Shown: in pieces, positions 1 through 64,000 of the stretch
Position numbering within the stretch: position 1 is the stretch's first letter
Layout of the letters: every line of letters begins with the position of its first letter
Source: Azolla caroliniana
Taxonomy: Eukaryota; Plantae; Polypodiophyta
DNA length: 64,000 nt
Direction of reading: 5' to 3'
Assembly: GCA_043228905.1 (NCBI GenBank)
Contig: JBHGNT010000010.1
Location: 20,336,001 to 20,400,000 of the forward strand
Program-made: the position numbers and the translations under genes
The notes under the pieces: generated by a model
The model's input: only the letters and a program-made list of their open reading frames with translations
The model's database searches: none
What the model was told of the DNA's origin: nothing

Positions 1-1749
1 CCAGCTAGGTTTAGGGTGTTGTGTGCAATTTGTTTTCTAACTTAGTTGAGCATGAGTCTAGTGATGCCAATTTAGTGATAAAAATTATTCACATATTTAC
101 TTGCCTGATAAGTACTCTATTGAGTTATTGGAGCATTGTACAATTGTTCTACCAAAATATCTAGTTACATTTCTAGGACCTTGATTTCTATTTTTGGATC
201 GACAAGTCCAAGGGTTATTTTTGTCACTAAACTCTATAGCTCATTTTAATCTACTAACTCCTTGTCCTAGATCAAATTTGGTCTCACATCAAATTCTTGA
301 TTTGGGTAGATTTTCTGAATTTGATAATGTTTGACGAACATTTCATTTGTTAATGTGGGCTTGTAGCTCTATATTTTGTAGGTGGAGTATGTTAGAGCTT
401 AAAAAGTGAGACAATTGTTATTTGATTATGTGCTTTGTCTCTAATGACATGGTATGTCAATGAGCATGTGGTCTACGTGAGAGTGTAGGTGGTTGGAGTT
501 CTAAAATTGTACATGCGGGGCCTTGAGTGCTGGGATTTATCGGAGATAAAGTAGCCTCCATTTTCTTTGAGGTATCTTTTTTCACACATGTGAAAAAAGA
601 CTTATTTTAAATTCCTTTGACATACTTTATACTTGCCAAATAGGTAGCTCATGTGTTTGATAACTAATCCCATGATTAGAAAATTGTATGGTTTAAAAAA
701 AATTTAAGGTTAAATTAAGCTTTGTGACTCGGATGTTGTATCCGTAGGCTTGTTCCATACAATAAAAAAGACATGAAGAGTTAAATGTATGGTAAATGCT
801 CCACGACCACATTAAAGAGATGGATGATGACAAAGATTCAATGTGCACATCATCGTTGGCAACTTCACTATTCACAATTGCAATTACAATACTATTCACA
901 AGAGTTCTCTCGGTGTATTACCCTCCAAGCTCTAAGTTTCTGATATATACTTAGTATTGGTGGGTTCATATTAGGTTGGCCCAAATTCCAAATTGGCCTT
1001 TCCCTCTAGTGTGAGAACCAGGTTTCATATATCTATTGGATATGGTCATGTTTAGTGCTCATTATTGTTGAACTTTGTGTATTCTTGTAACCCCTATTTG
1101 CAAATGAATGGTAGAACAATTGTGAAAAGATAGACTATTCACTGAAAAATCAACACTCATTGTGCATACTTGAAGATGAAGCTTGCTTAACGGTGAAGGA
1201 ATTGCCTACATGACACATTACATGATGTATACACATTCACATTCATATACTACATTCTATGGGAATGTGTTTCTTAACAAGAAATGATGAGTAGTTGCCT
1301 TTAACAATGACTTTTAAATGCTGAAATATTATAGATGGGAACCGGGACGTGTTTTTACCATACAACAATTGTGGAGGGTTTTTTGATTTCACATGAGAAT
1401 TTTACACTATAATCTCGGGCTAGGCAAGTCTCGTAGTGCTTGATTCTCTGTATTTCTAATTGTCTCACACTCAAATAAATGGTTAAGTACATGCAATACG
1501 TAGCATGACCCATCAAAACATTGCCATTGGTACTAAAGACCAAGTGCAGGACCAAGAAAGAAAGAGAAAAATATATTAATGTCTCTTAAGAGGAGGGGAA
1601 CACCATAAAGTTAACTTTACTAGAGCGTCACTCCACTTTGAAAGGGGACAACTTCTTTATAAAAGAACTACAAATATCACTTTCATACCTTTTTGTTTCT
1701 TCTTCTTGAATCTTGAATCTTCTCTTTCCCCAAGACTTAAGCTAGCTCA

Positions 1750-1752
<3 letters not shown>

Positions 1753-1821
<69 letters not shown>
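1753..1821. repeat. Compound microsatellite (CT)n(AT)n
   Basis: Direct read: about 23 CT units followed by about 11 TA units. Confidence 0.95.
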
Positions 1822-3540
1822 GTCATACTAAGTAGTAAGGAGGGATTAGTGTTAAGTTCTCTTTGAGCAAAATCCTAACCATCTCTTCTCTTTTATCCCA
1901 TTGGTTATAGTTACTCATTGAAGTGTGGTTAGTTATTATGTGTGTATAATTTTACTTGCCTATGTTATCTAATGCTAAAGCCCTAATATGGAATGAGTGA
2001 ACTTCTTCATGAGAATAAGCATTGAGAGAGGTGAATGTGAATTTACTTGGTCTAAGTAATCAAGGCTAGTAGTTTGAGGATGCTTGACAACCACTCTTGC
2101 GCAACTCACCATTAATAGGGTATGTAGGCATAATAGGGACCCCTTGGCCTATGATATCAATATGGAGGCAAAACTCCATTGATACAAAGATGTGCGCTTA
2201 GTAAGAACACCTCGAGTCGAAACATCAATGCAACTATTGTTTTGCATTTGTGCTTCACGTGTGTTATTTTATCCACAACATCATACCATATATAGAAACT
2301 AAACCCTAAAGAAGGGCATGTTTGTGCTTTCCAAACAACATATGTTATTTTTATTTTTTTAGTAATTTGTGTAAACTTGCATGTGGATATGGGAGTCATA
2401 CTACAATTTTTCGTTGAAATTCGTACTATTCCCTAGAAAATTTCATTGCTTGCACTTAATGCAATAAACAAAAAAGCGACTTCAAATAAAGGATTCTTGA
2501 CAACATTGAAATTGTGGGGCATCAGGGTTACCTAAAGCCATTTCCATAAGAAAATTGATTAGAAAGAATGTGAATTTTGATTGAAATAAGACGACCATAG
2601 AGCTTAAATGTAATTAAAACATTTACCAATGAGAGGAAGATTGCTATTGATTGATAACCCTAACATGCATATCTATGAATAATCTACAATATAATAAACA
2701 ACTCTCCAAAGTGTCAACACCAGTACGTATTGTTCTAGGTTAATGCCAACATTAAGGCATTAAGTGTAACTCTTTAAATGTTTTGTTTTGTTTTAAGAGT
2801 TGTTGGTAATAAGTGTTTGCCTCACTAGCAAGGCAATGAATTTTACGTAACCCAAGAAGGTTCTTAACTTGAAAGGCAAAGGCAAACTCATAAATTTTCA
2901 CTCCTACCTATAATATTGTGACTAATTACGACAATACACAACTTGCATTTAAAACACATTTCAAAACATCCTCATGATCAATAAGAAAGAAAATGCAAAT
3001 ATAGTAGATCAAACATGTATTTATGTACTCATAGATAATAATTTCAATTGCATTAAATCTTGCAAGAAGGCTATATTCATACAAATCTTCAATTAATTGT
3101 GTGTTTATCTAGACGAGCATGTAAAAAAGCAACAAGTAATTTGTAAAGTGATGTGCACAACCAAATTTGATAACAATCAATTTAAGGTTCAAGCATTTCA
3201 TGGCCATTTTATAGTAGATGGTATAGAAGATGTTTGATCTCAAGGGGCGATGCCATTACCAATAAGATGTTTACAAATCATGTTGAACAATTTGAAGTTG
3301 TTGATGTGTGTTTTTTGACATCTCTCTCTATTGGATGTATAACATCCTAATATCCCACTCGAACTTTTACCCTTCCATTATTTAGTTCATGATCAATCAT
3401 TTCAAGGGGTAAGTGGTAACAATTGCTGCCCTTGATGAAGATCCAAAGAGATTAGAAGACCATAAAAACTATACAATTCGTTTTGGGAAATGACTCAAAA
3501 CCATTGTTCCTTGTCAGAAACTCCCATGCACATTTTAGAT

Positions 3541-3770
3541 ACAGCCCAATTCATTGCACAGATGGAGAAACTTAATGTTATGTTTGGATTACAGCATAGC
3601 ATTTTCTGCTTAGCCCAGGTGAAGGCAATCAAAATCTCATGGCAAGAATCGAACTACAGCCCAATTCATTGCACAGATGGAGAAACTTAATGTTATGTTT
3701 GGATTACAGCATAGCATTTTGTGCTTAGCTCAGGTAAAGGCAATCAAAATCTCATGGCAAGAATCGAACT
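3541..3770. repeat. 115-bp tandem duplication (2 copies) downstream of the PHT4 stop
   Basis: acagcccaattcattgc...gaatcgaact at 3541-3655 and 3656-3770, about 3 mismatches. Confidence 0.9.
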
Positions 3771-4208
3771 CAATACGTCATTAATGTAAGTATCTTAACC
3801 AATCGGGATAAAATCTGAAGAACACTGTCTAGATTGATCCAATCTCATTAATCAATTTACAATTTGCTCTATACATATGGACTATATATGTAATCTGTAC
3901 ATATGACAATGCTCTACATGAACTGCAAAAAATCACAGTGATGCTATGAGTAACAGATAAACATGTAATGAGAAAAAACCTCACTAAAATTAACTAGTAA
4001 AAATATTACCTCTCTGATTGCAATTCTCCATTCCAATTTCGCATTTCCATTCCTCCTTCATGATATATATATATATATAAAATGTGCCTCCACGTATACC
4101 TATATCTGTTTATACTCATATATATTACATTCTCTCCTTTGTCCATTTTACAAAACTTAGATGGCAATTCTTTCACATTCCTTTGTCTGCAGGTGGATCT
4201 TCTAGATA

Positions 4209-7200
4209 TCAATGCATTTCTTTGAAAGTTTGAGGTTCACTGCTTGCAAACAAGTTCCATACAATTGTTCCAGTGACCCAGAAAAATATGCAAGGAGCAA
4301 AAAGCGCACTCTGCATGAGCCAAAGATAGCATAAATGGTGTTTAGATAAAGTTAGTCTGCAATTTAGAAACATCAACTGAGAATTTCTGTCGTGGAAAAT
4401 CTGTATTACTATAGATGAATATCTACTTTATAGATAAAAATAAATGTGGCCAACAATATAGCAATGCAATAAACTGTTGTGTATCATGATGTCTTCTTAA
4501 AGGCAGTTTGTTATGTGATAATCAGTAAGTACTACATATTGACTTGTACGGAGATCGGCCATACCAAATAAATTCAAATGACCTTGTGCAACACGACTAG
4601 CAAAGAGGAACTTCAACTAGATACAAGATAAGATTGATCTTGTGGATGTTGGTTGCAACAGCGGATATTGGAGGATTACATGCCATCACATTCTTGAAAA
4701 GCTTAGGTAAATAGATGCTTGCAGGTTGTGTATGCCAAGAAATACATGGACATTGCCTGATCAGATCATAATCTAGAAAAAACTAGTTTTTACCATCTCC
4801 CAGTTTCAGATTGATCTTATGGAGTTGGATTCTTTTCTTTATTTTTAAAATATCTTATTTTCCTCAAGAAATAAAGACAAAAACCAGAACTTAAGAATAC
4901 TGAAGGCTGTGATTATATTGCACATTGCAATTGGATTCCCTCTGACTCCCATTTTTTTCTTCAAAACAGTTACGAACGAAAAAGGCTGCAAGATAATGTT
5001 CCACAGTTTTGACAAGCTTTGAAGATAGACACAGAATCCAGCTGCATCTGTGTCTATCTTGACAAGAATTTCTGCTGAATTAGCCTTACGATGTTGTCAA
5101 CGGTAGGTTTAAGACAAACATGCATATGCATTTCAAAAAGTTTTTCCTTGTTTCCTTTGTTTTGTTTCAGTTTGTGCTGTCCCTCCCATGATCCAACCCC
5201 TGAGTGTAATGTAACATCACACGTACCAAAGAAGTGCAGGGTTTGTTAACCCTACTGACACATGTTTTTATTATTTTGATGTAATACTTTGAGATAGAAT
5301 AATATAATGCTGCATCCTAGTAGCAGTTTTAGTCCATAAACTTACGTTCCATGAATGTGTTTGATCAAGCAGATAGCCCGTGAAATATACACCCAGAATC
5401 CCTGGAATTGCTCCAGCAGTGTTTGTTATGCCCTACAAAAGAACAACATGGTTTGGTAAGTTGAACTATGCAAACTAATGAAAGGAGTACAGTACAAATA
5501 CTTACCAGTAGTATACTTGCATATTTCCGAGAAATATCCTGATGGCTACAATATAAACCTGAAATGATAACAATTCACGAAGGTCAAAATTTTCAAACAT
5601 GCATATCCTCACTTGTATTATGAAATATTTGTCGACCTCCTAGGGCAAAGCTTGAAAGAGCCAATCCACACGTGATAACTGACACGGTCATCACAGGGGA
5701 CAGTTCAGTGTTGAAGGCAATAATTGACATGCATGTTGTAGGTGACAGGAAAGCAATTGTCTGACAGAGCTTACGAACCTACATCTCAATTTAAGAATTA
5801 AATATAGGTTTATCAATGCTTTAAATTCATCTTCAAGAGTCGTGACCACTGACTAATAGCAAAGCCAAAAAAGTAGGCAATACACTTACAAATGTGATAT
5901 CTGCACCTTTAGATATCAAATAATCTGCAGAAGTTGCAGCAAAACCAGATACAAACATTCCTCCCAGGGGTGGAAGAAGGGAGATCTACCATAGTAAAAT
6001 CCCCATTTAGACTAACGAAGAAATCTTTCAACAAAAGACAAAACGAAAAGGGTGAGGCACAGACTTACCAGAGCTGTATTTGTAAGATCAAGGTTGAGTT
6101 CTTCACTGAAAACATTAAATCCAGAAAATATCCAGTGAGAGATTTTAATAGCTTTAACCTCTATTGGTGGGAACTTGGAATAAACAAAAATATATTCCAA
6201 AAGAGTGCAAAGAAGCACGTTCCTATAAATTAAGTCAGAGACAAGCATCTTAACTACCTCTTGGATATTTTGGCAAACTCATCCCAGGGAGCACTCATAA
6301 TGCTCATATTACTTGCTACTAGTCCTCGAAATTCATTAGGCTATTTACATTCTCCATCCACGGAATTTAGGATTTTAAGTTTTAAGGAATGTCGTTTCAA
6401 AAAACCAAATTTAGCGTATCAAGAAGTAAGAGTAATAATTATTTGCAGATGAAAGGATAATGTTCATGAGAGTCATTATTATTTCACTCCTGTTGTGCAC
6501 TCCTAATGCTAACTTGCTACTAGTCCTAGATGCTCATTAAGCTCTTTGCCGTTCTCCATCCATGGAATTTAGGATTTAAAGTGTAAGGAACATTATTTCA
6601 AAGAACCAAATTTAATGTGTCGAGAAGAGTGATAATGATGTGAAGATGAAAGAAATTTGTTCATTAGAGACCTGAAATAGGAAGGTAACCACGCCATGAT
6701 GCAATAATGACCCCAATTTCCACAAAAATGGGTATAAATCATGGCCCATACTGATGGACTCTTGAAGAAAGCACCCCATGGAATACTCTGCAAAAAGACC
6801 AAAATACATTTTGTAAGACCACACTCCACTATTTATATATGTATGTGAGTGACTTATTCTGAAACATAGAAGTATGGGGTCTCAAATCTCAATCGAAAGA
6901 TGGCGGTATTGACATCTGCATATTGCCCCCCTGAATGTTTCAAAAAACAACGAACCTCACTCAATACCACCCTGGAGCCAGACTGTTTTCTAATATCTAC
7001 CATCAAGTTTAATACAGCATATTTCCAACACTGCATTATGCATTTTACTCCAATAACATGTAGCCATTAACCCCATGGCTTGAGAGAGTCCACAAAGGAG
7101 CAGTATATTTTCATTTTATGTAGCCCAGCCATCGACACAACCTTTATGCAGGCTTGTTCAATAATCATAGTGTTCTAGAAAGGTGTACTACCAATATAGC

Positions 7201-10200
7201 TTCATCCAACAGCCAGAATGCTAAAATGAGAGAAAGGATCTAATTAAAGATGAAAATGCAGAGAATAGAGTAACTACTTATCTGCAGTAAATCTGCTGCA
7301 CCTGTTACCTATTTCCTGGTTTGAAAAACTTCATCTATTACTATATTAGAGAATAAAAAACTAAAAAACGCAATGCATCATATTGTGGTTTGCTTGTGAC
7401 CTCTTTTTTCATCTATAAACTAATCATTTGATCCCAAGTATAACAAAATTTAATTAGTAGACCTACAATCAGTTGTATGATGAACAACAATTTTATGGAG
7501 AAAATACAAAAGCCCCTACTACTGTTCAACATAAATACCTGATCATCATCTTTCTCTAAATTGTCATTGTTGGTCAGTTCACCTGGAATCCAAATGTTAT
7601 TTATACAAAATTATCCGAATGGTCATAGATCACTTTTCTAATGTTCTTAGAAATAAGTTACAATTACATTATCTGAACTTATATCACACTAAAGAAGTTT
7701 ATACCATTATAAAAATCTATCAAATTTTGAGGTAACATTAGCAAATATTCCAAAATAATAAGAGTACCATTTCCATTTGTGTGCTAGTGCAAGGAGTTTG
7801 ACTTAAACAAAGACGCAGAATCAGCAGAGTGTCACCTTAGTAATCACAATGCACACTAATAGAGAAGGTCAGGCTAGGAAAAGTATCAATGTATAGGGTG
7901 ATATAAGCAGGAAAGACAGATGAAAGAAAAGCAAGGCAGCAAGAGTGCCTTGTGAAACATGGGCAACAGAGGGATGGCACATGGTTTACCCATAATAAAA
8001 GATGGGACAAGTATACATAATGTCACGGACACTGGGTCAATGCACAAGAATCCATTGGCAACGGAGACAATATATGGGAAATCACATTGCAAATCATTAC
8101 TTGCATATAATAACTTCATATATAGCTAGTCATATATTAGAATGATCACCTTTGCCTAATGATCTCTGACCAGTTTTCTTGGTAAACAATGAGAACCCCA
8201 CAGACCTATTAAAATCAGCAAAAGAATCTATTAGCACAATCTGATTCAATTGAAAATAAATCAATTAATACAAAGTATTGCTATGAGATTCTATCTTTGT
8301 GAATTGATGTGATACGCATTTAAGGTTACTCAAGTATAGCTAGTAAGGTATAATATACAGATCATGATAACATGCTTGTAATAATATCTTAAGCATGTGG
8401 CATTTACAATCGGATTTAGGATGTACTACTGATACTGATCATATTCAGGTACCCATATAACAGTCTCCTCTCGTTTTTCTAGGAGCACCAAAGATACTAA
8501 AAATAGGACAGAAGATAAGACATACCAAATGATACCTAGAATACCAAATGTATAGAATACATATTCCCAACCAAAATGCTCAATTAAAATGGGCGCTAAC
8601 AGCAACCTGAAAAACAACCAAACAAAGGTGTATGTTTTCATGTAAAACACAAATAATCTTCATATGTGGAATTATGAAATTTAAACCTCAGTATGTGTGG
8701 TTAATCCATGAATGTGGACGCTGTGAATTTTTTTGCGCTGAATGAAAAAAAATACTGATCCCTATGTGCCACAAAATGAAATCATCCTATATTGCATTTA
8801 TTTTAACTATGCCTTGGAATGTTACCCAAGCACACTTCCAACATTGAGCCCGTTGAAAACAAAAGCCACTGCACGTGACCTTTCTGCTGTTGGCATAGAT
8901 CTGGAATCAACAAAATTGGGGATCATAAAAGCATTTCAGTAACTAACATTCGAGTTCATCGCCAAAAATTACGAAAGATACAATTACAATTTTGCAATAT
9001 TCTTTCTACTGAAGACTAAAAAATAGGATTCGGCCATTTATTTGTGCCATGAATGTATTAACATCAGCTTTGGAAATACTGAGCATTGCGTGAATGTGCA
9101 CATCATTCTTTTTTGTTTCTCCTTTTCCAAATGAATATTCTTCCTTTACTTACGATTAACATATTGTTCTACAACCCCCAAATGAAGCTAACAATGAACA
9201 ACAGATCCAGCTAGTAATAAATGGAATTCAAACACATTATATTGTCTAAACAAAGAAGAGAAAGATATGAGGAATAGTAGCCAGGAGTCAGAACCAAAAC
9301 TTGTATATCTGACTAGGATCTGTAGCCAAGCCTTGGTGTATACAACTTAGGTATATGCTCCATCTCTGACTGTTTCAAGATGCTAGGAGCAGCCCAAATT
9401 CAGTGGCTAGATAACAAAGAGAAACACACCAAGGTCCTTCGAAGACAGAAATTTCTTTCTTGAAGAAAATTGCATGGGATGTGAACTTGTCATCCTAATT
9501 ATTCTCTCTTCGTTTCTTTGAAAATATTTTTTATGCCACTACCCACCTTGCAATCAGATCAGTTGCTGCAGATGGGGAAACTCCTTCACCAAGTCCCACC
9601 TGTAATGCATGTTACATCGTAAAAAAAAGGAAGCTCATATTTCAAAATGTCAACATACAGAGCATAATAAGCATAAATGGCAACCTACAAGGAACCGTGA
9701 AAACAGAAGACCTGGTATAAAGAATGCAACTGTTGGAACAGCAGCTGTGGCCAGTGACCATACAAACACCCCAATTTGGAGAACAATCCTGCATGTACAA
9801 CGAAGTTATTGAGACACAGGTGGTATACCTTGGCAAAAAACACAGTTGTATGGTATGACTTGCTGACGATCACATTTTAACACCTTCATTCAGATAAAAA
9901 ATAGAGGGCTATTATCCTTTATCTGTCACGCCACATCAATAAATACACTACGGGAATTAGATTATTGATTATTCGGCCACTAATACAGTAGAAAGTCAAT
10001 CAAGATCAGCAGATTACGTAGGCATCCATCACAGTTGTGCCAGAGGTTAAAATGCCAGCTTTAGCTTTCTGACTTGCCTCTACGACTCTCTTGGCACTCC
10101 AATCCCAACTATGAGGATATCCCAGGCTTCTGCTGGGACCATAGATTCCAAAAGGCCATACCGCAATTTCAGCTTTCTTGACCCTGAAATACTAAATTTG

Positions 10201-12935
10201 GCTTCTTTGTAGTGCAAGCCTACATCACCGCAAGAAAATCATATAGTGTTTACTTATTTCCGATATCCAAGAAAGGGTCTTTCACGGGTTTGCCTTGGTA
10301 TAGCATTCATACTGTTGAATTAAACGATCCTGGTCATCTGATTTCCGTAAGGTCACCCCAGTACTATTTTGAAAATGAGGATCCAAGTAGTTGGTATTGG
10401 CATATTGCTGAAAAACTAAGAAAAGAATATTATCACTCACGAGATTGAGTGGCTACATGAACTATTTGGCAATAGACTTGCCTTGCTACACTCTATACCA
10501 AGCCACTACTATCCTCTTCTAGATCTTAAAATCAAAATATAACTGTCAAGGGCTTCTACCAGAGTCTTCACCTGGAAATGTTCAAATGAGAGAGGAAAAC
10601 AGGAGATTACTTACTCCCCAGTAAACCTTCTTGCAAACCATCCTCCAGGTAGTTGACTCATAGCATAGCCCCAGAAAAATGATGACTGAACTAACCCTGC
10701 TGTCGAGGCATCCCAATCTAGCTGTTTTGACATTGGTATGATGGCAATACTTAGATTTACCTATAAATGGGAAGTGAGATTAGATATTAGGCGCAAATAT
10801 GGCTGTCCTATCATGTATCAGATATAAATACTAGATCATTAAATCACTCTTTCTTTCAAAAATGAAAGTTTCAAATGCAATCGTAGGTTTCTACACAGGG
10901 AATTATAACTTAAAAAGGCACCCATACAATAGTGCAACAAAAAATAATGGGTGTGAAAGGTCAACAGCAGAAATTACACATAGATTATCAACAGTTATTG
11001 TAAAAAGCACAACCAAGAGGGCTACAGCATTCTGATCCATTATTGACCCAAATCAGGATGTTGGTCTCACCCTGGACCCACAAAACAATAAAATGTTGGA
11101 AACGACTATCCAACTATCTTGCACATAAATAACCAAAGCAAGAACGAATGATTCTTGGGAAGAAGGAAAACCAATTGAACAAGAATTTTGGAATCCGAAG
11201 ATCAGGGGATGAATTTAGAGTTCTCTCCAGCAATTGGTAGAGTATCCACAGCAGGGGATGAATTTGAGATGAAACCAATATTTTGAGCCTTTTGTTGAAA
11301 TGCTAAGAAGAATACTCTTCATTTTTTTAATCCTGTAATGGTCAAGGAGCAAGAGTTTGATTAGTTCATATGAACTCAATCATTCTGAAACTTTTCCTAT
11401 AGGAAGTGACTTGAGGGTGTATGTGTCATTGAACCCAGGCTTCAAGGATGCCATCTTTCACTGATCTGTGGTAGAGCATTTACAGGCTTTCACTTATTTG
11501 TTTTGTCAATGAATCTTGTGGCAAAGATTGGGGGTGCTCAAAGTTATGTTAATGGAAGCATGTAAACGTTGAAACTTTTCCTTTCCAGACACTTTTTTGT
11601 TTCATCAACGACGAACATTGTAACATTTAAAAAATAGTCAACAGAAGCATGTAAACATTCAAACCTTTCACGTAAACCATTTCCTATGATGGAAACTTGT
11701 GACATTGAAAACCTAATCTATAGGAGATTGTAACCTTATCCACAGAAGAACACTAAGCACTATTTCCTCCAAACACTGAATATTTTGACCTATCTTACAT
11801 AACTAATAGACGCACCTCAATTATCGGTACAGACCTTAGCTGCGTACTTTTGCAGTCTTATGAAAAGCAAGTTTAAAAGATCAGACAGCATCCATGTGCA
11901 AATATCAAAAGCTGGACGTTTTAGAGAGCATTTACAGGCACTGCAACTATGATGGAAACTTGTGACATCGTTAGTGAATATTTAAAACCTTCATACAAAG
12001 CTTTTTGTTGTAAATATGAATTGTGATAGTATTTTGAAGGCTTTTGATCAACTTCATCAGAAAAACCTCTGATTTCACAGTCCAACTTTCATTTCATATT
12101 TTTCCTTGTTTTATGAGAAAGAGGTAGCAACAGAACTCGAATCACATCCATGTTGCAAATGACAAAAACTATCATTTTAAAGAACATGGCATTACAGTAG
12201 AAATGGAAGCTTGAGAAATATTTCTGAATATTCACTTGAAACCCTAATATGGAGGAACATGAAACATTATTTCATTCCATGTCATTAGTTCTTAATTTTT
12301 CTTGTTTAATGGAAAGAGGAGAAAAATTAAAGAAAACCATTATAAATTTGGTGAATGGCAAAAACTAACATTTTGAGGAGCACATTTACAGGAATATGAG
12401 GGTCTGTGGAAGTGGTTACAGTTCAAAACCTGTGCCTATTGAGCATCTTGCTTAACTTGAGAAAAGAAGAAGCAACAAAACGACATACCTTATCCATGTT
12501 GCAAATGACAAATGCAAATGCAGTCGTCAGGATAAGCTTGTATCTTCGGGGAATAGTGTCCCAAATGCCGTAAAAAGAGGAGACGAATTCGGTATCCTCC
12601 TCAGGCACAATTAAGCTGCCTTCTTCCTCTGATTCAAACAAAAGCTTTGGCTGAACACCGTTGTTAGGCGCAGAAGAAGATTTAGGCAAGGCAAGAGGAC
12701 GAAGAGAACGCAAACTTCTCCGATTCTTCTTCAACTTTGTGGTCGTGGTGGTAGAGGAGAATGGAGGGGGGGGATCATAAAGGAAACATCGGCAAGATGT
12801 GAGCATGGTTCGCAGAGTGCGATTGGGGGGGCACATGGGGAGAGGAGGGGAGAAGAGGGGACGGGGAAGGTGACCATGGGAGCTTCGAAGGTTGTCGCCA
12901 TGGGAGCTTCGCAGACACAGGGATTTGGAGGCCAT
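4209..12935 (-). CDS. PHT4;5: Plastid-targeted PHT4/SLC17-family anion (phosphate) transporter, PHT4;5/ANTR6-like, about 544 aa, 15 exons
   Basis: Exons (minus): 12935-12489, 10760-10615, 9788-9689, 9599-9547, 8900-8826, 8606-8526, 8205-8150, 7582-7539, 6787-6672, 6105-6069, 5985-5890, 5778-5637, 5558-5506, 5432-5346, 4310-4209. All introns GT-AG; total 1635 nt in frame to TGA. Motifs ICNMDKVNLSIAIIPM, GLGEGVSPSAATDLIAR, IPW...WAMIYTHFCGNWGHY, GLYCSHQDIS.KYA, GITNTAGAIPG. Ser/Arg/Pro-rich N-terminus resembles a transit peptide. Confidence 0.92.
6311..6640. repeat. Degenerate ~130-bp direct repeat (period ~200 bp) in PHT4 intron 9
   Basis: acttgctactagtcct...ggaatttaggattt...aaccaaattta at about 6311-6438 and 6512-6640. 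Confidence 0.75.
10270..10349 (+). pseudogene. psbB: Nuclear plastid DNA insertion (NUPT): 5' end of psbB (CP47) in PHT4 intron 2
   Basis: Translates (T)GLPWYSIHTVELNDPGHLISV versus the conserved PsbB N-terminus [23 protein letters not shown]. Preceded by an SD-like AAAGGG; the start codon position reads ACG (10284-10286). Confidence 0.85.
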
Positions 12936-13005
12936 TGAACAGAAGCAGAAAAGGAAGAAGAAGAGGAGAGACTGTGGCTTTTGTCTTTCCCGCCACTCCT
13001 TAAGC

Positions 13006-13047
13006 GGGGGGGGGGGGGGGGGGGGATCTGGGAGGGTTCCACGTGGC
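13006..13047 (-). promoter_or_regulatory. G20 homopolymer plus G-box (GCCACGTGG) in the PHT4 5' region
   Basis: Poly-G at 13006-13025 and CACGTG at 13040-13045, about 105 nt upstream of the ATG. G-boxes are common in light/ABA-regulated genes (established); function here is inferred. Confidence 0.5.
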
Positions 13048-14663
13048 GCCCTGCTGGCCTCGCGATTCTAGGCTGGGTGGATCTTTTTCACAATAGAATA
13101 GCGTTGGGCGAATATTCATTCAATTCCAGGGAGCCAAACTACGGACGGACAAACAAACGATCAGTCGGACAGACAATCGGCCAGGCGGACAATCGATCCG
13201 TATGAACAATTGGACAATCGAACGGACAAATGATTGCACAGAGCTCTCACGAGAACGCCGAGCAGAAGGTGACCCAAGTCATCAAGATAGTAAAAGCCTC
13301 GTTGATTGGTAAAGAGAGGTTTTTGCCCAAACTCAATGGTCACCTAATATTGTTTACACATACCGAAACATTGAGCTCATGGTTATAGCTCGCTCTAGAG
13401 CATAGTATAAACCATATGTGCATTCGCATTCGTGAATGTTTCAATCAAAGAATGATCAATACCATACTTTTGGATTAACTATTTATTATGAGGTAAATAA
13501 GCCTAAAATTTGGAATAAAACATTAAAAATGGGGAAGAAAATAAAAAAGAAAACACAAGAATGTTTGAATAACATTCGCATTTGTTTTCCAAAGTAGGGA
13601 AAGGAAAACGAATGGTATGCTAGATGCTCTAGAGTTTGATTCCAATGTGGAGACACCCTATGGATTGTAGTCAATGGCATGGGAGAGCTTTGATCTCCAT
13701 CTTTGATGGGACACCAAACTCAAACATGACATTGTTTGGCAAGTGGTTTGGTTCTAACACATTTAAGAGGAGGATCAAGTAGCCTACCCCAAGCAATTGG
13801 TTGGTAATGCAAGTCACATTTGACTCAACAAAGACTTGACAAATGCACTTTCGAGATGATCTAGTCATACAGCATGCAACAACATAGAACTCGAAGCATT
13901 TATGATTAACAAGCATTCGCTTCCAATGTGTTGAGACTAGTCATTGGATTGACAAAGTTCCAATACCAACATGATCAAAATCAAATGCAGCTGAAGCTCC
14001 TCATGATAATAAATACTTTGCAACACCCACCACTCCCCCATCAATTAATAATACCCAGTCACAAAGGGTTTGTTTTTCTTGGGAGGCTTGTGAAGTCTAT
14101 CTACCCAAACCACAAAAGACTAGAAAAGCTGCATGAAACTCCACCTAGTTTGTTTACAATTTGATTACAAGCAAAATTCCATAGCTTTTTTCGTGATGAT
14201 GCTTACACAATGTTGCTAATTTGACGCAGCAATTCATTCCTTGATGCCACTTACACATAATATTTCTTAGAACTCAAATGATGAGACAATTCCCCACTAC
14301 TAGGCACATTTCTGAACAAGTGTGTATGTATCATTCGACATAATATCATCAGCCACAGATCATGACTATTTAACCACATGCATTCACCTATACAATACTT
14401 TCCACATCAAGCAGAAAAACTTAACTGCATTTATCACAATACTTATTAGCAAAAAAACAGCGCAAAAAGATGTTCTCAATAACAAGAAAGTATGACAAAA
14501 ATGCCGCAATAACCACAGAAAATTGCTGTTTATAACACCCTCGTTCGAACTCAGAAGGTAATGGACCAGGCTACCGACCAGATTTTCAAATAAGATAACA
14601 AGTACATGGGATTTAAGGTCAATACTGGATAAATTTGTGGCATAAAAGACACCAGATGGAAAA

Positions 14664-18271
<3,608 letters not shown>

Positions 18272-18374
18272 GTTTGCTCTCCTGCGTCCAGGAATCAAAA
18301 ACTCCGAGAAGAAGAGCTCAGCGACTGCACCAGAGGAAGAAGAGAACCGGATGATCGAGCGATTGTGAAGATAA

Positions 18375-18383
18375 AAACCCTAA
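18375..18383. promoter_or_regulatory. Telo-box (AAACCCTAA) near the RPS18 transcription start
   Basis: Exact match about 105 nt upstream of the ATG; telo-boxes are typical of plant ribosomal-protein genes. Confidence 0.75.
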
Positions 18384-18477
18384 ATCGCGAAATCGGTTTC
18401 ACACGAGGACGGACAAACAGGCGTTCTGGCTTTGTTTGCCCTTATAAAGAAGAAGACAATGGACAAGCACAAACACA

Positions 18478-18481
18478 CATG

Positions 18482-18512
<31 letters not shown>

Positions 18513-18572
18513 TAGTGTATGTTATGTACGTATGTATGCTTATGCATGTATGTATGTGTATGTATGTATGTA
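18478..18572. repeat. (TATG)n microsatellite in the RPS18 promoter
   Basis: Direct read; reads (CATA)n on the gene's sense strand. Confidence 0.9.
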
Positions 18573-19877
18573 CTCTTTGCAATGAAAAAAAACGACTACC
18601 ACTTCGCCTCTTTTAAGATGATTCGGTCCCATTTGCGGCAACTCTGCTTCGCTTCTTGGTCTTGTTAATGTTTTCCCTCGTCGCCTAGAAGCATCTGGTC
18701 CACGTTTTGGAACTTGCCAAATACGGAAAATTTTATCATGACAAATTGTGAAATTGTGCTTCTAAGCAACCCCTATAATTTTGTGCTATAACATGACCAC
18801 TTGAGCTCTATGTTCCTCTCTCATGATAAATATTGGGGATTGGCTCCCCATTGATCAAAATATAAAGAATATATGACCCATGTTGCTTCATCATACAATT
18901 AAACAAAAGAACATGATTTCTATATGCGACACACATATGATGACATTAAAGCATGTTTTTCAACAAATATTTCGAGGTTGCACTAGTTTGCGTAAACTCC
19001 TAACAACATTAGGAATGCTCTATGCCCATAGATTTGACCAAAGAAACAAAATCATGGATAATCCAAACAAAGAAATAGGAAACACAAGTAGTTTTCTTTT
19101 TCTTTTTGGTCCTCCTCACCTACAAGGCTAGCTAGAGAGCATCCATAGGAATAGATTTTGCGACAATAACTTTCATCCATGGTGCATAGATTATTTTACT
19201 TCCATAGAAACCAATCCTTTCATGACGTCCAACATTATAGCATGGATTGTGATTTCATTGGATCCAATCATTCTCAAATCAAAAAGTGGTGTTTTATCAT
19301 AATATTGCATGTAAATCTCTACTTTGTGATAACCTAATGTGTCAACTAAATGCAAAGGTTACAATCAATATCAATGCACTCATTGCACAACTAATTAGAG
19401 GAAAGCAACTTGTGCTAGCTGTAATTAAACATTAATTTTACAATGGATAAAATAATACATGAAGAATTCACCATGACCAAGTACAATGTTGTCTCTCAAT
19501 AATATATCAAACGAAAATATTGATTTGCTTAAACACTTTAGAATAAACACAATGAGTAACATGGTTGATATTTTAAGGGCACATCCTACTTCCCAACTTT
19601 ATAACAAGATTCATTGAAACTCTAGTCAAGTTACATTAGCAGCAAGTGAATGATAAATAATGGCATTCATTCTCATCTTATTCAAGAGACCATAATATAT
19701 CAAGACATATTATTAAGGAAAAGCACAATGCACCACATTGTGATATGGTTGTTGAACTAAGATATCATGCTTTGAGAATTCCAAAACATGTGAATTTCTC
19801 TTTAGTACAATATATACTACATAATGAAGCCAATAGCCAAACCTACGCATTTGACGCTCCACCATGCAATGGAGTCG

Positions 19878-20059
19878 AAAGGCAAACCTATGCATGTAGC
19901 ATTGGTGTTGTGTGATTGCTACTACAACCATTCCAATTATCATCCTCCCTCGTACATACATACTTTCAGTTGAAAGGCAAACCTATGCATGTAGCATTGG
20001 TGCGTGATTGCTACTACAACCATTCCAATTATCATCCTCCCTCGTACATACATACTTTC
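19878..20059. repeat. ~94-bp tandem duplication
   Basis: aaaggcaaacctatgcatgtagcattggtg...cgtacatacatactttc occurs twice. Confidence 0.85.
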
Positions 20060-20531
20060 TTCCCTCAGTTACGCAAAAGAAGCTTTAGTAATTGTAAACC
20101 AATTAAAAGAGCTATTCTAATGTACAAGAAATGGAGACTCAAAAGAACTATTCTAATGTACACTACCATTTGAAATCAATGAACAATATATTTCCCTCGA
20201 CTAACTAGAAGTATCTTCAGCTATAACCAATCGAAAGGCATTGTGCTAGGGTCGAAGCTCTAGGGACTGATCATAATATACACAATCAAGTGAGGTCAAG
20301 AACCAAATGAGTGCACATGATTCATTGTTATTGCCACCCACATTTTCTTGTCTTGGCCAAGGAAACGTGTTTCAGCAACTTGACCCAACAAACAGCACAA
20401 ATCGAAGCACGAGAGAAGGCTCTCCGCAGCTACCCGCCAAATCGAAGCTAGAGAGAAGAAGAAAGGAGGGCCATGGGGCCCATCACCTGTTGGACATATG
20501 TGGCTACGAAACATGGTGGTCTTGATTACCT

Positions 20532-21566
20532 TTAGGATCCAGAGCCCACGAGATCCTCTCGGGACCTTCGGATGGTGAGAGCGACGTGGGATAGGGACCG
20601 GGCCCCGACAGACCAACGGTTGTCCGGACAATTCGTGGCCAACTGTTTGTGTGAATTGGTCCAAGTGAGAAACCTGGTAGGGAAATGGACACCACTAACA
20701 TGACCATGACCATGGTATTGCTGATGCCCACCACCAACACTGTCCCTAGGAAACTTGTCTGAGAAAGATCTTCTCCATCTTCTTCTACTATTGGAAGCTT
20801 CTTCTACAAGCCTTCTTTGATCATCATCATCAACATCTTCTTCTTCTTCTTCTTCAACTTCTTCATTGATTTCAGATCTAAACCCTAACCTTTCTCTGGT
20901 ACCATTGTCAATCAACCTATTCTGTGCAAGTAAAATACCAGTGATGGAACTCTTGTCTTCTTCTTCTCCTTCTTCATTTGTCATTGCTTCATCCGCTTCA
21001 TTTTGTTCTTCTCTTTCTGTTCTTTCTTCTTCTTCTTGTTCCTCTTTAGGTATTTTTTCTGCACTTGTTCGGCAGAGAGGGCAAGTTGTGTGGGAGAAAA
21101 ACCACATGTTGATGCAGTCTGTGTGGAAGATATGCTTGCAAACAGGAAGGAATCTGCATTGCTCACCTTCTTCGAACTCTGATAAACAAACGGCACATTC
21201 AGCCATCGACATAGCTGGCATGCCTTTCTTCATCTTCATCTTGTCGTTCAGCTTCTCGGTATTGTAAATGAATACAGGCAAAGAATCCACCACAGACTTA
21301 TCAAGACCACGAGACAGAGGAGCAGAAGAAGAAGGTGGATGCAAAGGAGCGAGATCAAAGGAGCTCCAAATTGAGCTATGTCTTCCTCTGGCAGCAATCC
21401 ATTTGGAGTAGATGTGGAAGACGAGGACGAAGGCGATGATGAAGAAGAGAATGACGAGAGCAGATATGATGATCTTGGCATTACCATAGTAATGCTGTAT
21501 GGGATCGTTGGTAGAGGTAGGGCCGACGCTGCTCTGCAGGAACAGGTCAGTGTCAGAGGACGCCAT
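20532..21566 (-). CDS. ATL-family RING-H2 E3 ubiquitin ligase, 344 aa, intronless
   Basis: N-terminal TM helix (IIISALVILFFIIAFVLVFHIY), GLD motif (RGLDKSVVDSLPVF), RING-H2 CAVCLSEF...CKHIFHTDCINMWFFSHTTCPLCR, acidic tail. A (GA)n tract lies in the 5' UTR at about 21611-21646. Confidence 0.93.
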   Translation of the reverse strand: MASSDTDLFLQSSVGPTSTNDPIQHYYGNAKIIISALVILFFIIAFVLVFHIYSKWIAARGRHSSIWSSFDLAPLHPPSSSAPLSRGLDKSVVDSLPVFIYNTEKLNDKMKMKKGMPAMSMAECAVCLSEFEEGEQCRFLPVCKHIFHTDCINMWFFSHTTCPLCRTSAEKIPKEEQEEEERTEREEQNEADEAMTNEEGEEEDKSSITGILLAQNRLIDNGTRERLGFRSEINEEVEEEEEEDVDDDDQRRLVEEASNSRRRWRRSFSDKFPRDSVGGGHQQYHGHGHVSGVHFPTRFLTWTNSHKQLATNCPDNRWSVGARSLSHVALTIRRSREDLVGSGS

Positions 21567-21608
21567 AGCTGGCCTCTCTCGAGCTATCTATCCAGACAGA
21601 GCTCAGAT

Positions 21609-21648
<40 letters not shown>

Positions 21649-22073
21649 ACCTTCGGTGTATGTCCGGACAGAGAAGCGTCCTTCATTGGGTGCCAAAAGT
21701 GTGAAGTGTTTTTCTTTTGTTGCCCGGCCATTTGCATTTCCCGGTGGGTTTTTTAAACACCCTGACACTTCGCTTCTGGGGGCGGTTTACATTTCCTGGC
21801 CGATTTTTTTGAACCCTGCCACGTTGTTTCGATCTCTTTGACGGATTGCATTTCCTGGCGGCCTTTCAAAACCTTGCCTTGTTTTAATTGGGGCATCGTG
21901 TATATGAGATTAGGGCACATTAGATGGAAGGATCAACCTTGTCCATCTCACATGGACCCTTGACTTTTTCTTCTTCTTCTTTCCAAAAAAAGGACCCTTG
22001 ACTTTTAAGTATAAACATGACAAACTTGCATCTTTGGACAGAGACGCTCTTCTATGAGTTTTGGTGCCCATAT

Positions 22074-22142
22074 GGATGTAGCTCAATTGGTAAGGTTGCC
22101 CATTGGAGACTAGGAGGTCATCGGTTCAACCCATACATTCCA
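22074..22142 (+). other. tRNA-derived pseudogene or SINE head
   Basis: A-box TAGCTCAATTGGTA, B-box-like GGTTCAACCC, terminal complementarity GGATGTA...TACATTCC(A). The anticodon arm is degenerate. Confidence 0.5.
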
Positions 22143-22553
22143 TAGTGGCATCTAGTAAATTAAGAGGACATAATTGAAGTAATTCAAAGGTGAGAAATTT
22201 GGGTATTGAACCTACGGCCACTTAGCAACTTGTTTGATGGTCTCGTACCTAAGGCCACCTGTATAACAACTTGTTTGATGGGTCTCGAACCCAAAACTAA
22301 TAGTAAATTAAGAGCATATGTATGTTAAGGTAATTATGATAAATTCTTATGAGTCTTGAACCCAAGGCTAGTAGTAAATTAAGAGGATATGTATGGTAAG
22401 GTGATTACGATAAAGAGAGAGGGAGAGAGAATAATAATGATAACTACTCTATTTGGAGGTCAAATATGACCTATGGGACCCAAAATATTACATTTCACAC
22501 AATACATACGAAAGTGAGTAGTGACTCTCGATGTTCGAGCCTCGATTGGCGTC

Positions 22554-23009
22554 TATTAGAAACATGTACTAAAGTAAGCATTAGATAAGGATAGATCTAG
22601 GTAGATAGAAAGAAAGGAGAAAGAGAAAGAAGGGTGCCGATCCACCCGACCACCCTCGAGCGAAGGGATCGAGACGGACTCGAGCCTCGATTGGCGTCCC
22701 ATACCATCGTCGTGGCGTCGAGTTGTACCTGGTGCTGGCGCGCTCGCTACAAGAGTTGACCCACCACAAGACAGAGTCTCGACGTAGTCAACAAGATGAT
22801 GAAATGAGGGTAGCTAGGCCTCTATTTATAGTGATACCCAAGGCCCCCAGCCATGTTCACACTTGGCCTAATGGGTTGTCTCAATCCCGAGGATTTAAAA
22901 GTAATCCTCCCCTTCTTTACACTCTCGTTTAAGCCTCACACTTATCCACGTGTATAGAATACTAAGGTAAATTCTTACCACGTGATATTATATGGTCATG
23001 CCCGTAACA
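22554..23009 (-). repeat. Element A 3' LTR
   Basis: Direct repeat of 29620-30075; adjacent PPT. Confidence 0.92.
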
Positions 23010-23029
23010 TACTCCCCCTCTTTAAAACA

Positions 23030-25394
23030 TTGCACTCTTGCAATGGAAAGTTAGGGAAGTTAGTTTTGAGAGTATTATCGTGTTCCCATGTGACATCTTT
23101 TATCGATTTATCCATCCATTTTATTTTAAATTCTCAGATTTCTTTAGTACGTAATTTTTTTGTTTTAACATCGAGAATTCTTTCTAGTACATGTGGTTTA
23201 GAAGATAAATCTTCAGAAGTAACCAGAGTTTCAATTGTAACTGTATTGTCGCCAGAACCTAGAAGTTCTTTTAGATGACTCACATGAAAGACTGGATGAA
23301 TTCCAACACCATCGGGAAGAGCGAGACGATAGGCTGATGACCCAATGCGTTTGAGGACTTTAAATGGTCCACAAAACCGTGGGGCTAACTTAGCGCACTT
23401 ACCCATAGACAATGTCTTAGAATTGTGAGGTACACGTAAAAATACCTTCTGTCCAGGGTTGAATACACAAGGTTGCCTATGATGATCGGCATAAAAACGC
23501 GCTCTATCTTGAGTTGTTTTATATTATCTGGTGCAATATGCAACATATCTTGCATATCCCGAAGAAAGTTTTGCGTACTTCGCAACTCATCATGATGTAT
23601 ATTAACATCAATCGGGGCTCGTGGCTGAAAAACCATACATCAACATAAAAGGACTATATCCCGTCGATGTATGCTTGGAGTTGTTATAAGCAAACTCCAA
23701 AATTTGGAGATAACGTTCCCATTTTGTTGGTTTTGGACGAACGTATGCTCGAAGCATGTCCTCAATAATTTGATTTACTCGTTCTGTTTGTCCATCGGAT
23801 TGAGGATGATCCGTGGAGCTCATGCTCAACGTAGTTTCTAACTTCTTGAAGACTTGCGTCCAGAAGTCACTAGTAAACTTTGGATCTCGATCACTCACAA
23901 TATCCATCAACAACCCATAAAAACGAAATAACTCGTCAACGAATTGGTAAGCCAATTCAGGAGCTGTTATCGTGGTTTTAGTAGCAATAAATCTGGCCAT
24001 TTTAGTTAGTCGATCAACCACAACCCAGATGGCATCATGGCCTTTTTGGGTGCGTGGAAGGCTAACAATAAAATCCATGGATATACTTTCCCACTTATTA
24101 TTGGGAATGTCCAAGGGATGTAAAAGTCATGCGGCTTTAAGTCGCTCGACTTTGTTAACCTGACATTGGTGACATTTAGTCACATAGCTATGTATGTTAG
24201 GACGCATCTTAGGCCAATAAAATTGAGTGGAGATGAGAACGAGTGTACGATGTATTCTAGGGTGCCCTGTAGAGGGTGCATCATGGCATTAAAAAAGAAT
24301 CCTCTTTTTGACCTCGGGTAAATTTGGAACACAAACCTTCCCATTACGGTAGAGCAGACCGTTAGCAATGTGGAAGTATTCCTTCGAGGATGTGGTGGTG
24401 TCTGTTCCAGACTCAACTCTTGCCCAATGTGGAAGTATTCCTTCGAGGATGTGGTGGTACAAAGATTCATTACATGGACGTCTACTTCCTCTATATAAGT
24501 GTCAATAGAAATTCCTAATGAATGAATCGCCCCGTTGATGTATTGTACTCTTCCATCAGCCAAGTGCATCGTGTAGGTGTGATCACTTACGGTGGGTTGG
24601 ATTCCCCATATCTGAACCAAACGATCATTCACAAAGTTGTGTGAGCTTTCGGAATCAAACAAAAATTGTATGGGAGATCCATTGATATACCCGTTTGCAC
24701 GTAGTAAATCATTGGGACCCAATACATAGTGAGGGAAAGAACATTGACAATTACTAAAATGATGTGTATAGAGCTGAAGGACATTAGGAATCTGACCTTT
24801 ATGGTCTGCAACTTTAGCTTTGTTGTCGTGCTCTTTTTGTTGGAGCTTTCGACATTGTTCTTTTGTATGACCCTTCTTTTTGCAAAATACGCAAAAAGGA
24901 TGTTGTCGCTTACAATCGCGATCCATGAATTCGTTGGGTGTCTTGCATTTCCCAGCAAATTGCGACTACTTAGTCTCAGGCGCTTCGTTGGGTTTATTGT
25001 GGTCCTTCTTCGAAGTGCGTTGATAGCGAAGAACTATTTCAACGACCTCTTCGAAGGATTTTGGATCCTTATCGCGCACTATCTAGTGATAGTCCGAATT
25101 GGGGATGCCATTGATAAAACAAGCTATTAACCAATTGTCCCCTTCTAGACCCGATTTTTGGATTTGGGTTCTAGCATGGTGGACATAGTCTTCTAGCAAG
25201 GAAAATTTCCGACTAGAGAGGTTCATTAAAGCTTGTGCTGCCTCGGTTCGAGAGGGAGGTTGCAAAAATTGGGCCTTGAAAACTGTGACAAAATCTGTCC
25301 AAGTATCGGTCAATTTCCCCAAAGTACGGAGCCCACGCCACCAGGCGGCGGTGTCGTGAAGTTTCGCGCACGTGTGTTGCTTGGGCGGGACCAC
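23030..25394 (-). pseudogene. Element A degenerate gag-protease-integrase-chromodomain
   Basis: Gag AAWW...WTDFVTVFKAQF (25083-25394); CVFCKKKGHTKEQC knuckle and FLFDSESSHNF protease (24480-24926); integrase WESISMDFIVSLP...SDRDPKFTSDFW...HPQSDGQTERVNQ (23608-24114); GPF...HPVFHVSHLK and chromo-like ERILD (23030-23412). Multiple frameshifts and stops. Confidence 0.88.
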
Positions 25395-25605
25395 GGGGGT
25401 CTTGGACTAGGGAGTACTCAAGGGATAGAGAAGACCTGAGGTTTGCTTTACGACAATACTACTTCTCGACCCCTTCCCGAGCAAGGTCTTGTTGCTCTTT
25501 GTTTTGTGAGGCCGGTGGCTCTCGTTGATCACGACTCATCGACCTTCCGAGATCACCGCATGAGCCAAGTGACCAAACGGGTACAAGCAAGATGAGCACG
25601 CAACA

Positions 25606-26357
25606 TGAACGTACAAGGGGACGATAACACAAACACGAATGTCCATACATCTTTATGAGGAGGGGAGGTGCATGGGCACGCCCGAATGCTCCCTCGTCAC
25701 AAGACGTTGAACGTACGAGGAAGACACAAAACACATGCACAAATGCTCGTACGCCTTTATGAGGATGAGAGGTGCATGGGCAAGCCCGACTCCCTCGTCA
25801 CGAGACGACCGAACGTACAAGGAAGACACAAACACACGCACAAAATGTTCGTATGCCTTTATGAGGAGGAGAAGTGCATGGGCAAGCCCGAAACGGTCCC
25901 TCGTCACGAGACAACCGAACATACAAGGAAGACACAAACACACGCACAAAATGCTCGTACGTCTTTATGAGGAGGAGAGGTGCATGGGCACGCCCGAAAC
26001 GCTCCCTCGTCACAAGACGGCCGAACGTACAAGGAAGACACAAACACACACACACAATGCTCGTACGCCTTTATGAGGAGGAGAGGTGCATGGGCACGCC
26101 CGAATGGTCCCCTCGTCACAAGACGACCGAACGTACAAGGAAGACACAAACAGACACACAAATGCTCGTACGCCTTTATGAGGAGGAGAGGTGCATGGGC
26201 AAGCCCAAACGGTCCCCTCGTCACAAGACGACCAAACGTACAAGGAAGACACAAACACACGCACAAAATGCTTGTACGCCTTTATGAGGAGGAGAGGTGC
26301 ATGGGCAAGCCCGAACGGTCCCCTCGTCACAAGACGGCCAAACGTACAAGGAAGACA
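25606..26357. repeat. Tandem array, ~105-bp unit x7, inside element A
   Basis: CATGGGCA anchors at 25671, 25775, 25877, 25983, 26089, 26194 and 26300. Confidence 0.95.
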
Positions 26358-27254
26358 TGAATAAAGAAAGAAGGAGAGAAAGAAACACGAATGATATCGA
26401 CCAAAGAGATAAATACGTGTTCGATTCCAACGCAAGAGGACCCTTTATAAAATAGGGTTTTGTTTACAATGGCAACTTATAGCTAACCACAAGCTCAATC
26501 AAAACATAAATATTAAATGCCCTTAGAGACAAAAACAAATCTGAACACGGCGAAGATGAACACACGAGCACCACCAAAATGCCAATCCCAATGAACCATG
26601 TCCACCCGAAACGGCGAGCACATGGGCTCGCAACGACGAACGGGGCGGAGCAACGTCGAACCAACGAAGCTTGGGCTCACGAGCACTTCGAGTGCTAACG
26701 CGAAGAAGACGAGCACGTGGCGATGGGGGGATAAAGGGGTATGAGATGAAGAGAAGTGGTGAATAAGGAGATGAAGAGCTTCGAAGGAAAATTGGCGATA
26801 GTCTCCTCCTCCCAAAATGTCCTCCCGAATGAGCCCCCCTTGACCTCCTTTTATAGAAAAAAAAGAAAAGGGGGTCGCCAAATTTGTCTTCAGTGAAAAA
26901 GGAATAAAATTCCTTAAATCACACTACACTATAAGTCCAAATTCAAACCGTGCACCTCTAGCTAGTAATCAATGTGACTATCCACTAGCCCACTAACTCT
27001 CACTTATATAACATATAATTCTATCTCTATAAATTCATAGCCTGTCTCCCCTCTACCTTTTATTTCTCCTCTCTCTTACTTTTTGCACGAGCTTCGATAC
27101 CTCCTTTTCACCCTTTCTTTTCCTTTTTATTTTACATATGCACAATCAATCGCTTTTGTGTGCACACACATTGCACATGCACATTTTTGACCCCCCCCTT
27201 TCGTCGGTTTTTCCCACTCTCGAGCACGCCACATCACGACAGCGGCCTTACCCC

Positions 27255-27713
27255 CTAATTCTCGGCCGACATATGCAGTCTTCGTACTATCTGGCGTGGG
27301 ATAGAGCTCAAAATGAGACTCCCATCGGCCCAGCCACGTGCATATTGCTTCTTCGTTCTTTCCTTTTTGTCTCCCGTAAATGGCTTAACAACAAACGATG
27401 GTTCACCCTGTTGCTCATCAGGTCTATTAGTCTCACGTTGTAGACTAATGACACGTGCCTTGAGAGCACTTTGAGATTGCCGAAGTTCGGTCATCTGTTG
27501 AGCGGTGAAACTAAGGTATTGGGTTATTTGCGAAAAATACATCTCAATGGACATTTGTCCAAGAGGATTCCCTTGAGTTCCTTCCGCTTGAGCGGATGAC
27601 ATCAGGTCGTTATTTTGAGCCATTAAATGATTATTTCTGGAAAAGAAATAGGATAAGGTTAGAGAGATAGTCATAACATCATCTCGTGATGTAAACCTAT
27701 CATGGGCGAGCAT
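27255..27713 (-). pseudogene. Gag-like N-terminal ORF remnant in the element A leader
   Basis: 152-aa ORF with a coiled-coil (QMTELRQSQSALKARVISLQ) followed by VVKPFTGD, resembling the P(S/T)F(S/T)G motif at the start of retrotransposon Gag capsid domains. Confidence 0.45.
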
Positions 27714-27913
27714 TAATCGATATTATTATCTCACGTCAATACCCCTCTAGACGTATGAGATGAGGTTCAAGATGAGGTTACTATGGTAACACAAAGGTGT
27801 TTTAAAAACCATGGGGGTGACAAATAAATGTCTTTCCCTGATCTGTATATCGATTTTTTCATGGTGACTCCCCGAGGCTCAACCATGTATGTTCGCGTCA
27901 TGAATAGTTTATA

Positions 27914-28313
27914 CACGAAAAAAATGTTAACAATAAACTATGTTTCGGTGCCCACATATGTGGTTTCGGCTCTTTAAGTCCTATTACGAGGACCCCGAAG
28001 TGCACTTAGACCTCACGAAAAAAATGTTAACAATAAACTATGTTTCAGTGCCCACATATGTGGTTTCGGCTCTTTAAGTCCTATTACGAGGACCCCGAAG
28101 TGCACTTAGACCTCACGAAAAAAATGTTAATAATAAACTATGTTTCGGTGCCCACATATGTGGTTTCGGCTCTTTAAGTCCTATTACGAGGACCCCGAAG
28201 TGCACTTAGACCTCACGAAAAAAATGTTAACAATAAACTATGTTTCGGTGCCCACACATGTGGTTTCGACTCTTTAAGTCCTATTACGAGGACCCTGAAG
28301 TACACTTAGACCT
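27914..28313. repeat. Tandem array, 100-bp unit x4, near-identical, inside the element A leader
   Basis: cacgaaaaaaatgttaa...cacttagacct starting at 27914, 28014, 28114 and 28214. Confidence 0.95.
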
Positions 28314-29619
28314 AAAGTCTAAACATGTGTTATAGTCATATGTATCAACGATGTTGTATGGTCTTGGTCATATTTGAACTCGAGACCTCGAGAACAAATG
28401 CATTAAACATTTGAGCCAACCAAGTAAGTTGCTCTTCTTGAATGTTTAATGTTTCATGCGTATAAGAGATATGCGAGGCATTTGCCCATATATGTTTTTT
28501 TAAAAGAAACATATATGTCAAGAGTCCTTATTTCGCCCTCATTTACTACAACTATGTTAGTAGGTTACCTAACCTCAAGGCTCGTAATTACGATGGCATA
28601 CACCAAAGTGCAACCTAATGGTCAAGTCAAATGAGCCCTCTTTTCGTAGTAGGCCCACGTGGCCCATCACATGGTCACGTCATTACGAATACCTCTCGTA
28701 AGAATGATCTCATGGTGGCATCGTATCCATGGAATGAGGGAGGGATGTTGGATACGTGTGTCATAGGAGCGACCTGACATGAAGTGGGTCAAGCCCTACG
28801 TACTCAACATCATTATGGCTATTGGCGTTTCTTTACATAACGAAATATCGAAGTCACCAATGGGGATTTCAACAATAAAAAATTGTTGAAAAAAGGGACG
28901 ATGACAACACGATTCTCACAAAAATGTGAGGACAGCCACCAAGAACCTTTCCCCGAAAAGGAAAACATTCGATTTAAAATCACGTAATAACTTATATACA
29001 TATATGTATAATATCACATATATACGATTAACTACATATACACGTGACCACATATGCCTATATTAAAGAAATTGTTATATTTAATAGCCAAGAATGACGT
29101 AATCGAGATACGTAATCGAGGCATATACCTCTACGCACGCGAGACATCCAAAAATAAGGGTTCAACGTAATACGCAATTGAGGTATGGACCTCTTACGCA
29201 TACGATACCAAACGCATATCATTTACAACAAAATCGAGGTGTTGACCTCATACGCAAACGTAACATATGTTCGTGAACATAATACGTAATTGAGGTATTA
29301 ACCTCGTACGCATACGACACTCATCACATATTATTTATATGTCAAACGAGGTATTGACCTCGTGCACATATGTAAGCGTTTTAGATAACCAATTAAATAC
29401 CACTACAACATCATTTAATTAATGGAAATAATCTACATATTAACCATACACATGATTAGATGGGAGAAGAAAAAAAAGACAAAAAATAACAAGAAAGATT
29501 ACCGAAGTTCCTTGTTGATCCTTGTTTGCATCAAGGCCAATCGCACAACGATCGATCGCCATCCATCGAGAAGATAAGACCAACAAAAGAAACATTAGTA
29601 CATAGGCTCTGATACCAAC

Positions 29620-30075
29620 TATTAGAAACATGTACTAAAGTAAGCATTAGATAAGGATAGATCTAGGTAGATAGAAAGAAAGGAGAGAGAGAAAGAAGGG
29701 TGTCGATCCACCCGACCACCCCCGAGCGAAGGGATCGAGATGGACTCGAGCCTCGATTGGCGTCCCATACCACCGTCGTGGCATCGAGTTGTACCTGGTG
29801 CTGGCGCACTCGCTACAAGAGTTGACCCACCACAAGACAGAGTCTCGACGTAGTCAACAAGATGATGAAATGAGGGTAGCTAGGCCTCTATTTATAGCGA
29901 TACCCAAGGCCCCCAACCATGTTCACACTTGGCCTAATGGGTTGTCCCAATCCTGAGGATTTAAAAGTAATCCTCCCCTTCTTTACACTCTCGTTTAAGC
30001 CTCACACTTATCCACGTGTATAGAATACTACGGTAAATTCTTACCACGTGATATTATATGGTCATGCCCGTAACA
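29620..30075 (-). repeat. Element A 5' LTR
   Basis: Adjacent to the tRNA-iMet PBS; TATA-like CTATAAATAG on the minus strand. Confidence 0.92.
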
Positions 30076-30891
30076 CATAACCTTCAACCTCTCATGTGAA
30101 TAGAAAAACACTCACCTCTAACGCCAATAATAAAATGTACAAAACATCTCAACGCATATTCGAGTGTGTTGTCAATCATTGAGATATTGTCTTTAGTCAC
30201 CTTCTTTCTCGTTGTTGTGGTGTATGATCTTTGTAAGCATTGAGGGGTTAGGTTCAACCTTGATTTCATAAATAATTGTAGGATATACTATATGCAATGC
30301 CATGGGTTAAGTAGGCTATGTAGGTGTAGGTGTGTTCACTTTTGAGATAGTGGGAAAATTACACCAAAGACAATAATATTAGCAGAGTTGAGGGAAATTA
30401 CAATCAGAATAAATATTAACATTTGATACAAGAGGAAACACGTGTAGGTAAATTTATGAGTTAGTATTGATCTAGTGATGAGTGAAGGGAATATATGAGG
30501 TATCGTTAAGTTGACGGTGGACTTTAACAAACATGTGTCAAGGACCGAAATGAACAACAATATTGTATCTAGGAGAACAACAAAATTGACAAGAAGAACC
30601 AAGGTTGCACATGGTCATGAAGATAGACATGGAACTACAATGGTTTCAAGACATTCAAGTTGTCCTTAAGAATTGCAATCCTAGTCATACTCTCCACATA
30701 GTCATGATGCATGCTTTTCATTGACCATCCAACATATTCATTACCAAAAATCCTATGATATAACTTAAAATGTCGCGATAATGTTACACATAGTTATATG
30801 CATGCTTGTCATTTACCATCATGCATAATTATCACCCAATATGCTACGATAACTTAAAATCTCACAATAATTTGAATATATACAATCCTAG

Positions 30892-31026
30892 ATGTGAAAT
30901 GACACGATATTATCATACGTAATATGATAACATAATATGTGAAATGACATGATATTTTCATACGTAATATGATAACATAATATGTGAAATGACACGATAT
31001 TATCATACATAATATGATAACATAAT
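30892..31026. repeat. 45-bp tandem repeat x3
   Basis: atgtgaaatgacacgatattatcatacgtaatatgataacataat repeated three times. Confidence 0.85.
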
Positions 31027-31089
31027 GGTTAAGGCATCAATTCAAGTCCCCAAAAGCTTACAACTTTTATAAGTTGGTGACACGATTCC

Positions 31090-31980
31090 CCTTTTCTAAT
31101 GACAAGCTCCAAGAGTTATGAGGTGCGAATGACAAAATTTTGCAATAAGAAACAAGGGATAAGCAAGATTCTATTTGTGTTATTAGGTGCAATCATGAAT
31201 ACACGAGTCCAAAACATTTTCAACTTTGAACTTCGGTCAACCAACAAGTTGAACAAAGGGTGAGGATAGAACGAATTGGATTGGAGCTAAAAGCATAGGG
31301 TTCCAATGACGAGGAATGGAACATTGAGTGGACATCCATGCATGAAGTGCCATCTAAACATCATATTACTTTATTGGTCTAGATAGGTACCATGAATGAT
31401 CCAAAACGTTAATAATCTAACTTGTTGCATTGTGTTGTGGTATTTTTGTTACATACCCAACATGAAACTTTGGTTTCTCTATAAAGGAGTCAAAGTAATG
31501 ATAACCCACAAATGACTCATGTACGACCTAAGAACAACAAGAGGATAAGTATTGTGGTGAATTGGGAATAATTGTAGTGAATTGTCAACATAGAGCGAGA
31601 GAGAGAGACCTTGATAAGCAAGAGCCAATGATAATATTATTTCCAGTTCTCTTATTAGTTCCAATGATCCTAATAGACTTAATAGGTTGAGTCACAACAA
31701 TAGGATTTAAGTTTTGAGTTGATTAGAAATACTTTGGCCCTTGGGGTATTATCATCCTTACAAGAGAGAAATAACTACCATTCTTTGATCATCAACCAAT
31801 GTTTTTGGTTCAAGGGAACCATGTTGACATGAGAAGCGAAAACCTTGAGAGCTAAATGCTTGTTCTTTGTTACAATGGAGACTCTAATTGAAACGGTTTT
31901 GGGTGCTTGCACAAGCCTCAAAGGTAGTATTGCCATGACCAAAGCATATGTCACATTCAAGGCAAATAGTATCATAACAT
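31090..31980 (-). mobile_element. Possible highly decayed hAT transposase remnant
   Basis: Fragments KVFASHVNMV...MIKEW*...KDDNTPRAKV loosely resemble the hAT segment TRFAS...W...DD..KA. Many stops; weak support. Confidence 0.3.
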
Positions 31981-32556
31981 CAATTGAAGCTCGAATAAAA
32001 ATTTATCACATCACAAACATGAACTAATCATATTTGTAAATGATTTACGGCTTCATCAAATGTTGGTGTTAACGGAAATATTGTCATGTTATTTAGTTTT
32101 AGCAACTCTATGAGGTTTAATATTCCTAGCATAAAATATTGATCATAGGCCAAATATATATAAGAAACATGGGGACATCGTAATTGTGCAACTTAAATTA
32201 TCTATTTAATTGTGATACCTTATATGTTTATTATCTAGCAATTCTCTATTTAATAGAAACACCTTGTATGTTTATCATCTAGTAATTATTTGCTTAATTG
32301 AGACAACTCGTATGGTTTTATATATTGATTGCATATTTAATTAAGATAAACTTTTTTTATTGAGTGTGTGTTAATTGTAGTTTACTTAAAAAGTCTTAGG
32401 TGTATTTTTATTACGTTGATTGGAAGTGCAACACTCAAAGTGGGGGGTCTAAAATACATCATTGTCTTCTTGATTGCAATAAATAATCATCCCATCAAGG
32501 TGACCTTATAACAATCCTGTCTTTAAGAAGTTCTTTCACTCGTTTGAGTTTTGAGA

Positions 32557-33049
32557 TGTTGTCCATGGGACAAAAAGGTAAATTAGTTAAATGTAATACG
32601 CCGGTAGGTAAGGCTAGTAGGTGAAGAAGGTAGAGTTTAGGAAAACGCCGAGTTTCGAGCCTCACAGTCAGCCGACGGCTCGACTTTGTATGAAGAAAAT
32701 GTATATAAACCGAGGTCTGCGTACCTCAGCAGAGAGAGAGATATATCTAGGGTATAAGCGAGGTCGTTTTCATAGTTACAAGAGCTCTGTAAGGTCACCG
32801 GCTGGGAGCTGTGTTTTGTAATCATCGATAATTATTTGTCGTAATACATATCTATTAGCTCTTATTGTTTTCATCTGTGTTCCTTCGTTCCTGTGATCTC
32901 AACTACGTATACGCCCTTGGGTTATATTTCGGGTATGCTCTCCGTTCTCTTCCCCTAACGACGCCTCCGTGTACAAGCCTTCACATTACACTTCCCTGAT
33001 ACCGATAGCCTGTAGGCATATCGAAGGTTTTCCAAAGGAACGGATAACA
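32557..33049 (+). repeat. Element B 5' LTR
   Basis: TGTTGTCC...GATAACA; TATATAAA at about 32702. About 15 mismatches to the 3' LTR in the first ~210 bp. Confidence 0.93.
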
Positions 33050-33371
33050 CAATTTGGCACGCTCGGTTACAGTTGTGAGATCACAACGAACTACGTTGAA
33101 GGCAACCTTTAGCCGCCATTACGACCCCAATTGCACCACGCGGTCTCGGCCACCTTCCCGACGCCCTGAGCCAGTCGAAGGAACTTCCGACTCGACGGTC
33201 ACGGACCAATCTTTCCAAGAAATATCCGAGGCTCACCAGTTGCAATCCTCGCTACCTGATACTCGGTCACGAGTTGATTCCACACCAACCTCTCCACCAA
33301 GCCCTCCAGAGGTCACCCAACCTGACCCTAACCCTTTTCCGGTCTTACCGAAAAGTCTAGATTTCGATACC

Positions 33372-35027
33372 ATGTCGTATCCTTACCCACGATACACCGA
33401 CGGCCCCGACGCGGAGTCGCACATCCGTGCCTTCATGTCCACCTGGCAGGCCAACCACTCAACGCAGCAACTTTCGCTTGCCGAAATCGATGCCTCAAAA
33501 ATCGCCGAGTTTACGTTATCCCTCGATGGACCAGCTGCACGATGGTATTCTCGCCTCGACGTAGGGGAGGTTACCACCTTCCAGGATGTTTGCACGAAGT
33601 TCCTAGAACTTTTCCATCGCGAGGTGCCCAAACGAGAACTGCTCCGACATTTCTTTTCCATGCACCAAGAACCACACGAGACGGTCGCACAGTTCACGAT
33701 CTGGTTCCAGGATCTCTACAAACAAGTGGCCGACGATGTCTCGACACAACACATTCTGGACACATTCCTGTCTAGCTTACAGGAGCCTCTACGGATGACT
33801 CTTGCACTTACTAATTTTGCGAACCAAACGATCGAGCAAGTCATAGCGCGCATCCTCGCCCTCGATCAGACACAGCAAGGCACTACAAAAGCGCCCTTCC
33901 CCAGGAGGACAATCGCTTCCGCCAAGCCCTCCAATGCACAGTTTGCTCGGGATCGGGCCATCTGGCCCTCGAATGTCCTCACCGGCCACAGTGTCCGATC
34001 TGCCAGTCCCGATCTCACATTGTCGAGCAATGTGAATACAATATGCTCAACTGCACAACAACGGCCCCGGTTCGCTAGATCGAGCCCAGGGATACATACT
34101 CTCGTCAGGACAAGCGACAATCCTACCGGAACCAGGATAACGAACGACCCGATCACCAGATAGGCGGCGCCATGACGACGATTACCGTCGAGACGACGAT
34201 TGTTACCAAAACGACAACCGACAGAGATCGGACGGCCGTCGTGATCGCTATCGCGATGACCAGTACCGAGCAACCGACGATTATGATCGGTATGATGATG
34301 ATCGGGATGACCGATACAATCAGAGAAATTCCCGTAATGATCGGCGCAACTCTCACCGAGGATCGCACAACAACAGAAGGAATAACGACAACCGTGGTCG
34401 GGACCCCCCTCAAAATGAACCGCGCAACTTGAACGCGCCCCAGACCAACCCACCAACACACAAGGCCGGGAATCAATCACACCCCCCCACACACACATAG
34501 ATCGGGCTAAAACCAGCAACTCGGCCGTTGTTACCTGCTTCAAGTGCAACCAATCTGGTCGCTACGCTACGCAATGCCCAACAACAGACCACGGAAAGGC
34601 TCCCGCCGTGAATAGTATTATGGCCGACGTGCAAAACATCACAACACGCAGTAAAGCCCATGCCACTCCATGGCAAGTACAAGATGAAGTTCGACAAGCA
34701 GCCAAAGAATGGATTGATACGACCAACAAAAACAATGTGGTGCGGATGCAAACAGAAATGCGAGACGCAACCATTGGAGCACCACAATCCTTGGCACCAT
34801 CCACATCGACAGAAGATGACCAAATGTGGGAAGCCCTTACCAGTTCCAGGATCTCGTTGCCTCTGCATAAACTCTTACCACTCATGCTGCGTTTTCGGGA
34901 CACCTTGGCTACACTCACGGCCAACACCCATTCTGTCGCACCACCTGTGCACTTGACCGAGCTAGGAACGGGTCCACCCCTCATGGATTCTCAACACCCA
35001 GCCATAAAAATTATGATTAAAGGATGG
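33372..35027 (+). pseudogene. Element B gag and start of protease (interrupted by C)
   Basis: YPYPRYTDGPDAESHIRAF...LDGPAARWYSRL...FLELFH gag core; Cys/His knuckles; ends ...AIKIMIKG at the C insertion. Confidence 0.85.
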
Positions 35028-38000
35028 TGTCGCGTTGTTACGCGCGTGCGTGGAGAACAAGGCGGGACCACTGGGGTCTTGGACTGAGGAATAGGTGAGA
35101 AGAGGGAGAGAGAGAGAGAGAGAGACGCTCACACACGTATAGACAGAGAAGTGCACGAGGACGCGGCCCAACAACACACGAGACACGAGTTGAGAACACT
35201 AGCGTATGTATATAAATGCATACAGATGACTCGAACGGTTACAACCGACCAGGTCGGCGAGGTGGATGCCGACGCCTGATCACCCATGCACACATGAGAG
35301 CAAGATGGAGATCCTGCCGGAAGCACACGGGCGTTCCGCGGAGCAGGATCAGCCTCCTGAGAACCTGCGCCAAAGAAACCTATGGAGAACGACAGAGAAG
35401 AAGAGCCCCCCCAGTCCGACAGCACTTCGTTCCTTTTAGCGCGCGATACCCTCTCTCCCCCCGTCTCCCTCTCCTTTATAGCTCAAGGAGGGAGGCCGTT
35501 TCACCTGTTTACATCACATTAATTCTTTGTCCTTTCGGACAGAGATACTCCTCGATTTCCCTTATAGAATATTGCTACCTAGGATCTAACCTTTGTGCCT
35601 ACCTATCTACCATACGACAAGGGACGTGCCCACATGTAAGGGTTGGTTCACACACATAACACACGGTTTGCGTTTGGGGACGGTTTTCTTCACGACATCC
35701 GCCCCCACCTAACCGCGCATCCACCGGTATGCGCCAAAATTGGGTTCCTATGGGAGAAAACCGATCCTTGCTTTTATTCCTCGTTTACCGGTTCATCCTC
35801 CGCCTCGGGCTGCTCGTCGTCGCTGTCCATGCCCCCTAGCTCCGGCTCCCGGTCGTGCCGTTTCTTGAACGCCTTGATCCTCTTCCCCGCTACCGGTATC
35901 GCCATTCTCGTACCGTTGAGCTCCGCGAGATGGTACGTCCCATTGGCGTTGGCGCCTATTACTACGTAAGGCCCGAACCACCTCCTCGCAAACTTCCGCG
36001 TGGCCCTGTGCTAATTGTCGAGACTGCTGTCGTAGACTAGCACCCAGTCGCCTTCCTCGATCTTCCTTGGTCGGAGCCTGTGTGTTTGGTCGAACCGGGC
36101 TTTGTTCCTTATCCTCGCTACTCGAAGTTTATCCGCGGCCTGTTCTATGTCCTCTGGCCTCCGCTCAAGCTGTCGAATCCGCGCCGCCAACAGTTCCTCC
36201 GGGCTCATCTCGTCCCTCCAGTCCACCGTGGCCCACGAGGAGATCGTTCGCTCTATTGGCATGATCGGCTTCTGTCCGAACATCAGCTCGGCCGGCATGA
36301 ACTCGGTTATCGAACTGTGCGTAGTCCGGTCCGCCCACAAGGCATAAGGTAGCAGTTGTGGCCAGTCCTCGACTCGGCCTCCGCACGCCCGTAATAGCGC
36401 TTTGACAATTGGCTCGTGCCTGCACTCCACCTTCCCGTTCACCTCCGGATTATACGTTGTGGTGAGCGAAAGTTTGACTCCTAGCCGGTCGAACAACTCT
36501 TCGGCCTCTTCTGCGTCCAACTCACCACGATCAGCCATGATCTTCCCTACACACCCGTATCGGCATACTACGTCCTCAATCAAAAACCGGCACACGGCTG
36601 CCGTCGTCTTGTTCTACAGGGCTCGGCCTTCAACTTGGTTCGTTAGATCTTCCCGAGCTAGCACCAGATACCGCATCTGTCCTACCCCCATTGGCATCGT
36701 CACCAAATCCACCATCCACTTGAAGTGGACGGTCGGAGGGTAGGTCGGGTGAAGCTCGTCCCGATGTCGGATCATGGAGTGCACCTGACAGCTTCCGCAA
36801 GTCGTCACGAACCGATGCACGTCGCAGTATAGTCCCGGCCACCAGTACTTCCCCTTTAGCTTTTCGAACGTGGCCCACGTTCCACGGTGTCCAGCCCACG
36901 GGCTATCATGGTACGCCGCCAGCAAATCGTCCTGTTCCTCCTTCTTCGCCACCACTCGGAGCGGGATGTCGTTCCTCTTCTTCGGGTGCTTCTAGATGTA
37001 TCCGTCCCGGAGAAAGAATCGGTAGGCTTTCTTCCGAATCCGGTTGGCCTCGTCCGTTGTCCATGCCGCGTCTGATGTCATTGTTTTCAGGAACCCGCCG
37101 ATCTGCAGCCACTCCCCGTCGTACTTGCTCTCGTCGAAGTCGTTAAGCGTTGAAGAGCATTCCCCGTTGGTTGTCACGTAAGCCGCCTCGAAGAAGTCCA
37201 CGTCGACTTCCTCGTCCTCTGAAACCATGTCGCCGTCGTTTTCGAACCTCGCCCTTGAAAGCATGTCGGCCATGGCATTGTCTTTCCCGGAAAAGTGTCG
37301 TATTTCTGGATTCAGGGACTTGATGTACGCTATCCACCTGAGCATTGCCAGGTCCGGCGTCGCGCATCCGGAAACCATGCCAAGAATTGGCTGGCAGTCC
37401 GTCTCGATAATTACCTCTGCCCCGATCAGGTAGTCTTTGTCGGCCTTTACCGCCGAAACGTTCTCCAAAGCTCGCGTTTAACCTGGGCGTATCCTCGCTT
37501 TCGCTCACTGAGGACCTTCGCGCCGAACCGGATCGGGGAACGCATGCCGTCCTCGTCCTCCTAGTTGACGACCCATCCAATCCCGGTCGGACTCGTGTCT
37601 ACCGTCACGTAAATTGGAGTGCTCTTCCCGTAGACAGCCTTTCGGAGCGTCGGAGCCGCGGCAAGTGCTTCCTTCATCTTCCGGACAGACTCCGTATGCT
37701 CGTCTCTCCACTCGAATCTTCGCCCCTTTTTCAGCAACCCGTATAACGGCTCCGCGACGTGAGCGTAATGCGGGATCCAATCCGTGACCGAGCTGCAGTC
37801 GTTCTTCATCGCAGCGATGGCTTCTACCTTAGCCGGAGACGGTTTCCGGCCGTATGGCCCGCATAGGTGTCCGACGACCATGATCTCTGATTGCCCGAAG
37901 GCCGACTTTCCCCCGGAGAAGGTGAGCCTCGCTCCCTCCAGCCTCTGCAGCACCTTCTCGCAGTCGTCGATGTGCGTCGCCACGAATTTCCGGCATCCGT

Positions 38001-41000
38001 CCAGTCTGATCGTCTCGTCCCTTTCCTCCACCGGGCATCCCTTGATCGCGACGTCGTCCAAAAACGGCATGGTGATGTCCGGGATACAATCCCTCAGCAC
38101 TTTGTTCATTGTGTTCACCATGTGAGCCACTGAGTTCGTCCCTCCTTGCGGTAGAGTACACATCCGTACTAGGCCGAGAGGAGTTCGCATTGTCGTGATG
38201 TCTCTGCTCTCTACGGCAAGCTGGAACTAATCGTACCCCGAGTAGAGATCACCGACTGAGTAAATCGACCTTCCGGCGAAGGCCTCCACGAACTCGTCTA
38301 TTGTCGGTCCGATTCTTGCGTTTCGAATGGTCACCTTGTTGACCGGCTGCAGGTCTTGGATAAAGCGCAGCGTGCCGTCCTTCTTTGGCACGGTAAACCA
38401 CCGATTCGAGTATGGGGCACTCGACGGTTCGAGGATTCCCATCTCGACCTTCTGCTTTAACAGCTCCATCAACTTTGGGATGTGAGCTCTGGGTACTGGA
38501 ATCGGTTTGAGACTCCACGACACATGCGGTACCGTGAATATCACCATCGGTTCCACGACTGTCGAGTCTACGCACCCGATCTCCTCTGGTGAGAATGCGA
38601 AAGCCTTCCCGTGCCTTCCGAGCATTCCCCGAAAACGGTCCTCTTCCGCCAGCAGTAGGAAGCCGCCCCCACCGATTTTGAGCTCGCGCAGCGTTATGTC
38701 GATGAACGTGTGTCCTATGCAGGCCGGATTTCATAAACTCGCGACGCAACCCCCTTTATTCGCAACTCGCTGCCCTCCGGAAAGGGAGCCGTGATTGGCC
38801 TCACCTTTCGGTCCACAGTCTTCTACCTCGTGTCCACCCGGGCCGTCCAATCCGACTCGAGCCCTCTATTGAAGTCGGCGATGACTTCGTACATCCTTTC
38901 CGAACATACCGGAATCGTCCGAACCTCTTTAAGGACTCCTTCGACTACCTCTCGCAGCTCCCCCAAGGTATCGTCGAACGAGACCGCCTCCACGGCTCTG
39001 TTGATTTCCTCTCCGAGGCCGAGGATACCACATGCCCGAAGTCGACTATCGTACACCCTCCGTTGTCGGAGAACCAAAATTTCCTACTTATAGTACAGGT
39101 CTTCTCCGCTATCGTACATTTGTGGGGTTTTCCCGGAGTGTCCGGACTATCGCGGCCCCACGCCTTGATAGCCCTCTCTAAAAATCCTCTCGGCTTTCGC
39201 CCCCGAGGGTCTCACGGTTCCGCTCATGGTTCGGCATCACCGTCAGGAACTAGACCGAGTGACGCCCATCCTGGCTCTTGACCCTTGCATAGGCCGAGCC
39301 GTTGTCCAGCACCTTGGTCTCCATCAGTGCTGTCGTGATGTACGGTTATCCTAGTATAACCGGATGTGAGGACGTCTCTTGCACGAAGAAGTGCTGGTCA
39401 ATCTCGACATCGCTGATCTTTACTCGTACGTTCGGGCAGGCTCCATGCAGTTCTTCGGTGGCACGCGTCGCCACCCGTATTTTCCACCCGTGCTTGGTGT
39501 TGATCGGCCATTTTCCCTTCTTATAGAAGTCCATGGACATCAAATTGATTTCTGAACCGTGGTCCACCAACGCCACCACTGGTTCATGAACATCTCCGAT
39601 CTTCATGGGGGTCTCCGTAGTCGCTCTGGCCCAGTGCGGCCTCGAATAGTGGCTCTCCGCGAACTCGTCTTCCAACGCCATGTCCTCTATGTGTGTCGTT
39701 GGCACCTCCATCGGCTTCTCCGGTTCTGTCTCCGTCGACAGCCTCTTCCTCTTCACCAAGTCTACGATGGAGTCGTGGAACTCCTTCTTGGCGATCCCAA
39801 GCACTTCCCTCAGCGACCGTTCCACCTTGCTGTCGAGGATTCGTTCTTCCAGGACCTTTTGCAGGTCCGTGGATCTTTCAATTTCTGTGCCCAACCGGTA
39901 CCCGCCCTTCTTGGGATTATCCTGGGCGCCGAGTACACCGGCCTCATTCCGCCTTTGCCCGAATCGAGTTTCATATCGCTGCGAGGGCCTGGCACCTCCG
40001 GTTTTCCCTACCTGTTTGTCCTCTACCAGAGCCTCGTAGTTTTGACAAGCGGCTTCGATGAAGCTCGTCTTTTCTTCCACCGGGTCACTCCACCCGGTTA
40101 CCTCTCGAACCCGTTTTTCCGCACGGTCCACCTCTTCTTTCCTCAGCCGCGCGCCGTCGAGGCCTTCCAGCATCGTCGGCCAGAACCCGGCTTTGTTCAT
40201 CTTCGGGGCCTCGCCACCTCCGACCCGAATACCAGCTGACGCCGAGTAGTGGACGGTCTTCGCGTGACGAGTCGCCGCCTCCTCCATCAGCCTTTTCATG
40301 CCCCCTCGCCCGACGTTCAGGTTCGGGGCCCTTCGGGTCTCGCTGGTGTGCACCCGACCATTCCACAGGTACACCACGTTGCTTCTCATCGCCTCGGCGA
40401 AGTCCCCGCAATCCTTTCAGATGTGCCCAACCGCGTCACACCACATGCACCTGTTTTCCGCCAGAGGTCGTCGGTCACGGGCCTGTTCGCCACCATCCCT
40501 CCGTGCCTTGGCGATATGGAGATCCTTTACCATCCGCGCCAGCTCCTCCAGAGCTGCTCCCCCGGACGAGCCCTTGACCATGCCGGTTGAGGCCGACACG
40601 GGCCTGTTCGCCACCATCCCTCCATGCCTAAGCGATCTGGAGATCCTTTACCATCCGCGCCAGCTCCTCTAGAGCTGCTCCCCCGGACAAGCCCTTGACC
40701 ATGCCGGTTGAGGCTGACCCGGTCTCGAGCGAATCTCGGGTCTCTTCCCTTCGCGTTGGTGGTGTTGGCTCGAGCTTCTTTGCTGCGACAGAGCCCACCC
40801 CTGTCGATCCTTTGTCAACCCATTCCCGCCATTTGTCGAAATGGCCACAGAACCTTTTCACCACGGCCCACTCGGCCGTCAGCCCGTCATCAGTCTCCAA
40901 TAGGAGGCCTACCTGCTCCTGATCCCGCTCGTCAACCGACTTAACAAACAATAGGACACGACTTGTGTCCAGAACGGTCCGATCAAGCACCGAGAGGCGC

Positions 41001-42082
41001 GCGAAGCGTTCCTCAAACTCCCGAAGGAGCACTGACGCGTTCCTTCCTTTGTCGGGGGTCTCCACCCACTCCATGAAGTCCCGCTTCGAAAGTCGAAGCG
41101 CATCTTCAAGCTCGTATCTTTCAAGGAGCCGACCTTCGAACTCCTCCCAGGTCCGGCTCTCGGCCCGTACCTCGAGAACCTCCGTATGGATACCTGGCAT
41201 CGCCACTCGAGGGAACCCGGCTAGACGCCTCTCTTCCGGAATGTCCCTCATTACCATCTCAGCCCGGTAGGACGCCAAGTAGCTCGTGGCATCCTTTCCA
41301 CTAAACCGGCCAATCGTACCGACAACCGCCTCGATAGCCCTATCAAGGGCGCCAGTGCCTTCGCGCGCACTCACTATACGGTCTACATCCGAAGCCATGG
41401 CTTCTGCAAGGTCCGACCCCCTCATCTTCTACTCCTCTACCGTCTGTTCACGTCGGGTTCACCAAATATGTCGCGTTGTTACGGGCGTGCGTGGAGAACA
41501 AGGCGGGACCACTGGGGTCTTGGACCGAGGAATAGGTGAGAAGAGGGAGAGAGAGAGAGAGAGAGAGAGAGACGCTCACACATGTATAGACAGAGAAGTG
41601 CACGGGGACGCGGCCCAACAACACAGGAGACACGAGTTGAGAACACTAGCGTATGTATATAAATGTATACAGATGACTCGAATGGTTACAACCGACCATG
41701 TCGGCGAGGTGGATGCCGACGCCTGATCACCCACACACACAGGAGAGCAAGATGGAGATCCTTCCGGAAGCACATGGGCGTTCCGCAGAGCAAGATCAGC
41801 CTCTTGAGAACTTGCGCCAAAGAAACCTATGGAGAACGACAGAGAAGAAGAGCCCCCCCCAGTCTGACAGCACTTCGTTCCTTTTAGCGCGCGATACCCT
41901 CTCTCCCCTCGTCTCCCTCTCCTTTATAGCTCAAGGAGGGAGGCCGTTTCACCTGTTTACATCACATTAATTCTCTGTCCTTTCGGACAGAGATACTCCT
42001 CGATTTCCCTTATAGAATATTGCTACCTAGGATCTAACCTTTGTGCCTACCTATCTACCATACGATGGTTTTCTTCACGACA
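35028..42082 (-). mobile_element. Element C: GC-rich Ty3/Gypsy LTR retrotransposon (fungal-type RT, Phygy-like), tRNA-Trp primed, nested in the B protease
   Basis: LTRs at 35028-35697 and 41469-42082 (TG...CA). PBS TGGTGAACCCGACGTGA at 41448-41464 is complementary to the tRNA-Trp 3' end; PPT GGTTAGGTGGGGGCGGA at about 35698-35714. Gag from 41425, protease ALVDHGSEINLM, RT TLPQGGTNSVAH...MPFLDDVAIKG, RNase H VTVDTSPTGIGW, integrase HDSPWAGH...CGSC...DRGE...NGKVE. Confidence 0.93.
35850..41425 (-). pseudogene. Element C gag-pol, disrupted by stops and frameshifts
   Basis: ORF-track pieces 40628-41425, 39346-40389, 38227-38625, 37561-38190, 36992-37468, 36614-36955 and 36011-36595 are collinear gag-PR-RT-RH-INT. 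Confidence 0.88.
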
Positions 42083-45000
42083 ACGAGACCTGCACGAGTG
42101 CATAATCGACGGCGGCTCTAGCGTGAATGTCATCAGCGAGGCTACCTGTCATAAACTCGGCCTGAGTCAATGGGAACCTTGCCCCTTTTGGCTTCGGATG
42201 GCCGATACACAGTCGGTTCGCCCCATCGGATTAATCCGCCACCTCGACTTTACTCTAGGAGGCCACATGTTCACTATCTAGGCCATTGTATTACGACTCG
42301 AAGCACAGGGCGCCTACCCAATGTTACTTGGAAGACCATGGTTGCGCACAGCAAATATCAAACAGCATTGGCATCGCAACATGATTTCGTTTCGACGAGG
42401 AAAGACCAAGGTCCGGATCATAACCAAAGAACGTGTAACCACGCCCCACAACACCTTGCTGTTATACACGAAAGGTGTGCACATGCTCGACGGGTTAGCC
42501 GATGACGAGGTGGAGAACTTCCTAGAAGATCATCCCACTATCATACCCTTCTTCGAAATCGACGCGATATCGGCCGTCGGCACACCTCTAGGCGAGGAGG
42601 TCACGGAGAATACACCTCCCCAGGACGAGCCAGATCCCACCACCATCGCAGAATGACGACACGCTCGGGATGCTTTTGAACGTGAACTCGCCATCTCCCA
42701 ACGAGTGAAGGCATCAATGCTCGAAACACTGAACCTCGGTTCGAACGAGAACCCTCGCACCCTACAGATTGCTAATAACTTACCAGCCGGCGAACGAGCA
42801 GCCCTCATACGCTTACTCACTGATTACCAGGATGTATTCGCATGGTCTTACACGGATATGAAGGGTTTGGACCCTCATTACTACCAACACTAGATCCATC
42901 TTCTCCCTGACGGTCGGTTGGTTCAGCAAAGACGCTATCGTATGAACCCCAATTATGCGGCTAAGGTCAAGGAAGAAATAGACAAGCTCCTTCGAGTCGG
43001 GTTCATACGACCTGTAAAACGCGCCACATGGTTAAGCCCAATTGTAGTCGTCCCCAAGAAAAACGGGAAAATTTGAGTCTGCGTCGACTACTGCAAGCTT
43101 AATGCTGCAACGGTCACAGATGGATTCCCTCTCCCATTCACAGATAGCGTTCTCGACACGGTGGCAGGTCACAAATGCTACAACTTTCTAGACGGGTTCA
43201 GTAGCTACAACAAAATCCGAATGCACCCGGATTATCAGGAGAAAACAACATTTGTCACAGAATGGGGTGTTTTCGTGGCAGAAGTAATGATGTTCGGATT
43301 GAAAACGACATCGGCCACGTTCCAGCGCATCATCACCGAAATTTTTAACGAGTATATCCCGGCGTTCATGCAAGTCTTTCTCGACAACTTCGTCGTGTAT
43401 GGCCAGCGACTGGAGCACATGACCCAGTTACGTCTCTGTCTTGGTCGATGTCGCCAGGCTCGGTTAAGTTTAAACCCGGCAAAATGCGCGTTCTTGGTGA
43501 CAAGCGACAACCTACTCGGGCACATCGTCAGTCAAGAAGGTATTGCCATGGACCCGGATAAAGTACAAGCCATCCTAAACGCCCCCGCACCCTCGAACGC
43601 AAAGGCCCTCAGCCGATTTCTGGGGCAAATCAGATGGCACAGCCGGATGATACGCCACCTGGCCGATTTCGCGACACCACTACACGCGGTGGTGCATCGA
43701 CTTCCCTTTCAATGGACTTCAATCGAGGACGAGACTTACCAAGCTTTGAAATTAATGCTCTTGCATGCCCCAGTTGTACAGCCCCTAATATGGTCGGAAC
43801 CTTTTCACATCTTCGTGGACGCATCAGATATCGCCATCGGGAGCGCACTTACGCAATGCACGCCCCCAAATTGGTATCGGCCAGTCTATTATGCTAGCCG
43901 ACGTCTCTCGGCCGCTGAAAAGAACTATTCAACCACCGAACGAGAGGCCCTCGGTATGATCTACAACATCAGTCAATTTCGGCATTACCTCTTAGGCCGA
44001 AAAATCACATTTCACGTTGATCATTCGGCCCTCCTTTACCTTGTTAATAAAGAACCCTGACAGGTCGCCTGGCTCGATGGATGCTCCTGTTACAAGAGTT
44101 TGATTTTCATATACAACATCGACCCGGAGTCCAACACGTCGTTGCGGACTACCTAAGCCGCCTTGAGTTAGGGGACCCTGTCGAGCCCACGTATGACGAT
44201 TTACCCGATGTCGGCCTATTTAATCTCACAACGCTGCCAGACGACAAAGAAGATGAATGGATCACGGAGATGACCCATTTCCTTAGTACTGGCCTGCCTA
44301 CCAACCACATGCCCCTCGATGCGCGGAAACGACTCGCAGTATGAAGCCGGAACTTTTGTCTCGTTTCCGACATCCTCTACCACAAAGGCTCGGACGGAAT
44401 ATGGCGTCAGGCAATTCGACAATTCGAGAAGAAGGCCATCCTCCAAGAGGCCCACCTAGGAATCGCAGGTGGACACTACGTCAAAGAGTTCACAACAAGG
44501 AAAGTATGGTAGAGTGGGTTATGGTGGCCTACAACGAAAAAGGATGCCCACGAGTTCTGTTGGCAGTGCAACTTGTGCCAACGGTTGGGACAACCGATGG
44601 AACAAGCTCGGATGCCACACCAACCCATTCTTCCATTGGAACCATTTCAAAAATGGGGGTTAGATTTTGTGGGACCCTTCAAGCCAGCCGCGGCATGAAC
44701 CAGTAATAAGTATATCATCGTGGCCACGGACTACTGCACAAAATGGGCCGAGACAACACGGCAGCATCCACAACCAAATTTGTGTACGAACATCTCTGGT
44801 GCCGTTATGGATGCCCAATAGAGCTCGTTAGTGACCAAGGTGGGCACTTTATAAACCATATAATACGCGAGCTTATGACACACTACGCGGTTGTACATAA
44901 GAAAAGTACACCATACTACCCGTAGGCAAACGGATTGGCAGAATCGACTAACAAAATTCTCCAAACAATCCTGAAGAAGATCGTCAATGAGAACCGCACC

Positions 45001-45474
45001 GATTGGGATGACAAGCTCCAGAGTGCACTATGGGCTTATCGCACTACATTCAAAACGAGCATTCAATCCACCCCCTTTCGGATGGCTTTTGGTCTCGAAG
45101 CCGTTATGCCCATCGAGTTCCAAGTTCCGAGTCTCCGAGTTCTAGTTAAAGCAAGGCTCCCCGAGGCCCAATCCGAACAATATAGGCTAGAACAACTCCT
45201 CGAACTTGGCGAGGATCGAGTAGCGAGCATGGCCCAACTTGAACAGCGCCAACGACAACGAAAAGCCTTTGTGAACCGACATCGGAAAGGATTGGAACAA
45301 GAACTAACCATCGGCAAACCGATCCTCGTTTTCCAGACACGACTCGGTGCCATGCCCGGGAAGTTACGATTTCGATGGACCAACCCCTTCTGGATTATTG
45401 ACAAGTTCAATGGCACGTTCCAGCTCGGCACCCTCGACGGGGAAATTGTCAAAAACTGGGTGAATGGATTCTGA
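42083..45474 (+). pseudogene. Element B pol (protease remainder, RT, RNase H, integrase), disrupted
   Basis: RDLHECIIDGGSSVNVI (protease); VPKKNGKI*VCVDYCKLN...FLDGFSSYNKI...MMFGLK...VFLDNF (RT); IFVDASDIAIGSAL...YSTTEREALGM (RH); WGLDFVGP...SDQGGHF...NGLAESTNK (INT). Confidence 0.9.
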
Positions 45475-46098
45475 CTGTGACCGTACCAGGGTATTTCCCC
45501 AATCAACCCTTTCGCCGAGTCTCACGGCACGGACAATGCCTCGAATGAGGCCACATGTCCCCTTCGGTAAGAACCCACCAACATTCCAAAGCGTACTTTA
45601 GGTAGGATTAGGCATAGTTTTAACAATTAGTTAGTTCCACCTAAACCACCTACCACATCACCCAAATCACGTCATGTTTAGAGGCACACACTAGTCACTT
45701 TCACATTCACTTAAGTATATTAAGGCACATGCACAACACCCAAGGCACAACACTAACTCCCTAGGACGTGTGGCCATAATATCCTATTATGGCACCCACA
45801 ACCAAGAATCTCCATGATCCTCTTCTTGCACAAAACCCTAGGCGTTCGATAAAAAACAGTTACCCCAAGCACACCACACACAGACGCTTTCTTGCACACT
45901 CAGCCTCCATCGCTCCCAAGCTCTCAAGCCTCCTCTCGCTCTCAGCGCTTTCATCACTCCCACCGCTCTGGCTCACAAGCCCTCTCTTGTTCTCGTAGCC
46001 CCTCTGCCGAACTACAACCATCTCCTTCCCTCACTCTGTCTCGGCCTCGTCTCATCCTCCTTCCCCAATCTTCAACATAGCAGAACCCCGAGTCCATT

Positions 46099-46790
46099 AT
46101 GCCTCTTGCAACTTCACAGGAAACCCGCTCATGGATTCAGGAACGAAGATTAGGTGGTTATTTAAAGGTGATCGATGCCCCTACACACCCTGACGCCCAA
46201 GCGGTCGCACGCCGAATCCACCCGGACACAGTCACCAACAATATGATTCGTGCTACCTTGGACCTGAAGCGAGGAGGTGATCATGAAGTAGAGATTCCCC
46301 CTTCCACGACCCTGAAGGAATACTTTGGTGTGTACTCCATATCTGGTAAGGCCTATCGCACATACGGTGGATCCAACAAGGCATTCGGAGAAATCGCTCG
46401 CATCCTAATGGAGTACGCGTTCATGCATACCAACCCTACAAGTATGCCATAGAACAAAGCAACGATCATTATCAGTGAATACGAGGGAAACAAAATCGAC
46501 TGGGGTATCATCACGGGCGAAGGCGTACGTGCTACACTGGCCTCGTTTCAATCGGGTAAGAAGTTGCTTTCTGTGATGACGCATTTTTTCACAGTCCTCT
46601 ACCCACCGCCTTCGTTTTCTTGCCCTCGCACCCTCTCTTCCCCACCACAACCACGGAAGCAGAGGGAGAAGCTCTTGGCCTTAAACCAGGAAGCATGGGA
46701 AGAGTCTACACCCCCTTCGCCTCCTTCGACCGCTCAAAACCCTACCCACATCTGGGTACCACCCCCACGAAAACCCCAAAAGAAACAGGT
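46099..46790 (+). pseudogene. Element B extra ORF downstream of integrase (unknown function), one premature stop
   Basis: MPLATSQETRSWIQERRLGG...NPTSMP*NKATIIISEYEGNKIDWGIITGEGVRATLASF...PPRKPQKKQV is in one frame across the TAG at 46450-46452. Confidence 0.6.
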
Positions 46791-47345
46791 CTGGAGTGAT
46801 GGTGCCCTGTCCGCTTTTGGAAATGTGTCGATGGTGGCCTTGACAGGTGGGGTCTCTATTTGGGTTGGGGCGTGGCTGGTTTGGGGGTGCAGTGATGCTG
46901 CCTCGATTGTTTGTACCTGTCAGAACCAAGGATAAAAGATAGAGTGATGGAAGAAGGATATTAGAGAACACGAGAAGAAAGGAATGAAATACTAAGAGAA
47001 GAATAGATGTATAAGATAGAGAAAGAAAGAGAATGGATACAAGATATGTAATGAGAGCTAAAGACTGGTGTTGATTCGAATTGATTTGAGAATACATGTA
47101 TGCGCTTATTTATAGGTTCCTATAGAATAGCTTAGAGATTTCTAGAATGTTCTAGAATGTTCTAGACCTAGAATGCTCTAGGACATTCTAGAACATTCTA
47201 GAATAATCTAGAGTTTTTACAATAATCAATGTAATACAAGAAGTAGCTTTTATTGTTTCATATAACAATAAGCTATCTTAATGGTTGAGGTTTTCAAGTA
47301 TGAATTACAAAGTTCGAGGTTCAAGTCCGGGTGACGCCATAATGG

Positions 47346-50300
47346 TCATGTGTTCATGACATTATCCCTCCTTCGAGAACACCGAGTGGAAGTCGGCGTT
47401 AACATTGTTGGGTCGGGCTTGTTTGGATAGTGACGATGGAAGTCGTTGACCAAAGCTTCAGCATTACAAACGTTATCGATGGGTTCCCAAGTGCGATCAC
47501 TCGGAGGATAACCAAGCCAATCAACTAGATAATAAAGCTTATTGCGCACAATCTTAGAATCGAGAATAGCAGCTACCTCGTATTCGGGGCCGTTCACAAG
47601 TTGTACAGAAGGCGGTGGTGGCACGACACGATCAGGAATTAAAGAGGTGTGGCAAGGTTCCAAAAGAGAGCTATGAAAGACAGGGTGAAGCCGCATATGT
47701 GCAGGAAGGTTAAGACGAAATGTTGCATCATTAATCTGCGTCGTGATGACAAAAGGACCTAAGCATTGATAGTCAAGCTTAGCACACGGTCGGGTAGTCT
47801 TGATGTGACGACGAAGCAACCATACACGGTCACCAACCTTAAACGGAGACTTAAGACGATGTCGATCGGCATTGGTCTTATGGTGTGCTTGCGCTTTCTG
47901 AAGATGTGACGATAACTCGAACTGGATTTGTTGTAGTCGGTGGAGGTGATGCGCCGCACTAGGGTTTCGTGACACCTCGGGAAGATCCAGTATACACCAT
48001 CGAGGGTGGTTGCCGGTGTAGGCAAAGAAAGGTGTAACTTTGGTAGAAGAGTGGACCGTATTGTTGTATGCAAACTCAGCAAGATGTAAAATTTTACTCC
48101 AATCATCTTGTTGATAACTAATGAAACATCGAAGATATTGCTCGAGCGTCTGATTTGTGCGCTCTGTTTGTCCATCAGTTTGTGGATGATAAGCCGAAGA
48201 GAGTTTGCAAGAGATTTTGAGGCCTGCCCATAGGTGCTTCCAAAAGTGTGAGATAAATTGAGGACCTCGATCGCTAATAATATCATTCGGGAGACCATGA
48301 TGGCGAAACACTTCACGCATAATGAGATCTGCAGTTTCTTCACTACTGATGGTCTTTACACATGGTACAAAATGTGCCATCTTGGTGAACCGATCCACTA
48401 CTGTTAAAATAGTATCAAAGCCTTTGGAAGGTGGCAGATCCGTAATGAAATCCATAGAAATAGACTGCCATGGCTTGTTGGGAGGGGGTAATGGTTGTAG
48501 TAAGCCATAAGGGTGATGTCGGGGTATTTTGGCGCGACAGCAGGTGTCACAAGTGCGAACATAATCTTCGACAAATTTTTGCAAGTGAGGCCACCAAAAC
48601 GAACGTTTCACCAGCTCAATGGTCTTGGAAATACCAAAATGTCCAGCCATGGGGGCATCATGACAATGTTCCAACACTTGAAGTTGGGGTGATCCGTCGG
48701 GGACGTAAAGGAGATTCTTGTAGAAGAGTAAACCATCTTGCCACTTGAAGTCCTGATAATGTTGAGATGACCCTGGCAATGTGGAGCAAGATGGACGACT
48801 TGAACCACAGTGGGCTAAGACATCCTTAGCAAAATCATCCGAATGAAGTTGTTGCCGAATAGTGTCAAGAAGGGTAGAATCAAGTGGTGTGGCATAAATT
48901 GTTGTTACCTGTAGCTTTGATGGCCCGAGGAGAGTTTGCTTTTGATTGTCAAAGGCCGGATCTCCAGGTCGAAGTGCTAGATACGAACGCCGAGATAGAG
49001 CATATGCTTTCCCTTGTTGTTTTCCGGGGCGAAAAATGATCTTGAAATCGAAACGCGTTAGAAATTGGGCCCACCAAGCTTGTCATCTATTTAATACTCG
49101 AGCTGTTTGAAAATATGTGAGATTTTTGTGATCACTATAAATGATAATCTGATGAGGTGATCCTTCTAGAAAATGACGCCATTGCTCGAATGAGTCGACC
49201 ACAGCTAGTAACTCCTTGTCATGCACCTCATAGTTTATCTCTGAAACAGTAAACTTTCTCGAGTGAAACGCGACTGGATGTATCTGCCCGTCCTCGCCTG
49301 GTTGCGATAGGATACTCCCCAATGCAAAGTCTAATGCATCCGCCTCAATAGTAAATGGCTTTTCAGGATCAATATGTGCTAGGATGGGTGCTGATGTGAA
49401 TGCCTCTTTTAGCTGCGTAAAAGCCTTGTCCGCTTCGATACTCCAAAAAAATGCTTGATTTTTCTTGGTGAGTTGAGTAAGGGGCAACACAATGCTTGAA
49501 TGATTATGTATGAATTTGCGATAGAAGTTCGCAAATCCGAGGAAACACTGGACATCCCGAACTGAGCATGGGGGTTTCCATTCCAATATTGTTTGGACTT
49601 TTGCCGGGTCCATGAAAACACCCTGGGATGAAATAGTGTATCCCAAAAATTCGACTTGTTTGCAATCAAAACTGCATTTCTCAAGTTTGGCGTAAAGACC
49701 ATACTTCCTTAAGCGTTCAAGTACTTGCCGCACATGTATATCATGCTCCCCCTGTGTTTTAGAGTAAATCAATAGATCATCTAGGTAGATGATTAGAAAA
49801 ATATCCAAGAAATCCCGAAAGATGTCATTTGCCATATGTTGGAATACGGCAGGTGCATTTGTGAGCCCGAAAGGCATGACTGTATACTCGAAATGACCAT
49901 ACCGAGTACGAAATGTTGTTTTCGACTCATCTCCCGGCCGAATTCGAACAAGATTATATGCACCCCTTAGATCAAATTTGGTAAAATGCTTTGCCCCACC
50001 AATGCGTTCTAAGAGATTGGAGATTAAAGGTAAAACATACCTATTCCTTATGGTGACTTTATTTAAGCCTCGATAGTCCACGACCAGACGAAGGGAGCCG
50101 TCCTTTTTCTTCACAAAAAAGATAGGAGCACCAGCTGGAGACTTTGAATGTCGAATAAACCCATGTGCAAGATTTTCCTTGATGTATTCTCGAAGAACCT
50201 CAAGCTCAGTGGGTGATAAATTGTAAATCGGACCCCACGGAGGCTCTTTTCCTGGTTGGAGATCAATAGGACAGTCGTACGGCCGATGCTTTGGAAGAAC

Positions 50301-50975
50301 ACTAGCTTTGACTTTGTCGAAAACATCAGCATAGTCTTGATATTTTTTGGGAATTTGGATGTCTGAATTCCCTTGAGTGACACTAGAAGGTGTCACTGAT
50401 ACTGCAAATAAGTAAAGGTCCTCCTTGCCTCCCACTTGGTGCAATTGTTGCAATGTGATGGCTGAAATTTGATGAGAAGGATATGGTGCATCGGTAGAAC
50501 TATATACTTTGGGAGGATAATCCCGAGTTCGATCCTTGACAATGATATTTTCTGCTAAAGGGCACCTAATTTCTCGCTTCCTCCAATCGATTCTAGGGTT
50601 ATGTAGCTCGAACCATGGCAAACCGAGGACAATTGGATGCTCAGGACTACGGATTATGTTAAAGGAAACTACACATCCTAAATCACCCAAGAGTATGTGT
50701 ATTGGCTCAGACTCTTCAAATATCTTCCCGGAAGCTATGGGGCGTCCATCAATCACTACTACGGAAACTGGACAAGGAAGTGTATGCAAGGATATTTGGT
50801 GTTTTTGGGCAAAATCTCTATCCATGAAACAAGAATTGGCTCCAGTATCTAAGAGGGCTTGGACATGAAGTTGACAACTGGGTGTCTTAACTTGTACTAG
50901 GGCTGAGAAGACTCTACTAACATGCTTGGAAGAAATGGAACCCATACTAGGTTGTACATATCTAGGGTTGTCCAA
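47346..50975 (-). pseudogene. Element D pol (PR-RT-RH-INT-chromodomain), nearly intact with lesions near 49083
   Basis: ORFs 49083-50975 (630 aa) and 47346-48779 (477 aa); TGA at 49083-49085 in place of the expected Arg codon in LNRRQARW. Confidence 0.9.
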
Positions 50976-51044
50976 CCAAATGGCTCCTATTTTGGCCGGA
51001 CTTATTCGTTTGACTCCTCTTCTAATTGGCTTAGGACTTCAAAT

Positions 51045-52168
51045 TTATATGGACAAGGGTGGATTATTCATAATATTAGATTCACTAACTACTTCTAAAA
51101 TGTTGGACTCATTTTTATTGTCATAGTGAATTTGATTTACCTGACGTCTCGGCCTACGGGAGCAATGAATGGCTATATGTCCTGGACCTCCACAATATAA
51201 GCACAGATGGTTTGCTCGACGACGTTGCTTCTCTTCGTCTGACAACGGTCCTCGTCGTTGAGTCATATCGATCTCCATGGGTGTAGGACTATCCATTGGG
51301 ACTGGACTACGTGTTTGCCTTGGAGTTGGAGCAGGGCTATACATTTGCCTTGGGGATGATTGCGCCGTTACTGATGCATAAGTTGGTGTGAATCTAGATC
51401 TTGTTATTTGTTGTTGTCGCTCACATCGACGCTCAAAAAGGCGATTATCACACCGTATTGCTCGACTAATAGCTTCTGTAAGTGACCTTGGATCCTCGGG
51501 GAAGGTAAGAAGTAAGTCTTTGACATCACTACGAAGGCCTGAAAGGAATTGCTCCATTAGGGCTTGTTCATCCCAAGGAATATCGCTTGCGATGAGACGG
51601 AAATTGGCAGCATATGTTGAAGCTAGTTGATCACCTTGACGAAGTGTACGAATCTTGTTGATAGTTGTTCTCACCCCATCAGTATCTCCGAAACAAGCCT
51701 TAAATTCCTTGATAAATTCCTCGAAATTATTCAGTAGAGGAGAATTGGTCTCTAGCAATGGAGCAAACCACGACAACGCTATGCCAGTCAATAAAGTGCC
51801 CACTAGCCCGACTCGTGATGCATCTGTTGGATAACGTGCGGGATGCATTTGAATCACCAACCGTACTTGATTCAAAAAACCTCGGAAATGCGCCCTCGAC
51901 CCATCAAATTTAGCTGGGAGGCTAATTTTGGGCTCCTTGATAAGTCCCTGACCTTCAACCCTTTGTTGTTATAACACGACGATTGTCGACTCTAACTGTT
52001 GCACTCGTCGCGTGAACTCCTCTTGTTGTTGTTGCTTCTCTATAGTAACCTTTTGTAGATCCCCAAGTAGACGTTGATTCTCTACTTCAAGAGATGCGAA
52101 CTTGGATTTAAGGTTCTCCATTTCTGCAACAAGGGTGAGATATTCTTCTGAGTTAATGGCAGCCATGG
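51045..52168 (-). pseudogene. Element D gag, with an in-frame stop near 51969
   Basis: MAAINSEEY...coiled coil, *QQRVEGQGLIKEPKISLPAKFDGSRAHFRGFLNQV, LLTGIALSWF, TPMEID, CLYCGGPGHIAIHC knuckle. Confidence 0.88.
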
Positions 52169-52731
52169 TTTCAGGATGGTTACAAAGGAGGATAAGAGAG
52201 AGAGAGAGTGTGAGAGAATTCAAATCAAACTGTCAGAACCAAGGATAAAAGATAGAGTGATGGAAGAAGGATAGAGAAGAATGGATGTATAAGATAGAGA
52301 AAGAAAGAGAATGGATACAAGATATGTAATGAGAGCTAAAGATTGGTGTTGATTCGAATTGATTTGAGAATACATGTATGCGCTTATTTATAGGTTCCTA
52401 TAGAATAGCTTAGAGATTTCTAGAATGTTCTAGAATGTTCTAGACCTAGAATGCTCTAGGACATTCTAGAATAATCTAGAGTTTTTACAATAATCAATGT
52501 AATACAAGAAGTAGCTTTTATTGTTTCATATAACAATAAGCTATCTTAATGGTTGAGGTTTTCAAGTATGAATTACAAGGTTCGAGGTTCAAGTCCGGGT
52601 AATGCCATAATGGTCATGTTTTCATGACACAACGCGGCGATCGAGCAATTGCTGGAAGACTTCAACGATGATCAGATGATGTTCCAATTGTGGGTCTGAT
52701 GGACAAAGTCTTGTCCCACAGGCGTGCCAGG

Positions 52732-53222
52732 TGTTATCCATGGGACAAAAAGATAAATTAGTTAAATCTAATACGTCAGTAGGTAAGGCTAGTAGGTGAG
52801 GAAGGTAGAGTTTAGGAAAACGCCGAGTTTCGAGCCTCACAGTCAGCCGACGGCTCGGCTCTGTATCAAGAAAAAGTATATAAACCGAAGTCCGTGTACC
52901 TCGGCAGAGAGAGATATCTAGGGTATAGGCGAGGTCGTTTTCATAGTTACAAGAGCTCTGTAAGGTCACCGGTTGGGAGCCGTGTTTTGTAATCATCGAT
53001 AACTGTTTGCAGTAATACATATCTATTAGCTCTTATTGTTTTCATCTGTGTTCCTTCGTTCCTACGTTCTCAACTACGTATACGCCCTCGGGTTATATTC
53101 CGGGTATGCTCTCCGTTCTCTTCCCCTAACGATGCCTTCGTGTACAAGTCTTCACGTTACACTTCCCTTGATATCGATAGCCTGTAGGCATATCGAAGGT
53201 GTTTCCAAAGGAAAGGATAACA
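52732..53222 (+). repeat. Element B 3' LTR
   Basis: Direct repeat of 32557-33049 followed by the TGAGA TSD; no PPT upstream. Confidence 0.93.
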
Positions 53223-55189
53223 TGAGATACATTAACTTTGGTCACAATTTGAACCAAAACACCATTCTTCTTCTTCCTATTCTTTCAAAGTTGGCCTATC
53301 TTAAACAAGTGGACAATTTTTTTCATATCAAGAATATGCTCTTTCCTCATGATATCATAGAATGTAATATACGCATTCGTTTGCTCAAAATTTCCTTTTC
53401 ATATGTTTGTAAATAAATGCATGTATTATCCAAACATACTTATGTTTTTTTTTTTAACTTTTGGCTTCTTTTTTTGTGCTCCCTTTTGGCGATTTGGATG
53501 CATTATAGAGGGTCGAGCGGGTACCAAAGGGCCGAACACGTCGACCCTCACCATGCCTCCACGGTCCACCTTCATTGCGCCTCCATGTTGCTTTTGCCCT
53601 TTTGCCCCTCCACCTTCACCACATCTCTCCACCACTCTAATGGAGACATGGATTAATTCATGACAAATTGCCAAATTAGGATAGAATTAGCACCCATTGA
53701 AGCTCGTCCTTGATTAGGACAACTCCAAACGGTAATTATGGCATGACAAGGTTGACAAGGTCATCGAGCAAGCGAGTATATTCTGGTAGCTAATTATCAA
53801 TGTATGTATGTATGGCCAATTAGTAATTAAGATGCAATTAGTGGCCACCGCAAATGTCAACTTAAAATGATGAGTGTGATGTCTTCAATTATAATAATAA
53901 TAACATGTCTATAGTACAAATATTATTATTGTCATGATTTATGTGTGGGGTGGGGTTGGATCGCATGATGATGGGTTTGCTACATTATTCATGAATATTC
54001 ATGTGATGTTTACACTTTGGGTTCACACAAAACCTCAATGTATGTATGTATGGAGATGTAAATGATCGTCATTACCATATGTATTACCATAGAATGGAAC
54101 TCGTGCAACTCCACCAATGCACCTTCACCAGGTCTCTCCACTACTTTGCCCTCTCGGTCCTTCGAGGGTAAATAAATATTATAGTAAATAATGAATACAA
54201 AAGTATGGTATTTACCATACTTCAAGGGTGTTTACCATATTGGAATGATCGAAGTATACTTGAATGTGAATGCACGTATGGTTCATACTATGAGTGATAT
54301 TATATTGGGAATATGCTCTCCTTAAATTTCTACCATTGAACAAAATATCACCATTTAATGCATACTCCCTCGTAGTCCTAATATATTTCAATAGTGATTC
54401 TAGATATAACATATCTTCCCTATGTTGATGAGATAAATTAATAAGAGGTACACCATCGCGCAAGCGAAAAAAGAAACAAGCTATTAATAAGAGGTACACC
54501 TGTGTTCTAAGAGAGACAAGGATATGCTAATATTCATGAATATGTCTTATCTATATGTGGACAGTGGCACTACGGATACCATAATAATTTCTCTACAATA
54601 CTTATTGGCAAGTTTTATGCAAAAAGGTTAAGTCTAAAAGAAAGGCTAATGTTACCCAACTATATTTGTTAGTGTTTAGGGTTTAATGGACCTAGAACGC
54701 AATGAAGCACAATTATCTCTATCATCACTAATGAACACACCATCACCCAAAATGTAAGTCAGAAAGAAGAGATGAGGATGATGCAAGAAAACTACCAAAC
54801 GAGGGTTGAGTAATTGTCAATCCCGTAGCTATAATTAGGAGCCAACCAAGGGTTGATCATTTAGCCATAGTCAAGAATCGTGTGATAACTAGTTTGATAA
54901 ACAATAGTAGTTAGCCAAAAGTGGATAGATTGTCACATAAAGTTACAAGGAAATCATCACTCGATATCCATTAGTCAAGAGTGGAGTGACAATTAGGTCA
55001 ATGACTATTTGGTGATAATAGGGATAAACGATTGTGAATGTCATATGAATAGCAAACACAAAGGGGAGAATGGTGACGAGGATGAAGAACCAATCATGTT
55101 GGAATAAATATTGTTGATATTCATGGATTTATAGAAATATAGATACAAATAAAAGTATGATTGACATGTTCTATTGAACTCAACTAGGA

Positions 55190-55390
55190 AGGTGAAGGAT
55201 ATTTGGAAGGATCAAACATTCAAGAATGATGAATCATTTAAGTCCATGTGTTTGAAGAATTATGCCAAAGGATAGATCCGAAGTCAACAAAACATTGTTT
55301 TCTTGGTTACGAACCTTTATGTAAAGTTGGGCAACAAATGTTTGATCACATGGAGCAATGGTGTAGACTTTCATGAAGAAAAGATGCATT
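55190..55390 (+). mobile_element. Decayed Ty1/Copia fragment (post-integrase SH3-like region)
   Basis: gat ccg aag tca aca aaa cat tgt ttt ctt ggt tac = DPKSTKHCFLGY, then ITWSNGVDFHEE, matching the copia pattern LDPKS.KC.FLGY...SRDV.F.E. Confidence 0.5.
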
Positions 55391-58300
55391 GATGGCCGAC
55401 AAAGGAAAACAATGAAAAGTGAAGTTTGCTAACTTAGCTAGTGAATAGTCAAAACCTTCAACTTCAATAATATAGTATGAAAACGCACTCAAGCTATTCT
55501 TGGACAATCGTCAGAAACCATGTCTCAAACACTCAATGTATCATAAATTGGACCAATAATACTTTTCATCAATGGCTTATATGTCTAAGAATACATGTAC
55601 CAACAGAGGTACCATTGTTTCAATTCAACGATTTTTTTATTGATTCACGAGCTTATCTTGCTAAATATCTAAATTTTAAATATGGTGGTTGGTTAAAATT
55701 GAATTCCTCGTATTTAATGTTGAAGGTCATGCAAGTGACTTTTGCGTTGGCAATACGGATTCGAGAATTCAATTTAAAAAACTCCAAGCTTTGAAAATGA
55801 TAGTGTTGTCTAATGAATCGGTACATTAACATATACATTTATGCTTCGAGAGAAATGGCTTCATAATTTCACTTTGCAAATTCTACACTTATTCCTTATA
55901 AAAGACAAAACTAAATTGTGGAAGGGAACACTATTGTATGGCCTTTCGCATAACATACAATGCATACGCTTTCATGGATATTCATAAACAAAGGTTAGAG
56001 TTAGTGGGAAAAAAACGTTCCATGTTATAAAGAGAAGAGGGTTTTACAATATGTTAACGTTGGATGGTTGTGCTTTTGAGAGATTGAATGTAGGCAGCAC
56101 AATACGTTTGAATGAGAAAAGATAAAACATGTGTTGAAAATGCATGACACTTGAGCCATCAACCAATTTTTTTTTAGTATTAATCAAATTTTTTATTACT
56201 CAACATGTGAAATCTACTTTTATGTAGGAGTGTGTTTGAAATTTAACTTAGGCATATGGAAGCATTTTCAAATTTAGATTTTTTTTGTCGTCAATTACCC
56301 AAGACTACTCAATGTGATTAAGATTGTCGACCAACAAAAAATGAACATATTTGTGCTCATAAATTGGATCATGACCGGAGTAATTGAATAATTATAAAGA
56401 TTTTTGGTCAATGGTTCCAAAGTTATGATACACTTGAACCTTTTCTTGCTCGATTTTGTTTTCATTCTTCCTCATCACCTCAATGTTTAGAAAAAAGACA
56501 AGACAAAATGCATATATCCATTGGGCTAACTTAAGTCTTAAAGGGGAGATTATCATTTTTTGGTCATTCACAAAGTTCAAGTGTATATTTTCGTGAGGGT
56601 CTCATTATGTGTGTACCAACAATTTCACGCCATATCATATTCGAATGTGGATTTGTATTCGATTCAAGCCATATTATCCCGAGGTTCCATCATTTAATGC
56701 TAAGTTACCATCCACTATTCACACGCGTCAAGCGTAACATGGATTTCCATTTATGTCCAAACATATTATAAACGAGTTCCATATTAGGTCTACAATTCGT
56801 AGTTCCATTTAGGTTCAAACATGTCTTTCCAAGTTCCGTGATTTTGTGTGACATGAGCTTGGAGCAAAGATTTACGTCAGTGGTTTGAATTAATAGTTGC
56901 TACATCCAATTCATTTATGTGTCACAACAACTCAACATCCAGGTTTGAATACGGGTCAAGGGTGCATGCCATTCCCCAAAGGCCACCTAAGCAAGAGTAA
57001 AAATTTAAGCCCATTTCATCGTAGACAATTATCATATATCTATGCCACATTTCATGTAAGGATGTATCATTACGCAACTCAATGACTTATATAAACTTTC
57101 AAAATCACAAGAATGTGTGTTTTAAGGGGAAGTGCCTACCATACCACTACATTGATTGGATTTTATAATAAAAATCATCAAAAAAATCAAAATTTATATC
57201 AAATCACTATTTGTTGCTTGTGAACCTAGATCATATCGACGTTAAAATTATCACTAAGAAGTTTACCATGGTTTGGTATTGATTTGTTATGCGAGAAGAG
57301 AATTGTGGTTCAATGATACAACCAAAAAATGTATGGCTTCCAAACATTGTAGTGTGCGTTGATAATATAAACACATTTCGTTAACATATATAGGTAAAGG
57401 CAATAGGAAAAAAAACAAATTCCCGACATGATTGTATGACTTTACGAGTGCTTGCCGAGCTTTTTGGCACTACGCACATATTCCCAATCCATACTCACAC
57501 TTGAAAACTCCACTACGAAAAACATTCAAAAGCTTCCCAAAAACTCAAAAAAGTGCACATGTATAATATGTTCTAACAAACTTTATGCTATGATCAAGCA
57601 ACACGTAACTACATGCATATGCATACGTACATATACATACATACTCAAACAATAAAACAAAGCTCTCCTCGCTTAGGTGCACCCTGGTCAAAGGGAAAAT
57701 TTAGGGAAATTTTTTGAGTACCTTCCTCCCATGATTGGGAGTACAATATTTATTAGGACTGTTTTTTTTTAATGGAAACAAGTCTTACCTGGTTTACTCT
57801 TCAATAAACCCAACCATATGCATTATGTTGACTCTTGAGTATCTCAAACAAAGGGTAGTATGGAACCCGTTGTTTAGAACATTAGATGGTTTAGTGTTGG
57901 GTTCTAGACAATGGTTGCCATGGTGAAAAATGGCAGAGTGTCTTGCTAACTTAGTTAGGACTTCGTAGATTTTTTTATCATGCCCATGGGAAGAGCAAAA
58001 ACAAGTACTAGATAGGATGCATGGAGAACAAATAATACATCATTAAAATCAAGAAGTTATGAGTAGAGTTGCCATACCACCCAATATCTCTTACCAAAGA
58101 TATGTTGGTGTTTTTTCAATATTGGAAGTAGTCTTGACTGTAAAGAGATATTTAGAGAACAAGACCTTCCATTTTTTTGAGGTGGATAAAACAAATCAAT
58201 TGTCTTGGTCAGAGGAAATGGTTAACAATAGTTTGATGCTATCAAACACAAGATAAGGGTAATCTGATACGTTGATTGTAAATGGTATATTGATCCACCA

Positions 58301-59299
58301 ATAGAGAATATAAGGTCACATTGGAAGTTGTGGGTGGTTCAGATTCGACAAGGACCCAAATGATTATCAGTGGATGGATCCATTTATTGGTAACAACTTT
58401 AATTTTTTCCAATGGTTTGTATAGTTGGGAAGACGTGTTATTTCGGATAAACGGGACTGCATTTCAATACCGGAGTCAATAAGGTATAACTCCGAAGTTC
58501 CTTGCTAAGTTATGGGTTAATCTATGGGCAAGAAAACAACCACAACCAATACATGTATAGTGGTTACTTATCCATGGAGCCTTGCCTATTGGCACATGGT
58601 TGTGCTCAATATCATACAAGCTATAACTCAATAACATTGTCTATGGGATTGCATCGAGTCTCAACTAGTATGGCAACACCTCATTAGAATATTTGCTAAC
58701 TAATTTCCCATATCGGAATTCACATGGGGCATGGTGGTTCGGATATCACTTGTCCACTCTACTTTCCATTATGACGTTGAATCTATGGACCATGGTTTTT
58801 ACACTTAATTCGGAACTGTTCGTGCACTTCCATTAGTGTCTACGTAGTTTGTAGGCATAAGGAAGGAGATCAAATCATTATGGGAGATATTGAGTAGTAC
58901 TATTGCATATTACATCTAGAAGGCTTGGTGCTCTCTCGTTTTTCATGAAGTTAGAGAGAGCCTCACCAACTGAGTTGGTAAAAAGTATTTGGTTATACAT
59001 GGTTCATACTTTGAAGGGGTCAATGGGATTGCATTGTTGGAGATTTTGACGATAAAGTTGCTCAACTTCATGAGTTTCCTACCTTCTGGACAACTACTCC
59101 ACTTATGACCTCCAAGAATGGCACTCCTTTCTGGTACATTCAACCACCAAAATGGCAGTCTCCGTTGCCAGATCACACAGAGTTCAAAACCTTTGCAAAT
59201 TGTTTACACTAATGAAATAATGAAAGGACATCTTTTTAAAAAAAACATAAAATGAAACAAACAATCACACATGCACAAAGGAACAAACAAAACAAACAA

Positions 59300-59661
59300 A
59301 TATATATATATAAGCACACACAACATACATACATATATACATGCATAACAATATGACATACATAACATACATAACAATATGTACATACATACGTTACAAT
59401 ACACATACATACATACACACATACATACATACATACATACATACATACATACATACATACATACATACATACATACATACATACATACATACATACATAC
59501 ATACATGGGCATACATACATACATACTTGCATACATACACATACACATACACATACATATATTGTATACATACACACATACATTACAATAGTCATAGATG
59601 CATGGGCATACATATATACATACATACATATACACATACATTACACATAGTCATAGATGCA

Positions 59662-59693
<32 letters not shown>

Positions 59694-59893
59694 CATATAC
59701 ATACACATACATATACATACACATATACACATACATTACATACATATATGTAGTCATAGATGCATACATACATACATACATACATATACATATACATACA
59801 CATACATATACATACACATATACACATACATTACATACATATATGTAGTCATAGATGCATGGGCATACATACATACATACATACATACATACA
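59300..59893. repeat. Long (CATA)n-based microsatellite/minisatellite in the 14-3-3 promoter
   Basis: Pure CATA run at about 59420-59505 plus a higher-order unit carrying TAGTCATAGATGCAT at about 59589, 59648, 59751 and 59846. Confidence 0.95.
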
Positions 59894-60104
59894 TTCGTTC
59901 AGACAAAAGAAATGGAGTGTGTCTTGTCTTTGTAGAGTTGCATTATCGCGAGGGACTTTTTCAGCCCTAATTCTCTGCTTCTTCTTCTTCTTCTTCTTCT
60001 TCTTCATCGCCGTCTCCTGCTCCATTCACTCAGTCTGCGCTCCCTTCTCCCCACACACACAGACAGATACCCTAACGCCTTTTCCTCCTCCTCCTCCCAT
60101 CGCC

Positions 60105-63041
60105 ATGACCATCGAGAAGGAACGCGAGAGCAATGTCTACATGGCCAAAGTAGCAGAGCAGGCCGAACGTTATGATGGTTGGTACCTTCTCTCTCTGTTT
60201 GTCCGTCCGTCCATCCGTTCGTCTCTTTCTGTTTTGCATCCTTTCTCTAAAGATTGATAATGCTGACTATGTGCATCGTTCCTTTTTTCTTTTTCTTTCA
60301 TTTCATCTTTATCTGTATTTTTTCTTTACCACCAGCGAACGCTATGTCTTATTTTGTCTCTTAATCTCCACATCCCCTCTCTCTATATTTCTTTCTCATT
60401 GCATCTCTATGAAATTTCGTTATGTGTCGTGTAATACTATGGTGCTTTCATTTTCGTCTACAAATATGATTTGTTTGCCACTCTCTCTCTCTTCCCATTT
60501 TTAGTTGTGATGGCAAAAAATCTGTCTTTTTGGCAGCTTTGATTTGTCCGGCTAAACAATGCGTCCTCTTTTAACCACATTCCCTGCACTGCCATTTTGA
60601 TCTTGATTTGTTCACTTGCATTGATTTGCTTCAGTGTCATTTTTTGCAACAGTCGATGTAGAGATAGTGGACTTCAGGTCGTGATGTTGACGATAACATA
60701 TTTCTATTTCTATCCCTCTCTCCCTTCTTTTGAAGTCCAAATCTTGTCTTGTAGTAGCCATTCTATTGTGCAACACTGAATATGCTTTTTGCTTTCGCTC
60801 TCTGTGATGGTCAAATCGAGTCATTCAGTGTTGCACTTCTTTTTAACCTCAATAATTTTGTTTGTTCATTTGAATGCACATGCTTTGCTTTATTCGGTTT
60901 TCGGATGATATTCACATGCGTCTCCTTTTATATGTAGAAATGGTGGACTTCATGAAGAAGGTTGCGAAGCTAGATGTAGAGCTTACTGTAGACGAGAGAA
61001 ATCTCCTCTCGGTTGGCTACAAAAATGTCATTGGTGCGCGAAGAGCCGCATGGCGCATCTTATCATCCATTGAGCAGAAAGAAGAGAGCAAGGGAAATGA
61101 AACAAATGTTAAACGGATCAAGGATTACCGCAGCAAAGTAGAGGAAGAACTTACTAGTATTTGCAATGATATCTTAACTACTATTGATGAGCATTTGATC
61201 CCATCTTCAAGTACCGGAGAGTTTGCTGTCTTCTACCATAAGATGTACCCTCCCAAATATATTTGAATCTATATATATATGTGTTTTTAATTGCGTATCT
61301 ATGTGTTGATTGTTTACGTTTATGTTTATGATACAGGAAGGGAGACTATTTCAGATATCTCGCAGAGTTCAAGACTGGTCAAGAAAGAAAGGAAGCTGCT
61401 GATCATTCACAAGCATCATACCAAGTATAAACCTTTCCCATAGCTTTGGAGCTCTGCATAATGTTAGTTTGTAATTTTATTAAGATATATGCATAATTAT
61501 GGACCCTTCAAAAGTATAGTGTTTATATTATATGAAACTAAATTTATCTGTTTATGTGGATATGAGTTGCTTAGGTTTCTGGCATGTGACTATATCTGTA
61601 TTTAAATTTTCCAGACAGAAGCTGTATTCTGAAGCTTACAGAAGCATTCATGTTATTTCTGATCTGAAATTTGTTTGGATTGATCTTTCTTGCCAAGGTT
61701 TAATATGTCAGATGCAAACAATGACTAACTAATTTTCAGACTAGTCTATCAAAGTTGGTGAAGTCTGTCGCACAGTGCAAAAGCTGCTTGTCTAGTTATA
61801 CGATGAGTTTAGACATGATAGAAATATTTTCTTCTAGACCAAATGGATTATTTTTACTGTCACTGAGTGTCCTCTCTCATATGAGTCTATATATGTATTC
61901 ATAAATGTTTTGAAGATCTGCATACGATAAAACTAAAGGGATTTTGATGTAGGTTAGGCTTTCTGTGTGCTCATTGTGCTAACTGTGGTAGTTATTCTAA
62001 TAAGATTGTGGAATATGATATTTTTGTTTATATGAAATATTCTGATGTGTAGCTGTGTTTTCTTTTGTGATTTAAAAAAGAGTTTGATCTGAGTCCAGAG
62101 AAAACATCTTATGATTTTTTTTATAGTGTTAATTTGTCATCGTACTCTTCAATCTCACGGATTGTTATGGTTCATGGATTCTGCAGACTGCCTTGACTAC
62201 TGCTACAACGGATTTGCCTCCAACGCATCCCATACGTCTTGGCTTGGCTCTTAACCTCTCAGTATTTTACTATGAAATTATGAACTCACCTGAACAGTAC
62301 GTACTTTTGAAAATTCTGTCTTGGATAATATGGTTTCATATTTTATGTATCAGCAGTTTATGATATGTTACTAAGTTTTCTCTCCAAATGCACTATTTTT
62401 CCATTAGGGCATGTCATTTAGCTAAACAAGCTTTTGATGAGGCCATTGCTGAGCTTGATTCTTTGAGTGAGGATTCATACAAGGATAGCACTCTGATCAT
62501 GCAACTGCTCAGAGATAACCTGACACTATGGACGTCTGATTTGCCAGATGATGGAGGTAAATAATTCATTGTGGTGGTACTGCTCCATCATAACAGCTTT
62601 CCTCAAAGTCTTCCTTCACGTTCAATTGATAGAATGACATACATGCTTATATATCTGAATTTACATGGCAACGATAACAGTTTCTATGCATTTGTAGTAA
62701 AAGAACTTGATTATTTAACATGCTCCTAATCCTAAGTTTTTCGATTTTCCAGCATAAACTTGAAGCTCACTTAGTTCCTCCTTTATGACATGACCTTTTT
62801 CTTTCATGTTTTCATCTGATAGAATAACATCTATTCTTATTTATCTGAATTTACATGATAACATAACATAGTAAATGAACTTGATTGTTTAACATGCAGG
62901 GGATGAACAACCAAAAGGAGGGAATATTGAAGAGGACAAAGAGGTGAGCTAGCTAGTACACCTGTGTAACTAAGTATTACCTAGATTATAGAAATCATTC
63001 ACTCATTTGTATAAATCATGGTTAAATTTGCCTTGCAGTAA
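60105..63041 (+). CDS. 14-3-3 protein (GF14/GRF, epsilon-group exon structure), about 257 aa
   Basis: Exons 60105-60177, 60938-61244, 61337-61424, 62187-62296, 62408-62556, 62900-62943, 63039-63041 (TAA). All GT-AG, 774 nt in frame. Motifs [74 protein letters not shown]. Confidence 0.95.
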
Positions 63042-64000
63042 TGAGAGCTGATTTGAGCTGGATCAGCATACATCATGCAACAAAAGAAGTCTCATTATGG
63101 ATTGCTGAAGTACAAAGTTATTATATCCTATGCAGCAACCTCTTCAATAATTCATGAAGATTTTGTTGTTTATTATTGCTGATCCAAATTCTCTCGCATA
63201 CCATAGGTGCATACTCTAGAGAGCTTTTCATCTTGACTTTGGCAGTTTTGTATCTGCAACTGTTACCAAGCAATCAAAGTTTTTGTTCGTTGTGCATCTC
63301 TCTATTTTATCTTGCTTCCGTTGTGAATGGAATTTTTTGGCAATATATCCATATGTCTTGAGATATTGGATCTGAACTTGCCTAGGATTTTGATGATCCG
63401 AATCCCCTTGGGTTGTAGGTCTGAACTTGCCCAGTTGAAAGCCCCTTAACTATTCAACCATGCATACCCATTTGAGCTGAGGTTTGTGAACTGTATGAGG
63501 GTTCATGCAGTAGGTAGGATATGTCATAGATAAATAGAATAATAAAGTGGCTCTATCCTTAGATCTTCTAGTTGCCTATTATGTTTTACCTATATCGATG
63601 ATGATTAGGCTTTGTTTTTGTGGAGAAATGAACTATCTTCTCAGGATTAGTCAGCTATTGAAATAATTTGGTTTCGAATGAGTATTATCTTGAATAACAT
63701 TTACTGATAGCCCAAATTTATGCCATAGCAGCAAATATTTACCTAGCCGTTTTCCATTAATTGGAATTTGGGGAATTCGGGTTAAATGAAGTAAAATATT
63801 CTTCATTCATGTTTAAATATGTTATTTGTGTCTCTATCAGATTTGTCACCAAACTTAAAATAACTCTCTTATTGCATAAATTTGAGCTTGTAAAACTGAT
63901 AAAGATGATGTGTTTATGTTATACAAGTGTACACTGTATATACATTAATAACATGTTTTTATACTCGATGTGCATTCAATGTTGTTTATGTTCATGTCTG

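What the first reader, a model, noticed from the sequence alone, without database searches (positions are those of the whole stretch)
52713..52731. tRNA 3'-end sequence replaces the polypurine tract: an LTR element with two inward-facing primer-binding sites
Seen: immediately before B's 3' LTR there is no purine tract. The + strand reads GTCCCACAGGCGTGCCA-gg-TGTTA (52713-52729). Its reverse complement TGGCACGCCTGTGGGAC is a classic PBS 2 nt from the LTR end, and it shares TGGCACGC with the normal PBS at 33055. Established: plant tRNA-Arg(UCU) ends approximately ...GAGUCCCACCAGGCGUG-CCA (recalled; one-base gap to this site), and Gypsy plus strands are normally PPT-primed. Inference: a tRNA could anneal to minus-strand cDNA here and prime the plus strand, i.e. 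both strands tRNA-primed, which I do not know to be described for LTR retrotransposons. Alternative: a one-off rearrangement (see the inversion finding) placed a PBS-like sequence at this junction.
Basis: partly seen in the sequence, partly recalled or inferred. Interest (0 to 1): 0.8.

Follow-up and report, generated by a model that had tools for sequence, protein, structure and literature searches.

The report
Second tRNA replaces retrotransposon polypurine primer
A large lineage of plant jumping genes carries a match to a host transfer RNA's end where such elements normally have the purine tract that starts the second DNA strand, and six insertions still hold a copied tRNA fused to that very end, so a host tRNA likely starts both DNA strands.

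Summary
Confirmed and extended. Element B (32557-53222) is a non-chromovirus Ty3/Gypsy copy. Before its 3' LTR it has no polypurine tract but a 17-of-18 match to the 3' end of host tRNA-Arg(UCU) plus CCA. This is lineage-wide: 23 of 24 integrase-anchored copies, and 3,465 genome matches against 0 controls. The site is bipartite: tRNA positions 49-58, a covarying hairpin, then positions 59-76. The key evidence is six independent insertions in which a DNA copy of the tRNA itself (18-64 nt, with CCA) is fused in sense to the U3 end of an LTR. These copies follow the tRNA, not the element's own site. Four of the six belong to families whose minus-strand PBS fits a different tRNA, Arg(UCG). Best reading (0.87): tRNA-Arg(UCU) anneals to minus-strand DNA and primes the plus strand. 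There is no biochemistry, and the fused copies rest on one assembly. Nine literature searches found no description. The scan had noted the site before on other pieces of this genome (eight notes seen); two word searches found no note on the fused tRNA copies.

The parts
32552..32556 (.). Left target-site duplication TGAGA
32557..33049 (+). 5' LTR of element B (493 nt, TG...CA)
33050..33054 (+). 5-nt spacer CAATT between U5 end and PBS
33055..33067 (+). Minus-strand PBS for tRNA-Arg(UCU): 12 of 13 nt here, 13 of 13 in many family copies
33048..34160 (+). gag frame (Retrotrans_gag)
35028..42065 (-). Nested Gypsy N (PBS TGGTGAACC read as tRNA-Trp from recall, NCGN target sites in other copies, G-rich PPT): Phygy-like, internal control with a PPT
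   Evidence: features from PMC6317226 supplement
43077..44057 (+). RT and RNase H of B
44333..45300 (+). Integrase of B, frameshifted near 44750
46918..52629 (-). Nested chromovirus C (chromodomain, PPT present, no tRNA-type PBS seen; Tcn1-like): internal control with a PPT
52690..52699 (+). Upstream half of the 3' site, like tRNA-Arg(UCU) positions 49-58 (T stem and loop)
52701..52711 (+). Inserted 4-bp hairpin at the A58/G59 boundary, covarying across families
52713..52729 (+). tRNA-Arg(UCU) 3' end match (positions 59-76 less one C, ending CCA) at the PPT position; inferred plus-strand primer-binding site on minus-strand DNA
52730..52731 (+). 2-nt spacer GG, inferred first bases of the plus strand, later trimmed by integrase
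   Evidence: trimming is inference from retroviral integrase biology
52732..53222 (+). 3' LTR of element B (491 nt)
53223..53227 (.). Right target-site duplication TGAGA

Best explanation
This Ty3/Gypsy lineage has a conserved tRNA-Arg(UCU)-matching site in place of the polypurine tract, and host tRNA-Arg(UCU) likely anneals there to the new minus-strand DNA and primes the plus strand. Shown: the site, its conservation, its match to host tRNA genes, and tRNA copies fused to U3 ends. Inferred steps: (1) a tRNA-Arg (UCU or UCG by family) primes the minus strand at the PBS; (2) RNase H clears the RNA from the minus-strand DNA; (3) tRNA-Arg(UCU) pairs through its last 18 nt with one C bulged, and through positions 49-58, the DNA hairpin looping out at the m1A58 position; (4) RT extends the CCA end through the 2-5 nt spacer and the LTR; (5) RNase H removes the tRNA and integrase trims the spacer to leave TG. 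When removal fails, RT copies into the primer, stopping at m1A58 (18 nt) or reading through (56-64 nt), and the copy is fixed beside U3. The internal site is copied from element DNA, so the tRNA does not overwrite it, which would explain why the missing C and the hairpin persist.
For: Conservation: 11 of 12 3' LTRs among 30 LTR-found loci (the 12th lost its junction); 23 of 24 3' LTR starts captured in 40 integrase-chosen loci, none with a purine tract; 3,465 vs 0 matches; many unrelated LTR families; 6 of 80 metagenome loci. Fused tRNA copies at U3, 6 events at 9 places: C2:12014872 (57 nt, 5' LTR of a full element with gag-pol in sense); C16:17527334 and 17527822 (perfect 18-mers between LTRs of an insertion with 5-bp TSD, whose own 3' site differs from the tRNA by two substitutions and a gap); C20:881278 (18 nt); C2:12742741 (56 nt, A58 read as T); C9:12739707 (64 nt; family oriented); C6:16780295 (63 nt; oriented by homology and U5 spacer). 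Four of the six are in families with an Arg(UCG) PBS, while 2 of 2 fused Arg(UCG) copies lie on the PBS side. A pattern that accepts either form after an LTR end found 4 of 4 tRNA-type, 0 element-type (only 2 of the 4 are U3 junctions). A58 is changed in 3 of 25 long copies vs 2 of 246 other A positions, p=0.006; m1A58 as an RT stop: PMC11251516. Hairpin: 89.7% of cells paired, 3 of 4 pairs with two-sided changes, 0 of 500 shuffles. Predicted tRNA duplex -47 kcal/mol vs shuffle mean -22 (RNA parameters as a proxy). RNase H acidic residues are present in a full-length polyprotein.
Against: No cDNA ends or biochemistry. The fused copies are rare accidents seen in one assembly, so they show that tRNA can prime here, not that it always does. 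One insertion (C21:4842457) has the same tRNA 18-mer fused in sense to an internal gag/pol position with only weak match, so this tRNA can also be joined at off-target sites. PBS-side fused copies outnumber U3-side ones, 23 vs 6 places among 29. The one-base gap is unexplained. Covariation counts come from related sequences, and the last 15 columns were fixed by my search pattern. Two places (L340, L344) are ambiguous. C6 is oriented by homology only.
Confidence: 0.87

Rival explanations
1. The element's own RNA at this site survives RNase H as a structured, tRNA-like fragment and is the normal plus-strand primer (a non-purine PPT). Real tRNA primes only now and then, or gets in by a template switch through the shared last 10 nt.
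For: The site lies exactly where a PPT would, and its hairpin covaries, which could act in RNA. A template switch within GGGCGTGCCA cannot be excluded for any single junction. The off-target fusion at C21 shows the tRNA can be joined loosely.
Against: No U3-side remnant of element type was found: 0 of 4, though that pattern covers only junctions that follow an LTR end. All 6 U3 events are tRNA-type. A self-primer would not need to keep a match to one host tRNA ending in CCA. The T-stem-like outer helix shows 18 unpaired cells and no compensation, as expected if both arms pair with a fixed outside partner.
Confidence: 0.08
2. The site serves RNA pairing (3' site with the PBS, closing the genome for strand transfer or self-priming of the minus strand), and the plus strand starts by some other route.
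For: In family B the site and PBS are complementary over 10 nt; predicted pairing -18.9 kcal/mol for the window copy. Inversion joints at the site occur (L182, L186, L194, L196, L200).
Against: Families with an Arg(UCG) PBS keep the Arg(UCU)-type site, which is not complementary to their PBS. The match to tRNA runs beyond the PBS-complementary part. It leaves the plus-strand primer and the U3-side tRNA copies unexplained.
Confidence: 0.03
3. Same site and polarity, but the usual primer is an 18-nt 3' tRNA fragment rather than the whole tRNA.
For: Two of six U3 events (C16, C20) hold exactly 18 nt.
Against: Four events hold 56-64 nt; 18 nt is also the m1A58 stop of a whole tRNA (PMC11251516); the conserved upstream half matches positions 49-58, which an 18-nt fragment lacks.
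Confidence: 0.015
4. A one-off rearrangement placed a PBS-like sequence at this junction.
For: None beyond the nested insertions and a deletion of about 410 bp or more just upstream of 52690.
Against: 3,465 genome matches; 23 of 24 copies; collinearity with two other copies.
Confidence: 0.005

Closest known systems
Athila (non-chromovirus|OTA|Athila; PMC6317226; ATHILAfinder 10.64898/2026.03.20.713144)
   Same: 5-bp TSD, about 10 kb, GAG-PROT-RT-RH-INT, no chromodomain, no extra RNase H found, an extra sense ORF after integrase, AT-rich spacer between LTR and PBS; the RT tree groups it with angiosperm and liverwort non-chromodomain elements at 100/100.
   Different: Brassicaceae Athila have a conserved PPT-3' LTR junction (97%) and an Asp/Asn PBS; this lineage has an Arg PBS and a tRNA-Arg site instead of a PPT. 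No REXdb reference sequence was in the tree.
Canonical Ty3 and retroviral reverse transcription (PMC5371799, PMC13332604, PMC11251516)
   Same: tRNA-primed minus strand, LTR formation, RNase H, m1A58 stop giving 18-nt tRNA copies, primer remnants at LTR junctions.
   Different: In all of these the plus strand starts from an element-encoded PPT. HIV PPT mutants fall back on the central PPT, not on tRNA.
Tat/Ogre/TatIII (Arg PBS; PMC6317226 supplement)
   Same: tRNA-Arg PBS, 5-bp TSD, non-chromovirus.
   Different: Defined by an added archaeal-type RNase H, which the Pfam scan did not find here; PPT replacement not reported in the passages seen.
Helenus TRIMs (PMC10886601)
   Same: LTR elements with tRNA-derived sequence.
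   Different: The tRNA-like part lies inside the LTR as a promoter, a PPT is present, and the paper finds no role in priming.
Tf1/Tcn1/TAR self-priming (PMC6317226; 10.1101/2022.12.06.519325)
   Same: A known departure from the standard primer scheme.
   Different: It changes the minus-strand primer and keeps the PPT; here the plus-strand primer is changed.

Membership tests
Ty3/Gypsy LTR retrotransposon | Paired TG...CA LTRs with TSD | tested here: met
Ty3/Gypsy LTR retrotransposon | Domain order GAG-PROT-RT-RH-INT | tested here: met
   best PDB match Ty3 RT, E 3e-49
Ty3/Gypsy LTR retrotransposon | tRNA PBS after the 5' LTR | tested here: met
Ty3/Gypsy LTR retrotransposon | PPT before the 3' LTR (usual; 'most' elements in PMC6317226) | tested here: not met
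Athila | RT clusters with Athila references | tested here: inconclusive
   100/100 clade with angiosperm non-chromodomain elements, but these carry no lineage label and form a separate subclade (about 42% identity)
Athila | No chromodomain, no added archaeal RNase H | tested here: met
   one full-length polyprotein of a sister family, Pfam E<=0.1
Athila | Extra sense ORF 3' of pol; 5-bp TSD | tested here: met
   877-aa ORF with weak coiled-coil hits; TSDs
Athila | PBS for tRNA-Asp/Asn and conserved PPT junction | tested here: not met
   PBS is Arg(UCU) or Arg(UCG); no PPT; reference values
Tat/Ogre | Added archaeal-type RNase H | tested here: not met
Phygy | 4-bp NCGN TSD and tRNA-Trp PBS | tested here: not met
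   B has a 5-bp TSD and Arg PBS; nested element N fits Phygy instead
Plus strand primed by host tRNA (proposed mode) | tRNA covalently joined to plus-strand cDNA in particles | not testable with these tools
   only genomic traces

The most novel reading that the evidence does not exclude
A successful Athila-related lineage abandoned the polypurine tract: both cDNA strands are primed by host tRNAs, in several families by two different isoacceptors (Arg-UCG for minus, Arg-UCU for plus), through a structured bipartite site on single-stranded minus DNA that opens the tRNA T arm. The genome keeps direct traces of the plus-strand primer.
Probability: 0.85. Interest if true: 0.9.

Novelty: new variant of a known kind. 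Interest (0 to 1): 0.86.

Why it matters
PPT priming of the plus strand is treated as general for retroviruses and LTR retrotransposons in the reviews read. A lineage with thousands of copies that uses tRNA there would show the step is replaceable. It offers a simple biochemical system (tRNA on single-stranded DNA, RNase H removal of a tRNA from the plus strand), exposes the element to tRNA-fragment control at two sites, and means PPT-based annotation and cDNA-end methods can miss or mis-orient such elements.

Tried and rejected
Independent reads: no RNA holder listed. Contigs of 7 distinct DNA runs laid on the C16 junction did not bridge it, and a neighbouring flank was also uncovered; this says nothing either way. 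L039 (C3:22147032) first looked like a U3 fusion because of its 2-nt spacer, but its LTR is read from the U5 end, so it was moved to the PBS side; L195 and L198 were assigned the same way. L357 matched the junction pattern but is PBS-side. L340 and L344 were left out as ambiguous. I first suspected that nested element N also lacked a PPT; that came from a wrong LTR boundary, and N has a G-rich tract. Distant relatives (48-57% integrase identity; L255, L282, L296, L303) showed no LTR pair, so the age of the trait is open. Four of 32 family representatives (L102, L207, L210, L064) were left out of alignment A1 because of indels or divergence, and the window copy was added. The 40 integrase loci were my pick from 122 hits, favouring long open frames; 16 did not show a 3' LTR start within 10 kb. 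Five of 35 matches were not fetched. The host organism was not determined; earlier notes say moss or fern. REXdb sequences were not among the 5 supplements held as text, and bioRxiv supplements are closed; both bear on the Athila label. PMC7472051 and PMC3185511 passages gave nothing on tRNA-primed plus strands.

Full report
Observation. The window reads GTCCCACAGGCGTGCCA at 52713-52729, GG, then an LTR from 52732. That LTR pairs with 32557-33049 (457 of 489 aligned positions identical) and the element is flanked by TGAGA on both sides. Element B has gag, RT-RNase H and integrase on the + strand and two nested Gypsy elements. Its last 20 internal bases hold no purine run longer than 3, whereas the three other LTR elements in the window have purine or G-rich tracts at that place. 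B is collinear with two other copies apart from the insertions and a deletion of 3' internal sequence; the 40 bases before the LTR are intact.

It is lineage-wide. Among 30 loci found with the LTR, 12 are 3' LTRs; 11 carry the site and one has lost its junction. That query contained the site, so I repeated the test from integrase hits: of 40 loci chosen from 122 hits, 24 showed a 3' LTR start, 23 had the site within 2 mismatches, and the 24th had a deletion across the junction. The site-plus-TGTT pattern has 3,465 matches against 0 for the reversed control. It stands before many unrelated LTRs, autonomous and not, with gag-pol in sense where present, and in 6 of 80 metagenome loci, which may come from the same or close species.

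The partner tRNA. Host tRNA-Arg(UCU) genes end in CCCACCGGGCGTG or CCCACCAGGCGTG, without CCA. The site equals positions 59-76 of the mature tRNA less one C. Upstream, in columns that my pattern did not select, lies a match to positions 49-58, separated by about 14 nt. The insert holds a 4-bp hairpin with two-sided changes in 3 of 4 pairs (89.7% of cells paired, 0 of 500 shuffles; 29 related sequences). The outer T-stem-like helix shows no compensation. Folding with RNA parameters puts the tRNA 3' half on the minus strand at about -47 kcal/mol for the window copy, with the hairpin looped out at A58/G59 (shuffle mean -22).

Two tRNAs. Family B's PBS fits Arg(UCU) over 13 nt, so its PBS and 3' site are complementary, which allows a self-pairing reading. 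Other families have a PBS that fits tRNA-Arg(UCG) over up to 13 nt yet keep the Arg(UCU) site. Self-pairing cannot explain those.

Fused tRNA copies. A search for the T loop through CCA gave 45 matches; 16 lie in tRNA gene arrays and 29 are tRNA copies with CCA joined to an LTR end. Their 5' ends fall at tRNA positions 1-4, 13-29 and 33-49, and A58 is changed in 3 of 25 long copies against 2 of 246 other A positions (p=0.006), as expected for RT copying a modified tRNA (m1A58 as RT stop: PMC11251516 passages). Twenty-three of the 29 places are on the U5/PBS side, assigned by spacer and for part of them by gag/pol strand: ordinary minus-strand primer traces that act as a positive control. Six places (4 events) are on the U3 side, and add two events. 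C2:12014872: tRNA 20-76, TG, 5' LTR, Arg(UCG) PBS, gag-pol, own site, 3' LTR; triplicated by a tandem duplication, counted once. C16:17527334 and 17527822: an insertion with TSD AATAG and near-identical LTRs reads LTR, U5 spacer, perfect 18-mer, AG, LTR, twice over, then PBS and genes; its own 3' site differs from the 18-mer by two substitutions and a gap. C20:881278: 18-mer of the other isodecoder before a 5' LTR with Arg(UCG) PBS. C2:12742741: 56 nt with A58 read as T before an LTR followed by an Arg(UCG) PBS. C9:12739707: 64 nt before a solo LTR whose family is oriented by PBS and site. C6:16780295: 63 nt between a U5 end with spacer and a B-like U3 start (orientation by homology). Both fused Arg(UCG) copies found are on the PBS side. 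A pattern accepting either form after an LTR end gave 4 of 4 tRNA-type: the two C16 junctions, one PBS-side joint, and one case (C21:4842457) where the 18-mer is fused in sense to an internal gag/pol position of an Arg(UCG)-family insertion with TSD.

Mechanism. Shown: site, conservation, tRNA match, U3-side tRNA copies. Inferred: after RNase H clears the template, tRNA-Arg(UCU) anneals to minus-strand DNA, RT extends its CCA end through spacer and LTR, RNase H removes it and integrase trims the spacer. The RNase H acidic residues are present in a full-length polyprotein (residue roles from established knowledge). The main rival is that the element's own RNA fragment is the usual primer and tRNA an occasional one (0.08); it predicts element-type remnants at U3, and none was found in the limited test. 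Against my reading: the traces are rare, come from one assembly, and the C21 case shows off-target joining.

Known relatives. The architecture is Athila-like: one polyprotein without chromodomain or added RNase H, an extra sense ORF, 5-bp TSD (reference table PMC6317226 supplement). A 39-row RT-RH tree puts the lineage in a 100/100 clade with liverwort elements (50-56% identity) and angiosperm non-chromodomain elements (about 42%); no labelled reference was available, and the Athila PBS and PPT features are not met. I file it as an Athila-related non-chromovirus lineage, not as Athila.

Literature. Nine full-text searches listed no report of tRNA-primed plus strands; the library lacks most subscription papers. 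Seen: PMC6317226 (passages, one supplement), 10.64898/2026.03.20.713144 (abstract, section 5, passages), PMC5371799, PMC11251516, PMC13332604, PMC10886601, PMC3185511, PMC7472051 and 10.1101/2022.12.06.519325 (passages only). The scan holds 21 notes with the same words; the 8 shown, all from this genome, reach the same reading. They are not independent support.

Verdict. Real, lineage-wide and very likely functional. A new variant of a known kind of element, with a priming step not found in print. Interest 0.86.

Noticed in passing
G000:C21:4842457 (L360): An insertion with TSD in which PBS and gag are replaced by an 18-nt tRNA-Arg(UCU) copy fused in sense to internal gag/pol sequence; likely off-target plus-strand priming.
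   Followed up: partly
L182, L186, L194, L196, L200, L201: [quoted passage not shown]
   Followed up: no
G000:C11:693800-703400, C22:1428800-1504900, C4:19551000-19587100: Tandem arrays of tRNA-Arg(UCU) genes, many with decayed stems, the same tRNA that this lineage uses.
   Followed up: no
G000:C16:17526865-17537154 (L317, L318): Very young insertion with three LTRs in tandem at its left end joined by tRNA 18-mers; suggests end-to-end RT jumps at the m1A58 stop.
   Followed up: partly
L318:6722-9355; L063:6624-7784: Long extra sense ORF after integrase (877 aa in L318) with only weak coiled-coil Pfam hits; function unexamined.
   Followed up: no
window 35028-42065: Nested Phygy-like element with NCGN target preference in other copies; its 5' LTR lacks the first 80 nt here.
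   Followed up: partly
window 22553-30075: Another Gypsy on the - strand with a PBS starting TGGTATCAGAGC and a clear PPT, holding 100-bp and 106-bp tandem repeats.
   Followed up: no
window 20532-21587 (-): Host-like open frame with a RING-H2 finger.
   Followed up: no
U5-PBS junctions of the lineage: The spacer between U5 and PBS varies from 2 to 11 nt by family, unusually long for integrase end processing.
   Followed up: no
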